This document shows positions 1-64,000 of a stretch of DNA of 64,000 nt, one piece after another (position 1 is the first letter of the stretch; each line of letters starts with the position of its first letter). The notes under the pieces are model-generated. The model saw only the letters and a program-made list of their open reading frames with translations. It did no database searches and was not told the DNA's origin. The position numbers were made by a program, and so were the translations under genes. The stretch is taken from contig CAYGMD010000002.1 of the NCBI GenBank assembly GCA_964350785.1, positions 215 to 64,214 of the forward strand, read 5' to 3'. Source of the DNA: an uncultured Acidobacterium sp. Its GTDB lineage: Bacteria > Acidobacteriota > Vicinamibacteria > Vicinamibacterales > UBA2999.

Positions 1-897
1 CAGGCCGATGAGTTCCGCATCGTCGTGACCGGCGGCAGTTCCGCTTACGGCTACGGCGCGCAGTGGGACGAGGCGATCCCGGCGCGGCTCGAGCAAACCC
101 TGGCGGCGCGGCAGGCATCGCCGGCCGTCCGCGTCGTCAATCTTGGCTACAACAACGAAGGCGCGTATTCGTTCAAGTTCACGTTGAACGACTACCTGTG
201 GCTCGACTACGACCTCGCGATTCTCTACGAGGGCTACAACGATCTGCTGGGTGATTCGTCGCCGCCGAACACGCAGGTGTTTCGCCACGAGTCGCCGGTC
301 TACCGGCTGACCGGGTATCTGCCCATCTTCCCGATCGTGTTTCGCGAGAAGGCGGCGGCGCTGTTGTCGTCGGGCAACGCTGGCGCGGCCTATGCCCAGG
401 ACCAGAAGACCGTGTTCAGGCCGGGCCTGGCGGCGCGCGGCACTGCCGGCGTGTTGAACGCGGTGGCCGGTGTCAGCGACGCCCTGGAGCAGCAGATCAA
501 ACGCGTCGCCGACGAGCCGGCGCGCACGGTGACGGTGTCGCCGTCCACCGGTTGCCAGTATCCATGGCAGACCTACTGCCAGTCGGTCTTTGACGCCGTC
601 CAGTTCGCGGTCTCGAAAGGCAAGCGCGCGCTGGTAGTGGGCCAGCCGCTGTTTGCGCCGGGCAACGCCCGCCACGCCCGCCAGCTGACCCAGCAACAGG
701 AACTGGCCGGGATGATGACGCGCCAGTTCGCGGGACGCGCCGATGTCGGCTATGTGAGCGTGGGCACGGTCGTCGATCTCGGCAACCCGGACGACTCGTT
801 CGACGGAATGCACCTCACGCCGAAGGGCAACACGGCGGTCGCCGCGGCACTCGCGCCGGCGGTTGTCGAACTGATGTCGCGGACCGAGCGCCGCTGA
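1..897 (+). CDS. SGNH/GDSL-family hydrolase/esterase, 5'-truncated at the window edge
   Basis: Frame 1 is open from nt 1 (QADEFRIVVTGGSSAYGYG, block I-like). YEGYNDLL matches block III GxN and DGMHLTPKGN matches block V DxxH. The ORF track lists 25..897. Confidence 0.6.
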   Translation, partial: QADEFRIVVTGGSSAYGYGAQWDEAIPARLEQTLAARQASPAVRVVNLGYNNEGAYSFKFTLNDYLWLDYDLAILYEGYNDLLGDSSPPNTQVFRHESPVYRLTGYLPIFPIVFREKAAALLSSGNAGAAYAQDQKTVFRPGLAARGTAGVLNAVAGVSDALEQQIKRVADEPARTVTVSPSTGCQYPWQTYCQSVFDAVQFAVSKGKRALVVGQPLFAPGNARHARQLTQQQELAGMMTRQFAGRADVGYVSVGTVVDLGNPDDSFDGMHLTPKGNTAVAAALAPAVVELMSRTERR

Positions 898-903
898 GAA
901 TTC

Positions 904-1296
904 ATGACCAAGACCCACGCCAATCCTGAGCGCGCGTTCGGCCTGTCGGTCGGCACCGTGCTGATCCTGATCGCGGCGTTCGCCGTCTGGCGCGAGCGTT
1001 ACCTGGCGGCGGAAATCCTGGGCGGCGTGGGCGCCGTCCTGGTCGTGCTCGGTTACCTGAAGCCGCTGTGGCTGTATTGGCCCAGCAAGGCCTGGTGGCG
1101 CATGGCGCTCGCGCTTGGCTACGTCAACGCCCGGGTCATCCTGACCGTCGCGTTTGGCGTCCTGCTGGTCCCCATGAGCGTGGCCTGGCGGCTCATTGGC
1201 CGCGACCCGATGGCGCGGCGCCAGGCCAACTGGCGCGGCTGGACCGAGTATCCGCCCCGATATCGCGACCGCAACCACTACTCGCGAATGTACTGA
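904..1296 (+). CDS. SxtJ-like small membrane protein
   Basis: 130 aa with two hydrophobic helices, then a WRLIGRDPMARR...W tail as I recall for the SxtJ family. It lies immediately upstream of DUF5989 and a carbamoyltransferase, which is the usual synteny. Confidence 0.55.
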   Translation: MTKTHANPERAFGLSVGTVLILIAAFAVWRERYLAAEILGGVGAVLVVLGYLKPLWLYWPSKAWWRMALALGYVNARVILTVAFGVLLVPMSVAWRLIGRDPMARRQANWRGWTEYPPRYRDRNHYSRMY

Positions 1297-1303
1297 GGAG
1301 ACC

Positions 1304-1462
1304 ATGGCAAAAAGTCGCGTGCTCAAAGAGTTCTGGCAGTTCCTGATGGCCGAGAAGAAATACTGGCTGCTGCCGATCGTGATCGTGTTCGTGCTGTTCG
1401 GCCTGCTGATTGTGTTCTCACAGACCAGCGCCGTCGCGCCCTTCATTTACACCCTGTTCTAG
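1304..1462 (+). CDS. DUF5989-like 52-aa single-pass membrane protein
   Basis: Internal ATG of ORF 1196..1462, preceded by GAGGAG. MAKSRVLKEFWQFLMAEKKYWLLPIV...SAVAPFIYTLF matches my recollection of the DUF5989 consensus. Confidence 0.7.
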   Translation: MAKSRVLKEFWQFLMAEKKYWLLPIVIVFVLFGLLIVFSQTSAVAPFIYTLF

Positions 1463-1466
1463 CCGC

Positions 1467-3365
1467 GTGCCCACCCGCATCCTCGGTGTCTCCGCCTACT
1501 ACCACGACTCGGCCGCGTGCCTGGTCGAGGACGGCCGCATCATCGCGGCGGCGCAGGAGGAGCGTTTCACGCGCAAGAAGCACGACGCCGCCTTCCCGTC
1601 GCGCGCGGTCGCCTATTGCCTCGCCGAGGCCGGCATCACCGCAAGCCAGGTGGACCACGTGGGCTTCTACGAGAAGCCGCTGGTCAAGTTCGAGCGCCTG
1701 CTGGAAACCTACGTCGCGTTCGCGCCGGCCGGCTTGCGGTCGTACCTGATGGCCATGCCGCTGTGGCTCAGCGAGAAGTTGTGGATGGCCGACGACATCC
1801 GCGACCACCTCGAGGGGTTCGAGGGCGACGTCCTGTTCGGCGAACACCACGAGTCGCACGCGGCCTCGGCGTTCTACCCGTCGCCGTTCGAGCAGGCGGC
1901 GGTGGTGACCATCGACGGCGTCGGCGAGTGGGCGACCTCGTCGATTGGCGTCGGCAAGGGCCATGACCTCGAGATCCTGCGCGAGCAGCGCTTCCCGCAC
2001 TCGCTCGGCCTGCTCTACTCGGCGTTCACCTATTTCGCCGGCTTCAAGGTCAATTCCGGCGAGTACAAGGTGATGGGCCTGGCGCCCTACGGCGAGCCCT
2101 CGTTCGTCAAGACCATCAAGGATCACCTGATCGAGATCCGCGGCGATGGCAGCTTGTGGATGAACCAGGATTACTTCACCTACGCCGCCGGCCTGACGAT
2201 GACGGGCTCGAAGATGGAGCAGGTGCTGGGCGGACCGGCGCGCACGCCGGAGAGTCCGCTCACGCAGCGCGAAATGGACCTGGCGCGATCGATCCAGGAG
2301 ATTACCGAAGAGGTCATGCTGAAGATGACCGCCTTCGCGCACAAGGAAACCGGCCTGCGCGACCTGTGCCTCGCGGGTGGCGTCGCCCTGAACTGCGTCG
2401 GCAACGGCCGCATCCTGCGCGAGGGTCCGTTCGACCAGGTCTTCGTCCAGCCGGCGGCCGGTGACGCCGGGGGCGCGCTGGGGGTGGCCATGAGCATCTG
2501 GCATCGGCACCTGAACCAGCCGCGCGTCAGCCCGGAGTCCGCCGGCACTTGGCAACGCCCCGCCTTCGCCAAGGCTACGGCGGGCAAGCCCCAAGTCCCA
2601 AGCCCCAAGTATTCCGACGGCATGAGCGGCTCCTTCCTTGGTCCCCGCTTCAGCGAAGCCGAGATCCAGGCCTTCATCGACAGCCGCGGCATCGTGGCCC
2701 GGCGATGCGAGCCCTCGGCGGTCGCCGATGAAGTGGCGGCGCTGTTGGCGTCGGAGAACGTCATCGGCCTGCTGCAGGGCCGCATGGAATTTGGCCCGCG
2801 GGCGCTTGGCGGCCGGTCGATCATCGCCGACGCGCGCTCGGCCAAAATGCAGTCGATCCTGAACCTGAAGATCAAGTTCCGCGAGTCGTTCCGGCCGTTT
2901 GCGCCAACCGTCCTGCGCGATCACGTCGCCGAGTGGTTCGAGCTCGACGGCGACAGCCCCTACATGCTGCTGGTGGCCGACGTCGCGGCCGCGAGGCGCC
3001 TGCCGGTGCCGGCCGAGGCCGGCTCGCTCTGGGGGATTGAAAAGCTGAGCGTGCCGCGCTCGACCGTGCCGTCGATCACGCACGTGGACTTCTCGGCGCG
3101 CATCCAGACCGTGCGGCCGGGCGTCAATGGCCTCTATTACGAGATCGTCGAGGCGTTCAACCGGCGGACCGGCTGCCCGGTGATCGTCAACACCTCGTTC
3201 AACGTGCGCGGCGAGCCCATCGTGTGCACGCCGGAAGACGCCTACCGCTGCTTCCAGCGCACGCACATGGACGTCCTGGTGCTCGAGAACTTCATCATCG
3301 AACGCTCCGCGCAGGGCCCCATGCCCGTTGACGAGTCCTGGAAATCCGAGTTCGCTCTTGACTGA
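1467..3365 (+). CDS. NodU/CmcH-family carbamoyltransferase
   Basis: ILGVSAYYHDSAACLVEDGRIIAAAQEERFTRKKHD N-terminus, then the VNTSFNVRGEPIV C-terminal motif. GTG start at 1467 lies 5 nt after the previous stop. The ORF track extends to 1410, probably spuriously. Confidence 0.9.
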   Translation: MPTRILGVSAYYHDSAACLVEDGRIIAAAQEERFTRKKHDAAFPSRAVAYCLAEAGITASQVDHVGFYEKPLVKFERLLETYVAFAPAGLRSYLMAMPLWLSEKLWMADDIRDHLEGFEGDVLFGEHHESHAASAFYPSPFEQAAVVTIDGVGEWATSSIGVGKGHDLEILREQRFPHSLGLLYSAFTYFAGFKVNSGEYKVMGLAPYGEPSFVKTIKDHLIEIRGDGSLWMNQDYFTYAAGLTMTGSKMEQVLGGPARTPESPLTQREMDLARSIQEITEEVMLKMTAFAHKETGLRDLCLAGGVALNCVGNGRILREGPFDQVFVQPAAGDAGGALGVAMSIWHRHLNQPRVSPESAGTWQRPAFAKATAGKPQVPSPKYSDGMSGSFLGPRFSEAEIQAFIDSRGIVARRCEPSAVADEVAALLASENVIGLLQGRMEFGPRALGGRSIIADARSAKMQSILNLKIKFRESFRPFAPTVLRDHVAEWFELDGDSPYMLLVADVAAARRLPVPAEAGSLWGIEKLSVPRSTVPSITHVDFSARIQTVRPGVNGLYYEIVEAFNRRTGCPVIVNTSFNVRGEPIVCTPEDAYRCFQRTHMDVLVLENFIIERSAQGPMPVDESWKSEFALD

Positions 3366-3413
3366 CACCGATGGCCCAGAGCCGCAGATGACACAGATGA
3401 CGCGGATCACGAA

Positions 3414-4194
3414 GTGCTGAGCGATCAGCCCGAACGCATTTCGTGGGCGGCGTACTGGGAGCTGCTCATGAACCTCACCCGCCGCGAGGTCATGGGTCGC
3501 TACACCCAGTCCATTTTCGGCGTTGGCTGGGCCATCGCCCAGCCGCTGGCGACGATGGCGGTGTTCACGCTGGTGTTTTCGCGGCTGGCGGCGATTCCCT
3601 CCGGCGGCGCGCCGTATCCGCTGTTCGCCTATGCGGCGCTCGTGCCGTGGTTCTTCTTCTCCAACTCGGTCAACTCCGGCACGCTCAGCCTGATCACCTA
3701 CCGCAACATCGTCACCAAGACGTATTTCCCTCGCGAGATCGTGCCGCTGGCGCAGGTCGGCTCGCGCCTGGTGGACCTGGCGGCGTCGGCCGGGCTCTAC
3801 GCCCTGCTGATGATTTACTACGGAATCGGGCTGGGGCCGTGGGCGCTGCTGTTGCCGCTGTTCATCCTCATGCTGGTGGCGTTCGCCGTGGGCGTCACGC
3901 TGGTGACCTCCGCGGTCAACGTCTTCTACCGCGACGTCAACCCGGTGGTGCAGATCGGGTTGCAGCTGTGGCTGTATCTCACGCCGGTGGCTTATCCGCT
4001 GTCGGCCGTCAGCGAACAGTACCACCCGTTCTTCATGTTGAACCCGCTGACGGCGATTGTCGAAGGCCTGCGGGCGATCCTGGTGTTCGGGCGCGCACCC
4101 GACTGGACGCTGGTCGCCACCTCGGGTGCCCTGATCGCGACCTTGCTGGTGTTCGCGCTCGTGATGTTCAAGCGCATGGACAAGTATTTTGCCG

Positions 4195-4205
<11 letters not shown>
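3414..4205 (+). CDS. wzm: ABC-2 type polysaccharide exporter permease (Wzm/TagG-like)
   Basis: 263 aa. The LMNLTRREVMGRYTQSIFGVGWAIAQPL signature of ABC-2 permeases is followed by about 6 hydrophobic segments. The ATPase gene is adjacent. Confidence 0.85.
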
Positions 4206-5474
<1,269 letters not shown>

Positions 5475-5478
<4 letters not shown>

Positions 5479-6929
5479 GCGGCACCGGTCCCACCGTGCT
5501 CGTGTCGGTGCCGCATGGCGGCGCGGCGGGCAACATCCTGCGCACCGGCGTCGTGTCGCGCGTGCTCGACTCGTCGCCAGCCGTGCGCGTCGTGCTGGTG
5601 TCGCCATTGGTGAAGGATGCGGGCTTTGCGAAGGAGTTCACCCACCCGCGCATTGTCCTCGAGGACCTGCCGGCGCACCGGCCCGTGGGCCTTGAAGCGA
5701 GGTTGATGGCCCTGGTGCAGGCCGCCTACCTGGATTCGGGCGTGACCGAGTCGGTGAAGATTCGCCGCGCCGAGGCGCTGGCAAAAGGATCGGTCCGCTG
5801 GGTCAAGGCCAAGAAGCTGATTGCTTCGATCGTGTCGCCCTCGCTGGTACGGCCGGCGACGCGGTATGACCTGAGCGACCGCCTCGTGTCGCATCCGTGG
5901 GCCGAAGCCTTGTGCGACCGCTATCAGCCAGCGATGCTGGTGGTGTCGAATCCCGGGTTGATCCTGTCCGAAGTGCCGATGCTGCGCGTGGCGGCCAGGC
6001 GCGGGATCCGCTCGGTGGCGGTGGACCCGAGCTGGGACAACTTCACCAACAAGCTGATTCCCGTGCGGCGCGTCAATCGCCTGATCGTGTGGAACGACCT
6101 GATGAAAGAGCAGGCGGTGGCGCTGCACGGCTACCTGCCGGACGAGATTCGGCTGGCCGGCACCCCGCAGTGGGACCTGTATTTCCAGCCCGGCGTGCTG
6201 ATGCCGCGCGAGGCGTTCATGCGGCAGGTGGGCGCCGATCCGGCGAAGAAGCTGGTGACGCTCACGACGAGCCCGGCCGAGCTCTACCCGCACTGCGATC
6301 ACGTGATCAACACGCTGGTGGCGGCGCAAGCGGCCGGCCGGTGGGCGCATCCCACGCAAATCCTGGTGCGCGTGCATCCGCGTGACGACCGCGCCCGCTA
6401 CGCCGAGTTCGACCACATGCCCGGCGTGATCATCGAGAAGCCGTTCCGGCAGACCGTGCGCGCGGGGGATGGCATGGCGGTGGACGTCACGGCCGACAGC
6501 CAGCGGCATCTCGCCAACACCATGGCGCACAGTGACGTGATCGCGCAGGTCGCCTCGACGATCGCCATCGAAGCGGCGATCTTCGACACGCCGATCGTCA
6601 ACATCTCGTTCGACGGCGCGACGCCCGCGCCGTTCGTTCGCTCGGCCCGGCGGTACACCGAGTTCACGCACTTCGTGAACATCCTCAAGCGCGGTGCGGT
6701 GCGCGATGCGCGCACCCCGGAGGCCATGGTGACGCACATCGGCGACTATCTCGACAATCCGTCCCTCGACCGCGAGGGACGCCGCCAGGTGGTGCTGGAT
6801 CAGTGCCAGTTCCTGGATGGCCGGGCCGCCGAGCGGGTGGCCCATTTCGTGTCCGAAGCCCTCAGTGAAGTCGCCGGAACGCCGGTGCCTGCAACCCCAT
6901 GTGCGGAATCGCTGGTTTCGTCTCGCTAA
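5475..6929 (+). CDS. GT-B-fold polymer-synthesis enzyme (TagF- or KpsS-like); family uncertain
   Basis: 484 aa with two Rossmann-like halves. ILVRVHPRDD and HSDVIAQVASTIAIEAAIFDTPIVNISFD resemble the C-terminal half of CDP-glycerol glycerophosphotransferase or capsule-synthesis proteins. GTGA overlap with wzt. Confidence 0.4.
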
Positions 6930-8782
6930 CCGGTAAGCCGGCCGAACCGGCCCGCCTGGCCGCGATGGTGGGAACCTTGCGCCATCGCGGTCCCGACGAT
7001 CACGGCCTGTACACGGATGGCCCGGCCGCGCTCGGTGCGGCGCGACTGAGCATTATCGACGTGGCCGGCGGCCACCAGCCGATCTCGATCGATGGCGGCG
7101 CCATCACCGTGTCGCAGAACGGCGAGATCTACAACTACGTCGAGCTGCGCGCGGAACTGGAACGGGCCGGCCGTCATACCGCGACGGCGTGCGACACCGA
7201 AGTCATCGGCCACTTGTATGCCACTGAAGGCATCGCCGGCTTCAAGCGGATGCGCGGGATGTTTGCCGTGGCGATCTGGGACGCGCCTCGCCGCCGGCTG
7301 GTGCTCGCGCGCGACCGCGTCGGCAAGAAGCCCCTCTACTACTACCGGCACAACGGCGAGTTCCTGTTTGGATCCGAGATCAAGGCGATGCTCGCGGTGC
7401 TCGACAAGGCGCCCTCCGTCAATGCCGGCGCCCTGCTCGACTTCTTCACCTTCGGCTACGTGGCCGGCGGGCAGGCGATCTTCGAAGGCATGCATCGCCT
7501 CGAGCCCGGGACCGCGCTGATCGTGGACACCGCGGCCGGCACCGTCACCCAGGAACGGTACTGGAGCTGGCCGGACGGCGCCGTCGAGGACCGTCGTTCC
7601 GAGGCCGACGTGATCGACGCGCTGCGCGCCGAGCTCGACACCGCTGTGCGCATCCGCCTGCGGTCGGACGTGCCGCTGGGCGCGTTCCTGAGCGGCGGCA
7701 TGGATTCAGCGGCGGTGCTCGCGTTGATGGCGCGTCACTCGACCCGGCCGGTGCAGACGTTCACCATTGGCTTCGGTGATCCTGCCTATGACGAAGTGAC
7801 CGAAGCGCGCAGCACCGCGGCCGCCTTTGGCGCCGACCATCACGAGCAGATCGTCACGCCCGATGCGGTCAAGGTCGCCGAGGTCCTGGCGTATCACTAC
7901 GACGAACCCTTTGCCGACGCGTCGGCGATTCCGACCTATTACGTGTCGGAGCTCGCCCGGAAGCACGTGACGGTGTGCCTGTCGGGCGACGGCGGCGACG
8001 AGCTGTTTGCCGGCTACACCCCGTATGCCGATGCCCTGAAGCGCGTCGGCTCCACCGGCGAGCGCGCCCTGCGCACCATGATTCAGGCCGGTGCGCGCCT
8101 GGTGCCCGTGCACGCGCGCGGCAAGGGCCGCCTCAGCACGATGGGCCTCGGCCCCGAAGGCTGGTTCGTGTGGCGCCGCACCGTGTTTCCCGATTACCTG
8201 CTCGAGGCCGTGGTGGCCCCGGATGTCGTCAAGTCGGCGACGCTGCCTGAGCGCGCCGCGGTCGATCAGATTCGCGACGCCGACGGCACGCTGCTCTCGC
8301 GCTTGCAGCACTGGGATCAGCAGCACTACCTCGTCGACGACATCATGGTGAAAGTCGATCGGGCGACGATGGCGCATTCGCTGGAGGCGCGGTGCCCGTT
8401 GCTGGACCACCACGTGATCGAGCTGGCCGGCGCGCAGGCGTCGGTTCGCCACGGCGATGCCCAGACCACGAAGCGGCTGTTCCGCAAGGTGATCGAGCCA
8501 TGGGTGCCCGCGGCGGTGCTGACCAGGCCGAAGCGGGGTTTCGGTGTGCCGCTGCGCCGCTGGTTCCAGGAAGGGATGATCCGCTGGGCCCGCGAGATTC
8601 TCGCCGACCCGCGGACCCAGCAGCGTGGCTGGACCCAATCGGCCGAAGTGACCGCCATGCTGGTGCAGCACGAACAGGGCAGCCGCGACCATGCCAAGCG
8701 CATCTGGGCCCTCGTCTGCCTCGAACTGTGGGCGCGGCAGCATGTGGACCGTGTCCAGTCGGATGCCCGCGCATGCGCGTAA
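6899..8782 (+). CDS. Asparagine synthase (glutamine-hydrolysing)-like amidotransferase, copy 1
   Basis: MCGIAGF Ntn nucleophile start and a GAT-II domain. SGGMDSAAV is the PP-loop (SGGxDS). 627 aa. Confidence 0.9.
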   Translation: MCGIAGFVSLTGKPAEPARLAAMVGTLRHRGPDDHGLYTDGPAALGAARLSIIDVAGGHQPISIDGGAITVSQNGEIYNYVELRAELERAGRHTATACDTEVIGHLYATEGIAGFKRMRGMFAVAIWDAPRRRLVLARDRVGKKPLYYYRHNGEFLFGSEIKAMLAVLDKAPSVNAGALLDFFTFGYVAGGQAIFEGMHRLEPGTALIVDTAAGTVTQERYWSWPDGAVEDRRSEADVIDALRAELDTAVRIRLRSDVPLGAFLSGGMDSAAVLALMARHSTRPVQTFTIGFGDPAYDEVTEARSTAAAFGADHHEQIVTPDAVKVAEVLAYHYDEPFADASAIPTYYVSELARKHVTVCLSGDGGDELFAGYTPYADALKRVGSTGERALRTMIQAGARLVPVHARGKGRLSTMGLGPEGWFVWRRTVFPDYLLEAVVAPDVVKSATLPERAAVDQIRDADGTLLSRLQHWDQQHYLVDDIMVKVDRATMAHSLEARCPLLDHHVIELAGAQASVRHGDAQTTKRLFRKVIEPWVPAAVLTRPKRGFGVPLRRWFQEGMIRWAREILADPRTQQRGWTQSAEVTAMLVQHEQGSRDHAKRIWALVCLELWARQHVDRVQSDARACA

Positions 8783-9930
8783 CCATGCTCGTGCGCTGCC
8801 TCGCCATGATGCGTGGCGGCGGCGAAACGCGTCACCTGAACTGGATGCGCGAGCTGAGGGCGCTCGGCGTCGAGGTCGACGTGATCACGGGGCAGCCGCT
8901 GCTGTTCGGCGGCCCGCGTCACCCGCCGGCCGGCGACGGCGTGACCGTACTGCGCTCGCCGTACCTGCGCGACGCCGTCTATCGCTGGCAGCACACCCGC
9001 GGCTTTGGCCGCCTCACCATGAATGCGCTGCACTGGGATGAGGACTGGTTCTGCCGGGCCGCGTGGCGCCGCATCGCGGCCCGGACCGAGCGGCCCGACA
9101 TCGTGCACGCGCATGCGCTCTACCAGGCGGCGAGCGTGCGGCCGGTGAACATCCCCGTCGTGATCAACTTTCCCGGCGAACCGCACCCCAGTTACCTGCC
9201 CGCCATCCGGCAAGCGGATGCGCTGGTGGCCGACGGGTGGGCGGCGGAGCACCTGCCGGCGATCATCGGCAAGCCGGTCCACGCCGTGCCGAAGGGCGTC
9301 GATGCCGAGCTGTTCCGGCCGTCCGGCGCCAACCTGCGGCAGGCCCTGAACCTGGCCGACCGCCGCATCGTCTTGTCGGTCGGCCGTTTCGTCCCCATCA
9401 AGAACATGGCGCTGCTGATCGACGCGTTGGCACAGATGGCGCCGGCGGATCCGCGCCTGCACCTGTTGCTGGTGGGCGAGGGCCCTGAACTGCAGGCCTT
9501 GCAGGAACAGGCCGCCCGCCTGGGCGTGACCCGCGCCGTGACGTTCGCCGGCTACGTGCCGCAGTCGGAGATGGCGCCGTATTACCGAACCGCCGACCTC
9601 TTCGCGCTGGGGTCGGACTTCGACAACTCGCCGAATGTCGTGCTCGAGGCCATGGCCTGCGGCCTGCCCGTGGTGGCCACCGACGTCGGCGGCGTCGCCG
9701 AGTATGTCGTCCCGGGCCGCGGCGGCGATCTCGTGCCGCGCCGCGACGCGACGGCGATGGCGGGCGTGCTGGGCGACTGGCTGTCGAGCGCCGAGCGCCG
9801 GCGCGCCGCCGGCGCCTTCAACCGCCAGCGCGTGGTGCAGGAGTTCTCGTGGCGGGCGAGTGCCGGCCGGCTGCTTGACGTCTATCGCGCGGTCCTGCGG
9901 GACCGGCAGCCGATGCAGGCGAGCGCATGA
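8773..9930 (+). CDS. GT4-family glycosyltransferase
   Basis: Internal ATG of ORF 8392..9930 (MRVTMLVRCL...). C-terminal half has FALGSDFDNSPNVVLEAMACGLPVVATDVGG, the E-x7-E region of GT4. Confidence 0.85.
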   Translation: MRVTMLVRCLAMMRGGGETRHLNWMRELRALGVEVDVITGQPLLFGGPRHPPAGDGVTVLRSPYLRDAVYRWQHTRGFGRLTMNALHWDEDWFCRAAWRRIAARTERPDIVHAHALYQAASVRPVNIPVVINFPGEPHPSYLPAIRQADALVADGWAAEHLPAIIGKPVHAVPKGVDAELFRPSGANLRQALNLADRRIVLSVGRFVPIKNMALLIDALAQMAPADPRLHLLLVGEGPELQALQEQAARLGVTRAVTFAGYVPQSEMAPYYRTADLFALGSDFDNSPNVVLEAMACGLPVVATDVGGVAEYVVPGRGGDLVPRRDATAMAGVLGDWLSSAERRRAAGAFNRQRVVQEFSWRASAGRLLDVYRAVLRDRQPMQASA

Positions 9931-10739
9931 AGGTCGCGCTGCGAGACGATGACACGTGTTACTTCACGTCGCCGGAGACGCTCGAGCGCGTGTACCACGA
10001 CGTGTGGGATCGCCTGCCCGTGTGCCTGGCCACCGTGCCGTTTGCCATCGGCTACGAGCGCAAGGGCATTCCGCCGGAGCACTGGCATTCGGGCGAGGCC
10101 TTTGCCATCGAGAAGAACGCGGCGCTCGTCCCGTTCCTCAAGGACCAGATTGGCCGCGGCCGCGTGAGCATCGCCCTGCATGGCTACACGCACCAGGACT
10201 ATCCGGACGGCTACGAGTTCCAGGCCGCGCCCGATCCCGAGCGGCGCGTGCGCGAGGGGCTTGGCTATTTGAAGGCCACGCTGGGGGCGCCGATTGCCCT
10301 GTTCGTGCCGCCGCACAACGCGATCTCGAGACGTGGCATGCAGGCCGTCGCCGGCGAGGGCCTCAACCTGCTGGGCTCGTTCCTGTCGTTCCGGCCGTCG
10401 ATGCGCGCATGGGATGCGAACACGCTGGGCAACTGGTGGCGGATCCGGAGTTACCGGGCGGCCACCGGCCGCTCGAAGCGCGACGCCATGGTTTACCCCC
10501 ACGTGTTGCGCTATGCCCGCCATGCCGAGTTTGGTTGCCACAGCCTGATCCCGGGCACGACGGTTCAGGAACTGGTCACGGGTTTTGAAGAGGCACGCGC
10601 CGCGGGCGGCGACTTCTGCGTCGCGACTCACTACTGGGAAGTCGATCAGGCGATCAAGGACGTGCTGCTGCGCTTCCTCGACCACGTCGAGCGCGTGCCC
10701 GGCGTCCAGCTGGTGAAGGCCGAGTCGCTGTTTGAATGA
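9927..10739 (+). CDS. DUF2334 / NodB-superfamily polysaccharide deacetylase-like protein
   Basis: MKVALRDDDTCYFT and ALHGYTHQD motifs (Asp pair plus a His-containing HGYTH motif). 270 aa. Confidence 0.5.
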   Translation: MKVALRDDDTCYFTSPETLERVYHDVWDRLPVCLATVPFAIGYERKGIPPEHWHSGEAFAIEKNAALVPFLKDQIGRGRVSIALHGYTHQDYPDGYEFQAAPDPERRVREGLGYLKATLGAPIALFVPPHNAISRRGMQAVAGEGLNLLGSFLSFRPSMRAWDANTLGNWWRIRSYRAATGRSKRDAMVYPHVLRYARHAEFGCHSLIPGTTVQELVTGFEEARAAGGDFCVATHYWEVDQAIKDVLLRFLDHVERVPGVQLVKAESLFE

Positions 10740-11458
10740 CCATGGCTGAGCGAACGCCCTGGGCCGAGAAGGCCGCCGCACTCTACGATGCGCCTTACGC
10801 CGAGCGCTACCGGGCGCACGACGACGGGCTGGCGGAGAGCGGGCCGTACCTGGGCTTTGTCGCGTGGCTGCAGCGCGTGTGCGGGCGCTACACGGCGCCG
10901 GCCGACGCCCTGGAGATTGGCTGCGGCACCGGCCGTTACTTCAGCGCGCTGCACAACGTGCGGACGCTGGTCGGCCTTGATGCGTCGCCCGCGATGCTGG
11001 CCCTGGCGGCGCACCCGTTTCGCGAAGAGGCGATCACCGTCGAGCGCGTGACCCTGGTGGAGGGGGATGCGCTGGCGCACGATTTTCCGGCCGGCAGCTT
11101 TGATCTGGTCTATTCGATTGGCGTGCTGGCCGAGCACGTGCCCCTGCAGGCGGCGTTGGTGGGACGGGTCCACTCGTGGCTGCGCCGCGGCGGGCGGTTT
11201 GCGTTTTCGACCGTGCACCCGGCCTCACCGTCGGTGCCGCAGACCGCCGCGCGACGGCTGGGGTCGGCCCTGATGCCGTGGGCGCCCGGTCCGCTGCACG
11301 CTTATCTGCGCGGTCGCTACCTGGCCGCCGGGCTCTACGCCGATGAGCCGTATTTGCGCGCGCTGCTCGCCGATGGTTTCGAGATCGAGTCCATGGAACG
11401 GTTTGTGTCCGAAGCGCACCTGCATTGCCTGTGCGTGGCCCGCAAGGTGAACCGATGA
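10736..11458 (+). CDS. Class I SAM-dependent methyltransferase
   Basis: Motif I LEIGCGTGRY, then FDLVYSIGVLAEHV and GGRFAFST. Confidence 0.8.
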   Translation: MTMAERTPWAEKAAALYDAPYAERYRAHDDGLAESGPYLGFVAWLQRVCGRYTAPADALEIGCGTGRYFSALHNVRTLVGLDASPAMLALAAHPFREEAITVERVTLVEGDALAHDFPAGSFDLVYSIGVLAEHVPLQAALVGRVHSWLRRGGRFAFSTVHPASPSVPQTAARRLGSALMPWAPGPLHAYLRGRYLAAGLYADEPYLRALLADGFEIESMERFVSEAHLHCLCVARKVNR

Positions 11459-12417
11459 GCCCGCGCCGTTCCCTGGTGATCGGCGGACTGGGCTTCATCG
11501 GCGTGAACCTGGCCGATCGCCTGCTGACCGCCGGCGACGAGGTGACCCTGGTGACGCCGAATCGCGCGCGTCACGAAGCGCGCGCGGCGGCCTTTGCCGA
11601 TCGCGGGGCGCACGTTGTCGAGGGCGACCTGCGCGACCGCGACGCCATGGCCCGGGCGGTGGCCGGCCAGCACGTGGTGTTCAACCTGGCGGGTGAGTCT
11701 GGCGCCGTGCGGAGCATGGAGGATCCCTGGACGGATCTTGACGTGAACTGCATGGGCAACCTGTCGTTGCTCGAAGCCCTGCGAACGGTCAGTCCGTCCG
11801 CGCGGCTGGTGTTCGTCGGTTCCCGGCTGCAGTACGGCAAGCAGGCCGCGCAGCCGGTCGCGGAAGACCAGGAACCCGATCCGCTGTGCCTGCATGCGAT
11901 TCACAAGCTCACCGTTGAGCGCTACCTGCGGCTCTATGCCAGGCTCTACGGTGTCCAGTACACCATCGCCCGCGTCACCAATCCGTATGGCCCCGGGCAG
12001 CCCGAAAGCCGAACGGCCTACGGCATCGTCAACCGGCTGATCCACCTGGCGCTGGCCGGCAGGCCGCTCACGGTCTATGGCGATGGCGCGCAGCGGCGCG
12101 ACTACATCTACGTGGACGATTTGGTGGCAGCCCTCGTGGTGATGGCGGAATCACCGGTGAGTGCCGGTCGTGCCTACAACGTGGGGTCCGGCACGGGCAC
12201 GCGTCTGGTTGACATGGCGCGCACCATTATCGAGATCGCCGGTGGCGGCCATGTCGAGCACGTAGCCTGGCCGGCGCTGGCGGAACAAGTCGAGACCGGC
12301 GACTTCATCGCCGACATCACGCGCATCGAACGCGAGTTGGGCTGGCGGCCCGCCACCGGCCTGCGCGACGGGCTCGAGCGCACTGTGGCGCTGACCCGGG
12401 GACAGGTGCAAGCATGA
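11455..12417 (+). CDS. NAD-dependent sugar epimerase/dehydratase (extended SDR)
   Basis: VIGGLGFIGVNLADRL glycine-rich NAD motif. ATG 11455 forms an ATGA overlap with the upstream stop. 320 aa. Confidence 0.85.
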   Translation: MSPRRSLVIGGLGFIGVNLADRLLTAGDEVTLVTPNRARHEARAAAFADRGAHVVEGDLRDRDAMARAVAGQHVVFNLAGESGAVRSMEDPWTDLDVNCMGNLSLLEALRTVSPSARLVFVGSRLQYGKQAAQPVAEDQEPDPLCLHAIHKLTVERYLRLYARLYGVQYTIARVTNPYGPGQPESRTAYGIVNRLIHLALAGRPLTVYGDGAQRRDYIYVDDLVAALVVMAESPVSAGRAYNVGSGTGTRLVDMARTIIEIAGGGHVEHVAWPALAEQVETGDFIADITRIERELGWRPATGLRDGLERTVALTRGQVQA

Positions 12418-13565
12418 GCGGCGGTCGGGCCCGGGTCCTCTTCCTGTCCCATGCCTACATGGTGGGCGGCGCCGAGGAGATGGTCCTCAACCTGGTTCGT
12501 CACCTGCCCGAGCGGTTCGAACCGGCGGTCGTGTGCATTCACGAGGCCGGGCCAATCGGCGAGGAAATCGCCCGCACTGGTGTGCCGTTCAAGGTGCTGG
12601 GTTTGAAGCCCGGCCTGTTGCGGCCGTTCGACGTGCTGCGGCTGCGCGACGTCCTGATCGAGTGCGAGCCGGCGATCGTGCACACGTTCCTGCTTACCGG
12701 CAGCCTTTACGGCCGCTTCGCGGCGATGATGGCGCACGTGCCGGTGGTGATCGGCACCGAGGTGAACATCTACCAGAACAAGAAGCCGGTGCATGCGCTC
12801 CTGGAGAAATGGCTGATGCGCCGGACCGACGCGGTGGTGGCGTCGGCAGCCTCGGTCCGCGAGTTTTACATCGACCAGGTCAAGGCCGACCCCGCCAAGG
12901 TGGAAGTGATCTACAACGCCGTCGACTGGTCGCAGCTGCAGACGACCATGAGCCGCGACGAGTTCCGGTCGTCGGTCGGCGTGCCGCAGGATGTGCCGGT
13001 GGCGGGAATTATCGCGAGGCTCACGGCGCAGAAGGCACACCAGGTCTTGTTTGACGCGATTGCGCACGATCCGGGTCTGGCCAGGCTGCACCTGCTGGTC
13101 GTGGGCGACGGCGAGCTGCGGGGGGCGCTGGCCGCCAGTGCCGCGACCCTGCGCATCCAGGATCGGGTCCACTTCCTGGGCGCCCGGCGTGACCTCGGCA
13201 ACATCCTCGCGTCGGTCGACTTGTTCGCGATGCCGTCCTACTGGGAAGGCCTGCCCCTGTCGATGGTGCTCGCCATGGGCGCCGGCCTGCCCGTGGTCGC
13301 GTCGCGCGTGGCGGGCATTCCCGAGGTCGTGACAGACGGCGTGAGCGGACTGCTCGTGACCCCCGGCGACACCGCCGACCTGGCGGCCGCACTCAATCGC
13401 CTTGTCCACGACGACACCCTGCGCGTGCGGCTGGGCCAGGAAGCATGCGCGTTCGTGCGGCCGCGATTCGGTGTCGACGGCTACGTCGCCTCGATGAGCG
13501 CGCTCTACGACCGGCTGCTGGCGGAAAAGGGACTGACGCCCGTCCTGAGCGGAGTCGAAGGATGA
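12414..13565 (+). CDS. GT4-family glycosyltransferase
   Basis: RVLFLSHAYMVGGAEEMVLNL N-terminus. FAMPSYWEGLPLSMVLAMGAGLPVVASRVAGIPE is the EX7E region. Confidence 0.85.
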   Translation: MSGGRARVLFLSHAYMVGGAEEMVLNLVRHLPERFEPAVVCIHEAGPIGEEIARTGVPFKVLGLKPGLLRPFDVLRLRDVLIECEPAIVHTFLLTGSLYGRFAAMMAHVPVVIGTEVNIYQNKKPVHALLEKWLMRRTDAVVASAASVREFYIDQVKADPAKVEVIYNAVDWSQLQTTMSRDEFRSSVGVPQDVPVAGIIARLTAQKAHQVLFDAIAHDPGLARLHLLVVGDGELRGALAASAATLRIQDRVHFLGARRDLGNILASVDLFAMPSYWEGLPLSMVLAMGAGLPVVASRVAGIPEVVTDGVSGLLVTPGDTADLAAALNRLVHDDTLRVRLGQEACAFVRPRFGVDGYVASMSALYDRLLAEKGLTPVLSGVEG

Positions 13566-14776
13566 AGCTCGGCATCGTGTATCACATGCCGTTCTGGCGC
13601 GCCGCCGACGGCAGCTTGCGCGAGGTCGAGGGCTCGTTCGCGCGCTACGTGGACTCGCTGGCGCCGTACTTCGACGAGATCTCCCTGTGCGTGCCGGTGC
13701 TGGCCGAGGCGCGCGGCGAAGGCACGCCGATTCGCGCCACCAACGTCACCCTGGCGCCGCTGCCGAACTTCGAGGGCCCGGTGCATTTCTATCCGCAGCT
13801 CCTGGTGATGCTGCCGCGGATTTGGCGCTGGGTGCGCGGCATCGACGTGCTGCACTGCCGCATTCCCAGCCCCGCGGCGATCTTCGCGTTCGCCATGGCC
13901 CGGGTTCAGTCACGGCCGTCCTTCGTGCTGATTGTCGGCGACCTCCAGGCGTTGCTGCCGACCATGCCGTACCAGGGCATCAAGAAGATCCTGTGGCGCG
14001 GCTACACCGCGTTCGAGGAGTGGGCGGTGCAGTGGATGTCGGATCGCTCGGTGGCGTTCGCCAACGGCGAAGCGCTGGCGGCCAAGCACTCGACCGCCGC
14101 CAAGGCGGTGATTGCCACGACGACCACGACCATCAGCGCGGCCGACATCTCCTCGCGGCCCGACATCGACGCCGGCGACACCCTGCGCGTGCTGTGCGTG
14201 AGCCGCATCGATCCCCGCAAGGGCCTGCGGGTCCTGCCCGAGGTGGTCCGGCTCCTGGGCGACCAGCAGATCGCCGTGGCCCTCGACATTGTCGGCCCGG
14301 CCGTCGGGCGGCCGGGCGAGGATGAGATGACGGCCATTGCCATCGAGGCGGAACGCCTTGGCGTTGGCAAGCGGGTTCGCTGCCTGGGCCCGGTGCCGCT
14401 CGAGCGGCTGCTGCCACTCTATCGCGGCTACGACGTGTTCGTGTTGCCGACGTTGCCGGGTGAAGGCATTCCTCGCGTGCTGCTCGAGGCCATGACCGCG
14501 GGCGTGCCGGTGGTGACGACGCGGGTGGCGGGCATTCCCAGTTTGATCACGCACGAGGTCAACGGCCTGCTGGTCGAGGCGCCGACGGCGGCCGCGGTGG
14601 CGGGCGCAATCTCGCGGGTCGTGCACGACGCCGGGCTGCGCCGGCGCCTGATTGCCCACGGCTACGAAACCGCGCGCGGGTTCACGCTCGAGGCGCAGGC
14701 GGCGCGGCTGCTGGCCGAAGTCTCGGCGCGGCTGCCGATCACGCTGAAGCAGCCGGCGACGGTGACGGCGGCGTGA
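13562..14776 (+). CDS. GT4-family glycosyltransferase
   Basis: Internal ATG (MKLGIVYHMPF) overlapping the upstream stop. FVLPTLPGEGIPRVLLEAMTAGVPVVTTRVAGIPS is present. Confidence 0.85.
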   Translation: MKLGIVYHMPFWRAADGSLREVEGSFARYVDSLAPYFDEISLCVPVLAEARGEGTPIRATNVTLAPLPNFEGPVHFYPQLLVMLPRIWRWVRGIDVLHCRIPSPAAIFAFAMARVQSRPSFVLIVGDLQALLPTMPYQGIKKILWRGYTAFEEWAVQWMSDRSVAFANGEALAAKHSTAAKAVIATTTTTISAADISSRPDIDAGDTLRVLCVSRIDPRKGLRVLPEVVRLLGDQQIAVALDIVGPAVGRPGEDEMTAIAIEAERLGVGKRVRCLGPVPLERLLPLYRGYDVFVLPTLPGEGIPRVLLEAMTAGVPVVTTRVAGIPSLITHEVNGLLVEAPTAAAVAGAISRVVHDAGLRRRLIAHGYETARGFTLEAQAARLLAEVSARLPITLKQPATVTAA

Positions 14777-15903
14777 GTGAGCGCCGCCGGATCTGCTTCG
14801 TGTTGCCGTCCCTGGCTGGTGGGGGCGCGGAGCGCGCGGCGGTGCACATCCTGAATGCGCTCGATGAACGGCATTGGGATCGCTCGATGTATTTATTCGA
14901 TCGGGTTGGCCCCTATCTCGATGAAGTCGCGCCCGCGATTCGCGTGTCCGCCGGCGCCGTTCACTCGCGGTGGGGCCGGTGGCAGGCGCTGCGGCGCTTC
15001 ATTCGCGAGACCCGGCCAGAGATTGTCGTGTCCTTCCTGAGTTACTTTTCGGTGCTCACGGCCGCGCGGGCGGCCGGCGTCGGCGCGCGGGTGGTGTTCA
15101 ACCAGCAGACGCCGATGACGGCATTTCTCGCCGATGGCGACTATCCGTGGCGCGGGCGGTGGCATCGGCGGCTGTTTGCATTGGTGACGCGCACCGGCTA
15201 CGCGGCGGCCGATCTCGTCGTCACCACCTCGCGGGGGGTGGCCGAGGATCTCCAGGCCGCGTTTGGCGTCGATCCCGCCCACGTGCGCGTGGTGCCCAAC
15301 CCGGTTGACCTCGATCGCGTCGCGGCAGCCGCCCGGGAACCGCTCGAGGCCGAGTTCCTGTCACAGTGGACGCCGCCGGTGATTGTCGCCGCCGGCCGGC
15401 TGGCCGAGGCCAAGAACTACCCGTTGCTGATCGATGCGATGGCGTTGCTGCGGCAGCGGATGCCGGCGAAGCTGTTCATCCTGGGCCAGGGCGAGCTCGA
15501 AGGCGCGATTCGCGCGCGCATCGCCGAGCGCGGCCTCGCCGGCGCCGTGGTCCTGTGCGGCTTTCAGCGCAACCCCTGGCGGTTCATCGCCAAGGCTGAC
15601 GTGTTCGCGCTGACGTCTCACTACGAGGGGTTCGGCAACGTGCTGGTGGAAGCTATGGCGTGCGGCGTGCCGGTGGTCGCCACGGCATCAGCGGGCACCC
15701 GCGACATCATCCGCGATGGTGCAGATGGCCTGCTGGTGACCACGCATGATGCGGCCTCGGTGGCGGGCGCTTTCGAGCGCGTGCTCGGCGATCCGGCCCG
15801 CCGATCGCAGATGTCGACGGCAGCACGAGCCCACGCCATGGACTTCGCGTTGAACGCAGTGGCATCGCAGTACACCACCCTATTCCAAGGGTTGCTCGCG
15901 TGA
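14773..15903 (+). CDS. GT4-family glycosyltransferase
   Basis: RICFVLPSLAGGGAERAAV N-terminus and FALTSHYEGFGNVLVEAMACGVPVVATASAGTRD. Confidence 0.85.
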   Translation: MSERRRICFVLPSLAGGGAERAAVHILNALDERHWDRSMYLFDRVGPYLDEVAPAIRVSAGAVHSRWGRWQALRRFIRETRPEIVVSFLSYFSVLTAARAAGVGARVVFNQQTPMTAFLADGDYPWRGRWHRRLFALVTRTGYAAADLVVTTSRGVAEDLQAAFGVDPAHVRVVPNPVDLDRVAAAAREPLEAEFLSQWTPPVIVAAGRLAEAKNYPLLIDAMALLRQRMPAKLFILGQGELEGAIRARIAERGLAGAVVLCGFQRNPWRFIAKADVFALTSHYEGFGNVLVEAMACGVPVVATASAGTRDIIRDGADGLLVTTHDAASVAGAFERVLGDPARRSQMSTAARAHAMDFALNAVASQYTTLFQGLLA

Positions 15904-17294
15904 GCGCGCGCGTGCCGTGGACGTGGGTAGTCGTGATCGGCGTTGCCATTGGCTTCGCCTACACCCTGTCGCCGCTGACCTTCCTGGTCGCCGTCGGTTT
16001 GGCGCCGCTCTGGCGGTGGGCGAGCGCCGGCCTTTCCGTGCAGGAACGTCGTTGGATGCTTGGCCTCATGGCGATGGCCGTCGCATTCCGTGCGGTTGCC
16101 ATCGGCGGGTTGTTTCTCACGGCCGACCCGGCGATTCCCTACGCCAACTTCTTTGGCGACGAAGAGTTCTTCAAGCGCAAGACCACCTGGCTTCGCAATG
16201 TCAGCATGGGCGTCCCGATTTCGAAGGCCGACTTCATCTATGCCTTTGATGAAACGGGCGATAGCAGCTACCTCGATGTGTTGTCGTATCTGCAGGCGTT
16301 GGTCGGCCTGGCGCCGTATGGCATTCACGTCCTGAACGCGGGTGCCTATCTCGCCGCGGTCCTGGTGTTGTATCGCGTGGTGCGACGGGCGTTTGGCGGA
16401 TTCGCCGCGGTCTTTGGCGCGGCACTCCTGCTGTTTCTGCCGAGCCTCTTCATCTGGTCGATCTCGGCGCTCAAGGAGCCGCTCTACTTCCTGGTCGTCG
16501 CGGTCAATCTCGGCGCGGCCATGAGGATCGTCCGTGGGCCCACCTGGACCTGGCGCCTGGCATCCCTGGTGACGCTGATGGCCGGCGGCTTCATCCTCCA
16601 GACCCTTCGCGAAGGCGGTCTGGTCCTGGCGTTTGTGGGTGTCGCGGGTGGATTCGCGCTGGCGTTTGCGCTGACGCGGCCACGGGTGCTGCTGGCGGCC
16701 TGTGTCGCCGTGCCGCTGGTCCTCGCCATCGCGATCACGCGGCCGCCCGTGCAGGAACGGATGTGGGCCGGTGTCCACCAGGTGGCCCTGAAGCACTGGG
16801 GGTACATCAACACTCCCGGCCAGACCTACCGGTTGATGGAACCCGACTTCTATCTTGACCGGCAGGAAATCCAGGCGATGACGGCGGGGGACGTGGCCCG
16901 CTACACCCTGCGGGCCGCCTGGAGCTACCTGACCGTCCCGTTGCCCTGGCAGATCGAATCACGTTCCGCCCTCGCGTTCCTGCCGGAACAGATGATCTGG
17001 TACGCGCTGCTGGTGTTGATGCCGATCGGTGTCGCAATCGGACTCAAGCGGGACCCCTTGCTGACGTGCGTGTTAGTCACCCACGGACTGGTGGTGGCCG
17101 CCATGGTGGCGGTCTCCGGCGGCAACGTCGGTACGTTGGTGCGCCACCGCGGCCTGGCATTGCCGTACCTGGTCTGGCTCAGTGGCCTCGGCGCGGTGCA
17201 CATCGCCCGCGTCGTGTGGTCGTATGCGCCGGCGCGCGGCGGCGCCATCCTCGTTCACCCTTCTGACCCCAACGGCGGCCTGCCATGCCTGTAG
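15900..17294 (+). CDS. Polytopic membrane protein, possible GT-C (ArnT/PMT-like) glycosyltransferase
   Basis: 464 aa with roughly 10 or more hydrophobic segments. An acidic first-loop motif FFGDEEFF resembles the DE motif of the ArnT/PMT families. Confidence 0.45.
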   Translation: MSARVPWTWVVVIGVAIGFAYTLSPLTFLVAVGLAPLWRWASAGLSVQERRWMLGLMAMAVAFRAVAIGGLFLTADPAIPYANFFGDEEFFKRKTTWLRNVSMGVPISKADFIYAFDETGDSSYLDVLSYLQALVGLAPYGIHVLNAGAYLAAVLVLYRVVRRAFGGFAAVFGAALLLFLPSLFIWSISALKEPLYFLVVAVNLGAAMRIVRGPTWTWRLASLVTLMAGGFILQTLREGGLVLAFVGVAGGFALAFALTRPRVLLAACVAVPLVLAIAITRPPVQERMWAGVHQVALKHWGYINTPGQTYRLMEPDFYLDRQEIQAMTAGDVARYTLRAAWSYLTVPLPWQIESRSALAFLPEQMIWYALLVLMPIGVAIGLKRDPLLTCVLVTHGLVVAAMVAVSGGNVGTLVRHRGLALPYLVWLSGLGAVHIARVVWSYAPARGGAILVHPSDPNGGLPCL

Positions 17295-18340
17295 TGGACG
17301 ATCACGGTCGAATTTTCGGGCGCTATAACCTGCTGGACCTCGCGTTGGCGATTGTCCTGCTGGGCTTGATTCCCCTTGGCTACGGCGCTTACGCGCTCTT
17401 CAGGGTGCCGGCGCCGCGCCTCACGGGCGTCGAGCCGCCGGTGCTGCAGCTGGATCGCAACATGCGGGTGACCGTGCGCGGCGAGAACCTGCGGCCGTAC
17501 ATGCGGATCTCGTTCGACGAGAACCAGACGCGCAACTTCCTGTTCCAGGACCCGACCCGGGCGGAAGTCACGTTCGCCGACATCCCACCCGGTCAGTATG
17601 ACGTGGTGCTTTACGACTTTGCGCAAGAGCGTGCGCGCTTGCCGAAAGCTTTCACCATTGCCCCCCCGGTGCTTCCGGCCACTCGCGTTCGGGCCGCGGG
17701 CTTCCTCACCGGCGTGGCGCCCAGCCTTGTGGCCTCATACAAAGTCGGCTATGAATTTCCGACGGCCGCCAGGATTCTCGCGGTTGCCCCCCCGGCTGAT
17801 GATTTCGCCCGGGTCGTCACCGGAGACAGCTCGGTGGAGATTCCGGTGCAGAGGACCGTCAGGATCCCGGTCCTGCTGGAAGTGTTCTGCAGCGTCGAAC
17901 AAAACAGCGCCGGGCTCGGGGAGTGCCGGTCCACCACCGGTCCGGCCGTCGGGCCCGGCGTGTACCTCACCCTGCCCGGCATGGAGGTCCGGCAGCCCTT
18001 CCTCATTACCGACGTGCAACCACCCATCCCACCGACGACGATCGACGTGATCGCCCGGATCGCTCCCGGTGAGGATGCTGCGGCGCTGGCCCGCGCCGGC
18101 GATCTCGATCTGGGAATGTCACAGAACCCCTTCGCGGCCGGCGCGACCATGGTGACGCCGCCCGCCGGCGGCCGCCTGTTTACGATTCGTGTTCCGGCCT
18201 TCCCATCGCTGGTGGGGTGGCAGTACGGTGGCCAGATTCTCCGCGTCGGCAGCGCCCTGCAGTTCTACTCCACCCGGTACGTGATGAGCGGGGTCGTAAC
18301 CTCTGTCCCGCCGCTGCCGGCGCCCGCCGCCCAACCATGA
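17285..18340 (+). CDS. DUF4330-like protein (N-terminal TM anchor plus beta-rich ectodomain)
   Basis: The N-terminus DDHGRIFGRYNLLDLALAIVLLGLIP matches my recollection of the DUF4330 start. An IPT/TIG-like segment MRVTVRGENLRPYMRISF follows. Confidence 0.5.
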   Translation: MPVVDDHGRIFGRYNLLDLALAIVLLGLIPLGYGAYALFRVPAPRLTGVEPPVLQLDRNMRVTVRGENLRPYMRISFDENQTRNFLFQDPTRAEVTFADIPPGQYDVVLYDFAQERARLPKAFTIAPPVLPATRVRAAGFLTGVAPSLVASYKVGYEFPTAARILAVAPPADDFARVVTGDSSVEIPVQRTVRIPVLLEVFCSVEQNSAGLGECRSTTGPAVGPGVYLTLPGMEVRQPFLITDVQPPIPPTTIDVIARIAPGEDAAALARAGDLDLGMSQNPFAAGATMVTPPAGGRLFTIRVPAFPSLVGWQYGGQILRVGSALQFYSTRYVMSGVVTSVPPLPAPAAQP

Positions 18341-18750
18341 ACGTCACCCGGTTCCTCGCGCTGAACCTGGCCGCCGCCGAGGCACGCCTGCGGCGCATGA
18401 CTGCGCCCGACGCTCCCGATCCGCCGGAGATGTGGGACGAGTTGGATCGCAGCCTTCCCGGTCGTGTCATTGGGGCCGTCGACCGCGTGCTCACGCGCGC
18501 AACCCCCGAATCTCGCGCGCGGGCGGTGTGGCGCGCGGCAACATTACCCCTCGTCGCCCTCGATCCGGTGCGGCGCATGGGCGCCGTTGGCGCGGGGGCG
18601 CTGACCGCGGCCCTGACGCATGTCGCGCTCGTCTCCATCACCTCACCCGTGGGTGGCTGGTGGCTGATCCTGCCGGGCATAGTCGGTGTGTTTGGCGCCG
18701 CGGCCATCACGCTGTCGTTCCTCGGGCCGCCGGCCAAGGGGCAAGATTGA
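18337..18750 (+). CDS. Small hypothetical membrane protein (137 aa)
   Basis: ATG 18337 forms an ATGA overlap with the upstream stop. The C-terminal half has two hydrophobic helices. I recognise no family. Confidence 0.4.
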   Translation: MNVTRFLALNLAAAEARLRRMTAPDAPDPPEMWDELDRSLPGRVIGAVDRVLTRATPESRARAVWRAATLPLVALDPVRRMGAVGAGALTAALTHVALVSITSPVGGWWLILPGIVGVFGAAAITLSFLGPPAKGQD

Positions 18751-19853
18751 AGGACCGCAAGCTTCGTGTCCTCGTCGTGTCGCCGATCCCCGAAGAGGGC
18801 GCCGGCTGCCGCTTCCGGATTGGGCACTACATCCCGTACCTCGAGGCCAATGGCTTCGAGGTCACGCTGGTTTCCCTCTTTACGACCAGTTTCTTTCGAC
18901 TTGTCTACAAACCAGGCAACCTCGGCATCAAGGCGTTCAGGTTCGCGGGCCTGGCCTTGCGCCACCTCTGGCGTCTGCGCCGCGCCCGTGACTACGACGT
19001 CATCTTCATCTACCGGGAGATTTTCCCCGTGGGCCCGGCGTGGGTCGAGTGGTTGCTCGCGCGGGTTGGCCCGCCGATCGTGTTTGATTTCGACGACGCC
19101 ATCTTCCTGCCGAGCGTCAGCGAGGCGAACCGGCTGATCGCGGCGCTGAAGACGCCGGGCAAGGTCGCGACCATCGTGCGGCGCAGCGCCCAGGTCGTGG
19201 TCGGCAACGACTACCTGGGCGACTATGCGCGGCAGTTCAACCCCCGGGTGACGATGATTCCCACCGGCGTCGACACCACGCGGTTCACGCCACCGGCGAC
19301 CCCACGCCCGGTGGCCGGCGCCGGCGGCCCGATGGTCGGCTGGATTGGCAGCCCGACGACGGCCGCTTACCTGATGGGACTCGCGCCGGTTCTTCAGCAG
19401 GTGGCCGCCAGTCAGCCGTTCGTGTTGAAGGTCAGCGGCACCGGTGATCCGGTCAGGATGCCGGGTGTCGCGGTCGAGAACGCCGAGTGGCGGTTGAACG
19501 GCGAGATCGATCTGTTCCGCAGCTGCGATATCGGCGTCTACCCGCTGGTGGACGATGCGTGGGCCAAAGGGAAGTGCGGCTTCAAGGCGATCGAGTTTAT
19601 GGCCTGCGGCGTGCCGGTCGTCGCCTCGGCAGTTGGCGTCAACCGCGAGATCATCGAGGATGGCGTCAACGGCTTCCTGGCCAGCAGCGAGGAGGAATGG
19701 ATCGCCAAGCTGGGCCGTTTGATCGCGGAGCCGGCGTTGCGGGCGCGTTTCGCCGCCGCCGGCCGGCGTACTATTGAAGAGCGCTATTCGCTGCACGTCA
19801 ACGCGCCCAAGCTGGCCGACGTGCTGCAGCGAGCCGCAAGGAGAGTTGGGTGA
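18747..19853 (+). CDS. GT4-family glycosyltransferase
   Basis: LRVLVVSPIPEEGAGCRFRIGHYIPYLEANGF N-terminus and GFKAIEFMACGVPVVASAVGVNREII. Start is uncertain (TTG 18747 overlapping the upstream TGA, or GTG 18777). Confidence 0.8.
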   Translation: MKDRKLRVLVVSPIPEEGAGCRFRIGHYIPYLEANGFEVTLVSLFTTSFFRLVYKPGNLGIKAFRFAGLALRHLWRLRRARDYDVIFIYREIFPVGPAWVEWLLARVGPPIVFDFDDAIFLPSVSEANRLIAALKTPGKVATIVRRSAQVVVGNDYLGDYARQFNPRVTMIPTGVDTTRFTPPATPRPVAGAGGPMVGWIGSPTTAAYLMGLAPVLQQVAASQPFVLKVSGTGDPVRMPGVAVENAEWRLNGEIDLFRSCDIGVYPLVDDAWAKGKCGFKAIEFMACGVPVVASAVGVNREIIEDGVNGFLASSEEEWIAKLGRLIAEPALRARFAAAGRRTIEERYSLHVNAPKLADVLQRAARRVG

Positions 19854-20794
19854 AGAACTTTGCCATCACCGGCGTCGCCGGTTACATCGCGCCCCGTCAT
19901 CTCAAGGCGATCCAGGACACCGGCAGCCGCCTGGTGGCGGCGACCGACCCGCACGACGCGGTCGGCATCCTCGATCGGTTTGCCTTCGACGTGCGCTTCT
20001 TCACCGAGATCGAGCGGTTCGATCGGCACCTCGAGAAGCTGCGCCGCGGCCCCGCCGATCAACGCGTGGACTACGTCAGCATCTGCTCGCCCAACCACCT
20101 GCACGACGCGCACATCCGCCTGGCGCTGCGCGTCGGCGCCAACGCGATCTGCGAGAAGCCCCTCGTCATCAACCCGTGGAACCTCGATGCCCTGCAGGAA
20201 ATCGAGCGCGAGACCGGGCGCAGCGTCAAGACCATCCTGCAGCTTCGCGTGCATCCGCAGCTGATCGCCTTGCGCGACCAGTTGCTGGCCGACACCTCGA
20301 AGCGTCACCAGGTGTGCCTGACCTACATCACCGCCCGCGGGTCCTGGTACGACACGTCGTGGAAGGGCCACGTCGAACGCTCCGGCGGCATCGTCACCAA
20401 CATCGGCATTCACTTCTTCGACTTGCTGATCTGGCTGTTCGGCGGCGTGCGCTCGTCGCAAGTGAACCTGCGCGACACGCATGAGGCGGGCGGTGTCCTC
20501 GACCTCGAGCGGGCCGACGTGCAGTGGTTTCTGTCGACCGACAGCCGTCAACTGCCCTTCACGCCGGAGCCCGGCAAGAAGACGACCTTCCGCTCGATCA
20601 CGGTGGACGGCCAGGAGATCGAGTTCAGCGAGGGATTCACCGACCTTCACACCCGCGTCTACGAACAGGTCCTGGCCGGGGCGGGATTCGGCATCGACGA
20701 TGCGAGGCCGTCGATCGAGCTGACCTCGACGATTCGCACCGCGGACGTGGTCAAGGGGTCGCATCCGCATCCCAAGGTGGTGGCGCGTGGCTGA
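19850..20794 (+). CDS. wbpB: WbpB/WlbA-like UDP-GlcNAcA 3-dehydrogenase (Gfo/Idh/MocA family)
   Basis: Near full-length similarity to my recollection of P. aeruginosa WbpB: [75 protein letters not shown]. Confidence 0.85.
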
Positions 20795-21365
20795 CGTATT
20801 CGTGCACGAGTCGTCGTACGTCGACGACGGCTGCGAGATCGGCGCCGGCTCGAAAATCTGGCACTTCTCGCACGTGATGTCCGGCTCGCGCATCGGCAAG
20901 CGCTGCAACATCGGCCAGAACGTGGTGGTGTCGCCGCAGGTCGTGATTGGCGACAACGTCAAGATCCAGAACAACGTCTCGATCTACACCGGCGTCATCC
21001 TGGAAGACGACGTGTTCTGCGGGCCGTCGATGGTGTTCACCAACGTCGTCAATCCTCGCAGCCACGTGTCGCGGAAAGACGAGTACAAGACGACGCTGGT
21101 CAAGCAGGGCGCGAGCCTGGGGGCCAACTCCACCATCGTGTGCGGCCATACCATCGGCCGATTCGCCTTCATCGGCGCCGGGGCGGTGGTGACCAAGGAC
21201 ATTCCTGACTACGCACTGGTGGTCGGAAATCCCGGCCGCATCAGCGGCTGGATGTGCGGGTGCGGCGTGAAGCTCGCGGCCGGCGCGACGCCGCCGGTCA
21301 AGGCCACCTGCGCGGCCTGCGGCACGGCCTACGCCACCAAAGACGGCCAACTCGCCCCGGCATGA
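20787..21365 (+). CDS. wbpD: WbpD/WlbB-like left-handed beta-helix N-acetyltransferase
   Basis: Hexapeptide repeats. [34 protein letters not shown] and [24 protein letters not shown] closely match my recollection of WbpD. Confidence 0.85.
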
Positions 21366-21625
21366 GCAGCGGGCCGGAACGCGACGTGATGACAGGCATT
21401 CGCGCCTGCATGCAGACGGCGCTGAAATTGAGCGATGCCGATACGGCCGCGATCACGATCACGACGACCCCCGACCAACTGCCCGGGTGGACGTCGATGG
21501 CGCACCTCGAGCTGGTTCTGGCGCTCGAGCGGCAGTTCGACTTGACGTTCGAGGCCGATGAGATTGCCGAGCTCGCGTCGGTCAAGGCCATCGTCGGCGC
21601 GCTGGAAAAAGTGAGAACCAACTGA
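21362..21625 (+). CDS. Acyl carrier protein-like (PP-binding) protein
   Basis: 87 aa. [29 protein letters not shown] fits the carrier-protein helix II region, with a candidate phosphopantetheinyl Ser in GWTSM. ATGA overlap with wbpD. Confidence 0.7.
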
Positions 21626-21626
21626 C

Positions 21627-22754
21627 ATGGCAGGCGTGACACCGCTCGTGGTGCCCCAGGTCAACGTCAACGACGAGTCCGTGCGCCTCGCGCGCTGGTC
21701 CGTGCCCGACGGGGCGACGGTGGCCGCAGGTGATGCGGTGTGCGACGTGGAGACGACGAAGGCGGCGTCGGAGATCACTGCCGGTGCCGGCGGGGTCCTG
21801 GTGCAGTCCGTCAGTGCTGGCGATCAGGTCGCGGTCGGCGCGGTGATAGGTGCGATTGGCCCCACGCGCGAAGCCGCCGCGGCCTTTCTCGCCGAGCGGG
21901 TCGCGGTGGCCCGGCCGGACGCCGGTAGTGGCGCGACGGCGAAGGCGACGGCACTCGCGGCCCAGCATGGCGTGACCCTCGATCAGGTTCGAGCAGCCGG
22001 CGTGCAAGGAACCATCAAGGAAACCGACGTGCGTCGATTCATCGACGCGTCGGCGAAGGCCCTGCCGGCCGGGCTGGCAAAGTACTTCGATCGCGAGGGC
22101 GCGCTGCCCGGCTTCGACGCCGCGATTGCCGCGAACCTGCGGCGATCGACCCAGGGATTGATCCTGACCAGCGTTGACATGGACTGCCGCCTGTCTGCGG
22201 CGCAGGCCGTGATCAAGGACGCGCAGGCGGCCGGCAAGATGGTGAGCCTGCTGCACGTGGTGATCGCCGCGGTTGCCCGCGCGCTGCCCGCGTTTCCGCG
22301 CCTGACCAGCTTCGTGTGGGAAGGCTCGCTCTACCGCCACAAGGCGACGGACATCGCGTTTGTCGCCCGGGCCGCCGACGGCCGGTTGTTCACGCCCGTG
22401 CTGCGAGGCGCGGACCAGTTGTCCGTGACCGACATCGCCAAGGCGTCACAGGCCGCGGCCATGCGGGCCATGCGGGGCACCACCAGGGCCGAGGAGCTCG
22501 AGGGCGCGGCCTTCACGATCTCGCACGTGCCCGTGCCGGGCACCACGCGCGTGGTGGCGCTTCCCAGCTTTGGCCAGTCGGCCATTCTCGGCGTGTCGGC
22601 CGAACGGACCGCCGTCGCCTGGGTGGACGGCGCAGCGGCCGCCCAGCCGATGGTGACCTTCACCCTGAGCTACGACCACGCGCTGTGTGACGGCGTGTAT
22701 GCCGCCGGCTTCCTTGCCGCGCTCGTGAAGGATCTGGAGTCGTCACGATCGTGA
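21627..22754 (+). CDS. E2-type dihydrolipoamide acyltransferase (lipoyl, E3-binding and catalytic domains)
   Basis: Lipoyl domain CDVETTKAASEI (canonical ETDKA). Peripheral-subunit-binding-like segment ATALAAQHGVTLDQVRAAGVQGTIKETDVRRFI. Catalytic motif SYDHALCDG (DHxxxDG). Confidence 0.8.
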   Translation: MAGVTPLVVPQVNVNDESVRLARWSVPDGATVAAGDAVCDVETTKAASEITAGAGGVLVQSVSAGDQVAVGAVIGAIGPTREAAAAFLAERVAVARPDAGSGATAKATALAAQHGVTLDQVRAAGVQGTIKETDVRRFIDASAKALPAGLAKYFDREGALPGFDAAIAANLRRSTQGLILTSVDMDCRLSAAQAVIKDAQAAGKMVSLLHVVIAAVARALPAFPRLTSFVWEGSLYRHKATDIAFVARAADGRLFTPVLRGADQLSVTDIAKASQAAAMRAMRGTTRAEELEGAAFTISHVPVPGTTRVVALPSFGQSAILGVSAERTAVAWVDGAAAAQPMVTFTLSYDHALCDGVYAAGFLAALVKDLESSRS

Positions 22755-23626
22755 CTACGGCCGACCGCTACGCGCAGCTCCTCGGCATTCGCCTGTTCGA
22801 GCAGTCGCTCCTCGACTTGTTCTCGACCGGGGCGCTCTCGGGAACGACGCATACCTGCCTCGGGCAGGAGACCGTGGCCGTCGGCGTGGTCTCGGCCATC
22901 GACCGCACGCGCGACATCGTGTTCAGCAATCACCGGGGGCACGGCCACTTCCTGGCGTACTGCGGCGAGGTCGAACGGCTCTACCTTGAGATTCTCGGCA
23001 AGCCCGGCGGCGTGTGCGGCGGCCGCGGCGGCAGCCAGCACCTGTATTTCGACAACTTCTACTCGAACGGCGTCCAGGGCGGCATTGTCCCCGTCGCCAC
23101 CGGCATGGCGTTGGCCGAGAAGCAGAAGGGCAGTGGCGCGGTGGCCGTGGTGTTCCTTGGCGATGGCACCCTCGGCGAGGGCGTCGTCTACGAGGCCTTC
23201 AATATCGCGTCGTTGTGGTCACTGCCGATCGTCTTCGTGATCGAGCACAACGGCTATGCGCAAAGCACGCCGTCGGCGCTGCAAATTGCGGGCGAGGTGG
23301 CAGCGCGGCCGCGGGCGTTTGGCATTGCCACCGAGGAGTGCCGCTCGACCGACGCCGCCGAGATTTCGGCGCAGGCGACAAAGGCGATCGCCGCGGCCAG
23401 GTCGGGCCGTGGACCGCAGTGCCTGGTTTGCTACACCTATCGGCTTGGCCCGCACAGCAAGGGCGACGACACGCGTCCGGAGGCAGAACTGCGCGAGGCG
23501 TGGTCGCGCGATCCCGTGACGGCCGCGCGGGCCGGACTCGATGAGGCGACCGCGGCGGCCATTGAACAGCGCGTCGGCGCCGAGATCCTGGCCGCGCGCA
23601 CGCGCGCGCTCGAGGCCGCGTCGTAG
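22751..23626 (+). CDS. Thiamine-diphosphate-dependent E1 component, alpha subunit
   Basis: TPP motif FLGDGTLGEGVVYEAFNIASLWSLPIVFVIEHNGYA (GDG...N). 291 aa. GTGA overlap with the E2 gene. Confidence 0.85.
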   Translation: MTTADRYAQLLGIRLFEQSLLDLFSTGALSGTTHTCLGQETVAVGVVSAIDRTRDIVFSNHRGHGHFLAYCGEVERLYLEILGKPGGVCGGRGGSQHLYFDNFYSNGVQGGIVPVATGMALAEKQKGSGAVAVVFLGDGTLGEGVVYEAFNIASLWSLPIVFVIEHNGYAQSTPSALQIAGEVAARPRAFGIATEECRSTDAAEISAQATKAIAAARSGRGPQCLVCYTYRLGPHSKGDDTRPEAELREAWSRDPVTAARAGLDEATAAAIEQRVGAEILAARTRALEAAS

Positions 23627-24637
23627 ATGCCCACCGTGCTCGAATCGATCAACCAGGGCCTGCACGGTGCGATGGCCGCGGATTCGCGGGTGGTCGTGCT
23701 CGGTGAAGACATCCTTGACCCTTACGGCGGCGCGTTCAAGGTGACCAGGGGACTGTCGTCGGCCTATCCCGATCGTGTCTTCACGACGCCGATCTCCGAG
23801 GCGGCGATTGTCGGCCTGGCCTCGGGCCTGGCGCTGCGCGGGATGCGGCCGATTGCCGAGATCATGTTCGGCGACTTCCTGTTTCTCGCCGGTGATCAGC
23901 TCGCCAATCACGCGGCCAAGTTCCAGTGGATGTACAACGACCAGGTCCGCGTGCCGATGGTGGTGCGGGCGCCGATGGGCGCGCGGCGCGGCTACGGGCC
24001 CACGCACAGCCAGTCGCTCGAGAAGCACTTCATGGGCGTCCCCGGCCTGTGGGTGGTGGCGGCGCACATCCTCGGCGAGCCGGGCCGCCTGCTGCGGCAG
24101 GCCGTCGAGTGGGACGCGCCGGTGGTCTTCATCGAGAGCAAGACCTGCTATGGCCGCGCCCTCGTCGCGGCAGTCCCGGGCATGACGGCTACCGTCATTG
24201 CGGATGAGGCCTCGCCCTTTCCCACGCTGGTGCTCCGTCACGATCGCAGCGACGCCGCCGATGGCTTGCTGTGGTGTTACGGCGGAATGACGCCGCATTG
24301 CCTCGAGGCGGTGCAGCACTTGAAGGAGGTCGAGGGCCTGCACCTCGATCTCGCGGTGGTCAGCCAGTTGTCGCCGGTGCCGGCCTCACACCTCGCGCGC
24401 ATCGTCGCCGACGGCGAGACGACGCTGTTTGTCTACGCGGAAGAGGCGAGTGCTGAGCACGGGTGGTCCGCGGAGATCCTCGCGCAGGTGCAGCAGTGCG
24501 TGAGCGCGTCCGGGCGACCGGGGCGTCACCTCCGCATCGGCGGCGCGCATACGCCGATTCCGAGCAGTCGCGTCCTCGAGATGGACGTTGTGCCCGCCGC
24601 GCGCGACATCATCGCGCGCGTCCTGGAGTGTTTCTGA
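23627..24637 (+). CDS. E1 component, beta subunit (transketolase-like pyrimidine-binding and C-terminal domains)
   Basis: VVVLGEDILDPYGGAFKVTRGL, TPISEAAIVGLASGLALRGMRPIAEIMFGDF and the VVRAPMGARRGYGPTHSQS motif. Start codon directly abuts the alpha-subunit stop. Confidence 0.9.
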   Translation: MPTVLESINQGLHGAMAADSRVVVLGEDILDPYGGAFKVTRGLSSAYPDRVFTTPISEAAIVGLASGLALRGMRPIAEIMFGDFLFLAGDQLANHAAKFQWMYNDQVRVPMVVRAPMGARRGYGPTHSQSLEKHFMGVPGLWVVAAHILGEPGRLLRQAVEWDAPVVFIESKTCYGRALVAAVPGMTATVIADEASPFPTLVLRHDRSDAADGLLWCYGGMTPHCLEAVQHLKEVEGLHLDLAVVSQLSPVPASHLARIVADGETTLFVYAEEASAEHGWSAEILAQVQQCVSASGRPGRHLRIGGAHTPIPSSRVLEMDVVPAARDIIARVLECF

Positions 24638-25590
24638 TTAGCCGCCGCCATCTCATCTTCGCCGCGCAAGCCGTGGTCACCACGGTGCTGCTGGTGCTGC
24701 TGTTCCGCCGGTTCGACTGGGCGCGGTTTGCCGAAGTGTTGCAGCAGATGCCGGCCTGGTTCTACGCCGGCTCGCTCGTGGTGCTGGCGCTCGGGCAGGC
24801 GCTCTACGCCTACCGATGGCGTGTGGTGCTGGCGGGCATCGGCGTCGACGTGCCGTTCGGCGAAGTGCTGCGCCAGTATTTCATCGGCATCTTCTTCGCC
24901 AACCTGATGCCGACGGCGGTCGGCGGCGACGCGGCGAAGGTCTATTACCTCGGCCGGCGCTCGGGATTCGTGCAGATAACCGCCTCGGTCATCCTCGACC
25001 GGCTGCTGGGCTTCGTCTGGCTGGCGGTGATTGGGGCGGCGCTGGCGTGGGCGGTGGGTGGGGATGCGCCGGTGCTGGTCCTGAACCGCCGGTTGCTGAC
25101 GCTGTTTGCCGCGGGATTCGGGGTGGCGCTGCTGGTCGCCTGGCTGGTGCCGGTCGAGCGCGTCCTGCCACGCCTGGTGCCCGCGCGATGGAGCTCGTGG
25201 ACCTCCCGGGTCAGCGAGTTCGTGCTGCTGGTGCGCGAGGGCGTGTGCCGGCCGGCGACGTTCTTCACTGCCGGCGCCATTGTCGGCGCCTACGCCTGGC
25301 TCATCGCCATGGTGTACCAGCAGTACTTTGCCGTGAGCGGCCTTCCCGCGCTGGCCCTCCTGCCGGTGCTGCTGGCGATCGTCAGCATGTCGATCTTCGT
25401 GAACGTGCCGATCACGGTCGGCGGCATCGGCTTGCGGGAGCAACTCCACGTGCTGCTGTTCACCGCGTTTGGCGTGCCCAAGGAAGTGGCCGTGACGATC
25501 TCACTGATATTGTTCTCGCAGTCGTTGTTGTTGAGCCTGATCGGCGGCGGCCTGTGGCTCAGGATTCGGCCGACGGTGGTGGCGGCATGA
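24628..25590 (+). CDS. UPF0104 / LPG-synthase-TM (flippase-like) membrane protein
   Basis: About 8 hydrophobic segments. FDWARFAEVLQQM...YAYRWRVVL and FFANLMPTAVGGDAAKVYYL are motifs typical of this family. Start is uncertain (GTG 24628). Confidence 0.6.
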   Translation: MFLISRRHLIFAAQAVVTTVLLVLLFRRFDWARFAEVLQQMPAWFYAGSLVVLALGQALYAYRWRVVLAGIGVDVPFGEVLRQYFIGIFFANLMPTAVGGDAAKVYYLGRRSGFVQITASVILDRLLGFVWLAVIGAALAWAVGGDAPVLVLNRRLLTLFAAGFGVALLVAWLVPVERVLPRLVPARWSSWTSRVSEFVLLVREGVCRPATFFTAGAIVGAYAWLIAMVYQQYFAVSGLPALALLPVLLAIVSMSIFVNVPITVGGIGLREQLHVLLFTAFGVPKEVAVTISLILFSQSLLLSLIGGGLWLRIRPTVVAA

Positions 25591-27335
25591 GCGACGTCGT
25601 CATTCACGCCAGGGACCTCACCAAGGTCTACCGGCTCTACACGAGCCCGCGCTACCGATTTCTCGACATGTTCGGGATGCTGCGGAATGCGGCCGGCGCC
25701 TACACGGAGCACGCGGCGCTCGGCGGGGTCAGTCTCGACATCCGTCGCGGCGAGAAGGTGGCGTTCATCGGCCGGAACGGCGCTGGCAAGAGCACGCTGT
25801 TGAAGCTCTTCACCGGGGTCATCGAGCCCACGTCCGGCACACTCGACGTGCGCGGCAAGGCGCACGCGCTGCTGCAGATCGGTACCGGCTTCCATCCTGA
25901 TTTCAGCGGCCGGGAGAATGTCTACGCCTACCTGGCCCAATTGGGTGTGACCGGGCGCGAGGCCGACAGGAAGTACGGGGAGATAGTCGAGTTTGCCGAG
26001 CTCGAGGAGTACATCAGCCAGCCGGTCAAGACCTACTCGAGCGGCATGGCCGTTCGCCTGATGTTCTCGACCTCGACCGCCATCACCCCCGACCTGTTGG
26101 TGCTCGACGAGGTGCTCGGTGTGGGCGACGCATATTTTGCGCATAAGAGCTACGGCCGCATCCGCGAGTTGTGCGAACGCGACGGCACGACCCTCCTTCT
26201 GGTGACGCACGACGTCTACTCGGCGGTCACCATTTGCGACCGCGTGATCTGGATCGATCATGGTCGCGTGTTGATGGACGGTGACGGCGCGACCGTCGTC
26301 AACGCCTATGAAAACTCGATCCGGGTCCAGGAAGAGCAACGCCTGCGGCTGAAGGCCGGGCAGCGGGCGAAGGAACTGGCGGCTGCCGGGGGCAGCCTGG
26401 TGGTCGTCGAGGTGTTCGCCGCCGATGGTGTGCCGCCCGCGTGCCCAGTCTACTTCTCCCGCATCGAACTCATGGCAGGAGGCGAGAGCATTGGCCGCCT
26501 GTCGCTGGACGGCTCGCCGGCGCCGCGGTCGGCGCTCCAGTTTGAGGGCAGCAACTGGGGCGGCGGCGTCGAATGGGAAGGCCGGCCCGCGCGCGCGATG
26601 CTGAACTTTGGTTCACCTTTCCAGAAGGTGGCCGGCACCGTCGCCGCTCCGGCCTCGTTGACCGATATCGCCAGCGAGACGTTGTCCCTCGAGTTGGATT
26701 ACTGGTCGGCCGAGCCGTGCACTTTGGCAGCGCGCGCTTTTGTGGACGGCGGCGAGATCACGCTGGGGCCGTTGCCGCCATCGAGGTCCTCGTGGATCAC
26801 TCATCGCGCCGTGCCGTCGGACGTGACCCTGGCCGAGAAGGCGCGCGAGTTGACGCCATCCGGCCGCCAGGGAACGGGATCGATCGTCGTCGAGAAGGTT
26901 CTTCCCTGCAACGCCGAGGGCCAGGAGACGTACGCGTTCCGTCATGGCGAGGCGTTCGAGTTGCGGATGCGGTATCGCATCAACCAGCCCGGCCTGCGCG
27001 AGCGGCCGCAGATCCTCGTCGCCTTCCTGCGCGACGGTGTCCAGGACGTGATGCGCACCATCAGCCGCGAGTTCGTGTTCGACGAAGCGCGCCAGCGCGA
27101 GGGCGAGGTCGTTCTTCGCTACCCGAAGCTGCCGCTGGCGAACGGCACCTATTCGGTGACCGTGATGATGGCCCGCGAGGGGTACTACGACGAACAACAG
27201 ACGCTTTACTTCTCGATTAATCCTGGCGTCTACACCTGCCTGACGCGCCTGTTCGATATTTCCGTCGAGCATGGGGGCATCGTCGGCAGCGGCACCGCGG
27301 TTGTGACCGACGGAGACTGGAGCCTTCTGCCATGA
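25587..27335 (+). CDS. Second Wzt-like ABC ATPase with a ~330-aa bipartite C-terminal extension; no adjacent permease
   Basis: Internal ATG (MSDVVIHARDLTKVY) overlapping the upstream stop. Walker A GRNGAGKST, signature YSSGMAVRL, Walker B LLVLDE. A long beta-rich tail ends in a Wzt_C-like segment. Confidence 0.85.
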   Translation: MSDVVIHARDLTKVYRLYTSPRYRFLDMFGMLRNAAGAYTEHAALGGVSLDIRRGEKVAFIGRNGAGKSTLLKLFTGVIEPTSGTLDVRGKAHALLQIGTGFHPDFSGRENVYAYLAQLGVTGREADRKYGEIVEFAELEEYISQPVKTYSSGMAVRLMFSTSTAITPDLLVLDEVLGVGDAYFAHKSYGRIRELCERDGTTLLLVTHDVYSAVTICDRVIWIDHGRVLMDGDGATVVNAYENSIRVQEEQRLRLKAGQRAKELAAAGGSLVVVEVFAADGVPPACPVYFSRIELMAGGESIGRLSLDGSPAPRSALQFEGSNWGGGVEWEGRPARAMLNFGSPFQKVAGTVAAPASLTDIASETLSLELDYWSAEPCTLAARAFVDGGEITLGPLPPSRSSWITHRAVPSDVTLAEKARELTPSGRQGTGSIVVEKVLPCNAEGQETYAFRHGEAFELRMRYRINQPGLRERPQILVAFLRDGVQDVMRTISREFVFDEARQREGEVVLRYPKLPLANGTYSVTVMMAREGYYDEQQTLYFSINPGVYTCLTRLFDISVEHGGIVGSGTAVVTDGDWSLLP

Positions 27336-28312
27336 GCCGCGCGTTGTTCGATCGCTGGTTGAGCCGTTGGCGATCCACACCCGCAGGGGAAACCGCCGTG
27401 TCGGTGCCGGCTGCGGTCGATTCCCCGCCGCCGGTCGCGGTTGCCGAGGTGCTGGAACTGGACCTCGCGGCAACGCTGGCGCGCGAGTTCGCGGACGAGT
27501 ATCCGATTTGCGCGGCGACGACGGCAGCCGTCGTGGCGCGGCTGGGGGCGGCGGACCTGGCGCCGCTGGCCAGGCGATCACCGTCGCTCGCCGGCTATGA
27601 CTGGGCCAGCTACTTGGACTGCAGCGCCTGCCGGGTCGTGCGCGTGCAGCGGGCGCTACGGCAACACGTCGCGCCTGGCGGCCGTGTTCTCGACTACGGT
27701 TCGTACTTCGGGAATTTCGGGCTGGCCTGCCAGGCGATGGGATTTCGCGTCGATGCCGTGGATTCGTATCGCCAATACGGTCAGGCGCTGGCGCCGTGGG
27801 CGGACCTCCAGCGAGAGTCCGGCATCGCCGTGCACGATTTCGTCGACACCGGGTATGACCTGGCGGCGCTCGGTCACGGGCAGTTCGATGCCGTCATCTG
27901 CGCCGGCGTGATCGAACACATCCCGCATTCGCCCAAGGCGTTGCTCGACTCGCTGACCGCGGCACTGGCGCCGGGCGGGATCCTGATTCTCGACACGCCG
28001 AATTTGGCGTACCTTTACAAGCGCCTGACGCTGGTCGAAGGGCAGAGCATCTTCGCGCCGATCTCGCATCAGTACTTCACCGAGTTGCCATTCGAAGGGC
28101 ATCACCGCGAGTACACGGTGGCGGAAGTCGAGTGGATACTGAAGACGGCGGGCCACGAGATCCTGTCGCTCGAAACGTTCAACTACAGCATGTTCGGCCA
28201 GACACAGCTCACGGGTGAGCATCTGATGTACTACCGCGCGATGGCCGCGGACCCCTTGCTGCGAGAGCTCATGATCGCCGTCTCGCGACGCGGGGCTGAG
28301 TCCGCCCCATGA
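27332..28312 (+). CDS. Class I SAM-dependent methyltransferase
   Basis: VLDYGSYFGNFGLAC (motif I variant), FDAVICAGVIEHIPH, GGILILDTPN. Confidence 0.7.
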   Translation: MSRALFDRWLSRWRSTPAGETAVSVPAAVDSPPPVAVAEVLELDLAATLAREFADEYPICAATTAAVVARLGAADLAPLARRSPSLAGYDWASYLDCSACRVVRVQRALRQHVAPGGRVLDYGSYFGNFGLACQAMGFRVDAVDSYRQYGQALAPWADLQRESGIAVHDFVDTGYDLAALGHGQFDAVICAGVIEHIPHSPKALLDSLTAALAPGGILILDTPNLAYLYKRLTLVEGQSIFAPISHQYFTELPFEGHHREYTVAEVEWILKTAGHEILSLETFNYSMFGQTQLTGEHLMYYRAMAADPLLRELMIAVSRRGAESAP

Positions 28313-29772
28313 CGATAATCGCCAAGGATCTCAAGACCATGTCGAATCCCGATCCGTTCAACGGCGCCAGCGACGCATCACTCATTGCGAGCCTGACTCT
28401 GTTTGCGCGCGAGTTGCTGCGTCGTGCCACGCGGACGCTGGCGAGCGGCGGGGAAGTACCCGTGCACCACGTCAGCGTGCCATTGCCGGTCTCACGCGCG
28501 TCGGCGGCCGACTTCGTGCGCATGATTCAGCTCTGGGTCGCAGACCGCGCGGGCGTCCCGGTCACGGCGCCGCCCCGTCCGTGCCCCGCGTGCCGGTCCG
28601 ACGACAGCGAGTTTCAGTTCCTCAGCTTCGATCAGTATCCGTACCGCGAATGTCGCTCCTGCGGCACCTGGTTCGTGCCGCTCGCGATCGACGACCGCAT
28701 CTTCGCCGACTATTTTCAGCGGGTGCCCGAAGCGCAGCAGATCTCTGCCGGGATGATGTCCGGTCGCGACGAGCTCACGCGCGATAGTGACCGGCAGCGG
28801 TTTGGCCACTACTTCCAGTTGCTACAGCCGTTCCTGGGCGACGCGCCGCAGCCGACGCGTTATCTCGACATCGGCTGTGGCGTCGGCCATTCGGTGGAAC
28901 TGGCGGCCAGCCTTGGCTGGAACGCGCGTGGCGAAGAGCTCAGCGAGGTGGCCGTTGCCACCGCGCAGGCGAAGGGCCGGAATGTGGTGCGCCCTGGCCA
29001 GAGGGGGGCGGACGAAGCCTACGATGTCATCTCATTGTTTGAGACGCTCGAACACATCACCGATCCGGACCAGGTGTTGGCGGACGCGATTCGTGCGCTC
29101 GCCCCGTCCGGGGTCGTCATGATTACAGTGCCGAACCGCGCGAGCTTCGAGATTTCGATCTTGCGCGAACGCTGCTTTCACGTGTTCGGCGGCTACGAGC
29201 ATGTTGGGCACATCAACTTGTTCGATTCGCGAGGGATCAGCGCACTACTCCAGCGTCATGGGCTCTCGCTCATGTTCACGGATGGTCAGTTTGGCAGCGA
29301 CCTGAGCCAGATCTGTTCGCACCTGACCTCGAGCGGGCAGTCGGTTCCCGACGTGCTGGCCACGGGCCGAGTCGAGTTCCCGATCGCGGAGCCGGCGCAT
29401 CAGGTGCTCAATATCCTGGGCCCGGCAGTGTCATTGCTCGAACGGGCGTCGCATCGGTCACCCATCCTGATTGCGCTCGCCTGCCGGACGGCCGCGCGGC
29501 CGCACCTCGAGCCACGGTTCACGGCGCTAATCGAGCACTGGCGCGGCCAGATGGATGCGTCCGTTGCCGCGGCTTTGGGTGAGTGTGAGGCCGAGCACAA
29601 GGACACCGCCGCGGTCTTGCAGGCCGAAGTGAATCGGCGCGACACTTTATTGGCCGGGCTCCATGACAAGCTCAACTCAACCGACCAGCTGCTCAACGAT
29701 GTCAGGGCCAGGCTCGACCGCACGCTCGATGCTCGCTTGCGGCGGCTGGCCCGTAAGGTGCTGGGCCGCTAG
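28309..29772 (+). CDS. SAM-dependent methyltransferase with N-terminal Cys4 zinc-ribbon and C-terminal coiled-coil
   Basis: CPACRSD...CRSCGTWF Cys4 motif, motif I YLDIGCGVGHS, YDVISLFETLEHI. The last ~70 aa are heptad-like and rich in charged residues and Leu (AEVNRRDTLLAGLHDKLNSTDQLLNDVRARLDRTLDARLRRLARKVL). Confidence 0.75.
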   Translation: MTIIAKDLKTMSNPDPFNGASDASLIASLTLFARELLRRATRTLASGGEVPVHHVSVPLPVSRASAADFVRMIQLWVADRAGVPVTAPPRPCPACRSDDSEFQFLSFDQYPYRECRSCGTWFVPLAIDDRIFADYFQRVPEAQQISAGMMSGRDELTRDSDRQRFGHYFQLLQPFLGDAPQPTRYLDIGCGVGHSVELAASLGWNARGEELSEVAVATAQAKGRNVVRPGQRGADEAYDVISLFETLEHITDPDQVLADAIRALAPSGVVMITVPNRASFEISILRERCFHVFGGYEHVGHINLFDSRGISALLQRHGLSLMFTDGQFGSDLSQICSHLTSSGQSVPDVLATGRVEFPIAEPAHQVLNILGPAVSLLERASHRSPILIALACRTAARPHLEPRFTALIEHWRGQMDASVAAALGECEAEHKDTAAVLQAEVNRRDTLLAGLHDKLNSTDQLLNDVRARLDRTLDARLRRLARKVLGR

Positions 29773-29810
29773 TCTAGCTCGCATCCCTCGAACCTCAAGG
29801 TCACATTCAT

Positions 29811-31808
29811 ATGTGTGGAATCGTTGGTAGTTTTAAGCCGGGCGGTGAAGCGTGCGGCGAGGCCGTGATCGGCGCCATGCGCGACCGCATGGCCCATCGC
29901 GGTCCTGACGGCGCTGGTTTCTGGCAGTCGCCGGCCCGGGACTGTGCGCTGGGCCATCGCCGGTTGTCGATCATCGACCTGTCGTCGGCCGCCAACCAGC
30001 CCATGCTGAACCGCGCCGGGACAGTGGCGGTGGCGTTCAACGGCGAGATTTACAACCACGCCGACGTGCGTCGTGAGCTGGAGGCACTGGGCAAGTACGA
30101 ATGGACGACCGACCATTCGGACACGGAGGTGCTGCTTCATGCCTACGAAGAGTGGGGCCTGGAGTGCACGAAGCGGTTCCACGGCATGTTCGCCGTAATC
30201 ATCTACGACGCTCGCGACGCCGGCCGGCCGGTCGTGCACCTGATTCGCGATCGCGTGGGCGTGAAACCGCTGTACTTCACCAAGACCAGGACCGGTGAGT
30301 GGTTGTTCGCTTCGGAGATCCGTGCCTTGCTGGGCCATCCCGATGTCTCCACCGAGATGGACCGGACGGCCTTCTGGCATTACCTCACCTTCATTGTCAC
30401 GCCGGCGCCGATGACCTTGTTCAAGGGCATCTTCAAGATGCCGGCCGGCCACACCATCTCCATCGACCACCACGGACAGGCGACGTCACGGCAGTGGTGG
30501 GATTGCCGCCCCGACGCGAGCAGCCTGTACTCCGAGAAGGACCTCAGCGAGCCCGAAGCCGTCGCTGAGTTGACGCGGCTGTTGAAGCAGGCCATTGCGC
30601 GCCGGATGGTGTCGGATGTGCCCTTCGGCGTGCTGTTGTCCGGCGGCGTGGACTCGTCTTTGAATGTGGCGCTGATGAGCGAGTTGATGACGCGTCCGGT
30701 AACGACGTTTACCATCGGCTACGAAGGCAAGGAAGACTACAACGAGTTCCAGTTCGCCCGGCGGGTCAGCGACCGCTACAAGACCGAGCATCACGAGACG
30801 TTGATCAGCGGGCAGGAAGCGCAGGACTTCCTGCCGCTGCTGGTTCGGCTGCAGGACGAACCGATTGCCGACAACGTCTGCATCCCGCTCTACTTCCTGT
30901 CGCGCCTGGTCCGGCAATCGGGCACCACGGTCGTGCAAGTAGGTGAGGGCGCGGACGAGAATTTCCTTGGCTACTGGTGGTGCGAGCACTACCGCCAGAA
31001 GTACGAGCAGGTTTACAAGCCGGCGCGGCGCACCAGCTTCTGGCAGCGGCTGCGGCAACGTGCCCACGCGGCCGCGCCTGGCGCCACGCAGGAAGACGTC
31101 GACATCGTCAACCGCGCCAAGGCCGGGCAGGAACTGTTCTGGGGCGGTGCGGCGTGCTGGTGGGGCGAGATGCGCAACCGGCTGACGCCGGATCCGGGCG
31201 CGTTCCGCGGCACCGTGGAATGCCCGGTGGCCGGCTTGATGCCGGCGTCGCATGAGGAGCTCGACAGCCACGCCGTCGTGCGGGAGTATCTCGGCAAGCT
31301 CGACGGCAAGCTCCTCGAGCCCGAGGTGCTGCAGAAGATCCCCTACATGGAGATGAAGCTGCGGCTCCCTGAGCACTTGTTGATGCGTGTCGACAAGCTC
31401 ACGATGGCACACTCGATCGAGGCTCGCGTGCCGTTCCTCGATCACGATGTCGTCGAGTTTGCGACGAAGCTGCCGCCCTCATACAAGCTGAAGAACGGCG
31501 TGGGCAAGGCGCTGCTCAAGAAGGCCGCCGAACCTTACCTGGATCACGATCTCGTGTATCGCAAGAAGCAGGGCTTCGGCGCGCCGATGGAGGAATGGTT
31601 CCAGGAAGGCGACTTTGGCCCGCGCTGCCTCGCCGCGTTCGAACGCTCGAAGTTGGCGCAAGAGGGCTTCTTTGACAACGCCTACTTCACCGACCTGCTC
31701 AAGGGGCAGATGGCGGGCCGCGGCGGCTACAGCTTCCAGCTCTGGACCGTGATCAATGCGGTGTTGTGGCACGCGTCGTGGATTGAAGGACGGGAGGACT
31801 GTCTCTGA
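29811..31808 (+). CDS. Asparagine synthase (glutamine-hydrolysing)-like amidotransferase, copy 2
   Basis: MCGIVGSF start and PP-loop LSGGVDSSL. 665 aa. A 38-nt gap lies upstream. Confidence 0.9.
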   Translation: MCGIVGSFKPGGEACGEAVIGAMRDRMAHRGPDGAGFWQSPARDCALGHRRLSIIDLSSAANQPMLNRAGTVAVAFNGEIYNHADVRRELEALGKYEWTTDHSDTEVLLHAYEEWGLECTKRFHGMFAVIIYDARDAGRPVVHLIRDRVGVKPLYFTKTRTGEWLFASEIRALLGHPDVSTEMDRTAFWHYLTFIVTPAPMTLFKGIFKMPAGHTISIDHHGQATSRQWWDCRPDASSLYSEKDLSEPEAVAELTRLLKQAIARRMVSDVPFGVLLSGGVDSSLNVALMSELMTRPVTTFTIGYEGKEDYNEFQFARRVSDRYKTEHHETLISGQEAQDFLPLLVRLQDEPIADNVCIPLYFLSRLVRQSGTTVVQVGEGADENFLGYWWCEHYRQKYEQVYKPARRTSFWQRLRQRAHAAAPGATQEDVDIVNRAKAGQELFWGGAACWWGEMRNRLTPDPGAFRGTVECPVAGLMPASHEELDSHAVVREYLGKLDGKLLEPEVLQKIPYMEMKLRLPEHLLMRVDKLTMAHSIEARVPFLDHDVVEFATKLPPSYKLKNGVGKALLKKAAEPYLDHDLVYRKKQGFGAPMEEWFQEGDFGPRCLAAFERSKLAQEGFFDNAYFTDLLKGQMAGRGGYSFQLWTVINAVLWHASWIEGREDCL

Positions 31809-32992
31809 TGACCGCGCCACGGATGACGGTGGAGTTCTATCGCCACAGCCTGGAGGAGGCCGACATTGCACGGCTGGTGGAGGTGTGTCGCGGGGTCTTC
31901 CTGACGACGGGCCAGGAGGTCAAGGCTTTCGAGGATGCGTTCGCCGCGTATCTCGGCGCGCGACACGCGGTGGGTGTTACGAGCTGCACGGCAGGCCTGC
32001 ACCTTGCCCTGCTGGCTGTGGGAATAGGGCCTGGCGACGAGGTGATTACGACGCCGATGACCTTCGCGGCGACCTCGAACACGGTGCTGCACACGGGCGC
32101 TACGCCGGTGTTTGTTGACGTGGAGCCGGATACCGGTCTGATCAGCGCCGAGGCCGTGGAGCGGGCAATCACGCCACGGACCCGGGCCATTGTGCCGGTG
32201 CATCTCTATGGGCAGATGGCCGACATGCGCCGTCTCCGGGAGATTGCCGACCGTGCGGGGGTTCGCGTGATCGAGGATTGCGCGCATGCCATCGAATCGG
32301 TGCGCGATGGCATTAAGCCAGGGCAGCTCGGCGATGCAGCCGCGTTTAGCTTCTACGCCACCAAGAACATCACGAGCGGCGAAGGCGGTGCGGTGGTGAC
32401 CAACGATGCGACGGTCAACACTCGGCTGCGCTTGTTGCGACAGCACGGAATGTCGGCCAGTGCGGCCGAACGCTACACCGGCACCTACCGGCACTACGAC
32501 ATAGAATTGCTCGGCTGGAAGTACAATATGGCGAATCTGCAAGCGGCCTTGCTGCTCGGACAGATGGAGCGCCTTGACACGATGTGGCGGCGCCGCGAGG
32601 ACATTTCGCAACAATACGAGCAAGGCCTACGCCACATCGAGGGCGTGTCGTTTCCCGTCATCTTGGCGGGGGCACGGTCGGCACGCCACCTGTTTACCAT
32701 CTGGGTGGCCCCGGCCCACCGCGACAGGATCCTTTTCGACCTTCAGGCGCGCGGGGTGGGCGTGGCTGTCAACTATCGTGCCGTGCACCTGCTCAAGTAT
32801 TACCAGGATACCTTCAGAATTCCCCGCGGTGCCTTCCCAGTGGCGGAGCGGATCGGTGATTCGACCATCACCCTGCCACTCTATCCGAAGCTGACCGAAG
32901 CGGAGGTCGACTACGTAGTCAAGAACGTCCGTGAATCGGCGGCGAACGCCGCAAGTTTGCCGCCTGTCTCCAATGGCCCGCGCACTACCTGA
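31808..32992 (+). CDS. DegT/DnrJ/EryC1/StrS-family PLP sugar aminotransferase
   Basis: FSFYATKNITSGEGGAVVTND (PLP lysine), GDEVITTPMTFAAT, LGWKYNMANLQAALLLGQ. TGATG 1-nt overlap with the upstream gene. Confidence 0.9.
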   Translation: MTAPRMTVEFYRHSLEEADIARLVEVCRGVFLTTGQEVKAFEDAFAAYLGARHAVGVTSCTAGLHLALLAVGIGPGDEVITTPMTFAATSNTVLHTGATPVFVDVEPDTGLISAEAVERAITPRTRAIVPVHLYGQMADMRRLREIADRAGVRVIEDCAHAIESVRDGIKPGQLGDAAAFSFYATKNITSGEGGAVVTNDATVNTRLRLLRQHGMSASAAERYTGTYRHYDIELLGWKYNMANLQAALLLGQMERLDTMWRRREDISQQYEQGLRHIEGVSFPVILAGARSARHLFTIWVAPAHRDRILFDLQARGVGVAVNYRAVHLLKYYQDTFRIPRGAFPVAERIGDSTITLPLYPKLTEAEVDYVVKNVRESAANAASLPPVSNGPRTT

Positions 32993-33395
32993 CGAGGTCG
33001 CCTCGCTGATTCGCGACGAACAGGCCCGCCAGGCGGGCCGTTTCATCGCTCACCCCGATCTCGCGGCGTACCTCGCCAAGCTCGCGGAACGCGCCGAGCT
33101 GCTGATTGACTCGGCGGAAGGACGATGCCGAGGGCTGGTGGCCTACTACTGCAACGACCTCGAGACGCGGCAGGCGTTCATCACGCTTGTCGTCGTCGAT
33201 CCGCGCGACCGCAGTACCGGCCTCGGCAAAGCCCTGGTCGGATGTGTGCTGGCGATTGCCAGGCAACGCGGGTTCACCTCGTGCCGTCTCGAAGTCGCCA
33301 AGGACAATCAGGCGGCCTACGAGCTCTATTCGAGGCAGGGCTTTCGCGTGGTCGAAGACCGCCCGCACAACCATCTCCTGGAGATCGCGCTCTGA
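32973..33395 (+). CDS. GNAT-family N-acetyltransferase
   Basis: VVVDPRDRSTGLGKALV (acetyl-CoA-binding R/Q-x-x-G-x-G/A motif) and YELYSRQGFRVV. Internal ATG of ORF 32931..33395. Confidence 0.75.
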   Translation: MARALPDEVASLIRDEQARQAGRFIAHPDLAAYLAKLAERAELLIDSAEGRCRGLVAYYCNDLETRQAFITLVVVDPRDRSTGLGKALVGCVLAIARQRGFTSCRLEVAKDNQAAYELYSRQGFRVVEDRPHNHLLEIAL

Positions 33396-34357
33396 TGTTC
33401 ACGTGGCGCAAGCATGGCCTGGTGTTCGACCCGGCCACGATGACCGATGTCGAGTGGATGAACGAGTTCGCGCAGGCTCCAGCTACGCTGATCTTCGACG
33501 ACTTCGTCCGCGTCTATTTCTCCTGCCGGCCCAAGGGCGACGCCAACGGCCAGTACGTGAGCCGCGGCGCATTCGTCGATCTCGCTCGCCGCAACTTGAC
33601 CGAGCGCCTCGCCGTGTCGGCCCGGCCGATCATGGCGCTCGGCGGGCTGGGCACGTTCGATGAGTTCGGCACCTATCCGACCTCGGTGATTCGCGACGGT
33701 GACCTGGTCCGCGCCTATTACGGTGGCTGGACGCGCTGCGCCTCGGTGCCCTTCGACGTGGCGATCGGCTATGCCATTAGCCGCGACGGGGGAGTGACCT
33801 TCGAGAAGCAAGGCCGCGGGCCGGTGTTGGCGGCGGGCCTCGACGAGCCGTTCGTGATCAGCGGCCCAAAGATTCGCCGTTTTGGTAACCGCTGGTATCT
33901 CTGGTACATTGCGGGCACGAAGTGGCTTCCGAATGCCGGCCGCGCCGAGCCGGTCTACCGCATCCGCATGGCGGTTTCGGATGACGGCGTGACGTGGGAA
34001 CGGGCCGGACGAGAGATCATTCCGCCCCGGATCGAGGCCGACGAATGCCAGGCCAGCCCAGACGTGATGTTCGCCAACGGCAAGTACCACATGTTCTTCT
34101 GCTATCGCTACAGTCTCGGTTACCGCGGGCGGGAGAAGGGCTATCGCATCGGCTATGCGAGTTCGCCGGACCTGGTCACCTGGACCCGCGATGACGCGAA
34201 AGCCGGCCTCGACGTGTCGGCCGACGGGTGGGACTCGGAAATGATCAGTTACCCCCATGTCTTCGAACTCGACGGCAAGACCTACATGTTCTACCTGGGC
34301 AACGGCGTCGGCCGCCACGGCTTTGGTCTCGCCGAACTGGACGGCGTGCTGGCGTGA
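33395..34357 (+). CDS. Beta-propeller glycosidase-fold protein (GH32/43/62/68-superfamily-like), paralogue A
   Basis: 320 aa. Repeated W/Y-rich blade motifs: YYGGWTR, WYLWYIAGTKW, VSDDGVTWER, YHMFFCYR, SSPDLVTWTRDD, YMFYLGNGVGRHGFGLA. Family assignment is tentative. Confidence 0.5.
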   Translation: MFTWRKHGLVFDPATMTDVEWMNEFAQAPATLIFDDFVRVYFSCRPKGDANGQYVSRGAFVDLARRNLTERLAVSARPIMALGGLGTFDEFGTYPTSVIRDGDLVRAYYGGWTRCASVPFDVAIGYAISRDGGVTFEKQGRGPVLAAGLDEPFVISGPKIRRFGNRWYLWYIAGTKWLPNAGRAEPVYRIRMAVSDDGVTWERAGREIIPPRIEADECQASPDVMFANGKYHMFFCYRYSLGYRGREKGYRIGYASSPDLVTWTRDDAKAGLDVSADGWDSEMISYPHVFELDGKTYMFYLGNGVGRHGFGLAELDGVLA

Positions 34358-35307
34358 AGTGGACCAAGCGCGGGCTGCTCTTCCGGCCGCAGCAACACGC
34401 TCTACCCAACGGCTGCACTGACTTCGCGCAGTCGCCCCAGGCGCTGGTATTCGACGGCTTCGTCCGCATCTTTTTCTCGACCCGGGGCCGCGATGCCGGT
34501 GGCCAGTACGTCAGCCACATCGCGTTTGTGGACGTCGACACGGCGGTGTCTCGGGTGCTGCGGACGTCGACGGCCCCCGTGATCCCGCAGGGCGGCCTGG
34601 GCGCCTTCGACGAACACGGCATCTTTCCCATCAACGTGGTGCGGCACGGCCCCCAGGTCTACGCTTTCACATGCGGTTGGAGCCGCCGCATCTCGGTGCC
34701 GGTCGAGACCGCCATCGGACTGGCAGTCAGCCATGATGACGGCCTGACGTTCGAACGTGTCGGGCCTGGGCCGGTAATGGGACCCACGCCGCAGGAGCCA
34801 TTCCTCGTCGGCGATCCGTTTGTGATCGTCCGCGAAGGCGTCTGGCACATGTGGTACATCTACGGGACCAACTGGGTCGAGAGCCCGTCCGACCCCGGTC
34901 CGGCGCGCGTCTACAAGATCGCGTATGCCCGGTCGGCGGACGGCCGGTCGTGGCAACGCGACGCGCGCCTGATCGTCGCCGACGTGCTCGGGGCAGACGA
35001 GTGCCAGGCCTTGCCGACCGTGATCGAGATCGACGGCCGCTGGCACATGTACTTCTGTTACCGCCAGGCCACCGACTTCCGGGCCAACAAGGCGCGCGGC
35101 TATCGCCTCGGCTACGCCTACTCCGACGACCTGCAGCGCTGGACCCGCGACGACGCCCAGGGCGGAATTGACGTGTCGGATGAGGGCTGGGACGCCGAGA
35201 TGCTCTGCTATCCTCATGTATTCTGGAGTGATGGGCGGGCCTACCTGCTGTACAACGGCAATGCCTTTGGCCGCGACGGGTTTGGCGTGGCCGTGCTGGA
35301 GCAATAG
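34354..35307 (+). CDS. Beta-propeller glycosidase-fold protein, paralogue B (tandem duplicate)
   Basis: 317 aa and colinear with 33395..34357: TCGWSR, WHMWYIYGTNW, RSADGRSWQR, WHMYFCYR, YSDDLQRWTRDD, YLLYNGNAFGRDGFGVA. GTGA overlap with the upstream gene. Confidence 0.5.
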   Translation: MKWTKRGLLFRPQQHALPNGCTDFAQSPQALVFDGFVRIFFSTRGRDAGGQYVSHIAFVDVDTAVSRVLRTSTAPVIPQGGLGAFDEHGIFPINVVRHGPQVYAFTCGWSRRISVPVETAIGLAVSHDDGLTFERVGPGPVMGPTPQEPFLVGDPFVIVREGVWHMWYIYGTNWVESPSDPGPARVYKIAYARSADGRSWQRDARLIVADVLGADECQALPTVIEIDGRWHMYFCYRQATDFRANKARGYRLGYAYSDDLQRWTRDDAQGGIDVSDEGWDAEMLCYPHVFWSDGRAYLLYNGNAFGRDGFGVAVLEQ

Positions 35308-36054
35308 ATGAGTGTGGGCAGGGATCTTGATCGGGAGTCGCAGGACGCGCTGGGGCACAAGTACGCCTACACGTTCGATTTCGACGTCATGCACCCCTTC
35401 ATGCTGCGCTCGTTCCAGCCGTTCTTCCGGCCGGGCAGCGTGCTCGAACTCGGCAGCTTCCGCGGCGACTTCACCAGGCGCCTGGTGCCGCACTTTGCCG
35501 ACATCACCTGCGTCGAGGGCTCAGGCGAGGCGGTCGCCGCGGCCCGTCAGGCGCTTGGCGACAAGGTCGCGGTCGTGCAGGGCACCTTTGAGACGGTGTC
35601 GCTGGGGCGGCGGTTCGACAACGTCATCCTGACGCACGTGCTGGAACATCTGGACGACCCGGTTGGCGTGATGACACGGGTCAACCGCGAGTGGCTGGCG
35701 CCAGGTGGCCGCTTCTTCCTGGTGTGTCCGAATGCCAATGCGGCGTCCCGCCAGATTGCCGTGCGGATGGGGCTGATCACCCACCACGCCGCCGTCACGC
35801 CGGCCGAAGCCGCGCATGGCCACCGCATCACCTACTCGCTCGATACGCTCGAGCGCGACGCCAGGGCGGCAGGTCTGACCGTGGTGCATCGCTCAGGCAT
35901 TTTCTTCAAGGCGCTCGCGAATTTCCAGTGGGATCGGCTGCTGGCCACCGACATCATCTCGCCCGAGTATCTGGAGGGCTGCTACCAGCTCGGTCACGTC
36001 TACCCGGATCTATGCTCGAGCATCTTCCTGATGTGCGAAGCGGGCGACAAGTAG
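35308..36054 (+). CDS. Class I SAM-dependent methyltransferase
   Basis: VLELGSFRGDFT, FDNVILTHVLEHLDDP, GGRFFLVCPN. Confidence 0.75.
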   Translation: MSVGRDLDRESQDALGHKYAYTFDFDVMHPFMLRSFQPFFRPGSVLELGSFRGDFTRRLVPHFADITCVEGSGEAVAAARQALGDKVAVVQGTFETVSLGRRFDNVILTHVLEHLDDPVGVMTRVNREWLAPGGRFFLVCPNANAASRQIAVRMGLITHHAAVTPAEAAHGHRITYSLDTLERDARAAGLTVVHRSGIFFKALANFQWDRLLATDIISPEYLEGCYQLGHVYPDLCSSIFLMCEAGDK

Positions 36055-36067
36055 GCTGGATGCGCGC

Positions 36068-36763
36068 GTGACACTCGGCATCATGCAGCCGTACTTTCTC
36101 CCGTACATCGGCTACTGGCAGTTGCTGGCGGCCGTCGATCGGTTCGTGGTCTACGACAACATTCAGTACACGAAGAAGGGCTGGATCAACCGCAACCGCT
36201 TCCTCCGCAGCGGCGCGGACGCGCCTTTCACCTTGCCGCTCAAAAAAGGGTCGGATTTCATGGATATCAGGGAGCGCTCGCTGGCGGACGACTTCAACCC
36301 GGCGACGTTGTTGAACCCATTCCGCCAGGCATACCGCAAGGCGCCGTTCTTTGACGCGGTCTTTCCGACGATCGAGTCGATCGTGACCGCGGCCCAGCGC
36401 AACCTGTTCGAGTACCTGCTTAACAGCCTGGTGGTCACCGCTGGCTATCTCGACATCAAGACACCCATTATCGTGTCGTCCACGGTGCCGATCGACCACG
36501 GCCTGAAGGCCGGCGAGAAGGTGCTTGCGCTGTGCGGTGCCCTCGGCGCCAACCGCTACCTCAACACCGTTGGCGGCCGGGCCCTGTATGCGGCCGACAC
36601 CTTCGCCGCGGCCGGTGTCGAACTCAAGTTCATCCAGGCCCGTCCCGTCACCTATGCGCAGTTCGGCCAGCCGTTTGTGCCCGCGCTGTCGATCCTGGAT
36701 GTCATGATGTTCAATTCTCCAGACGCCGTCAGGCGCATGCTCGGGGAGTACGACCTGCTGTGA
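36068..36763 (+). CDS. WbqC-like family protein, copy 1
   Basis: LGIMQPYFLPYIGYWQLLAAVDRFVVYDNIQYTKKGWINRNR is the typical WbqC-family N-terminus. Confidence 0.75.
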   Translation: MTLGIMQPYFLPYIGYWQLLAAVDRFVVYDNIQYTKKGWINRNRFLRSGADAPFTLPLKKGSDFMDIRERSLADDFNPATLLNPFRQAYRKAPFFDAVFPTIESIVTAAQRNLFEYLLNSLVVTAGYLDIKTPIIVSSTVPIDHGLKAGEKVLALCGALGANRYLNTVGGRALYAADTFAAAGVELKFIQARPVTYAQFGQPFVPALSILDVMMFNSPDAVRRMLGEYDLL

Positions 36764-37896
36764 CGATCAAGCCGTTCGCCGAACCTATTTATGTGACCCG
36801 GCCGCTTTTGCCGCCGCTCGAGGCTGTGCACGCGCGCTTGGCGGAGATCTGGGAGGCCCGCTGGCTGACCAACGACGGCCCGCAACACGTACGGCTCACC
36901 CGGGCGATCGCCGACTACCTCGCGGTGCCCCAGGTGTCGCTGTTCAACAACGGCACGATCGCCCTGCTCGCCGCCGTGCGCGCGCTCGGCATGCGCGGTG
37001 AGGTCATCACCACGCCATTCACGTTCCCCGCCACTCCTCACGCCATCAGTTGGAGCGGGGCGACCCCGGTGTTCTGCGACATCGATCCCGAGACGATGAC
37101 GATCGATCCAGCGAAGATCGAGGAGTTGATCACCCCGCGGACGACAGGCATCCTCGCGGTCCACGTGTACGGCATCCCGTGCGACGTCGGCGCCCTGCAG
37201 GCCATTGCCAACCGCCGCGGCCTGCGAGTGGTCTACGATGCGGCGCACGCCTTTGGCACGAAGATCAACGGCGTCGGCATCGGCAACTTCGGCGATGCGT
37301 CCATGTTCAGCTTTCACGCCACCAAGCTGTTTCACTCCGCGGAGGGCGGGGCCCTGACCACGCCCAAGGCCGACTACAAGGCGGCCTTCGACCACCTCAA
37401 GAACTTTGGCATCCTGAACCAGGAAGCGGTTGACGTGGTAGGAATCAACGGCAAGATGAATGAGTTGCAGGCGGCGCTGGGCCTCGCCGTGCTCGACTGC
37501 GTGGCCGACGAGGTCAGGCGCCGCCAGGCCATCATCGCCCGCTACCGGGAACGGCTGGGCGGCGTCGGCGGCCTGACCCTGATGCCCGAGCCGGCCGGTG
37601 TCGAGAGCAGCTGCCAGTATTTCGTGGTCCGGATCGACCGCGCTCAATTCGGGGCCTCGCGCGATCAGGTCTTCGAGACGCTGAAGGAATTCAACGTGCT
37701 GGCCCGGAAATATTTCTTTCCCCTGTGCACGGACTACGCGTGCTACAGCGACCTGCCCTCCGCGCGTCCCGGGCGCCTGCCGGTGGCTCACGCCATCGTC
37801 GACCAGGTGCTGTGTCTGCCGTTGTACGGCACGCTGCCGCTCGATGCCGTCGACACGATCTGCGATATCGTGCAAGGCGTTCAGACCACGGCATGA
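36760..37896 (+). CDS. DegT/DnrJ/EryC1/StrS-family PLP sugar aminotransferase, copy 2
   Basis: GTG start overlapping the upstream TGA. GEVITTPFTFPAT and FSFHATKLFHSAEGG (PLP lysine). Confidence 0.9.
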   Translation: MTIKPFAEPIYVTRPLLPPLEAVHARLAEIWEARWLTNDGPQHVRLTRAIADYLAVPQVSLFNNGTIALLAAVRALGMRGEVITTPFTFPATPHAISWSGATPVFCDIDPETMTIDPAKIEELITPRTTGILAVHVYGIPCDVGALQAIANRRGLRVVYDAAHAFGTKINGVGIGNFGDASMFSFHATKLFHSAEGGALTTPKADYKAAFDHLKNFGILNQEAVDVVGINGKMNELQAALGLAVLDCVADEVRRRQAIIARYRERLGGVGGLTLMPEPAGVESSCQYFVVRIDRAQFGASRDQVFETLKEFNVLARKYFFPLCTDYACYSDLPSARPGRLPVAHAIVDQVLCLPLYGTLPLDAVDTICDIVQGVQTTA

Positions 37897-38822
37897 CCGC
37901 CACCAAGATCATCTCGTTCGTGATTCCCGTCTATCGCAACGAACGGGCGATCAGCCTGACCTACCAGAAGATCAAGGGGGCTCTCGCGAGCGACCTGTCC
38001 GCCTACGACTACGAGTTCGTGTTCGTGGACGATGGCTCGGATGACGGTTCGCTGCCGGAGTTGTTGCGGTTGCGCGAGGCGGACCCGAAAGTGCGGATCA
38101 TTTCGTTCACGCGAAACTTCGGCCAGATGGCGGCGATCCTGGCCGGGCTCAAGGGCGCTACCGGCGACGTGATTCTGCACTTGTCGGCCGACCTGCAGGA
38201 TCCGGTCGAGCTGATCCCGCGGATGGTGCGCGACTACGAGGCGGGCTCCGAGCTGGTGATCGGCCACCGCGCCGAGCGCGAGGATCAGTGGACCTCCCGC
38301 ATCACCTCGCGCGTGTTTTATCGCATCATCCGCATGTCGTTTCCGCAGATGCCCGCCGGCGGGTTCGACTACGTGCTGATGGCGCGGCGCGTGGTGGACT
38401 CCTTCAACAGCATCGAAGTGCGTAACCGTTTCTTTCAGGGCGACCTGCTCTGGATGGGCTACAAGACGACCTTTATCCCGTATACGCGGGCGAAGCGGAC
38501 CATCGGCCGTTCGCAGTACACGTTCGCCAAGCGCCTCAAGAATTCACTCGATGCCATCCTGGACTCGTCGTACTTGCCGATTCGCTTCATCAGTGTCGCC
38601 GGTGCGGTGACGGCCATGGCAGGGTTCCTGTACGCCGTAAACATTGCTTATACCTATTTCCGACACGGCACGCCCTTCACCGGCTGGGCACCGATCATGA
38701 TCCTGCTGCTTGGCATTGGCGGCGTCCTGATGCTTATGCTTGGCATCATCGGCGAGTACGTCTGGCGCATCTATGATGAGGTCAAGAAGAAGCCGAACTA
38801 TGTGATTCGGGAGAAGTATTAA
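37893..38822 (+). CDS. GT2 polyprenyl-phosphate sugar synthase-like glycosyltransferase (GtrB/ArnC/DPM1 type)
   Basis: ISFVIPVYRNE, FVDDGSDDGS, SADLQDP (DxD-like). Two C-terminal TM helices end in IIGEYVWRIYDEVKKKPNYVI, which is characteristic of this subgroup. Confidence 0.85.
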   Translation: MTATKIISFVIPVYRNERAISLTYQKIKGALASDLSAYDYEFVFVDDGSDDGSLPELLRLREADPKVRIISFTRNFGQMAAILAGLKGATGDVILHLSADLQDPVELIPRMVRDYEAGSELVIGHRAEREDQWTSRITSRVFYRIIRMSFPQMPAGGFDYVLMARRVVDSFNSIEVRNRFFQGDLLWMGYKTTFIPYTRAKRTIGRSQYTFAKRLKNSLDAILDSSYLPIRFISVAGAVTAMAGFLYAVNIAYTYFRHGTPFTGWAPIMILLLGIGGVLMLMLGIIGEYVWRIYDEVKKKPNYVIREKY

Positions 38823-38823
38823 C

Positions 38824-39663
38824 GTGAGCGACCGCACCTATCAGGAAATCGAGGGCATTCGCTGCTACGCCCCAGCGCTCGCGCTGGACTGCGTCGACTA
38901 TCCGAGTTCCGGATTCGACGTCACCGCCGAGGTGGAGGCCCGGAGTTTCTGGTGCCGCACCCGCAATCGCGTGCTGACGCAGGTCTTCCGGCGGTTTACC
39001 GATCGCAACGCAACGCTGGACGTCCTTGAGGTCGGGTGTGGCATCGGTGGTGTGATCGCCGCATTGCGGAAGTTTCCCAATCTGCGGCTCACGGGCTCTG
39101 AGATATATCTGCAGGGCCTGCGATACGCTCGGACGAAGATGCCCGACGTGAACTTTATCCAGCTCGACGCAACCGACATTCCCTTTCAGGCTGCCTACGA
39201 CGTGATTGGAGCATTCGACGTGCTCGAGCACATTCCGGATGACGAGAAGGCGATGAGCGAGATCGCTCACGCGTTGCGCCCTGGTGGACTCTTCATTGTG
39301 ACCGTGCCGCAGTATCCATGGCTCTGGAGCACGCTCGACGAGTTAGTAAACCATAAACGCCGATACCGAAAGAAAGAGCTCGTTGAGAAGCTTGATCGGG
39401 CCGGTTTTAAGGTCATCTATTTGACGTCGTTCATCACTCTGCTACTTCCTGCCATGGTCCTGTCGCGGGTCTTCGATCGCGCTCAGCGCCGTTCGACCGA
39501 TCCAGCTGCAGACTTCACCTCACGCGTGGCGCCTGGGGCGTTGGTAAACACGATTTGCGACTGGCTCATGCGCGTGGATGAAGCCGTGCTCAAGGTCGGC
39601 CTGACCTTGCCTGTCGGTGGCTCACTCCTAGCCGTGGCGCGTCCCCACCAGTCCCAACGGTGA
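38824..39663 (+). CDS. Class I SAM-dependent methyltransferase (compositionally atypical)
   Basis: VLEVGCGIGGV, YDVIGAFDVLEHIPDD, GGLFIVTVP. GC is visibly lower than in the flanks. Confidence 0.8.
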   Translation: MSDRTYQEIEGIRCYAPALALDCVDYPSSGFDVTAEVEARSFWCRTRNRVLTQVFRRFTDRNATLDVLEVGCGIGGVIAALRKFPNLRLTGSEIYLQGLRYARTKMPDVNFIQLDATDIPFQAAYDVIGAFDVLEHIPDDEKAMSEIAHALRPGGLFIVTVPQYPWLWSTLDELVNHKRRYRKKELVEKLDRAGFKVIYLTSFITLLLPAMVLSRVFDRAQRRSTDPAADFTSRVAPGALVNTICDWLMRVDEAVLKVGLTLPVGGSLLAVARPHQSQR

Positions 39664-41660
39664 ATTCTTCGCCAAAGCCCGCCAAAGACCTTCCCGCTTC
39701 GTCGGGCCGTCGGACGCTCGCAATCGATCTTGCGATTGTGGCGTTCCTGCTGGTCGGCTCGGGGGTGTGGGCGACCACTTACTGGAACGCCTGGGTCGCT
39801 CGCGGCGGCACACCGGAATTCTACCAGTCATATTTCGAGCCGGCGGTGATGGTGGCGTGCGGCAAGGGATTCGTCGTGGCCCAGCCAGCCCCACCGGCTG
39901 CGCTTACGGCCTTTCTCCAGCGACACACCGACACCTTCTCTTGTAGCGACCTGCCTGAGGGCTTGGCGGTGGGCCAGTCCGGGATGTTCCAGGGCGCCTG
40001 GATCTATCTCGAGATGATGGTTGGCTGGGCGTGGTGGGTGCTCGGCATCTCGTGGAGCGGGATGGGGCCGCTGTTTGGCCTGCTGTTCGGAACCTCCATC
40101 GCCCTCGCGTACCGCATCTTCCGCCTTGGCATGGGGCGTCCCCTCGCGGTCATCGGTTCGCTCGCCGTGACAGTTTCGGCGGCGCACTTGATGAACCTGC
40201 CGAACCTTCGCGACTACGCGAAGGCCCCCTTTACGCTGGCGCTGATCCTGATTCTAGGACTGCTGGTCACACTGCCGACAGCGCGAAAGCGCGTGTTGTG
40301 GCTCTCGGCCTTGTTCGGCGCCGTGCTTGGCGTCGGCTACGGGTTCCGAACCGACTTCCTGGCGACCCTGCCAGTTCTGCCCATCACCTTGCTCCTCTTT
40401 CTCGAGGGCGGTGTGATGAAGCGGTGGGCGCTCAAGGCGGCTGCCACTGCGGTCTTCATTGCCACGTTCGTCATCGTGAGCTGGCCGGCCCTGACGGCCG
40501 TGTATACCAGGGGTGGCTGCCAGTGGCATGTCGCGATGCTCGGCCTGCAGGTCCCGTTCGACGCGCCGCTGCACATCGGCCAGGCGCCGTACGACTTCGG
40601 CTATGCGTATTCCGATGGCTACATCGCGTGGACCGTGCTGGGATACGCCCAGCGGACCCACCCAGACGTCGCAACGCTGGAGTTCTGCTCGCACGAGTAC
40701 GACATGCACAGCGGCGCCTTCCTGCGCGACGTGGCGACCACGTTCCCCGCGGACCTGATCGCCCGCGCATACGGATCCGTCATTCAGATCGCGGACTTGC
40801 CGTTCCTGTGGTGGGCGGCGCCGTCGCCCGGATGGGCGCCGTCCTTTTACGAGGCGCGGGCCGCGTTCCTGCGGCCGAAGATGGGGTCGGGCGCCGCTAT
40901 CGTCGCGGTTGCGCTGCTTCTGTCCGCCACGGTCAGCCTGCGGCTTGGGCTGTTCCTGTTGTTCTTCCTGGCGTATTTTGGGGGCTATCCCGCCATCCAG
41001 TTTCAAACCCGCCATCACTTCCACCTCGAGTTCATCACCTGGTGGGCTGCCGGCTTCGTCGTTCATTCAGTGGTGGCCGCGGCATGGGCTCTTCGGCGCG
41101 GTGGCATGCCGGAACGGCGAGTCATCCAGCAGGCTGTCGCGCGCTCGGCTGCGTTTGCAGCCATCGCTGCGGCGCTTGTGTTTGGGGGCCTCAACGCTGC
41201 TCGTTGGTATCAGCAAGGGCGCGCCACCGAGTTGTTACGCGCGTATCTCGATGCGCCGGCAACGCCGATTGCGTTGCCCGAAGCGACGCTGCCGGCCCAG
41301 TCAGGCCGGCAGTGGCCCGAGTTCATCCGGGTCGAGATCAACCAAGCCGAATGCGGGCCGGCGCCGTCGGTCACGTTTCGATACCGCACGACGCCGGCGG
41401 ATGGTGACCTCTCGCGGACATTTACTCTTACCGGCAACCCGACGGCGGGCCTGACGCGCGTGTTCCTGCCGGTGTTCGAGCTGTTCGATCGGCTGGAGTT
41501 CTCCGATTCTCGGCCGGGGTGCGTCGTGGGCGCCCACGCCGTCTCTGAACTGAATCGCTTTCCGTTGCTGCTGGGCGCGGTCTTGCCGCCGGGATGGGAG
41601 TCGCTGCCGCTCCATCAGCGGCTCAGGGACTGGGAAGCCACCACGCCGGTCGTGAAGTGA
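39660..41660 (+). CDS. Large polytopic membrane protein, unassigned family, paralogue P1 (666 aa)
   Basis: Multiple TM segments plus a C-terminal soluble domain. Shares FYQSYFEPAVMVACGKGF, SWSGM, LRDYAKAPF, GYGFRTD, GGCQWH, YPAIQFQTRHHFHLEF with the CDSs at 41675, 55154 and 63226. Confidence 0.7.
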   Translation: MNSSPKPAKDLPASSGRRTLAIDLAIVAFLLVGSGVWATTYWNAWVARGGTPEFYQSYFEPAVMVACGKGFVVAQPAPPAALTAFLQRHTDTFSCSDLPEGLAVGQSGMFQGAWIYLEMMVGWAWWVLGISWSGMGPLFGLLFGTSIALAYRIFRLGMGRPLAVIGSLAVTVSAAHLMNLPNLRDYAKAPFTLALILILGLLVTLPTARKRVLWLSALFGAVLGVGYGFRTDFLATLPVLPITLLLFLEGGVMKRWALKAAATAVFIATFVIVSWPALTAVYTRGGCQWHVAMLGLQVPFDAPLHIGQAPYDFGYAYSDGYIAWTVLGYAQRTHPDVATLEFCSHEYDMHSGAFLRDVATTFPADLIARAYGSVIQIADLPFLWWAAPSPGWAPSFYEARAAFLRPKMGSGAAIVAVALLLSATVSLRLGLFLLFFLAYFGGYPAIQFQTRHHFHLEFITWWAAGFVVHSVVAAAWALRRGGMPERRVIQQAVARSAAFAAIAAALVFGGLNAARWYQQGRATELLRAYLDAPATPIALPEATLPAQSGRQWPEFIRVEINQAECGPAPSVTFRYRTTPADGDLSRTFTLTGNPTAGLTRVFLPVFELFDRLEFSDSRPGCVVGAHAVSELNRFPLLLGAVLPPGWESLPLHQRLRDWEATTPVVK

Positions 41661-41674
41661 CAGCCGGACTTTTG

Positions 41675-43723
41675 ATGACCGTTGAGCAGGACGCCGCGGC
41701 CCGCCGTCTCAAACGCCGAGGCGTCGAGGCGGCGATCGTGATCGCGGTGTTGCTGGCGTCAGGCGTGTGGGCCACACAGTTCTGGAAGACCTGGACGTCG
41801 CAAGGCGGCCAGCCGGAGTTCTACCAGATCTATTTCGAGCCGGCTGTGATGATCGCGTGCGGCAAGGGGTTCGTGATATCGGAGCAACAGCCGCAGGCAC
41901 TCGAAGACTTCCTGTGGCGTCGGCGCGACAGCCTGGCCTGCAGCGAACTGCCGCCGGACCTCAAGCTCGGCGAGCGCGGCTTGTACCAGGAAGCGTGGAC
42001 ATACCTGCAGTACACCGTGGGATGGTCCTGGCGGGTTCTCGGCATTTCGTGGAGCGCGATGGCGCCGTTGTTCGGCGTCTTCTTCGCGACGGTCACCGGG
42101 CTCGCCTACGGCATCTTCCGCATTGGCATGGCACGGCCGCTGGCGGTGATCTGCTCCCTTGGCATGGTCACGTCGTCGCTCCAACTGCTCAACCTGCCGC
42201 ATCTTCGCGACTACTCCAAGGCGCCCTTCACACTGGCTCTGGTCCTGATTCTTGGGTGGATGGTTACCCGGCCGGTGCGCCGCTCAACGGTGTTGCTGCT
42301 GGCCGCGGCCTATGGCGCGGTGCTTGGGCTGGGCTATGGCTTCCGGACGGACTTGCTGATCAACCTGCCGGTGATGGCGATCGTGCTGTTCGGGTTCCTC
42401 GAAGGTGGCATTTCGAAGAACCTGGTGCTAAAAGCGGCGGCGACCGCATTGTTCGTAGGGGCCTTCGTCGCGGTGAGCTGGCCGATCACCTCCGCGGTCT
42501 ACAAGAAGGGCGGTTGCCAGTGGCACGTGGCGCTGCTTGGCCTGCAGTCACCGTTCGACGCGCGACTGCGACTGACGCCGGCGCCGTACGAGTACGGCTA
42601 CGCGTACGCCGACGGCTATGTCATACGCGGGGTGCAGGGCTTTGCGCACCGCATTGACCCGGCCGCCGTGATTCCGCAGTACTGCTCTCACGAGTACGAC
42701 GTGCAGAGCGGGCGCCTGTTGGCGTCGATCGTGTCGACGTTCCCCGGCGATTTCGTCACTCGGGCGTACGCGTCGACGCTCCAGATCGTGGAGCTGCCTT
42801 TCTCGAAATTGGTACCCGCGGCCAGAGACTGGGCGGCGGGAGTGTTCGCCGTGCGATCGACACTGTTGCAGGCACGCCACTCCTGGGGCGCGTTGCTCGC
42901 TGCGATGGCCGTTCTGCTGGCGGCGGCCGCCAGCTTCAGGCGAGGCCTGTTCCTCTTGTTCTTCCTCGCGTACTTTGGTGGCTATCCGGCAGTGCAGTTC
43001 CAGGAGCGGCACTTCTTTCATCTCGAGTTCATCGGATGGTGGGCGATCGGCTTTGTTGTGCAGCACGGTGTAGCCGGGGCGCGCGGCATCGTCAGCGGCC
43101 AACGCGAGGCGTGGCCGATGGTCCGGGGGTTGGCGGCGTGTGCCTTAGCCATCGCCGTGGTTTCGATCGCGGTGTTCGGCAGCCTGGTGGCAGTCGCGCG
43201 CTGGTATCAGGGCCGTCAGGTGCGTCAACTGCTCGCCGCGTACGTGGCCGCCCCCAAGACCCCCGTGGCCAATCCGTCCGAGCCCCTCGCTGGCATCGCG
43301 CCCGAGGACTGGCCGCAGTTTATCGAGGTGGGCCTCGATGAGGCGGCATGCGGTCCGCGGCCTTCTGTCACATTCACGTACGACCGTTCCAGTCCCGACA
43401 GTGACTTCACCCGCACGGTGACCATCGAACGCTCCTCAACTGTCGCCGGGCCGACGCGCGTCTTGCTTCCCGTGTATGAGCATTTCACCGGCGTCGCAAT
43501 TTCTGATTCGTTGCCGGGCTGCTTGATCGGTGTCTCGCGATTTACCGACCTCCCGGCTCAGCGGCTACTGCTGGGCGTCGTGCTGCCGCCGGATTGGGAA
43601 TCCCTGCCGATGTACCAGCGGTTGGCGCGATGGGAGGGCGGCTCGCCGCTCGCCTCGTCGGCGTCGCCGGTTGTGTCATTGTTGACGGTGATGCCGCCAT
43701 CGGCGGTTCAGTTGTCACGATGA
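41675..43723 (+). CDS. Large polytopic membrane protein, unassigned family, paralogue P2 (682 aa)
   Basis: Colinear with P1 along its whole length: FYQIYFEPAVMIACGKGF, SWSAM, LRDYSKAPF, GYGFRTD, GGCQWH, YPAVQFQERHFFHLEF. I prefer the ATG at 41675 to the ORF-track start at 41594. Confidence 0.7.
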   Translation: MTVEQDAAARRLKRRGVEAAIVIAVLLASGVWATQFWKTWTSQGGQPEFYQIYFEPAVMIACGKGFVISEQQPQALEDFLWRRRDSLACSELPPDLKLGERGLYQEAWTYLQYTVGWSWRVLGISWSAMAPLFGVFFATVTGLAYGIFRIGMARPLAVICSLGMVTSSLQLLNLPHLRDYSKAPFTLALVLILGWMVTRPVRRSTVLLLAAAYGAVLGLGYGFRTDLLINLPVMAIVLFGFLEGGISKNLVLKAAATALFVGAFVAVSWPITSAVYKKGGCQWHVALLGLQSPFDARLRLTPAPYEYGYAYADGYVIRGVQGFAHRIDPAAVIPQYCSHEYDVQSGRLLASIVSTFPGDFVTRAYASTLQIVELPFSKLVPAARDWAAGVFAVRSTLLQARHSWGALLAAMAVLLAAAASFRRGLFLLFFLAYFGGYPAVQFQERHFFHLEFIGWWAIGFVVQHGVAGARGIVSGQREAWPMVRGLAACALAIAVVSIAVFGSLVAVARWYQGRQVRQLLAAYVAAPKTPVANPSEPLAGIAPEDWPQFIEVGLDEAACGPRPSVTFTYDRSSPDSDFTRTVTIERSSTVAGPTRVLLPVYEHFTGVAISDSLPGCLIGVSRFTDLPAQRLLLGVVLPPDWESLPMYQRLARWEGGSPLASSASPVVSLLTVMPPSAVQLSR

Positions 43724-43745
43724 GTCCGTTGAAAGGAACCCGCGC

Positions 43746-44900
43746 GTGATCGATCCGAAGTCGCCCGTTGCCGTCCACCGCCGCGTCGAGGCGGCGGCCA
43801 AGCAGTACGGCCTTCGGCCCGGTGCCGAAGAGTTCCCGTTGATGGTCGTCATCTCGATCATCTACCCGTGCAACTTCGGCTGCCCGATGTGCCCGTATAC
43901 CGACGGCAACTCGGAACTGCGAAAGTTCTACCACGCCCACGACGGCGACCTGATGCCGGTCAAGCTGTGGGAGAAGATGGCCGACGAGTGCGGGCCGTAC
44001 GGCGCGTGGATGCGCTGCACCGGCGGCGGCGAGCCAATGCTCCACAAGCACATGGTGGAGATGGTCGAGTATGCCAAGGGCAAGGGCGCCCGCATCTGGA
44101 TGAACACCAACGGCAGCATGTTCGGTCCGCTGCCGGCGTTCCGCCACAAGCTCGAGCGCATCCTGAAGGCCGGCATCGACCTGGTCGAGTTCTCGATGGA
44201 TGCCGGCGATGCCGAGACCTACGCCAAGGTCCGTCCCCCGCATGGCGGCGCGCCGCGCGATCCGCAGAAGTGGTTCCACAACCACGTCGGCAACGTGCGC
44301 GCGGCGCTGGCCATGCGCAAGGAGTTCCGCACCACCAACCGCATCGTCGTGTCCATGATCCGGCAGGACATCATGGAAGGGAAGATGGAAGCGGCGGTGA
44401 AGTTCTGGATGGAAGACGTCGGCGTCGATGAAGTGATCACGCGGAAGTTCCTGTCGTGGGACGACAACACCACGATCCAGCTGGGACACGCGATGGACCC
44501 GCACCTCTACAAGCACATGCCGGGCGAGCGGAAAGAGCCGTGCGTGTGGCCGTTCGAGCGCCTCAACGTCGACACCCTCGGGCGGGTCGCGCTGTGCGGG
44601 CAGGACATCTCGTTCCGCACCGCGGATCTGTTCCCGAACGTGAACGATGCCAGCCTCAAGGAGATCTGGCAGGGCGAGCGGTTCAACTGGTATCGCCGCC
44701 TGCATCTCGAAGGCAAGGGCGCCGAAGCGTGGCCGTGCAACGGCTGCTCGGCGTGGCTGGCCGGCGTGCGCGACTGGGAGCACGGCTGGCTGAAGGTGCT
44801 CAAGACCTCGGGTGATCACGTCAAGGAAGTGATGAAGAAGGACCTGGGCGTGGACGTCGAGGTCTACCAGCCGCACCACGATTTGCCGCCAGCCAAGTAA
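43746..44900 (+). CDS. Radical SAM enzyme with a Cys-rich SPASM/twitch-like C-terminal region
   Basis: CNFGCPMC is a CX3CX2C cluster motif, and GGGEPML is present. C-terminal cysteines lie in CVWPF...ALCGQD...WPCNGCSAW. Confidence 0.85.
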   Translation: MIDPKSPVAVHRRVEAAAKQYGLRPGAEEFPLMVVISIIYPCNFGCPMCPYTDGNSELRKFYHAHDGDLMPVKLWEKMADECGPYGAWMRCTGGGEPMLHKHMVEMVEYAKGKGARIWMNTNGSMFGPLPAFRHKLERILKAGIDLVEFSMDAGDAETYAKVRPPHGGAPRDPQKWFHNHVGNVRAALAMRKEFRTTNRIVVSMIRQDIMEGKMEAAVKFWMEDVGVDEVITRKFLSWDDNTTIQLGHAMDPHLYKHMPGERKEPCVWPFERLNVDTLGRVALCGQDISFRTADLFPNVNDASLKEIWQGERFNWYRRLHLEGKGAEAWPCNGCSAWLAGVRDWEHGWLKVLKTSGDHVKEVMKKDLGVDVEVYQPHHDLPPAK

Positions 44901-44903
44901 CGG

Positions 44904-45851
44904 ATGTCAGCCAGTCGGGTCGTGGTGCTTGGGTTCGGGCGGCTGGCGCTCGCGGCCCTCGACACGCTCGAACGTCTTGGGGTCACGCCCGTCGCCGTCG
45001 TCGTGCCCGGCATCCGCAGTGGCGCCGATGTCGAGATGGTCGCCGCCCGGGCTCGCGAGAAGTCGCTGAAACTGCTCGTGCAGCCGCGCCGAAAGGACCT
45101 GGCGCCCTTTCTTGAAACCATCAAGGCCCTGAGCCCAGACTTGATGTTGGTGTGGTCGTACCCGATGTTGCTGCCGCCGGAATTGACGTCGCTTGCCGCC
45201 AACGGAGCCTTCAACATCCACAGCGGCAGGTTGCCCGAGTATCGAGGTGGCCACGTGATGATGTGGGCACTAATCAATGGCGAGAGCGAGAGCGCCGCCA
45301 CGCTGCATCGGGTCGATGCGGGGATCGATACCGGCCCGGTCGTGGCCGAAGAACGGTTTCCGATCGAATGGGACGACGACATCGCGTCGTTGCAGGGGAA
45401 GCTGGCGAAGGCCGGCACAGCGTTGCTGACCAAGTGGTGGCCCGCGCTCGCCGACGGGACTGCGCCGCAGGCACCGCAGGACGAGTCGCGCGCGCGGTAC
45501 TACCGGATGCGCACCCCAGCCGACGGGTTGATCGACTGGGCGCAGTCGAACGTCCAGATCTACAACCTGGTGCGGGCGCTGGTGGCACCGTGGCCAGGAG
45601 CATTCACCACCGTCGGGACTACGCGCTTGGTGCTGCGGCAAGTTGAACCCGTCACGGCAATGTCACCGGCGGCGCCCGGCACCGTCGTGCGATGCGACAC
45701 GCACGAAGTGAGAATTGCCGCCGGCCAGGGAGACGTGAAGATCGTTGCGAGCGAAATTGACGGTCGCCCTGCGGCGGCGGCGGACTTGGCGCGCGCCGGG
45801 CTGGCCATCGGGGCTCGACTTCCAGCCGGACCGCCGAAGGCGCTGGGTTAA
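44904..45851 (+). CDS. Formyltransferase (Fmt/ArnA-N-like; likely sugar N-formyltransferase)
   Basis: FNIHSGRLPEYRGGH (catalytic Asn and His) and VDAGIDTGPVV (catalytic Asp). A C-terminal Fmt-like domain is present. Confidence 0.85.
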   Translation: MSASRVVVLGFGRLALAALDTLERLGVTPVAVVVPGIRSGADVEMVAARAREKSLKLLVQPRRKDLAPFLETIKALSPDLMLVWSYPMLLPPELTSLAANGAFNIHSGRLPEYRGGHVMMWALINGESESAATLHRVDAGIDTGPVVAEERFPIEWDDDIASLQGKLAKAGTALLTKWWPALADGTAPQAPQDESRARYYRMRTPADGLIDWAQSNVQIYNLVRALVAPWPGAFTTVGTTRLVLRQVEPVTAMSPAAPGTVVRCDTHEVRIAAGQGDVKIVASEIDGRPAAAADLARAGLAIGARLPAGPPKALG

Positions 45852-45864
45852 GATACGCCCACAG

Positions 45865-47727
45865 ATGGCATCCACGGGCCAGATCCTGAAGACGCGATTG
45901 CGGCTGCTGCGCGCCGCCTGGCGGGCCGGGAGCGCGCTCGACCCACCACACTTCGCTCAAGTGGTGGCGGTCGCGGCGGTCAACCCATACGCGACCGGGG
46001 CGCAGCTGAAGTTGGTCCAGGATCTCGCCGAGCCGTTCTCGAGCCAGTGCGCCGCGGCGTTGGTGGCGTGTCCCACCGTCCCCGTCGCAAAGCTGCGCCA
46101 GATCAGCGAGTTTGACGACCCGTTCCGGAGCCAGTGCCTGGCCGCGCTGATGGGGAACGGCGCCCTCGATGTTGCCGATCTGCGCGTCGTTTACGCGTTT
46201 GCCGATCCGTATCGCACGCAGTGCCTCGCCCTGCTGGCGGCAGGCTCCGCCGTGGACGTGCAGAAACTGGCCGAGCTGCAGGCGCTGGTAGATCCCTTTC
46301 GCACGCGATGCCTGGCGTCGCTGGCGGCCGACCCCGGCGTGAACACGCGGACGTTGCACGCCATGGGCGACCTGCCCGAACCGTACCGCACGCTGTGCCT
46401 GGGGCTCGCCGTGACTCACAACCGCGTGAGCCATGACGCCATCCGGTCGGCGCAACCCGTGCCGACAGTACCGACGGCGCTGCCGGTGCCTGCGCCGGCG
46501 CCGCCGCCAGAGATCGACGCAGCGCGCGCGGCCGAGTTCGGCCACCATCGGCCCGAGCAACCCGGGCACGCCGACGTGTTTTTCCGCGATCTCTTCGGTG
46601 TCTCCGAGCCCGCGTTCGACGATGACCGGCATTTGCGCGAGACGCTGGAGTGGTTACTCCGGAGCAGGGACGTGACGGGCACCGCGGGGTTCGCGGCGTC
46701 GTATCACTTCCGCCACGGCTGGCTGCCGCCGTACCCCGAAACGACCGGCTACATCATCCCGACATTCTGGGACGCTTTTCACGCTCTCGGCGACGAACGG
46801 TATCGCGAAGCGGCATGTCAGGGCGCGGACTGGGAGATTGGCATTCAGCTCGAGTCCGGTGCGATCCAGGCCGGCTACCTTGGCGACGACCCGCAAGGGT
46901 TCTGGAACTCGAACGTGCCCGTGCCCGCGGCGTTCAACACGGGCCAGGTGGTGCTAGGTTGGAGTCGCACGTACCGGGAGACCGGCGATGCGAAGTATCT
47001 CGAAGCTGCGGTGCGGGCGTGCCGGTTCCTCGAGCGGTGCGTGGACGAGGCCGGCGTGTTCCGGCAGGGACTGTCGCCGGGCCCGCGCAACCCCACGCGC
47101 TCCTACTACACGCGCGTGGCGTGGGCGATGTGCTGGACGAGCCAGCTCTCGGGCGAGTCGTCTTTTCAGGACGCCGCGGTTCGTCATCTCGATTGGGTAG
47201 CGCACTGCCAGCAGCCAGACGGCTGGTTCCCGTACGCCAGCTTCCAGGACGATGGCCGGCCATTGACGCACACCATGGCGTACACCGCGGAAGGCCTGTT
47301 ACAGGCAGGATTGCTGCTGAGCGTTGACCGCTACGTGGCGGCGTCCGAGGCCCACGTCAAGGCGGCCATGCAGGCCTGCGAACGGCGGGGGTTCTTCCTG
47401 CCGGGGTACTTCACTGAGGGGTGGAAGAGCGTGGAGGCCTTCTCGTGCCTGCCCGGTAACGCGCAGTTTGCCACGCTGTGGCTGATGCACGGGTTGCGCC
47501 TCCGCGATCTCACGCTGGCGAACACGGGCTTGAAGATGGTCGAGTGGATCAAGGGCCGCCAGGCGCTCGACAATCCGGAACCCGGCATTCGCGGCGGTGT
47601 GCCCGGGGCGTGGCCGATCGACGGCGGCTATTCGATCTTTTCAATGGTGAACTGGGCGGCGAAGTACTTCGCCGATGCGCTGCTCGAAGCCCGCCGCGTG
47701 AAGCGAGAACTCGTTGATGTTGGGTAA
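45865..47727 (+). CDS. Two-domain protein: six 29-aa HEAT-like repeats, a Pro-rich linker, and an alpha/alpha-toroid-like C-terminal domain
   Basis: Repeats have the form DP(F/Y)R(S/T)xCLAxLAA. The linker is PVPTVPTALPVPAPAPPPE. The C-terminal ~400 aa is rich in W/Y/G helix-hairpin motifs (GYIIPTFWDAF, GGVPGAWPIDGGY). The fold call is tentative. Confidence 0.5.
   Translation: MASTGQILKTRLRLLRAAWRAGSALDPPHFAQVVAVAAVNPYATGAQLKLVQDLAEPFSSQCAAALVACPTVPVAKLRQISEFDDPFRSQCLAALMGNGALDVADLRVVYAFADPYRTQCLALLAAGSAVDVQKLAELQALVDPFRTRCLASLAADPGVNTRTLHAMGDLPEPYRTLCLGLAVTHNRVSHDAIRSAQPVPTVPTALPVPAPAPPPEIDAARAAEFGHHRPEQPGHADVFFRDLFGVSEPAFDDDRHLRETLEWLLRSRDVTGTAGFAASYHFRHGWLPPYPETTGYIIPTFWDAFHALGDERYREAACQGADWEIGIQLESGAIQAGYLGDDPQGFWNSNVPVPAAFNTGQVVLGWSRTYRETGDAKYLEAAVRACRFLERCVDEAGVFRQGLSPGPRNPTRSYYTRVAWAMCWTSQLSGESSFQDAAVRHLDWVAHCQQPDGWFPYASFQDDGRPLTHTMAYTAEGLLQAGLLLSVDRYVAASEAHVKAAMQACERRGFFLPGYFTEGWKSVEAFSCLPGNAQFATLWLMHGLRLRDLTLANTGLKMVEWIKGRQALDNPEPGIRGGVPGAWPIDGGYSIFSMVNWAAKYFADALLEARRVKRELVDVG
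45940..46460 (+). repeat. Imperfect tandem coding repeat, about 87 nt x 6
   Basis: The translated units (DPPHFAQV.., EPFSSQCAAALVA.., DPFRSQCLAALMG.., DPYRTQCLALLAA.., DPFRTRCLASLAA.., EPYRTLCLGLAV..) recur every 29 aa. Boundaries are approximate. Confidence 0.6.
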
Positions 47728-48454
47728 GCTCTTCGTAATCGGCACATTTGACCAGGACGTCTCTGCGTTACCTGCGGTCGACTTGATGCGTTGCCTCGTT
47801 GCCGCCGGTGTGCCGCCCGCCGGTGTGATCTTCAAGCGTAGCCTGGGCGCTGACAATCCGCCGCGGCCGGTCCTCGCCGAGGCCGCGAGCGGTTGCTCCG
47901 CGCTCCACGTGAACGACTTCAATAACCCCGAGGTGGTGGCGCGAGTTGCCGCCCTGCAGCCCGATCTCCTCGTTTACGCGGGCGGCCGCGACCTTCTGCG
48001 GCCGCCCTTGCTTTCGACCGCCAGGCTCGGCTGCTTGGGCGGACACTACGGCCGACTGCCGGAGGTGCGCGGGATGGGCACCGTCGAATGGAGCGTGATC
48101 ATCGGTGAGCCGCCCGCCGTCGCGATTCAGCGGATCAGCCGTGGCATCGACACCGGCGACATCGTCATGCAGGCGCGGGTGCCGCTCACGACCGGCGACA
48201 ACTTCGCCGCCATCCGGGATCGCAGCTACTACATGACGAAGGTGATGCTCGCGGTGGCGGCCAAACGTGTATTGGTCGACGGCATCACCGGCACGCCCCA
48301 ACAGGGCGCGGCGGGCCGGCAATTCTTCCGTCTGCACCCGGCGTTGCAGCAAATGGCCGAGCGCGCGTTGCAGCGACACGTGACGGGGCTTCGAGACGAC
48401 TGGCATGGCCATGTGGTCCCGATGGTCGACCTCGACGGGGCACAACATCAATGA
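47714..48454 (+). CDS. Formyltransferase-fold protein, N-terminal domain only, catalytic Asn not conserved
   Basis: LGGHYGRLPEVRG aligns with the xNxHxSLLPxxRG motif but has Gly in place of Asn. GIDTGDIV retains the Asp. 246 aa with no Fmt C-terminal domain. Confidence 0.6.
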   Translation: MMLGKLFVIGTFDQDVSALPAVDLMRCLVAAGVPPAGVIFKRSLGADNPPRPVLAEAASGCSALHVNDFNNPEVVARVAALQPDLLVYAGGRDLLRPPLLSTARLGCLGGHYGRLPEVRGMGTVEWSVIIGEPPAVAIQRISRGIDTGDIVMQARVPLTTGDNFAAIRDRSYYMTKVMLAVAAKRVLVDGITGTPQQGAAGRQFFRLHPALQQMAERALQRHVTGLRDDWHGHVVPMVDLDGAQHQ

Positions 48455-49962
48455 GACGGGCAGTGCGAGTGGCGGCGCTTATGGTTTCGGTGCTGGCGGC
48501 GCTGGCTACTGGTGAGCTCGCCCTGCGATTGACCGATGGCTTCGTCTTGTGGTCCGTGCGGCTCAGGCCGTTGCAGTCCGGTACGGAGACATCGCAGGGG
48601 GCCGAGCCCGGCGGGCCCGATCGCGCCTTCGCCGCAGCGTTGCCACTGGCACCAGGCGTGGACCCCGCTTGGTACGACAACGACCCGGTGCCGGTACCGA
48701 AACACCCAGACGATCCGTTGATCAGCAAGCGACTCTCCGAGTATCCGAATGACCCGATCGGGGCGCTATTCGTTTGGAACGCCAATTACGTCCGCGAGCA
48801 GGTGTGCGCCGGCAACCAAACCGGTTCGATGGGAATCCTGCAGGAGTTCCTGGTTTTCGATCCCGTCGAGCAAAGCGCGTTCCCAATCTTTCGGCACCTG
48901 CCGAACGCCAGTCCGCCGGGCTCGTTCACGTCCAACGCGTTTGGCTGGCGCGGATCGCCGTTAACGCTTGAGAAGCCGCTCAACACCATCCGCCTGGCGT
49001 TCGTCGGCGCGTCGACCACCATCGCCGCGCACGCTTTCGCGTACTCTCATCCAGAATTCGTCGGCCATTGGCTGAACCTGTGGGCGCAGAAGCAGGGGTT
49101 GCCGCACCGGTTCGACGTGATCAACGCAGGCAGGACCGGTATCGACTCCGCGTCGATCGAAGCCATCGTCCGTCAGGAGGTCGTGCCGGCAGACCCCGAT
49201 CTCGTCATCTACTACGAGGGCGCCAACCAGTTCGCCCCTGGCAAGTTGATGCGGATGCCCTCGACCCTCGCTCCAAAGCCGACGGTGACGTTCCGAAAGC
49301 GAACGGTGCTTGAGGATTACCTTGTGAGTGCAAGGCGTGGGCTCACAGCGCTCGACATCATGAACGGCGGCAATGGCCACGAGCCGGCTAAGCCAGATTA
49401 TCCGATCGTCTGGCCCGTTGGCGTCGACCAGGTGAATCCTGTCGTGACGCAGAAGCCGCTACCGATGGATCTGGATGCGGTCGTCGCGAATCTGGACCGG
49501 ATGCGCGGCGCTCTAACCGACATTGGCGGAGAACTGGCGGTGTCTTCCTTCATCTGGCTGGTGTATCCAGGGATGCGGCTCGATCTGTCGAGGGATCTGA
49601 CCATCTACCGCCAGTTGAATGACACCTACTGGCCTGCGACCTATGCGCATATGCGGAAGACCGCTGACTTCCAGAACCGAGTGTTTGCGTCGTATGCCAA
49701 GCGGTATGGCCTGCCTTTCTTCGACGTTGCGAGTGCCTTTCCTCGTGATCCGGCGCTTTTCGGCGATGCCATACACCTGCGGCAGGAGGGTCTTCGCCTT
49801 CAAGCGTGGATCTACCTGCAACAACTGGTGCCACTGGTCAAACAGCGGATCGAATCCGGCCTCTGGCCACGCCGGCCGTCGCCGCCGCCGCGTCGGAATC
49901 CCGCGAACTACACGGCGCACTTGCTGAGCCGGCGGGACATTCTGGCGTCGTGTGGCCGATAA
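48451..49962 (+). CDS. Membrane-anchored SGNH-like hydrolase/esterase
   Basis: N-terminal hydrophobic anchor (AALMVSVLAALATG). LAFVGASTT (block I-like), NAGRTG (block II-like), YYEGANQF (block III), FGDAIHL (block V DxxH). Confidence 0.5.
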   Translation: MRRAVRVAALMVSVLAALATGELALRLTDGFVLWSVRLRPLQSGTETSQGAEPGGPDRAFAAALPLAPGVDPAWYDNDPVPVPKHPDDPLISKRLSEYPNDPIGALFVWNANYVREQVCAGNQTGSMGILQEFLVFDPVEQSAFPIFRHLPNASPPGSFTSNAFGWRGSPLTLEKPLNTIRLAFVGASTTIAAHAFAYSHPEFVGHWLNLWAQKQGLPHRFDVINAGRTGIDSASIEAIVRQEVVPADPDLVIYYEGANQFAPGKLMRMPSTLAPKPTVTFRKRTVLEDYLVSARRGLTALDIMNGGNGHEPAKPDYPIVWPVGVDQVNPVVTQKPLPMDLDAVVANLDRMRGALTDIGGELAVSSFIWLVYPGMRLDLSRDLTIYRQLNDTYWPATYAHMRKTADFQNRVFASYAKRYGLPFFDVASAFPRDPALFGDAIHLRQEGLRLQAWIYLQQLVPLVKQRIESGLWPRRPSPPPRRNPANYTAHLLSRRDILASCGR

Positions 49963-50007
49963 GCCCAAGCCGTCCACGGTGTCCCGCTTCTCCGCGCTGC
50001 TTGTCTC

Positions 50008-51534
50008 ATGTCACTGCAGCTCGCGCTGCGCGACCATGTCGCCGGGGCGACCGCGTCGGCGATGAGTGACTCTATGCTGCAGGTGTCCCCCTCCCTGAAT
50101 ATCCAGGTGCAGGTGTTCGTTCGTAGCGCCTACGGCATGCTCATGCTGCTGACGCTGGCCGCCGCGCTGCCGCATGCCCGACGCTACTTCCGCAGCGAGC
50201 GGTGGGGTGGCTACACCCAGTCCAGCCCGGTGGCGGACGCGATCCAGAACCCGCTCGTCATCCCCGTCGTCCTCGCGTTGTGGCTGCTGGCGGCCCTGGG
50301 GCTCGCCCTTGGACGCGGCGTCATCGCCTCGGCGCTGGTCAACCTGGTCTTCTGCTACTACTTCTTCAACCGGTTGCGCTGGCGGAGCGTGTCGCGCGGG
50401 ATGGGCGCCCCCGGCTTCATGGCGTTCTGGTTGGGCGCGGCGGTGTGCCTGCTCGAGGTGACCACGCGGCACGCACCGGACCTGCGCACATTGGTCCTGC
50501 TGACGCTCCAGATCGACTTTGCCGCCATCATGCTGTCGGCCGGCCTCTACAAGCTCTTCGCCGGATACCGCCAGCAGCGCGGCATGGAGTTGGGAATGGC
50601 CAACCCCGAGTGGGGGTACTGGTGGCGCTTCTGGTCCACCTGGCCGCCGACCCATCCGCTGTTCCGGTTGTTCAACGAAATGGCGTGGGGCACCGAAGTG
50701 GCCTGCGGCATCCTGATGCTGATTCCCGCCACGCGCATGCTGGGCGGCGTGGTGATGCTCGCCAGCTTTGTCTTCATTGCGACCCAGATCCGCCTTGGGT
50801 TCCTGGCCGAGATGGTGATGGTGTGCTGCCTGCTGTTCGTCGGCGAAGGCACACTCGTCAACGGCTGGTTGCTGGCCCTGCTGCCGTCGGCGGCGCCGAC
50901 GAGCGGCCAGCCGCTGCCGGCTCTCGCGCAGTCGACGCTTGCCGCGCTGTGCTGGGGCTACCTCGTGCTGCTGCCGCTCGTGCGCGGGGGGATGTTCTAC
51001 AACCAGCTGAAACACCGGTCCCTGCCGGCACCCGTTCAGCGCGCCCTTGATCTCTACGCCAACGCCTTTGGCCTGATCCTGTGGCGCGTCTTTACCGCCG
51101 ACGTGGTCAACTTCTTCGTCCGGGTCTGGGAGGCGCCCGCCGCCGGCAGCCCCCGCCGGTTGGTGTCCGATTACCGGTTGACTGGTCCCTGGCGCTTCTC
51201 GCAAGTCGCGGAATGCATCGCCCTCACCAGCGCGTTCACGACGTTGAAGTACTACCCCAGCAACCGCGGGCTCTTCGTCGACCGCCTGCTGCGCTACGCT
51301 CGCACGATCCCGCACGCGCCCGGTGCCCGCCTCGTCTTCGAGTGGGTGCTCATAGCCGCGCGGCCGGAGCGGTTCGAGTATGTACCGATCGCGGAGTACA
51401 CCGTCGACGTCCGCGCCGGCACCGTTACCGATCGCGTTCTGAGTGAGGAGGCAAGCGTGTCGGGCGTCCCAGCCGTGTCGCCGGTCCACGAGGGCGCGCG
51501 GCCCGGGAGCTATGCACCCAGGGTGGTCAGCTAA
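50008..51534 (+). CDS. Integral membrane protein with a C-terminal soluble domain; family unknown
   Basis: 508 aa. About 8 hydrophobic segments in the first ~330 aa, then a ~170-aa hydrophilic tail. Start is uncertain (alternative ATG at 50059). Confidence 0.5.
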   Translation: MSLQLALRDHVAGATASAMSDSMLQVSPSLNIQVQVFVRSAYGMLMLLTLAAALPHARRYFRSERWGGYTQSSPVADAIQNPLVIPVVLALWLLAALGLALGRGVIASALVNLVFCYYFFNRLRWRSVSRGMGAPGFMAFWLGAAVCLLEVTTRHAPDLRTLVLLTLQIDFAAIMLSAGLYKLFAGYRQQRGMELGMANPEWGYWWRFWSTWPPTHPLFRLFNEMAWGTEVACGILMLIPATRMLGGVVMLASFVFIATQIRLGFLAEMVMVCCLLFVGEGTLVNGWLLALLPSAAPTSGQPLPALAQSTLAALCWGYLVLLPLVRGGMFYNQLKHRSLPAPVQRALDLYANAFGLILWRVFTADVVNFFVRVWEAPAAGSPRRLVSDYRLTGPWRFSQVAECIALTSAFTTLKYYPSNRGLFVDRLLRYARTIPHAPGARLVFEWVLIAARPERFEYVPIAEYTVDVRAGTVTDRVLSEEASVSGVPAVSPVHEGARPGSYAPRVVS

Positions 51535-53402
51535 TGTGCGGCATTGCCGGCATGTTCGGGCGCGGCGACCGCGCCGTCACCGAGACGATGCTCGGCACGC
51601 TTCGCCATCGCGGGCCCGATGACGGACACGTCGTCCACGGCGAGCGGTTCGCGCTCGGCGCCCGTCGGCTGGCTATCCTCGATCTCGCGCACGGCCGCCA
51701 GCCGATGTCGAACGAGGACGGCTCGATCTGGGCGTGTGAGAACGGCGAACTCTACAACTACCCGCAACTCCGTCCGCGCCTGCTGCAGGCGGGTCATGTT
51801 CTGCACACCACCTGCGACACCGAGGTCCTGCCGCACCTCTACGAAGAGCACGGCGCCGGCCTGCCCGACCACATCGACGGGATGTTTGCGATCGCGGTGT
51901 GGGACGAGAAGACACAGACCGGCCTGCTGGCGCGCGACCGGATGGGCAAGAAGCCGCTCTACTACTGGCACCGCGGCGACGTCCTGTACTTCGCCTCCGA
52001 GCTCAAGGCGCTGCTCACCGTGCCCGGTTTCACGCGGACCATCAACCTCGAGGCGATGCACCACTTCATCAGCCTCAAGCACGTGCCGCATCCGCTGACG
52101 ATCTTCAAGGACGTCTACATGCTGCCGCCGGCGCACCGCCTGACGTTCCGCCCGGGCGAGCAGCCGGTGATCAGCCGCTATTGGGATGTCGACTTCACGG
52201 TCGATCCGGATCTGGCCAGCCAGCCCGACGAGGCGCTGACCGAACAGCTGATCCGCTTGCTCGAGCAGGGCGTGAAGCGCCGGCTGCTGTCGGATGTGCC
52301 GATCGGCTTCTTCCTGAGCGGCGGCCTCGACTCGAGCCTGTCCACCGCGATCGCCGCCGAGGCCACCGGCCGCATCAAGACGTTCACGCTGGCCTACGCC
52401 AACGAATCGACGACGCCCGGCAAGGAGCAGGACCGCCAGTGGGCGCGGTGGGTGGCGGCGAAGTACGGCACCGAGCACCACGAAGAGACCATCGAGTTCA
52501 GCAACTACCCGGACAACCTGCGCAAGATCCTGGGCTGTTTCGACGAGCCGTTCGCGGGCGTCGTCTCCAGCTACTTCCTGTCCCAGCTGATTGCCCGTCA
52601 TGTGAAGGTCGCGTTGTCTGGCGATGGCGCCGACGAGCTTTTTGGCAGCTACCTGTCGCACCGTCTCGCGCAACCCATGGCGCGGTTTCCCGAATACCAG
52701 CGCACGGGGGATGCCGATCTCATCCGGCCCTTCGAGGCCCGGCCGGATTACCTGCAGGGCCTCCTTGGGCCTGGCGACAGCCCGGCGCCCGACTGGGAAT
52801 GGCGCGCGAAGCTGCTGGTGTTTGGCGAGCACGAGAAGCGCGCTCTTTACAACCCGGACCTGCAGCGGGAACTGGCCGGCACCAGCACCGCAGACTACTT
52901 GAGGGAGACGTTTGCGCGGCTGACCGCGACCGACCCGCTCAACCGCGTCCTCGAGGCCGAGTTCAAGACCACCTTTCCCGACCAGGTGCTGACCTATGGC
53001 GACCGTCTCTCGATGGCGCACTCGCTGGAGGTCCGCAGCGCCTACCTAGACACCGACGTCGTCACCTTCGCCGCCCGGCTGCCCGGGCGCGTGAAGATCA
53101 GGCTGGGGGACACGAAGTACCTGCTCAAGCAGGCGGCCCGCCGGTACTTCCCATCGGAGATGGTCGATCGGCCTAAGGAGGGGTTCCTGATGCCCGTCAC
53201 GCAGTGGATGCTGGGCGACCTGCAGGCCTACGTGCGCGACACGCTCAGCCCGGCTCGCCTCGGGCGCCACGATTTCTTTGACGCGACGCGCATCGGCACG
53301 CTCGTTGACCGCCTGTACCAGCCGGGCGCCGACTACACCGACGTCAACAAGGTGCTGGCGTTCGTGGTGTTTCAGGAGTGGTACGATCTCTACCTCGCAT
53401 GA
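51534..53402 (+). CDS. Asparagine synthase (glutamine-hydrolysing)-like amidotransferase, copy 3
   Basis: MCGIAGMF start (TAATG overlap with the upstream stop) and PP-loop LSGGLDSSL. 622 aa. Confidence 0.9.
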   Translation: MCGIAGMFGRGDRAVTETMLGTLRHRGPDDGHVVHGERFALGARRLAILDLAHGRQPMSNEDGSIWACENGELYNYPQLRPRLLQAGHVLHTTCDTEVLPHLYEEHGAGLPDHIDGMFAIAVWDEKTQTGLLARDRMGKKPLYYWHRGDVLYFASELKALLTVPGFTRTINLEAMHHFISLKHVPHPLTIFKDVYMLPPAHRLTFRPGEQPVISRYWDVDFTVDPDLASQPDEALTEQLIRLLEQGVKRRLLSDVPIGFFLSGGLDSSLSTAIAAEATGRIKTFTLAYANESTTPGKEQDRQWARWVAAKYGTEHHEETIEFSNYPDNLRKILGCFDEPFAGVVSSYFLSQLIARHVKVALSGDGADELFGSYLSHRLAQPMARFPEYQRTGDADLIRPFEARPDYLQGLLGPGDSPAPDWEWRAKLLVFGEHEKRALYNPDLQRELAGTSTADYLRETFARLTATDPLNRVLEAEFKTTFPDQVLTYGDRLSMAHSLEVRSAYLDTDVVTFAARLPGRVKIRLGDTKYLLKQAARRYFPSEMVDRPKEGFLMPVTQWMLGDLQAYVRDTLSPARLGRHDFFDATRIGTLVDRLYQPGADYTDVNKVLAFVVFQEWYDLYLA

Positions 53403-54118
53403 CCGCCGCCGTGGCCGACACCCCGAAGACCCTCGTCGTGCTCCAGCCGGGGTACTTGCCGTGGCTGGGCTTTTTCGATCAAATGCGGCGCGCCGACGTC
53501 TTCGCGTACTACGACGATGTGCAGTTCAACAAGCATGGGTGGCGGAACCGCAACCGGATCAAGACGCCGTCGGGCCCCCTGTGGCTCACCGTGCCGGTGC
53601 TGCACCATGGCCAGGGCCAACCCCGGATTCTCGAGACCGTGATCGACAGCCGCTCCAACTGGCAGCGCAAGCACATCGGCTCGCTGAAGCAGTACTATGC
53701 CAAGGCCCCATATGCGACGCGCTACCTGCCTGAGCTCGAGGCGATGCTGAGCCGTCCGTGGACCCACCTGGCGGACCTGGACATCGCCGTGGCCGGCCTG
53801 ATGGCCCGGTGGCTGGAGATTCCGGTGCCGACACTGCGGACCTCGACACTTGGCATCGACGGGACGCCGTCGCAGCGGCTCATCAACCTCTGTCATCACT
53901 TCGGCGCTACTCGCTATTTGAGCGGCGATGCCGCCAGCGACTACCTTGACGTCCCCCTGTTTGCGAGCCAGGGCATCGAGGTGGTGTGGCAGAACTATCA
54001 ACACCCGGTCTACCCTCAGCAACACGGTGAGTTCGTGCCGTACCTGTCGGCCATTGACCTGCTTCTCAACTGCGGCGGCCAGAGCGCCGAGATTCTCAAG
54101 GGCGGACCCACGGCATGA
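53399..54118 (+). CDS. WbqC-like family protein, copy 2
   Basis: VVLQPGYLPWLGFFDQMRRADVFAYYDDVQFNKHGWRNRNR parallels the N-terminus of the CDS at 36068. ATGA overlap with the upstream gene. Confidence 0.75.
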   Translation: MTAAVADTPKTLVVLQPGYLPWLGFFDQMRRADVFAYYDDVQFNKHGWRNRNRIKTPSGPLWLTVPVLHHGQGQPRILETVIDSRSNWQRKHIGSLKQYYAKAPYATRYLPELEAMLSRPWTHLADLDIAVAGLMARWLEIPVPTLRTSTLGIDGTPSQRLINLCHHFGATRYLSGDAASDYLDVPLFASQGIEVVWQNYQHPVYPQQHGEFVPYLSAIDLLLNCGGQSAEILKGGPTA

Positions 54119-55152
54119 AGACAATCCTCGTCACGGGTGGCGCCGGCTTCATCGGCAGCAACTTCGTGCACCACATCTTCAACAAGTACCCGGACTATCG
54201 CATCCTGGTGCTCGACCTGCTGACCTATGCCGGGAGTGTCGACAACCTGCCGACCGATTTCCAGGACGCGCACACCAGCGGGCGGATCGAGTTCTGGTAC
54301 GGCGACGTGCGCAATGCGTCGCTGGTGGAGAACCTGATGCGGCGCGTGGACGTGGTGGTGCATTTCGCCGCCGAGACGCACGTTACCCGCTCGATCTTCG
54401 ACAACTACCACTTCTTCGAAACCGACGTGCTCGGCACGCAGGTGATCTCGAACGCGGTGCTGCGCTGCGCCGATCGCATCGAGCGCTTCGTGCACATCTC
54501 CACTTCCGAGGTCTACGGCACCGCCGAGGCGCCGCTGATGAACGAAGAGCATCCGCTGAAGCCGCTCAGTCCCTATGCGAGCGCGAAGTGCGGCGCCGAC
54601 CGGCTGGTCTATTCCTACTGGTCCACCTACCAGCTACCCGCGGTGATCGTGCGGCCGTTCAACAACTTCGGCCCGCGCCAGCACCTCGAGAAGGCGGTGC
54701 CGCGCTTCATCACGAGCTGCCTGCTGGACGAGCCCCTGCGCCTGCACGGCCAGGGCGTGGCCCAGCGCGACTGGGTGTTCGTCGAAGACACCTGCGATGC
54801 GATCGATCGGATCGTTCACGCGCCCAGGGAGGCCGTCGTCGGCGAGGTCATCAACATCGGCACCGATCAGAGCCTCAGCGTGGCCGAGGTGGCGCACCAT
54901 ATCGTGAAGTTGATGGGCAAGCCCGAGTCATTGATCACGTACGTCGGCGAGAGGCCGGGCCAAGTGTTCCGGCACACTGCCGATGCGGCCAAGGCGCGGC
55001 GAATCCTGGGCTGGCAGCCCAGCGTGACGTTCGAGCAAGGCTTGCAGAAGACCATCGACTGGTACCGCACGCATCGCAACGTGTGGGAGAAGCAACTCTG
55101 GATGCGCGAGATTCCGATCGTGACCGGGTCGGGGAAGGCCGAGCTCCATTAG
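54115..55152 (+). CDS. rfbB: dTDP-glucose 4,6-dehydratase-like extended SDR
   Basis: ILVTGGAGFIGSNFVHHI, LDLLTYAGSVDNL, the YASAKCGADRLV catalytic YxxxK, and RPFNNFGPRQHLEKAVPRFI. Confidence 0.8.
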   Translation: MKTILVTGGAGFIGSNFVHHIFNKYPDYRILVLDLLTYAGSVDNLPTDFQDAHTSGRIEFWYGDVRNASLVENLMRRVDVVVHFAAETHVTRSIFDNYHFFETDVLGTQVISNAVLRCADRIERFVHISTSEVYGTAEAPLMNEEHPLKPLSPYASAKCGADRLVYSYWSTYQLPAVIVRPFNNFGPRQHLEKAVPRFITSCLLDEPLRLHGQGVAQRDWVFVEDTCDAIDRIVHAPREAVVGEVINIGTDQSLSVAEVAHHIVKLMGKPESLITYVGERPGQVFRHTADAAKARRILGWQPSVTFEQGLQKTIDWYRTHRNVWEKQLWMREIPIVTGSGKAELH

Positions 55153-55153
55153 C

Positions 55154-57688
55154 GTGAGCCGGCTGTGGCGGATCGAGGTCGCAGTCGCGGCCGGCCTGTT
55201 CGTGGCCGCGTACGCGATGGCGTCGTGGTACGTGCCGCAGTTTGTGGCCAGTGGCGGCAAGCCGTGGTTCTACCAGCAGGAATTCGGTCCGGCGGTGATG
55301 GAGGCGTGCGGGTTCGGCTACGTGAACCCGGATGACTCGACCCGGCCCGCGCTGACCGCCTTTCTCGAGCGGAAAGCCGACGCGGTGTCGTGCGGCGAGC
55401 TGCAGGCCGTGGCCACCCGGCCGCTGAGCTCCATGCAGCGCGCCTTCCGCTACCTGATCATGACGGTCGGCGGGACGTGGCGCCTGCGAGGGCAGGTGTC
55501 GTGGAGCGCCCTCATGCCGCTCTACGGCAGCTTGTATGGCCTCACGGTGGTGCTGGCGTATGCCATCTTCCGCCAGGGCATGGGCCGCGCGCTCGCGGGC
55601 CTGGGCGCGACCATGCTGGTGCTGTCGACCCTGCATCTCAACAACCTCGCGCACCTTCGCGACTATGCCAAGGCGCCGTTTGTCCTGGCGCTCGTGCTGG
55701 TGGCGATTCGCCTCGTCCGCGGCGAAGTGCGTCTTCGCCGGACGCTGCTGCTGGCCGCCGCGGCCGGCGTCCTGACCGGCGTCGGCATCGGCTTTCGCAA
55801 CGACCTGCTGGTCGCCATTCCGGCCTTCGTCGGGGTGCTCGCCGTGTTCTTGCCGGTCGGCCTCCGCGAGCAGGTGGGCCTGCGCGTGGCGGCCATCGCC
55901 ATCTACCTCGTCGCCGTTTACGGCGCTATGTGGCCCATGTCGTCGGTCTACCAGACCGGCGGCGGCAGCTCGACGCAGCACCTCGTGCTGCTGGGCCTGA
56001 CGCCGGCGTTCAGCGCCGACCTCGGCGTTGACAACAGCCGCCTCTACGAAGTCGGCTTCGAGTATCGCGACGAGCTTGCCCTGGCGATGATCGACAACTA
56101 CGCGGATCGCCGGCTCGGTCAGCACCGGTTCCTGCCGATGTACGGCCCCGACTACGACCGCACGGCGAGCCAATTGCTCCGCGAGGTGGCCACGACCTTT
56201 CCGGCCGATCTGCTGGCGCGCGTCTACGCGTCGGCCGTGCGCATCACGGAGTTGCCGCACTCGACCACGACCGCGGCGCTGGTGGTGCCGGAGTTCCTGC
56301 CGGCGCCGGCCCAGCGCCTGCTGCTGATGAAGGCCGATGGGCTGCGGCTGGTGGGCTCCTGGTGGCCGTGGCCCCTGGTCATCACGCTGGCGGCGCTCAG
56401 CGTCTGGAGCCTTCGCCTCGGGCTCTTTGCCGGTGTCTTTGTCCTGTATCTCTCCGGCTATCCCGCCCTGCAGTTCCAGGAACGGCACTTCTTCCATCTG
56501 GAGTTCGTCGGCTGGTGGGCGCTCGGCTTTTGCCTGATGTTGGCGGGACGCGCGGCCGGTGCCGTGGTCAAGCGCGAGTGGCGGAGCGAATGGCTCAAGG
56601 CCGCCACGCCAGCGGCAGGCTGGCTGCGCGCAGCCGGCATGTGGGCGATTCTCGCCGGGCTTATCGTTGGGCCGCTGTGGCTGCTACGCCGATACCAGGA
56701 GGGGCGCGTCCGCGCGTTCCTCGGCTCTGTGCACGCGGCGCCGCGCACCGCCCTTGATCTGACGCCGGTGTCACTGCCGAACGGAGACGTTCGATTCGAG
56801 AGCCCCGCGCTCGTGCGCACGCTGCCCGGCGATGGTGGTGTGCATGCCGCCTACGTGGTGGCCTACGTCGGCGGGGCCAACTGCGACGCCATGAACCTGC
56901 GCGTCACCCAGCGATACCACTCGATGACGAAGGGCTACGATTTCAGCCATCCGGTGGATGTGGCGGTCCCGCTGGTAGACGAGCCCGTGGCCCTGTATTT
57001 CCCGGCGTACTTCAGGAATCCCGGATCGAGCAATGCCGCTGACGAGCCGTTTGGCTTCGCGGGCCTCGAGTTGCCTGGCGCGCACGCGAACTGCCTCGTC
57101 CGGATGTCCAGTCTCAACGACGTCGCGGCGTTGCCGGCCTTGCTGGACCTGCGCTTGAGACCGGGATGGGAGCGCGTGACCCCCTACGCGACGATCAGCG
57201 GCGTAGAGGGACGCCAGAACCCCGCAGAGACCTACACCTTCCCGGCCGGCCTCGCTCGAAGCGAGGTAAAGAAGAGCCTGGCCGGCACGCCGATGGCCTT
57301 TGTCCCGGGGGACATCCTGAAGGTCTCACCGACGTTCGCCATGAACGGCCTCGCCTGGACGGCCAGGGGCGTGGGTGGCGTGGGCGGTCGAGGACCCCTT
57401 CTTTATCTCGTGGAAATGAAACCCCGCCGCCTCCTCAAGGGGACGACGTTCATCGCGCAAGGGACGATCGAAAAGGGTGGCGTGACGTTCGGCATGGTCA
57501 GCAACGACCTGTGGGTGGTGCAGCTTCACGTCGTGCAGACCGGCGACTTCTCGGTCGTGATTACGGTGCCCGAAGACGGCGACTACAAGCTCGTGATGGC
57601 CAACAACCTGCGCGGCATGTCGCTGGAAAACCAGGTCACGGTGTCGCGCTCCGGCCTGATCGCCCCGGCGGCCGGAGAGAACAGGTGA
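55154..57688 (+). CDS. Large polytopic membrane protein, unassigned family, paralogue P3 (844 aa, extra C-terminal domain)
   Basis: Shares WFYQQEFGPAVMEACGFGY, SWSAL, LRDYAKAPF, GIGFRND, YPALQFQERHFFHLEF with P1 and P2. About 170 additional C-terminal residues are absent from P1 and P2. Confidence 0.7.
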   Translation: MSRLWRIEVAVAAGLFVAAYAMASWYVPQFVASGGKPWFYQQEFGPAVMEACGFGYVNPDDSTRPALTAFLERKADAVSCGELQAVATRPLSSMQRAFRYLIMTVGGTWRLRGQVSWSALMPLYGSLYGLTVVLAYAIFRQGMGRALAGLGATMLVLSTLHLNNLAHLRDYAKAPFVLALVLVAIRLVRGEVRLRRTLLLAAAAGVLTGVGIGFRNDLLVAIPAFVGVLAVFLPVGLREQVGLRVAAIAIYLVAVYGAMWPMSSVYQTGGGSSTQHLVLLGLTPAFSADLGVDNSRLYEVGFEYRDELALAMIDNYADRRLGQHRFLPMYGPDYDRTASQLLREVATTFPADLLARVYASAVRITELPHSTTTAALVVPEFLPAPAQRLLLMKADGLRLVGSWWPWPLVITLAALSVWSLRLGLFAGVFVLYLSGYPALQFQERHFFHLEFVGWWALGFCLMLAGRAAGAVVKREWRSEWLKAATPAAGWLRAAGMWAILAGLIVGPLWLLRRYQEGRVRAFLGSVHAAPRTALDLTPVSLPNGDVRFESPALVRTLPGDGGVHAAYVVAYVGGANCDAMNLRVTQRYHSMTKGYDFSHPVDVAVPLVDEPVALYFPAYFRNPGSSNAADEPFGFAGLELPGAHANCLVRMSSLNDVAALPALLDLRLRPGWERVTPYATISGVEGRQNPAETYTFPAGLARSEVKKSLAGTPMAFVPGDILKVSPTFAMNGLAWTARGVGGVGGRGPLLYLVEMKPRRLLKGTTFIAQGTIEKGGVTFGMVSNDLWVVQLHVVQTGDFSVVITVPEDGDYKLVMANNLRGMSLENQVTVSRSGLIAPAAGENR

Positions 57689-57694
57689 GGGGGC

Positions 57695-58993
57695 ATGGCC
57701 ACCGCTGAAGCGCGCGTGCTCGCGGCAATCGAGCGCCTCGAGCCGGCTTATCGCGCCTTGTTGCAGACGCTGGTGCGCACGCCGAGTCCGGTTGGCGAAG
57801 AGGGCGCCGCGCAAGCGCTCGTCGCCGGGCACATGCGTGACATCGGCCTCGACGTCGATGTCTTCGACATCAACCCGTCGGCCCTCGCCGGTGATGAACG
57901 CTTCAATCCCTCTCCTCGTTCGTATGCCGGCCGGCCGTGCGTGGTGGGGAGGCGGAAGGGCAGCGGCGGTGGCCGCTCGCTGGTGTTGAACGCGCATATC
58001 GACACCGTGCCGGTCGATGCGCCGGGTGCGTGGATGTTCCCGCCATTCGGCGGCGTGATCGAGGACGGGCGGCTCTACGGCCGGGGCGCCGCGGACGACA
58101 AGGCGGGCGTGGTCGAGTGCCTGCTGGTCGCGCACGCGATTCGCGAAGCCGGGCTCGACCTGGCCGGCGACCTGATCGTGACCAGCGTGGTCGAGGACGA
58201 GTCCACGGGCAACGGCTCCCTGGCGGCCGTCCAGCGCGGCCACACCGGTGACGGCGTCATCATTGTCGACGGCACCTGGCCCGAGCGTTTCATCGTTTCG
58301 CACATGGGACAGGTGTCGTTTCAGATCACGCTGGCTGGCGTGGCCGGTCACGCGACGTCGGCAGGCCCCAACCCGATCGCCGCGATCGGCCAGGTGGTCA
58401 CCGCGCTGCAGGAATACGTCTCGCGCCGCAACGCGACGCAGGCCAAGCCCTGGGGCGCCAACGAGCGCCCCCATTTCATCAACCTGGGGATGGTCACAGG
58501 CGGCGTGTGGCCGGGTTCGGTGCCGGGCGACTGCGTGATTGAGGGCCAGTGCGGATTCCCGCCGCCTGAATCCTGCGCCGGGGCGAAGGACGCGCTCCGC
58601 CAGGTATTGCGCGACCTGGCGCAGGCGCCTGGCTGGCCGCTGGCAGCACCTGCGGCCATTGCGTTCGTGGGGCTCGAGACCCCGCCGCAGGTGGGCGACC
58701 CGCACAATGCGATCGTGCAGCTCCTGGTCGAGACCGCTCGCGACAGGCATGGCGCGGTCCTGCAGGAAAGCGTGATCGCCGGTCACTGCGACCTGCGTCA
58801 CTACACCGCCACCACTGCGGCGGCGTGCTTGTACGGGCCGGGCGGTGGCCGCAACATCCATGGCGCGGACGAGCACTTCGAATTGGCCCACCTGCCGTTG
58901 GTCGCCGGTAACCTCGCCTGCGTCGCGCTGCGATGGTGTGGGGTTGCGGATGTGGCGTCCGGCTTTAGCCGGACCGGGCCAGATGAGCGATAA
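57695..58993 (+). CDS. M20-family metallohydrolase (ArgE/DapE/ACY1-like deacylase)
   Basis: LNAHIDTVPV, GRGAADDKAG and VVEDESTGNG metal-ligand motifs. Confidence 0.85.
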   Translation: MATAEARVLAAIERLEPAYRALLQTLVRTPSPVGEEGAAQALVAGHMRDIGLDVDVFDINPSALAGDERFNPSPRSYAGRPCVVGRRKGSGGGRSLVLNAHIDTVPVDAPGAWMFPPFGGVIEDGRLYGRGAADDKAGVVECLLVAHAIREAGLDLAGDLIVTSVVEDESTGNGSLAAVQRGHTGDGVIIVDGTWPERFIVSHMGQVSFQITLAGVAGHATSAGPNPIAAIGQVVTALQEYVSRRNATQAKPWGANERPHFINLGMVTGGVWPGSVPGDCVIEGQCGFPPPESCAGAKDALRQVLRDLAQAPGWPLAAPAAIAFVGLETPPQVGDPHNAIVQLLVETARDRHGAVLQESVIAGHCDLRHYTATTAAACLYGPGGGRNIHGADEHFELAHLPLVAGNLACVALRWCGVADVASGFSRTGPDER

Positions 58994-59810
58994 CCCAGTG
59001 ACCGCGGCCTCGGTGCTCGAGGGCCTGGGCGTACCGCGCGGCGGCATCCTCTACGTGCAGTCGTCGGTTGACTGGATGCAGCGCGCCGGCCTGCGTGCTC
59101 CCGAGGTGCTCGCGACCCTGCTCGACTGGACCGGTCAGGCCGGCACCCTGGTGATGCCGAGCTACCCGTTCCACTCCACGCACCAGGAGTACCTGTTAAC
59201 AGCTCCCACGTTCGACGTGCGCCGCACGCCAGCCGCGATCGGCCTGATGCCGGAGATGTTCCGCCGCACGGCCGGAGTGGTGCGCAGCCTCGATCCCGAT
59301 TTCAGCGTGTGCGCTCGCGGTGCGGAGGCTGAGGTCATCGCCGGCAGCGTACCGGCGGCGCCGGATCCCTTCGGCCCGGACTCGAGCTACCAGCGGATGC
59401 TCGGACTCGGCACCACGCTCGTGGGCCTGGGTGTGAGCCTGAACACCAATTCCTTCATTCATGCCATCGACTCGCGCGCCGGCGCCGGCTATCCGGCCCC
59501 AGTCTATGACGAACGGGTGTACGCTACGACGGTGATCGACCGGCAAGGAGCGTCTCGCGTCGTCCGGCGCCTGTGCCTCCGCCCCCAATTTCAGCAACTC
59601 ACCAGGCCGGCGGCCATTGGCGAGGCGATGGGCCCGGCCGCCGAGGCGTTTGCGACCATCGAGATCGCCGGTGCGCGATTCTTCAAGTGGGACCTCAACG
59701 CCTGGTCGGCTTGGTGCGCGTCGCACGTCGCCGCTCAAGCCACGCGAGGGGAGTGGCCCTGCTGGCTCGCGCGCCTCGGTAGTGCGTTGCCGCCGGCGCA
59801 GCCCTCATGA
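58983..59810 (+). CDS. AAC(3)-fold (Antibiotic_NAT family) N-acetyltransferase-like protein
   Basis: Internal ATG (MSDNPVT). GGILYVQSSVDWM, GTLVMPSYPF and NSFIHAIDS resemble my recollection of aminoglycoside 3-N-acetyltransferase-family motifs. Confidence 0.65.
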   Translation: MSDNPVTAASVLEGLGVPRGGILYVQSSVDWMQRAGLRAPEVLATLLDWTGQAGTLVMPSYPFHSTHQEYLLTAPTFDVRRTPAAIGLMPEMFRRTAGVVRSLDPDFSVCARGAEAEVIAGSVPAAPDPFGPDSSYQRMLGLGTTLVGLGVSLNTNSFIHAIDSRAGAGYPAPVYDERVYATTVIDRQGASRVVRRLCLRPQFQQLTRPAAIGEAMGPAAEAFATIEIAGARFFKWDLNAWSAWCASHVAAQATRGEWPCWLARLGSALPPAQPS

Positions 59811-60607
59811 GCGCGCCGTCGGCCGTCGCCACGTTTCGTCCCAGCCTCTCCATGCTGGGCTGGGCGCTCAACGAGGAAGAGAACGTCGCCGAGTACGTGC
59901 GACGGGCCGAGGCCTTCCTGTCGAGCGTGTCAGACGACTACGAGCTCATCCTGTTCGACGATGGCAGCAGCGACCGGACGTGGTCGATCATGAAGGAGTT
60001 GGCGGCGACGCGGCCGTGGCTGCGGCCGATCCAGAACGATCGCAACCGTGGGCCAGGCTACTGCTACCGGGCGGGCATCGGCGCCGCGACCAAGGCGTAC
60101 TTCATGGCCCAGACCGTGGATTGGGCCTACGACATCGATGCCTTCAAGCCGCACTTCGGGGAACTGGAGCGATACGACATCCTGCAAGGGGTGCGGCCGG
60201 GCGAGTTCTCGATCCGCACGCTCCGCAACCGCAGCGACAGCTTCTACAAGGGCGTCGTCTCGTTGACCAATTACACGCTGATTCGCGTGCTGTTCCGATT
60301 GCCGTTCGACGACTTCCAGAACGTCACGATTTGCCCCACTCGCCTGGCGCAGTCGCTGCGCCTGGAGTCGGAGGGATCGTTTACGAACCCGGAAGTGATG
60401 ATGAAACTGTACTGGGGCGGCGCGTCGTTCCTGCAGGTGCCGGTCCGGTTCCAGAAGCGCGGCCGCGGCAAGGGCACCGGGACGCGAGTCGGTGCCATCG
60501 CGCGTTCGATCGTGGAAATCCTGACTTGTTGGCTCCGCTCGGTGGTGTGGCGACGCCATCCCCGTCGAGGGAACGGACGCGTCGAGTCGGTGCCCCGCCA
60601 AGAATGA
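59807..60607 (+). CDS. GT2-family glycosyltransferase (soluble, DPM1-like)
   Basis: LSMLGWALNEEENV, ELILFDDGSSDRT and NDRNRGPGY. No C-terminal TM helices. Confidence 0.8.
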   Translation: MSAPSAVATFRPSLSMLGWALNEEENVAEYVRRAEAFLSSVSDDYELILFDDGSSDRTWSIMKELAATRPWLRPIQNDRNRGPGYCYRAGIGAATKAYFMAQTVDWAYDIDAFKPHFGELERYDILQGVRPGEFSIRTLRNRSDSFYKGVVSLTNYTLIRVLFRLPFDDFQNVTICPTRLAQSLRLESEGSFTNPEVMMKLYWGGASFLQVPVRFQKRGRGKGTGTRVGAIARSIVEILTCWLRSVVWRRHPRRGNGRVESVPRQE

Positions 60608-62118
60608 GCCAGGCAGCCTACGACAGCGTGTTGTGTCACGCGCCGGTCTCGTTCAGGCGGGCCGCCGCCTATCTGGTCGTCGTGCTGTTGGCCGCCTGGG
60701 GTCTCGCCGGTCACGCCTTTCACGTCGATGGCACCGTGTTAAGAGATGAACACGCCGTCATGTCGTTGGAACTGGCACTGGTGCGCGCCTTTTGCGGCGC
60801 GCCGTCGTCCTATTCGAGCGCCGTTCGCGTCATCCCGGTCGTGAGAAACGCGATTGCGCTCAGGCACGTGCCGCTGCGGACTCTGATTGTGCAGCGCGCC
60901 TCGTCGCTTGATGAATACTGCCGGCAAGCCGACCAGCCGGTCGTCAATAACGAGAACTCGCTGATGCTGATCGAGTCAGCCATCCTGCGGATGCGACCGG
61001 ACCTGTCACTGTCGGGCCTCGGTCAGGCTTTGCATGTCCTGCGGTTGGCTGGACTGACGGTGTTTGTGTTTCTGGTGTTGACTCTTGGGGGCAGCCTCCT
61101 GTTGGCGCTGGGCGCCATGCTGTGTGGGCTGATCACGCTGAACGCGATGTCCGACTTCATCTATTCGGCCTATCCCTTCCTGTTCGTGGTCGTCCTGGTG
61201 CTGGCCTCAGGCTACGCCTTCGCCTTGAGGCATGACTGGACCCGGCGCTGGCCCGCCGCGATACTGGCGTGTGGCGGTGCCGGAGTCTTCTCGGCGCTCG
61301 TGGCCAACATGCGCACGAGCTATCTGCCGGTGGTTGCCGCCTTCCTCGTCGCATTCGTGACCGCGCGGTGGTGGCTGGGCGGGCGGCCCTCACGCACGCA
61401 TGAGGGGGTTCTTGCGGTTGTCATCCTGGCGGCCTGGGTGGCCGGCTATGGGGCATTCCAAATCGGGTTGATTACGCGGCACGTGCCGGCGGACCGCACC
61501 GATGGCCTCTCCCATTCAATTGCCCATCCGCTGGTGCTGGCGCTCAGCGTGCCGGAGACAGCCTTCAGTCGCGAGCTCGGCTTGCGCTGGGACGACGCCG
61601 TCGGTCCACAGATAGCGCTGCGCATCGATCCGAGCGTGACCTACCTGAGTCGCGGTTATCACGCGGCGTTGATGCAGTATTACCGGACCTTGTGGGCCGA
61701 CCAGCCGGGGCGGATGATCGGGGTGTATCAAACCAAGTTCGCCGTGGCCGGCTCGGACATGCTCCACGTGCTGCGCCACTCCCCTGGCCCCACGGGCCTG
61801 TTGCTCGCCCTGCTGCTGGCGCCGATGGACTGGTGGTCGCGCGCCGTCTGGCTGGTCGTGACCGAAGCCGCCATTGCCGCGTTCGGAGCGTTCCTGTTCG
61901 TGCGGGGGCGATCGGTTGCGGCATTTGCCCTGGTCCTGCTGAGCACGGCCGCAGCCCTGCTGCAGATTGAGGCGGGCATCATCTACTCGCTCTTCGTCCA
62001 GCAGTACCACAATTACTCGGCCTTCTTCGTGATGTTCATCTCGCTGGCCGGTCTGCAGGCGCTCGCCAATCGAGTGGCGCGGATCATGGCGCCGGTCGCG
62101 ACTGGCCAGGGAAGCTAG
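60604..62118 (+). CDS. Polytopic membrane protein (504 aa), family unknown
   Basis: Internal ATG (MSQAAYDS) forming an ATGA overlap with the upstream stop. About 10 hydrophobic segments. The ORF track's 833-aa version has an Arg/Pro-rich, non-protein-like N-terminal part. Confidence 0.55.
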   Translation: MSQAAYDSVLCHAPVSFRRAAAYLVVVLLAAWGLAGHAFHVDGTVLRDEHAVMSLELALVRAFCGAPSSYSSAVRVIPVVRNAIALRHVPLRTLIVQRASSLDEYCRQADQPVVNNENSLMLIESAILRMRPDLSLSGLGQALHVLRLAGLTVFVFLVLTLGGSLLLALGAMLCGLITLNAMSDFIYSAYPFLFVVVLVLASGYAFALRHDWTRRWPAAILACGGAGVFSALVANMRTSYLPVVAAFLVAFVTARWWLGGRPSRTHEGVLAVVILAAWVAGYGAFQIGLITRHVPADRTDGLSHSIAHPLVLALSVPETAFSRELGLRWDDAVGPQIALRIDPSVTYLSRGYHAALMQYYRTLWADQPGRMIGVYQTKFAVAGSDMLHVLRHSPGPTGLLLALLLAPMDWWSRAVWLVVTEAAIAAFGAFLFVRGRSVAAFALVLLSTAAALLQIEAGIIYSLFVQQYHNYSAFFVMFISLAGLQALANRVARIMAPVATGQGS

Positions 62119-62237
62119 GCGATGGTGCCGTTCCGGCGGCGCCCCCGGCCGGGCGCGTGGCTGCCGCGCCTGGCGCCGGCCAACCTCGACCCCTACGTGA
62201 ACCTTCACGACATCATGTACATTGTCGCGGAGCGCCA

Positions 62238-63224
62238 ATGATCAAGCTGCTGATTGTCGCCCCGGCGTTCAACGAAGAAGCGGGCCTGCCCCACTTCATC
62301 GCCGCCGTGCTCGACCTGCGGCGCCGCCTCGCCGCGGCGACCGAAGTCCGCCTGCTGGTGGTCGACGATGGTTCCAGCGACGACACGCTGAACGTCCTTC
62401 GCCGCGCCGCCGAGGCGCATCCGGAGGCGGTGGGGTTCCTGTCGTTCACGGCCAACGCCGGGCACCAGGCGGCGCTGATTGCCGGCTTGTGCCACGCCGG
62501 CCCGTGGCCCGATGCCATCGTCACCATGGACTCGGACCTCGAGCATCCGATGGCCGTCGTCGAACAACTGGTCCAGAAGTGGCGCGAGACCGGGGCGATC
62601 ATCGTCCATGCCATTCGGCGTCCAACCCGCGACTTGCCACTCCTCAAGCGCCTGCCCTCCGCGATGTTTTATCGGCTCACGGCGACGCTGACCGGCCTCA
62701 GCCTGTCAGCGGGTCAGGCCGACTTCCGCCTGTGGGATGCCGAGGTGCTCCGCAATGTCGGCAGCTACCTGCCGCACCTTGGCTCGCTGCGAGTCTTCGC
62801 GGCGTGGCTGCCCGGGACGAAGGTGTCCGTGCTCTACGATCAACACGTGTGCGCCGACCGCGTGTCGCGGTTCACGTTTCGCAAGAACTACGAACTGGCG
62901 GCGATCAGCATCGTCCGGTTCTCGCATGTCCCGTTACAGGTCATCAGCGGCCTTGGCCTGCTCGGCCTGCTGTTCTCGGTCACGTACGGCAGCTACATCG
63001 CCTGGGAAACGGCGCGCGGCAACACCGTGCCCGGCTGGTCGAGCACCGTGCTGACGGTGATGACCATGGGCTGCCTGCAGTTGCTGGCCTTTGGCGTGCT
63101 GGCCAATTACTTCAGGCGGCTGGTTTTCGCCCGTGACCTACCGCCATGGGTCGTGCGCACCGCGCGCCTCACCCCGGCTGGCCGCGACGAATGCGGTCCG
63201 GCCCGTCAAGACGGCGCAAACTAA
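62238..63224 (+). CDS. GT2 polyprenyl-phosphate sugar synthase-like glycosyltransferase (GtrB/ArnC type)
   Basis: LLIVAPAFNEE, VVDDGSSDDT and TMDSDLEHP (DxD). Two C-terminal TM helices. Internal ATG of ORF 62157..63224. Confidence 0.85.
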   Translation: MIKLLIVAPAFNEEAGLPHFIAAVLDLRRRLAAATEVRLLVVDDGSSDDTLNVLRRAAEAHPEAVGFLSFTANAGHQAALIAGLCHAGPWPDAIVTMDSDLEHPMAVVEQLVQKWRETGAIIVHAIRRPTRDLPLLKRLPSAMFYRLTATLTGLSLSAGQADFRLWDAEVLRNVGSYLPHLGSLRVFAAWLPGTKVSVLYDQHVCADRVSRFTFRKNYELAAISIVRFSHVPLQVISGLGLLGLLFSVTYGSYIAWETARGNTVPGWSSTVLTVMTMGCLQLLAFGVLANYFRRLVFARDLPPWVVRTARLTPAGRDECGPARQDGAN

Positions 63225-63225
63225 A

Positions 63226-64000
63226 TTGTTCCCATCACCAGGATTACCGCGCGCGCGGTCCGGCCGCTTTGACGCGGTCGTGGGCGCGGTGTTGTTCGCC
63301 GTGTCGCTCGTGGCCTCGCAACTGGCAATGGGCAGCATGCGCGCAGCCGGCGCCGAGCCGTTCTTCTACCAGTCGAACTTTGAACCAGCCGTGATGATGG
63401 CGTGCGGACGGGGATTCGTGACGCCGCCGACGCCGCCGCCCGCGCTCACAGAGTTTCTCGCCGTCAGGCGGAACGAGTTCGATTGCTCGCAGCTGCCCGC
63501 CGGCATGACCGAGTTGCCGCTGACGACGCCTGCCACCGCCAACTGGTACTACCTGTACGCCACCGTCGCCGCGGTATGGAAGGTGACCGGCGTGTCGTGG
63601 TCGGCGCTCGATCTCGTCGGCTCGGCCATGAGCGCCGCCGGCACCGTGTTCCTGTACGGCCTCTTCCGGCTCGCGGCCGGCGCCGGGCTGGCCGCCACGT
63701 TCGCCCTGGTGTTGACGATGTCGCCGGCCAACCTCACGCATTTGTTGTCGTTGCGTGACTACAGCAAGGCGCCGTTCGTGCTGGGCGCCGTGTGGATCCT
63801 CGGCGCGCTGGTGGTGCGGCCGATGGGCCGCGCCGCGACGCTGGTCCTGGCCGCGGCGTACGGCTTGGGCGTGGGCCTCGGCTATGGCTTTCGCGGCGAC
63901 CTGGCCGTGATGGTGCCTTTCGGCGCCGGCGTCGTGCTGTTGTTCCTCCCGGGATCGTGGCGGCAACACGCCGGCCGCAACGTGCAGGCGATGGCGGTGT
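63226..64000 (+). CDS. Large polytopic membrane protein, unassigned family, paralogue P4 (3'-truncated at the window edge)
   Basis: Frame 1 is open from 63226 to the window end, so it is absent from the ORF track. My translation gives PFFYQSNFEPAVMMACGRGF, VSWSAL, LRDYSKAPF and GYGFRGD, colinear with P1-P3. Start is uncertain (TTG 63226). Confidence 0.65.
   Translation, partial: MFPSPGLPRARSGRFDAVVGAVLFAVSLVASQLAMGSMRAAGAEPFFYQSNFEPAVMMACGRGFVTPPTPPPALTEFLAVRRNEFDCSQLPAGMTELPLTTPATANWYYLYATVAAVWKVTGVSWSALDLVGSAMSAAGTVFLYGLFRLAAGAGLAATFALVLTMSPANLTHLLSLRDYSKAPFVLGAVWILGALVVRPMGRAATLVLAAAYGLGVGLGYGFRGDLAVMVPFGAGVVLLFLPGSWRQHAGRNVQAMAV

Follow-up and report, generated by a model that had tools for sequence, protein, structure and literature searches.

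The locus described here raises the question of why genes resembling the E1 and E2 components of a 2-oxoacid dehydrogenase should be found, together with an acyl carrier protein (ACP), inside a glycan operon. The window, a 64 kb stretch of DNA from a soil acidobacterium (Vicinamibacterales-like), encodes an ACP, a lipoyl-E2, an E1alpha and an E1beta at positions 21362-24637, in the middle of one long operon of an ABC-transporter-type, O-antigen-like glycan locus. We consider, with a probability of about 0.6, that these four proteins form a self-contained ThDP-lipoyl-ACP loader of the type known from quinocarcin, naphthyridinomycin, scleric acid and renieramycin biosynthesis, which would supply a small acyl-ACP for glycan acylation.

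A coupled ACP-E2-E1 gene set

A preliminary description of this DNA had recognised four coupled genes for a carrier protein, an E2, an E1alpha and an E1beta, preceded by WbpB- and WbpD-like genes and followed by a flippase-like protein and an exporter ATPase, and both the domain content and the gene junctions agreed with this arrangement (Table 1). The stop codon of the hexapeptide transferase gene overlaps the ACP start (ATGA), the ACP and E2 genes are separated by 1 nt, the E2 and E1alpha genes overlap at GTGA, and the TAG of the E1alpha gene is followed directly by the ATG of the E1beta gene. The E1beta stop is in turn overlapped by the PF03706 gene (GTG at 24628), whose own stop is overlapped by that of the Wzt-like ATPase (ATG at 25587; ATGA overlap). 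GC3 was 0.84-0.87 across the four cassette genes and homologues of their products exist at 60-88% identity, and these ORFs are real genes.

Table 1. Features of the cassette and its neighbouring genes, in window coordinates.
Feature	Position	Strand	Evidence
WbpB orthologue (UDP-GlcNAcA 3-dehydrogenase type), context gene	19850..20794	+	341 bits to P. aeruginosa WbpB 3OA2; GFO_IDH_MocA domains; translationally coupled
WlbB/WbpD orthologue, left-handed beta-helix N-acyltransferase	20787..21365	+	233 bits, ~60% identity to B. petrii WlbB 3MQG; Hexapep repeats
Dedicated ACP, 87 aa	21362..21625	+	PF00550; candidate phosphopantetheine Ser45 in PGWTSM
E2: lipoyl domain, peripheral-subunit-binding segment (~residues 103-136), acyltransferase core	21627..22754	+	Pfam, motifs
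E1alpha-like ThDP-binding subunit, 291 aa	22751..23626	+	E1_dh; clade signature GTTHTC / GGSQH / GDGT
E1beta-like pyrimidine-binding and transketolase C-terminal subunit, 336 aa	23627..24637	+	Transket_pyr, Transketolase_C
PF03706 (LPG_synthase_TM / flippase-like) membrane protein, ~7 TM segments	24628..25590	+	PF03706 118.5 bits; TIGR00374 46.4 bits
Second Wzt-type ABC ATPase with C-terminal Wzt_C glycan-binding domain	25587..27335	+	ABC_tran 70.9 bits; Wzt_C 40.3 bits

The small ORF had been proposed to encode a carrier protein with a modifiable Ser, and its PF00550 match of 23.4 bits exceeds the gathering cut-off of 20.8, with W43 and S45 (the Ser of GWTSM) invariant in 14 homologues from several phyla. 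More distant relatives of this ACP pair with FkbH-domain proteins. As FkbH enzymes charge ACPs with glyceryl units, small hydroxyacyl units would be the cargo of the wider ACP family. The features ascribed to the E2 were likewise recovered, namely a lipoyl domain (Biotin_lipoyl, 36.4 bits), a catalytic core (2-oxoacid_dh, 123 bits) with an intact DHxxxDG motif, and a peripheral-subunit-binding segment that scores below threshold in the window's own E2 (PF02817, 15.7 bits, residues 109-136) and was found in 23/23 family members. K45 of ET[ST]KA (ETTKA in the window) and H351/D355 of YDHALCDG were invariant in the same number of E2 sequences. The E1alpha (E1_dh, 157.7 bits) contains the complete GDG-x25-N ThDP motif (FLGDGT...IEHNGYA), and the E1beta is transketolase-like as described (Transket_pyr, 97.9 bits; Transketolase_C, 32.6 bits).

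Pfam scans of ORFs covering 58.6 of the 64 kb detected no E3, lipoate ligase, LipA/LipB or PPTase domains, and the E3 redox-disulfide motif was absent from all six frames of the 64 kb, in keeping with the earlier statement that E3, lipoate ligase and PPTase genes are missing. The largest stretch outside these scans, 60610-62118, encodes a polytopic membrane protein.

Relationship to loaders of NRPS and PKS clusters

QncN/QncL/QncM (quinocarcin), NapB/NapD (naphthyridinomycin), SclQ1-4 (scleric acid) and RenH/RenI (renieramycin) are ThDP-lipoyl-ACP 'two-component transketolase' systems that produce glycolicacyl-S-ACP. They consist of the same four parts as the cassette, a ThDP subunit, a pyrimidine/TK-C subunit, a lipoyl-acyltransferase and a small ACP, with no E3 in the cluster, and both SclQ1-4 and the Streptomyces NBC_01136 set are encoded by four separate genes of sizes matching the cassette. 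SclQ1-4 is the same four-protein set and has been assigned the conversion of a ketose phosphate to an activated glycolic acid unit, like QncN/L/M (PMC6335953), and RenH/RenI have been assigned the transketolase-ACP reaction of Qcn7/Qcn9 (PMC13249901). Both systems have been described as homologous to Qnc enzymes that act on ketose phosphates. Such pathways lack an E3 of their own and rely on that of the host's primary metabolism (PMC5384830). The cassette differs from these systems in its location, being encoded in a glycan operon without a condensation domain, whereas they belong to NRPS/PKS lines.

The closest annotated relatives were sought among plasmid and megaplasmid records; QncN/L/M and NapB/D are likened here by description, the sequence identities referring to RenH and Streptomyces cluster proteins. 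Identity of the E1alpha was 50% to RenH and 52% to its counterpart in a Streptomyces NRPS cluster, versus ~37% to annotated pdhA, whilst the E1beta was 36-41% identical to cluster proteins (41% to the C-terminal half of RenH) and the ACP 46% identical to a Streptomyces NRPS-cluster ACP, the two having the PGWTS motif in common. The compared NRPS/PKS clusters themselves encode an ACP-E1alpha-E1beta-E2 set. Catabolic homologues from Azospirillum and Rhizobium were 40-43% identical. The E2 is divergent, with 19-28% identity to the E2s of NRPS/PKS clusters and YDHALCDG in place of their FDHRV.

Neighbour-joining trees, all with few outgroups, placed the cassette as sister group to the cluster enzymes congruently for the three proteins. 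In the E1alpha tree the cassette clade had 95% bootstrap support and its grouping with RenH 100%, with the clade containing all five cluster E1alphas receiving 55%; in the E1beta and E2 trees the superclade of cassette and cluster enzymes received 100% each. The catabolic Azospirillum/Rhizobium E1/E2 proteins, a fused E1/E2 set that carries a pyruvate dehydrogenase and branched-chain E2 annotation, and pdhA (sampled in the E1alpha tree only) fell outside. The comparison with housekeeping enzymes called for in the preliminary description thus groups the cassette with cluster enzymes. GTTHTC, GGSQH and GDGT, found where other enzymes have GFxHL, GGSMH and GDGA, are derived E1alpha residues, within conserved motifs, that are common to the cassette and the cluster enzymes.

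The preliminary description had invoked the quinocarcin/naphthyridinomycin-type pathway as an analogy and as the one precedent for E1/E2 loading of a carrier protein. These identities and trees make that system the closest annotated homologue of the cassette, which goes beyond analogy; it is not the sole precedent, as others have been described (PMC5384830). Among them is Plu2796 of the pepteridine pathway, in which an E2 is fused to T and C domains and the E1/E2 enzymes are proposed to prime a carrier thiol rather than CoA (PMC5384830). There the carrier and condensation domains are part of the E2 and the acceptor is a pterin, unlike the free-standing ACP and glycan context of the cassette.

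Cassette loci in other bacteria

Linkage of orthologous modules to the ACP had been set beforehand as a refutation test. Of 24 assessable E2-seeded loci, 23 have a member of the same ACP family adjoining E2/E1, in either of two gene orders, and the E2 is directly adjacent in 9/9 ACP-seeded loci (L028, L029 and L039-L045, with L044 on the same contig as the E2-seeded L005). The E2-seeded loci span at least five phyla, and the cassette constitutes a clade of its own, with members known to date solely from uncultured Acidobacteriota, Actinomycetota, Bacteroidota, Planctomycetota and Alphaproteobacteria. In the kind of neighbourhood survey that had been proposed, the ACP-E2-E1 set recurs mostly in glycan loci, and glycosyltransferases and nucleotide-sugar genes again flank it in unrelated loci. 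Four loci (L016, L019, L022 and L024) are not clearly glycan loci, and no glycan genes were seen in the first three.

The acyltransferases near the cassette differ by locus, namely WlbB-like or other hexapeptide transferases, a GNAT and a DltB-like MBOAT, a variety that fits a generic donor module. In L007 the DltB-like MBOAT (99.6 bits to 6BUG) and a GDSL-like protein directly follow the ACP, recalling the DltC-DltB-DltD logic of the Dlt system, although the Dlt loader is the adenylating DltA rather than E1/E2, and no MBOAT was found in the window. The window's WlbB/WbpD-type transferase might tentatively be considered a consumer of acyl-ACP; its likeness to the acetyl-CoA-dependent WlbB means that it may not be an ACP client. 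The earlier proposal of acyl-ACP as donor for amino-sugar decoration gains support from the glycan contexts, whilst this adjacent enzyme is weakened as the client.

Proposed acyl transfer and competing readings

In the proposed mechanism, an E1alpha/E1beta heterotetramer would draw on a central metabolite for a C2 unit, via ThDP. By homology, a ketose phosphate giving up a glycolaldehyde unit is the most likely source, the alternative being hydroxyethyl from pyruvate. E1 would oxidatively transfer this unit to K45, the lipoyl-lysine of E2, and the E2 core (H351/D355) would move the thioester to the ACP phosphopantetheine (S45) instead of CoA, giving glycolyl-S-ACP or acetyl-S-ACP. A housekeeping E3, docked via the retained peripheral-subunit-binding segment, would re-oxidise the reduced lipoyl arm, and the acyl-ACP would donate its acyl group to the sugar or glycan made by the locus. 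The odds that this group is glycolyl are roughly even; acetyl is a lesser possibility, and any other group is less probable still.

The same architecture and ACP delivery could instead serve classical 2-oxoacid dehydrogenase chemistry, in which pyruvate, or some other 2-oxoacid such as 2-oxobutyrate or hydroxypyruvate, undergoes oxidative decarboxylation and acetyl-ACP or another acyl-ACP acylates the glycan. The best solved relative of the E1alpha is human PDH E1alpha (134 bits, versus ~75 for BCKDH), its top NCBIfam match is TIGR03182 (PDH_E1_alph_y), and what we take to be the catalytic His of E1alpha (GPHS) and E1beta (THSQ) is present, as judged by eye on the translations. A pyruvate kinase paralogue beside the cassette in L017 hints at pyruvate, a PPDK_N-domain protein lies near it in L022, and 2-oxoacids are the substrates of other PDH-like enzymes that prime carrier proteins (PMC5384830). 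However, the E1 subunits group with RenH and cluster enzymes assigned ketose-derived glycolyl units rather than with pdhA, and the active-site substitutions common to the cluster enzymes are absent from PDH. As acetyl-CoA already serves ordinary acetylation, a dedicated acetyl-ACP route would also call for some particular justification, for instance a transferase that depends on a carrier, and we regard this alternative as rather unlikely. A functional cassette feeding a lipid or small molecule, for instance a membrane lipid handled by the PF03706 protein, with its glycan-locus position incidental, is improbable. This protein belongs to PF03706, the MprF-type lipid-flippase family, and matched no protein of solved structure by sequence; its gene and that of E1beta are coupled in the window and in seven Acidobacteriota relatives (L001, L002, L003, L005, L010, L011 and L014), where a homologue follows E1beta. 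The secondary-metabolic roles of the closest annotated relatives and the three loci without visible glycan genes point the same way. Yet Pfam scans found no NRPS, PKS, KS or lipid-synthesis genes in the window, the cassette lies mid-operon between the WbpB/WbpD genes and the Wzt ATPase, and glycan genes flank it in unrelated loci too.

That the genes encode a common PDH or acetoin-type complex of catabolism or housekeeping, delivering to CoA beside an unrelated or non-functional ACP, is already disfavoured and very improbable. The cassette resembles a PDH complex with heterotetrameric E1 (PdhA/PdhB/PdhC/Lpd) in domain families, ThDP motif, lipoyl-Lys, peripheral-subunit-binding segment and catalytic His/Asp; its Azospirillum and Rhizobium homologues are catabolic, and L004, nested inside the cassette clade, has an E2-E1alpha-E1beta set without an ACP among CoA and beta-oxidation genes. 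It differs from that complex in the missing E3 gene, in its conserved dedicated ACP with an invariant Ser, in PDH/OGDH equivalog scores all far below the NCBIfam cut-offs (E2, 123.6 versus 722; E1alpha, 208.7 versus 393.85) and in an E2 at most ~30% identical to annotated E2s of the plasmid collection, and pdhA falls outside its clade. AcoC-type E2 cores are alpha/beta-hydrolases, and the acetoin NCBIfam model matches only the N-terminal lipoyl part of the cassette E2. Counting against the preferred reading of a glycolyl-type loader are the ACP-less L004, the pyruvate kinase of L017, the divergence of the E2, the WlbB likeness and the four loci of less clear glycan context.

The preliminary description knew of no such role in polysaccharide biosynthesis. 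ACP-dependent N-acylation is proposed for the O-antigen locus of Vibrio cholerae O1 (RfbK-O). Similarly, the ACP of the Flavobacterium psychrophilum wfpC-G locus is proposed to supply a PglD/WbpD-like hexapeptide transferase with an unusual acyl group, which this enzyme would attach to an amino sugar (wfpD/wfpG; PMC6519341). Since ACP-delivered N-acyl groups have thus already been proposed in O-antigen loci, with FAS-like or ligase enzymes as the ACP loaders of these systems, it is the ThDP/lipoyl E1-E2 loader in a glycan locus that is new and not ACP use as such. The cassette thereby points to a route of bacterial glycan decoration that has not been described before.

Composition of the cassette and of the surrounding glycan locus

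Of the Pfam families anticipated in the preliminary description, PF00550, PF00364, PF00198, PF00676 and PF02779/PF02780 were matched by the four cassette genes, which encode an acyl carrier protein (ACP), an E2, an E1alpha and an E1beta. The junctions, in gene order, consist of an ATGA overlap, a 1-nt gap, a GTGA overlap and an abutting TAG/ATG. Translational coupling extends upstream to the WlbB-like and WbpB-like genes and downstream to a membrane protein of the PF03706 family and then a further ATPase of Wzt type, bearing out the earlier placement of the cassette directly between amino-sugar genes and a flippase-like protein with an exporter ATPase. The motifs reported for the ACP (W43 and S45, conserved among homologues), for E2 (K45 in ET[ST]KA, and H351 and D355 in YDHALCDG, invariant in the family alignment) and for the ThDP site of E1alpha were likewise recovered. 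The peripheral-subunit-binding segment was upheld only at the level of the family, as it scored below threshold in the window E2 (15.7 bits), whilst being detected in each of the 23 family members that were aligned.

Coordinates of features within the window, with supporting matches
Feature	Position	Strand	Match or property
SxtJ-like and carbamoyltransferase genes	904-3365
Wzm/Wzt pair	3414-5478		Pfam scans
WbpB-like gene	19850-20794		341 bits to 3OA2
WlbB-like hexapeptide transferase	20787-21365		233 bits, ~60% identity to WlbB 3MQG
Cys-rich tail of WlbB-like protein	21275-21362		MCGCG...CAACG
ACP	21362-21625	+	PF00550, 23.4 bits (gathering cut-off 20.8)
E2	21627-22754	+	PF00364 lipoyl domain, 36.4 bits; PF00198 2-oxoacid_dh core, 123 bits
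E1alpha	22751-23626	+	PF00676 E1_dh, 157.7 bits; GDG-x25-N
E1beta	23627-24637	+	PF02779 Transket_pyr, 97.9 bits; PF02780 Transketolase_C, 32.6 bits
PF03706 protein and second Wzt-type ATPase	24628-27335		MprF-type flippase-like; Wzt_C
DegT aminotransferase	31808-32992
Large paralogue 1	39660-41660		no Pfam match
Large paralogue 2	41594-43723		no Pfam match
Radical-SAM/SPASM gene	43746-44900
Formyltransferase-like gene	47714-48454
WbqC-like gene	53378-54118
Large paralogue 3	55154-57688		no Pfam match
AAC(3)/FrbF-like N-acetyltransferase	58977-59810		47 bits to 7LAP
GT2 gene	59807-60607
Polytopic membrane ORF	60610-62118		GC3 0.82

The stated absence of an E3, a lipoate ligase and a PPTase also held: neither these nor a lipoate synthase were found in Pfam scans of ORFs covering 58.6 of the 64 kb, no Pyr_redox domain was matched in the window, and the E3 disulfide motif had no occurrence in any of its frames.

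The window, with a GC content of ~67%, is almost entirely a single plus-strand glycan mega-locus, rich in glycosyltransferases of the GT4 and GT2 families, in which three AsnB-like amidotransferases, two DegT aminotransferases, one carbamoyltransferase, several methyltransferases, and nucleotide-sugar epimerases and dehydratases were identified. Of the WbpB/WbpE/WbpD pathway to 2,3-diacetamido-uronic acid, orthologues of WbpB and WbpD/WlbB are present along with a DegT aminotransferase; neither WbpA nor WbpI was found there.

Several other features of the locus were recorded. The second Wzt-type ATPase has no adjoining Wzm, the canonical Wzm/Wzt pair being located 20 kb upstream, and is coupled to the PF03706 gene, for the product of which no solved relative was found by sequence. 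These two genes are adjacent in four related metagenomic loci (L001, L002, L003 and L005) and separated by other genes in two more (L010 and L011), and they may represent an unusual combination of ATPase and membrane partner. Three paralogous large proteins (666-844 aa) are homologous to a 716-aa protein with ~12 transmembrane segments encoded after the cassette of locus L006, and to one in L011. Genes for two GDSL-like proteins (25-897 and 48451-49962) and for an AAC(3)/FrbF-like N-acetyltransferase were also present, and the GT2 gene near the latter is followed in another frame by a coding-looking polytopic membrane ORF, an arrangement reflecting either a frameshift or an internal start. The SxtJ-like gene with its neighbouring carbamoyltransferase gene, and the radical-SAM/SPASM, formyltransferase-like and WbqC-like genes, point to several more unusual glycan modifications.

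Recurrence of the cassette and its linkage to a carrier protein

A total of 137 E2 relatives were retrieved (E<=1e-10), nearly all of them metagenomic; the few carrying a taxon label were assigned to Acidobacteriota or Vicinamibacterales, with the addition of one Deltaproteobacteria MAG. When 185,579 species genomes were scanned for two E2 motifs, 19 loci were returned, every one from a MAG, distributed among the Acidobacteriota, Actinomycetota, Bacteroidota, Planctomycetota and Alphaproteobacteria, together with one Deltaproteobacterium. All related cassette loci derive from metagenomes or MAGs. Close relatives (59-86% identity) retain full synteny from WbpB through the WlbB-like gene, ACP, E2, E1alpha, E1beta and PF03706 to Wzt. 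Distant relatives (39-56% identity; L006, L007 and L008) keep the ACP-E2-E1alpha-E1beta block within glycan loci that are quite different.

Using an HMM built from seven ACPs, and mechanical ORF calling in the related loci, an ACP homologue was found to adjoin the E2/E1 genes in 23 of 24 assessable loci, in the order ACP-E2-E1alpha-E1beta or E2-E1alpha-E1beta-ACP. The sole locus lacking an ACP (L004/L015, positions 10001-13183, deltaproteobacterial MAG) carries an E2-E1alpha-E1beta set that is nested in the cassette clade and lies amid thiolase, acyl-CoA dehydrogenase and CoA-transferase genes, with an enoyl-CoA hydratase gene also nearby; this set appears to be a CoA-delivering variant. The association was also examined in reverse. 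Both of two ACP-seeded look-ups led to an E2-E1alpha-E1beta-ACP block beside GT2 and heptose-nucleotide genes, and in metagenome loci with an ACP at least 56% identical, E2 was directly downstream in 7/7, in a scan that employed a narrow ACP alignment; L044, one of these seven, and L005 lie on one and the same contig.

The neighbourhood survey agreed with the proposed co-occurrence of ACP, E2 and E1, which recurs mostly amid glycan genes, the usual surroundings being GT2/GT4, DegT, AsnB, epimerase, Wzm/Wzt and heptose genes. A stronger statement, that the cassette always resides in glycan loci, was rejected because the contexts of L016 (Acidobacteriota), L019 (Bacteroidota) and the planctomycete loci L022 and L024 are not clearly glycan. 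In L022 and L024 (~9600-13600) the ACP and E2 genes are present with no adjoining E1. Both have a sigma-54 activator upstream and a conserved protein without a family match downstream (689 aa in L022), and L022 additionally encodes a PPDK_N-domain protein. In L016 (13428-14573) and L019 (12669-13760) the gene directly after that of the ACP encodes a conserved protein, soluble and 363-381 aa long, without a Pfam or NCBIfam match, a candidate for a novel acyl-ACP-using enzyme.

Relationship to housekeeping and antibiotic-cluster enzymes

The cassette genes are at present mislabelled as pyruvate dehydrogenase. Identity with the housekeeping complex is very unlikely, as the subunits miss the curated NCBIfam equivalog scores by wide margins (E2, 123.6 vs a PDH/OGDH cut-off of 722; E1alpha, 208.7 vs 393.85; E1beta, 148.6 vs 321). 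Across 72,556 plasmid, chromid and megaplasmid records, E2 shared no more than ~30% identity with any annotated E2, its matches being to housekeeping-type proteins only. An AcoC-type E2, which combines a lipoyl domain with an alpha/beta-hydrolase core, was also dismissed: the core of the window E2 is of the 2-oxoacid_dh type, and the acetoin-type model NF011457 matches only residues 4-152, i.e. the lipoyl end.

When E1alpha was searched by tblastn against annotated plasmid and megaplasmid records, its best matches (46-55% identity) were within NRPS/PKS gene clusters. These included RenH of a renieramycin plasmid, in which E1alpha and E1beta are fused and behind which the E2-like RenI is encoded; a Streptomyces set annotated as acyl carrier protein, E1alpha, transketolase C-terminal protein and E2, beside NRPS, PKS and MbtH genes; and a Paenibacillus PKS cluster with two ACPs. 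A profile search also uncovered E1alpha-E1beta-E2 sets in unannotated stretches of Nonomuraea and Streptantibioticus records. A second tier of E1alpha matches (40-44%) comprised Rhizobium and Azospirillum catabolic sets without an ACP, and annotated pdhA was ~37% identical. The window ACP is homologous to those of the Streptomyces and Paenibacillus sets.

Amino acid identity of the window proteins to two antibiotic-cluster sets
Window protein	Streptomyces cluster	Renieramycin cluster
ACP	46%, PGWTS motif in common	no stand-alone ACP homologue found beside RenH/RenI
E1alpha	52%	50% (RenH)
E1beta	36%	41% (RenH C-terminal half)
E2	28%	19% (RenI)

Phylogenies were inferred by neighbour-joining with bootstrapping and few outgroups. 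For E1alpha, the cassette formed a clade at 95% support and was joined by RenH at 100%; the clade adding the remaining four cluster E1alphas had only 55% support, with pdhA and the catabolic sets outside. For E1beta and E2, with a catabolic set from Azospirillum and a fused one from Rhodovulum for comparison, the cassette and cluster enzymes constituted a superclade with 100% support. The trees placed the cassette with NRPS/PKS-cluster enzymes, outside the catabolic sets and, in the E1alpha tree, outside pdhA. The cassette is sister to RenH and the other cluster E1/E2 proteins, yet forms a separate clade; QncN/L/M, NapB/D and SclQ1-4 were compared by description. Cassette and cluster E1alphas have in common, at motifs that are conserved elsewhere, the substitutions GTTHTC for GFxHL, GGSQH for GGSMH and GDGT for GDGA, which were absent from five outgroup E1alphas.

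The scleric acid set SclQ1-4 comprises an ACP (76 aa), a ThDP protein (305 aa), a pyrimidine/TK-C protein (338 aa) and a lipoyl-acyltransferase (386 aa) (PMC6335953), and RenH/RenI have been assigned the 'two-component transketolase-ACP' reaction of Qcn7/Qcn9 (PMC13249901). The cassette resembles the quinocarcin, naphthyridinomycin, scleric acid and renieramycin systems in possessing a ThDP-binding E1alpha, a pyrimidine/TK-C E1beta, a lipoyl-acyltransferase E2 and a dedicated ACP. Those clusters lack an E3, as does the window; PDH-like priming of carrier proteins proceeds without a pathway E3, one being borrowed from primary metabolism (PMC5384830). The cassette is probably homologous to these systems and likely to work as they do. 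It departs from them in one defining feature, because there the acyl-ACP is consumed by an NRPS condensation domain, whereas Pfam scans detected no NRPS or PKS domain anywhere in the window. It also differs in forming its own clade and in the divergence of its E2.

Proposed reaction, acyl group and consumers

Beyond the domains, motifs, coupling, co-occurrence and phylogeny observed here, we infer a substrate, product and acceptor for the cassette. The ThDP-bearing E1 would capture a C2 unit and transfer it, with oxidation, to the lipoyl group on K45 of E2, the core of which would pass the thioester to S45 of the ACP. A housekeeping E3 would recycle the lipoyl arm, and the acyl-ACP would provide an acyl group for the glycan.

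A glycolyl group is favoured on the basis of homology and the shared E1 signatures, and the substitutions in common with cluster E1alphas lend indirect support to a ketose phosphate donor and a glycolicacyl-S-ACP product. These active-site residues are usable as clade signatures, and are not decisive for the substrate. Formation of an acetyl group from pyruvate is a serious alternative, to which two observations lend weight: the best solved relative of E1alpha is a PDH E1alpha, and a gene for a pyruvate kinase paralogue (PK barrel, 302 bits; 14372-16123) lies just downstream of the GNAT-ACP-E2-E1 cassette in L017, hinting at pyruvate as the substrate in that lineage. The glycolyl reading draws on the grouping of the cassette with enzymes to which the formation of glycolicacyl-S-ACP has been assigned. 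We consider it possible, with a probability of roughly one in three, that a family of glycan-locus cassettes across these phyla converts ketose phosphates directly to glycolyl- or another small hydroxyacyl-S-ACP, a dedicated donor with which interchangeable transferases would N- or O-acylate surface glycans. These would be hexapeptide and GNAT enzymes and, in certain lineages, a DltB-like MBOAT together with an SGNH-like protein.

The WlbB-like transferase, the gene of which is coupled to that of the ACP, was considered the obvious client; this role was weakened because the protein is ~60% identical to the acetyl-CoA-dependent WlbB. Its C-terminus bears a Cys-rich tail of CxC...CxxC pattern, where B. 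petrii WlbB has a single Cys, and this tail could form a small element for zinc binding or for docking. The type of neighbouring acyltransferase varies, with a hexapeptide transferase in L008 and a GNAT in L017, and all-against-all clustering of locus ORFs yielded no acyltransferase family common to all cassette loci, which matches the expectation for a generic donor module. As a published precedent, the O-polysaccharide locus genes wfpD/wfpG of Flavobacterium psychrophilum are proposed to provide for ACP-delivered N-acyl groups used by a PglD-like transferase (PMC6519341).

In L007 (3951-11750), the ACP homologue is directly followed by a DltB-like MBOAT (99.6 bits to 6BUG) and then a GDSL-like protein, a layout like that of the Dlt system with an E1/E2 loader replacing DltA; an MBOAT was again found near the cassette in L026. 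The window differs from Dlt, where an MBOAT lies beside the carrier protein, in having no MBOAT homologue. Upstream of its E2-E1alpha-E1beta genes, L007 carries another E1alpha/E1beta-like pair, which is divergent.

Distant ACP relatives (31-44% identity) adjoin FkbH-domain proteins (TIGR01686; 301 and 288 bits vs a cut-off of 146.65). The loading of ACPs with glyceryl units is the task of FkbH enzymes, and the lineage of the cassette ACP would on this basis belong with carriers of small hydroxyacyl groups. In L046 (5199-7213) and L049 (6953-8948), ACP relatives (31-36%) are also beside MaoC-SDR fusion proteins, and L046 has hexapeptide transferases and a GT2 in the vicinity; these layouts may represent glyceryl-ACP-based glycan decoration.

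No paper describing a ThDP/lipoyl/ACP cassette in a glycan locus was found in the open-access literature, and the presence of PDH-like genes in the Legionella LPS locus was not substantiated by the literature search. To our knowledge, the capture of C2 units from central metabolism onto a carrier protein via ThDP and lipoate is confined to a few antibiotic pathways. A W-[TDN]-S ACP adjoining an E2 that bears YDHALCDG and an E1alpha that bears GTTHTC/GGSQH can serve as an annotation marker for the cassette. The MBOAT-containing loci suggest that some MBOAT-type glycan acyltransferases have a carrier protein as their acyl source, which would bear on the question of their donor. If the proposed function is true, loci with an MBOAT would export an acyl group that is not D-alanine in the manner of Dlt, by way of a carrier protein, and bacteria could glycolylate sugars through the cassette without a hydroxylase. 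Acidobacterial and other environmental glycans would be predicted to bear acyl groups, possibly glycolyl, that depend on the cassette, and ThDP/lipoate C2 loading would enter cell-surface glycan biosynthesis in widespread, mostly uncultured soil phyla.

Follow-up and report, generated by a model that had tools for sequence, protein, structure and literature searches.

A previously unclassified family of predicted GT-C-fold membrane proteins, putative periplasmic glycosyltransferases, in a polysaccharide gene cluster of an uncultured acidobacterium

Four large polytopic membrane proteins, named P1 to P4, are encoded in a 64,000-nucleotide stretch of DNA from an uncultured Acidobacterium sp. (the whole stretch is called the window here). 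The analysis supports that they constitute a sequence family which had so far gone unclassified and which belongs to the known GT-C kind, and we consider it likely that they are GT-C-fold membrane glycosyltransferases moving lipid-linked sugars onto an exported polysaccharide outside the cytoplasm. We also infer, as set out below, an enzymatic activity, a donor sugar, an acceptor and roles for individual residues of P1–P4. Many surface glycans of bacteria owe their final structure to GT-C enzymes, which are hard to spot from sequence. An earlier note on this DNA had interpreted the proteins as GT-C-type periplasmic glycosyltransferases or polymerases; the GT-C-like predicted fold, the predicted periplasmic position of the motifs, the ArnC/PgfS-like GT2 genes nearby and the recurrence of GT2 genes in other loci supported that interpretation.

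The four paralogues and their sequence family

P1 (39660..41660, + strand, 666 aa) is the founding copy of the family, and its GTG start overlaps the TGA of the upstream methyltransferase gene as GTGA. The tandem paralogue P2 (41675..43723, + strand, 682 aa) begins with an ATG 14 nt past the P1 stop; an alternative in-frame ATG is found at 41594. P3 (55154..57688, + strand, 844 aa) is a long-form paralogue that has about 170 additional residues at the C-terminus and corresponds to the family's size class of 820-870 aa. The fourth paralogue, P4 (63226..>64000, + strand), starts 2 nt after the gene GT2b, and its N-terminal 258 aa are encoded before the window ends. The amino acid sequences of P1 and P2 share 53% identity over 645 aa (BLAST, E=0), those of P1 and P3 35-36% (5e-96), and P4 shares 39-45% identity with the other three over about 240 aa (1e-33 to 1e-50). 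Judged by these comparisons, P1–P4 are true paralogues, 35-53% identical, and tblastn searches together with a family HMM located exactly these four copies in the 64-kb window. The coordinates, lengths and paralogy given in the earlier note were thus borne out, and all the motifs that it listed were found in the translations, such as ISWS(G/A)M, GYGFRTD, GGCQWHVA and NLPxLRDYxKAPFTLAL. The YFEPAVM motif was also present, but its Glu is kept in close relatives only and the wider family mostly has Gly at this position. Three other membrane proteins (50008-51534, ~60643-62118 and 15900-17294), which lack a Pfam or NCBIfam match, were considered as distant paralogues and rejected, as the family HMM was negative for them.

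The family comprises about 1,960 clusters at 50% identity. All its genome matches are uncultured MAGs, from Acidobacteriota (mainly Vicinamibacterales), Hydrogenedentota, Nitrospirota, Nitrospinota and Planctomycetota. Comparison of P1–P4 with Pfam and NCBIfam at E<=1 returned no family, noise aside, neither sequence nor profile searches of the PDB gave any match to the family, and a precomputed Pfam domain was found in none of the 120 homologues among those listed. The proposal of a new family holds within the collections against which newness was judged, namely Pfam-A 2025, NCBIfam 2026 and the PDB sequences. When 64 members were scanned at E<=10, the top recurrent Pfam match was PMT_2 (five members, best E 4e-4, sub-threshold), followed by ThrE and EptA_B_N (two members each) and by single weak matches to ALG3 and Dpy19. 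None of the curated GT-C families (PMT, PMT_2, STT3, ALG3, Dpy19, YfhO, GT87 and others in Pfam, and those of NCBIfam) matched above the gathering threshold. A tblastn search of the window with E. coli ArnT gave no match, and alignment of the family profile with an ArnT alignment (hhalign) yielded a probability of 0.2, a comparison of little power because the shallow ArnT alignment held only sequences at least 76% identical (76-100%).

Predicted fold, topology and conserved residues

The AlphaFold2 model of P1 had a pLDDT of 91.8 and a pTM of 0.90. When the full-length model was compared with the PDB using Foldseek, ALG3, STT3, Pmt4, ArnT, AftA, AglB and PglB were retrieved with probabilities of 0.9-1.0; DPY19 appeared further down the same list (0.54) and EmbC (7bvh) matched at 0.2. 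The TM-scores of these full-length comparisons were 0.25-0.35 when normalised to the query, with a best target-normalised value of 0.44. The Foldseek E-values were weak, from 7e-3 at best to 1, none reaching 1e-3. The full-length search found the right families with low scores, and modelling residues 1-300 of P1 separately (pLDDT 84) raised the TM-scores to about 0.5. With this module the query-normalised values were 0.54 for PglB (3rce), 0.52 for STT3A (6s7o), 0.51 for ArnT (5f15) and 0.51 for ALG3 (9s6r); PglB, STT3, ArnT, ALG3 and AftA as a group gave 0.45-0.54 at Foldseek probabilities of 0.9-1.0, while non-GT-C matches had TM-scores of about 0.2. The models support a resemblance in three dimensions between the N-terminal transmembrane (TM) module of P1 and solved GT-C enzymes. 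The suggestion of a GT-C-type periplasmic glycosyltransferase agrees with this outcome, in which the predicted structure retrieved GT-C enzymes almost exclusively at high probability.

P1 is predicted to have 11 TM helices and, on the periplasmic side, a large first loop, a loop of 120 aa following TM7 and a beta-sandwich domain at the C-terminus, for which only a faint match of the CBM type was found (CBM16, E 0.8). In the AlphaFold2 secondary structure, TM1 spans residues 14-47 and is followed by a loop (48-132) that includes helices at 56-66, 80-86 and 110-128. Positive-inside analysis and hydropathy support an N-terminus on the inside and the 11 TM helices: the N-terminus and the short loops 152-160, 206-212, 248-259, 426-428 and 479-489 are net positive, while the motif-bearing loops are neutral or acidic, and so are the 120-aa loop and the C-terminal domain. 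This predicted layout agrees with that of GT-C enzymes, which have 7-13 TM helices, a cytoplasmic N-terminus and, following TM1, a sizeable extracytoplasmic loop with short helices. The conserved Cys pairs C67/C95 and C565/C621 lie in predicted periplasmic parts, as does C287/C343, although only close relatives keep this last pair. Charge distribution and conserved Cys pairs agree in supporting a periplasmic location of all the conserved motifs, the topology prediction that the earlier note had asked for.

GT-C enzymes canonically carry a conserved catalytic Asp or Glu where TM1 ends or where the first extracytoplasmic loop begins. No invariant Asp or Glu was found in the family within residues 43-110. 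Among 96 members, about 20% have E60, 74% have an acidic residue (Asp or Glu) at the position of D91, and 82 have some Asp or Glu within positions 50-62. The residues that are invariant on the predicted periplasmic face are R184-D185-x-x-K188, R230-x-D232, D319, D365 and R451-H452; the invariant acids D185, D232, D319 and D365 belong to later periplasmic loops. The invariant Arg, Lys and His residues may bind the donor phosphate, the invariant Asp residues may act in catalysis, and the predicted C-terminal beta-sandwich probably binds the acceptor glycan. These invariant residues offer a test set for the question of how a GT-C enzyme could function when the usual Asp of loop 1 is missing.

Genomic context, proposed pathway and alternative explanations

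The gene GT2a (37893..38822, + strand) encodes an ArnC/PgfS/GtrB-type polyprenyl-phosphate glycosyltransferase (PF00535) with two C-terminal TM helices at 228-291. It shares 30% identity with E. coli ArnC over residues 7-312 (E 9e-41), and its best NCBIfam models, both over the full length, are PgfS (222 bits) and ArnC (154 bits). Between GT2a and P1 lies a class I SAM methyltransferase gene (38824..39663, + strand) that is translationally coupled to P1; both neighbours were found where they had been claimed. A second GtrB/PgfS-type gene, GT2b (62157..63224, + strand), lies directly upstream of P4, and its product has two TM helices at the C-terminus and resembles ArnC and PgfS over its full length, with the PgfS model scoring best. 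By identity and NCBIfam models, the reading of the neighbouring GT2 as a polyprenyl-phosphate sugar synthase fits GT2a and GT2b. GT2c (59807..60607, + strand) is a short GT2 without TM helices, and the unclassified polytopic membrane protein at ~60643-62118 is encoded downstream of it.

Upstream of GT2a are genes for a WbqC-family protein (36068..36763, + strand) and a DegT/DesI-like sugar 4-aminotransferase (36760..37896, + strand; DesI model, 317 bits; the ORF may begin as far upstream as 36532). A second WbqC-family copy lies at 53378-54118; the literature gave no functional information on WbqC. A sugar N-formyltransferase (44904..45851, + strand) resembles the N-terminal domain of ArnA (37% identity to ArnA 68-280), and a dTDP-glucose 4,6-dehydratase-like gene (54115..55152, + strand; TIGR01181, 334 bits, cut-off 365) directly precedes P3. 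A probable Wzm permease (3366-4205, + strand), proposed because it has 4-5 TM helices and is encoded ahead of Wzt, and a Wzt ATPase with a Wzt_C glycan-binding domain (4165-5478, + strand) belong with five GT4 genes to the same co-directional gene array, upstream of the P genes. As annotated from their sequences, Wzm and Wzt point to a polysaccharide pathway that depends on an ABC transporter. A single flippase candidate was recognised in the window, an LPG_synthase_TM/"flippase-like domain" membrane protein (24463..25590, + strand; TIGR00374, 46 bits, cut-off 43), 14 kb upstream of P1. Neighbour scans and tblastn recognised no GtrA-, ArnE/F- or Wzx-type flippase adjoining the P genes, and no ArnD or ArnE/F homologue was found in the window. 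A promoter and terminator scan of the 36-46 kb region found nothing above chance; the region is consistent with one long operon.

Of 51 related genome loci, 23 have a GT2 gene at most about 5 kb away from the family gene, and 17 have one at most 1 kb away. These GT2-linked loci include Nitrospirota, Nitrospinaceae, Planctomycetota, Bryobacterales and Thermoanaerobaculia. The expected co-occurrence with GT2 genes recurs across phyla, with the Hydrogenedentota members lacking it: no GT2 lay within 8 kb in the nine Hydrogenedentota loci, nor in seven further loci whose flanks were complete, and the neighbours in two scanned Hydrogenedentota loci were unrelated to glycans. The gene order MT-WbqC-DegT-GT2-(GDSL)-MT-P-...-rSAM-formyltransferase is kept in other MAGs, and relatives carry three or more family copies in tandem, with 3-5 per locus in Vicinamibacterales. 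In two distant loci, small ORFs between GT2 and P were considered as GtrA-like flippases and proved to encode a hexapeptide acyltransferase and soluble proteins.

From the adjacent ArnC/PgfS-type GT2 genes, in the window and in the 23 loci, we infer that a lipid-phosphate-linked sugar is the putative donor. The following pathway is proposed. Cytoplasmic enzymes of the cluster (the dTDP-glucose 4,6-dehydratase-like protein, DesI/ArnB-like aminotransferases, ArnA-like formyltransferases, WbqC and methyltransferases) would make nucleotide-activated amino-deoxy sugars. Since the dehydratase and aminotransferase resemble dTDP-6-deoxyhexose enzymes, the sugar is probably a 4-amino-4,6-dideoxyhexose and not Ara4N. 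GT2a, GT2b and possibly GT2c would load it onto undecaprenyl phosphate, and the lipid-linked monosaccharide would then be flipped to the periplasm. Each P paralogue would take the sugar from the polyprenyl phosphate and add it at a position, or to an acceptor, of its own on a polysaccharide built in the cytoplasm by the five upstream GT4 enzymes and exported by Wzm/Wzt.

A GT-C fold would also suit proteins that glycosylate other proteins (S-layer, pilins or Ser/Thr-rich envelope proteins), as PMT, PglB, YfhO/PgfM1 and PglL-type systems do. GT2a and GT2b score best against PgfS, the synthase of a protein O-glycosylation pathway (PMC12041528), STT3, PglB and PMT are among the top structural matches, and Hydrogenedentota members are found outside polysaccharide clusters. 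However, the P genes are embedded in a Wzm/Wzt and GT4 polysaccharide cluster in the window and in syntenic relatives, the C-terminal beta-sandwich has only its faint CBM16 match, and no acceptor-protein gene is evident; we regard a protein acceptor as unlikely. Polymerases or ligases of the Wzy, WaaL or ECA-polymerase kind, which would use undecaprenyl-diphosphate-linked oligosaccharides instead of monosaccharides, are suggested by the polytopic layout of the P proteins, by their large periplasmic loop and by their invariant Arg/His (R451-H452), reminiscent of WaaL-type phosphate-binding residues. WaaL and Wzy were otherwise unrecognised in the window, but as the pathway is ABC-transporter dependent, a Wzy is needless. 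Moreover, no WaaL, Wzy, RodA or FtsW structure was among the best 50 matches listed for each of two Foldseek searches, nor did Pfam or NCBIfam give a sequence match, and a WaaL or Wzy identity was rejected. The confident matches were instead GT-C enzymes acting on lipid-linked sugar donors. ArnT, PMT, ALG3 and AftA use polyprenyl-phosphate monosaccharides, and STT3/PglB use diphosphate-linked oligosaccharides. The pairing of the P genes with ArnC/GtrB-type monophosphate-sugar synthases also speaks against a polymerase or ligase, which we hold to be improbable.

Least probable is that the P proteins are transporters or flippases (of a lipid-linked sugar or a polymer) or structural membrane proteins. 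This would accommodate the lack of a curated family match for P1–P4, the absence of another flippase beside the GT2 genes and the few MFS and ABC transporter entries in the Foldseek list of full-length P1. Those entries, however, had probabilities of 0.04-0.28 and TM-scores of about 0.1, on which a transporter identity was rejected. In addition, the invariant polar residues all cluster in predicted periplasmic loops and not inside TM helices, and tandem multiple copies that include a soluble periplasmic domain typify glycosyltransferases whose acceptor specificities differ, not flippases.

Recognising the family, whose members abound in uncultured phyla of soil and sediment and most of all in Vicinamibacterales, would make it possible to annotate thousands of "hypothetical proteins". 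It would also suggest that acidobacteria extensively modify their polysaccharides, which matter for soil aggregation and carbon, in the periplasm.

Comparison with known glycosylation systems

The ArnT (GT83) pathway resembles the window in its enzymes, as ArnB-like aminotransferases, an ArnC-like GT2 and a formyltransferase like the ArnA N-terminal domain are encoded near the P genes, and the modelled N-terminal module of P1 superposes on 5f15 (TM-score 0.51). The shared logic would be that cytoplasmic enzymes make an amino sugar and formylate it, that it is put on undecaprenyl phosphate, and that a GT-C enzyme transfers it in the periplasm. In contrast, the P proteins have no sequence similarity to ArnT, and the window lacks ArnD and ArnE/F. 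ArnT has 13 TM helices, whereas P1 has 11 predicted ones plus a large extra loop and the beta-sandwich domain, and the acceptor of ArnT is lipid A while that of the P proteins is likely an ABC-exported polysaccharide.

In three-component systems, a polyprenyl-phosphate sugar synthase and a serotype-specific GT-C enzyme modify the finished polymer outside the cytoplasm, and this combination has precedents on ABC-exported and Wzy-made O antigens (PMC11127046). The Gtr-type systems (GtrA/GtrB/GtrC of Salmonella and Shigella, gml of Klebsiella, and ORF12-15 of Citrobacter youngae, GT136) resemble the P loci in pairing a synthase with a GT-C gene. They differ in having one GT-C protein per system, as opposed to up to four paralogues in the window, and the P genes have no adjoining GtrA or MATE flippase gene; Pfam and NCBIfam revealed no relationship between the Gtr-type GT-C proteins and the P proteins. 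GT136 ORF12 carries an extra periplasmic carbohydrate-binding domain, and GT136 was founded in 2024 because it was dissimilar to existing GT families, an example of how new GT-C families are still founded one by one (PMC11127046). In the Pgf system of Streptococcus mutans, one synthase, PgfS, serves two paralogous YfhO-type GT-C enzymes, PgfM1 and PgfM2 (PMC12041528). GT2a and GT2b match the PgfS model best over their full length, but the scores are far below its equivalog cut-off (222 bits for GT2a versus 500), no P protein matches the YfhO family of Pfam, and Pgf glycosylates proteins in a Gram-positive bacterium.

The mycobacterial Emb/Aft enzymes (GT53, GT85, GT87 and others) have no sequence similarity to the P proteins, EmbC being matched structurally at low probability only, and their donor pathway is PRPP-based whereas that of the window is GT2-based. 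AftA (8if8) is among the structural matches of P1, and the Emb/Aft enzymes are likewise several paralogous GT-C proteins with periplasmic carbohydrate-binding domains, which work one after another on a single glycan and draw on a polyprenyl-phosphate monosaccharide as donor, as proposed for the P paralogues. A bolder reading, which we consider doubtful, is that the family is a new GT-C branch in which catalysis relies on the invariant RDYxK, GFRxD and RH of later loops without a fixed loop-1 acid. Its tandem arrays and up to three synthases would then build a whole branched or N-formyl/acyl-amino-dideoxyhexose-rich glycan domain outside the cytoplasm, grafted on an ABC-exported backbone, as an acidobacterial counterpart of mycobacterial arabinan assembly. 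The family extends a known principle and overturns none.

Paralogy, distribution and conservation of the P family

The four paralogous genes under study, all on the plus strand, are P1 (39660-41660, 666 aa), P2 (41675-43723, 682 aa), P3 (55154-57688, 844 aa) and P4 (63226->64000), a partial ORF running past the end of the window. The earlier note had described four ORFs of one membrane protein family. The ORFs are present, every motif it quoted was found in the P proteins, and BLAST showed the paralogy: P1 and P2 share 53% identity over 645 aa, P1 and P3 35-36% (E 5e-96), and P4 39-45% with the other P proteins. Exactly four copies were detected in the window by tblastn and a family HMM. The GTG start of P1 overlaps the stop codon of the preceding methyltransferase gene (GTGA), and 14 nt separate the P1 stop from the P2 ATG. 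No promoter-like or terminator-like site above chance was found between 36 and 46 kb. Nearly all genes of the 64-kb window lie on the plus strand with high GC3, and together they look like a single very long operon-like array.

Scans of P1-P4 against Pfam-A and NCBIfam at E<=1 gave no match beyond noise, and sequence and profile searches against PDB chains gave no match. A word-indexed search gave over 455 homologues; among the matches listed, 0 of 120 carried a precomputed Pfam domain, and the few with names came from Vicinamibacterales/Acidobacteriota MAGs as "hypothetical protein". When 1.84 billion representatives were searched exhaustively with a profile, 1,961 clusters (50% identity) were recovered at E<=1e-3 and 1,220 at E<=1e-30. 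By length the proteins form two classes, one of 650-700 aa (P1 and P2 type) and one of 820-870 aa (P3 type). From GTDB species genomes 51 P-family loci were recovered, every one from a MAG, belonging to Acidobacteriota (Vicinamibacterales, Thermoanaerobaculia, Bryobacterales), Hydrogenedentota, Nitrospirota, Nitrospinaceae and Planctomycetota, plus single bins labelled Bacillota and Chloroflexia. None came from a cultured organism, a result that does not prove absence from such organisms because the scan was built on two peptide patterns. In L040 and L051 the family matches are split into many short overlapping ORFs, which probably reflect frameshift-rich long-read MAG assemblies and not true pseudogene arrays.

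Conservation was measured across 96 diverse members (P1 numbering). The polar residues K188, R230, D232, D319, D365 and R451 are invariant, as is Q518 in the stalk helix; R155, R184, D185 and H452 are 97-99% conserved, C67 and C95 92-97%, and C565 and C621 about 80%. The Glu of YFEPAVM is kept in the close P1/P2 clade only, the position being mostly Gly elsewhere. The canonical GT-C loop-1 position carries no fixed acid; the invariant acids and bases are found in later loops, predicted to be periplasmic.

Predicted fold and membrane topology

The AlphaFold2 model of P1, obtained with a 50-sequence alignment, had a mean pLDDT of 91.8 and a pTM of 0.90. It consists of a long TM1, a first loop of short helices and strands, a TM bundle, a helical loop of 120 residues (285-405), a further four TM helices, a long stalk helix and a C-terminal beta-sandwich (534-660), the last with a faint CBM16 match (E 0.8). 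Foldseek comparison of the full-length model with the PDB gave no match at E<=1e-3, and nearly all matches at probability 0.9-1.0 were GT-C glycosyltransferases: ALG3 (9s6r, E 7e-3), STT3 (8agc), Pmt4 (9i5k), ArnT (5f15/5ezm), AftA (8if8), AglB and PglB. DPY19 stood lower in the list (0.54). A transporter-type fold was rejected, the MFS and ABC transporter matches having probabilities <0.3 and TM-scores of about 0.1. Since GT-C families have only the N-terminal module in common, residues 1-300 were re-modelled separately (pLDDT 84). Query-normalised TM-scores increased to 0.54 for PglB (3rce), 0.52 for STT3A, 0.51 for both ArnT and ALG3 and 0.45 for AftA, compared with values near 0.2 for unrelated helical proteins. 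In single scans of 64 members against Pfam (E<=10), PMT_2 recurred most often (5/64, best 4e-4), ThrE and EptA_B_N appeared in two members each, and ALG3 and Dpy19 once each. The hhalign probability between the P-family profile and an ArnT alignment was 0.2, a negative result of little weight because the ArnT alignment comprised nothing more divergent than sequences 76-100% identical.

Topology was assessed from segment charge averaged across 64 members. The N-terminus and the short loops 152-160, 206-212, 248-259, 426-428 and 479-489 are net positive and almost without acidic residues; the first loop, the 120-aa loop, the RDYxKAPF, GFRxD and RHxFHLEF loops and the C-terminal domain are neutral or net acidic. 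This pattern is consistent with 11 TM helices and an N-terminus on the inner side; the Trp/Tyr-rich helix 110-128 would then be interfacial and belong to the first periplasmic loop. The conserved Cys pairs of the first loop (C67/C95) and the C-terminal domain (C565/C621) are in line with both regions being exposed to the periplasm, and a third (C287/C343, in the big loop), kept in close relatives only, agrees with the same side. From the charge averages and Cys pairs, all conserved motifs are predicted to face the periplasm; the cytoplasmic placement that the earlier note named as evidence against its glycosyltransferase reading was not seen.

The polysaccharide cluster and linkage to GT2 genes

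Judged by its genes, the window is an ABC-transporter-dependent polysaccharide cluster. It includes a probable Wzm (3366-4205), recognised by TM helices and position only, a Wzt with a Wzt_C domain (4165-5478), five GT4 genes (8392-19853), one carbamoyltransferase and several methyltransferases. Three AsnB-type glutamine amidotransferases (6899-8782, 29811-31808 and 51534-53402, the third with 456 bits on the XrtA/PEP-CTERM "eps_aminotran_1" model) suggest amidation of uronic acids or a modification of that sort. ORF 24816-27335 contains a second Wzt-like ATPase with Wzt_C; in this ORF, ABC_tran begins only at residue 303 and Wzt_C at residue 684. The 5' part of this ORF is overlapped in another frame by the gene of a TIGR00374/LPG_synthase_TM protein (24463-25590), the sole flippase-like protein recognised in the window; no dedicated small flippase gene was found there. 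The true start of the second Wzt is probably at about 25.6 kb; the cluster would then encode two Wzt ATPases, each carrying a glycan-binding domain. A complete 2-oxoacid dehydrogenase-like set (E2 lipoyl acyltransferase, 21615-22754; E1 alpha, 22691-23626; E1 beta, 23627-24637) is flanked by an oxidoreductase and the flippase-like gene. Such a set is unusual for a glycan locus, and it may provide an acyl or branched-chain group with which sugars are modified.

The block containing the P genes runs GH130-like, BNR-like, methyltransferase (MT), WbqC, DegT, GT2a, MT, P1, P2; then radical SAM/SPASM, formyltransferase, C5-epimerase-like, Formyl_trans_N, GDSL; then unclassified membrane protein, AsnB, WbqC, dehydratase, P3; and finally M20 deacylase, AAC(3)-like N-acetyltransferase, the short TM-less GT2c (59807-60607), unclassified membrane protein, GT2b, P4. 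GT2a (37893-38822) has two C-terminal TM helices, 30% identity to E. coli ArnC (residues 7-312, E 9e-41) and full-length best NCBIfam matches to PgfS (222 bits) and ArnC (154 bits), a pattern repeated by GT2b (62157-63224). The aminotransferase DegT1 (36760-37896) resembles DesI (317 bits), the formyltransferase the N-terminal domain of ArnA (37% identity), and the gene 5' of P3 dTDP-glucose 4,6-dehydratase (334 bits, below the cut-off of 365). ArnD, ArnT and ArnE/F homologues were not found in the window.

Several neighbours deserve mention in their own right. The GH130-like beta-propeller and BNR_4-like ORFs (33125-35307, overlapping by about 130 nt) always head the conserved block MT-WbqC-DegT-GT2 and may be GH130-fold glycosyltransferases or phosphorylases, not hydrolases. 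Both WbqC-family (PF08889) genes (36068-36763 and 53378-54118) adjoin a sugar-nucleotide enzyme; no functional information on WbqC was found in the literature. The radical SAM/SPASM enzyme (43746-44900), directly 3' of P1-P2 and 86-96% conserved in syntenic loci, has C-methylation, epimerisation or dehydration as possible roles. Directly 3' of P3, the ArgE/DapE-type M20 deacylase and AAC(3)-like N-acetyltransferase (57695-59810; pair kept in L021 and L024, M20 also in L025) may form an amino-sugar de-acylation/re-acylation step, functionally analogous to ArnD. The polytopic membrane proteins at 15900-17294, 50008-51534 and ~60643-62118 have no Pfam/NCBIfam match and are unrelated to the P family. 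The 508-aa one keeps its syntenic position after the formyltransferase in other MAGs, and the ~491-aa one, which always comes after GT2c, may be another unclassified lipid-sugar-dependent transferase or flippase.

The block MT-WbqC-DegT-GT2-(GDSL)-MT-P-...-rSAM-formyltransferase-membrane protein-AsnB-WbqC-dehydratase-P3-like recurs in other Acidobacteriota contigs, and family members often stand in tandem, in arrays of 2-3 or more (e.g., L005, L012, L018, L040). The co-occurrence with polyprenyl-phosphate sugar synthases expected by the earlier note held in part. Scored with a locally built GT2 profile, a GT2 lies within ~5 kb of the P-family gene in 23 of the 51 loci (within 1 kb in 17), including distant members from Nitrospirota (L023), Nitrospinaceae (L029), Thermoanaerobaculia (L027) and Bryobacterales (L053), as well as L037; in Planctomycetota (L032) it is directly upstream. 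DegT, WbqC or MT genes accompany the GT2-linked gene in L027, L033, L037 and L053. However, 16 loci with full flanks lack a GT2, among them all nine from Hydrogenedentota, two of which, with scanned neighbours, show TPR, DHH, Mur ligase and sulfatase genes. Therefore, the association is frequent and cross-phylum, not universal. In L023 a 375-aa polytopic membrane protein without known family (6691-7818), and in L029 a hexapeptide acyltransferase (7444-7992), precede the P-family gene, each with a short TM-less GT2 upstream.

Proposed role and comparison with known systems

The P family is best read as a new sequence family with a GT-C fold. The GT-C-like predicted fold, the topology and the gene linkage support the periplasmic glycosyltransferase assignment of the earlier note. 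Activity, donor, acceptor and residue roles we infer; in a Gtr/Arn-like system, the P family would carry out the transfer on the periplasmic side. From the enzymes encoded nearby we propose a donor-sugar route, in which a dTDP-4-keto-6-deoxyhexose would be aminated, N-formylated or otherwise N-modified, loaded onto undecaprenyl phosphate by an ArnC-like GT2 and flipped into the periplasm. The P paralogues would then pass the sugar to the polymer exported by Wzm/Wzt, and acceptor or linkage would differ from one paralogue to the next.

The Arn pathway is a precedent for this logic of a synthase and a periplasmic transferase. Other precedents are the Gtr, gml and GT136 systems (PMC11127046) and Pgf (PMC12041528). 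Curated GT-C families have no detectable sequence relationship to the P family in Pfam, NCBIfam or PDB sequences. Unlike known GT-C families, the P family lacks the fixed loop-1 acid and has invariant acids and bases in later loops; it is predicted to have 11 TM helices, a C-terminal beta-sandwich and a large loop of helices, often occurs in multi-copy tandem arrays, and has no small dedicated flippase gene. Newness was judged against Pfam-A, NCBIfam and PDB, and the family might already carry a recently assigned CAZy number. Enzymes and systems of this kind are known, and what the P family adds is a new sequence family, which is of solid interest to glycobiology and to the annotation of uncultured phyla but brings no new principle.
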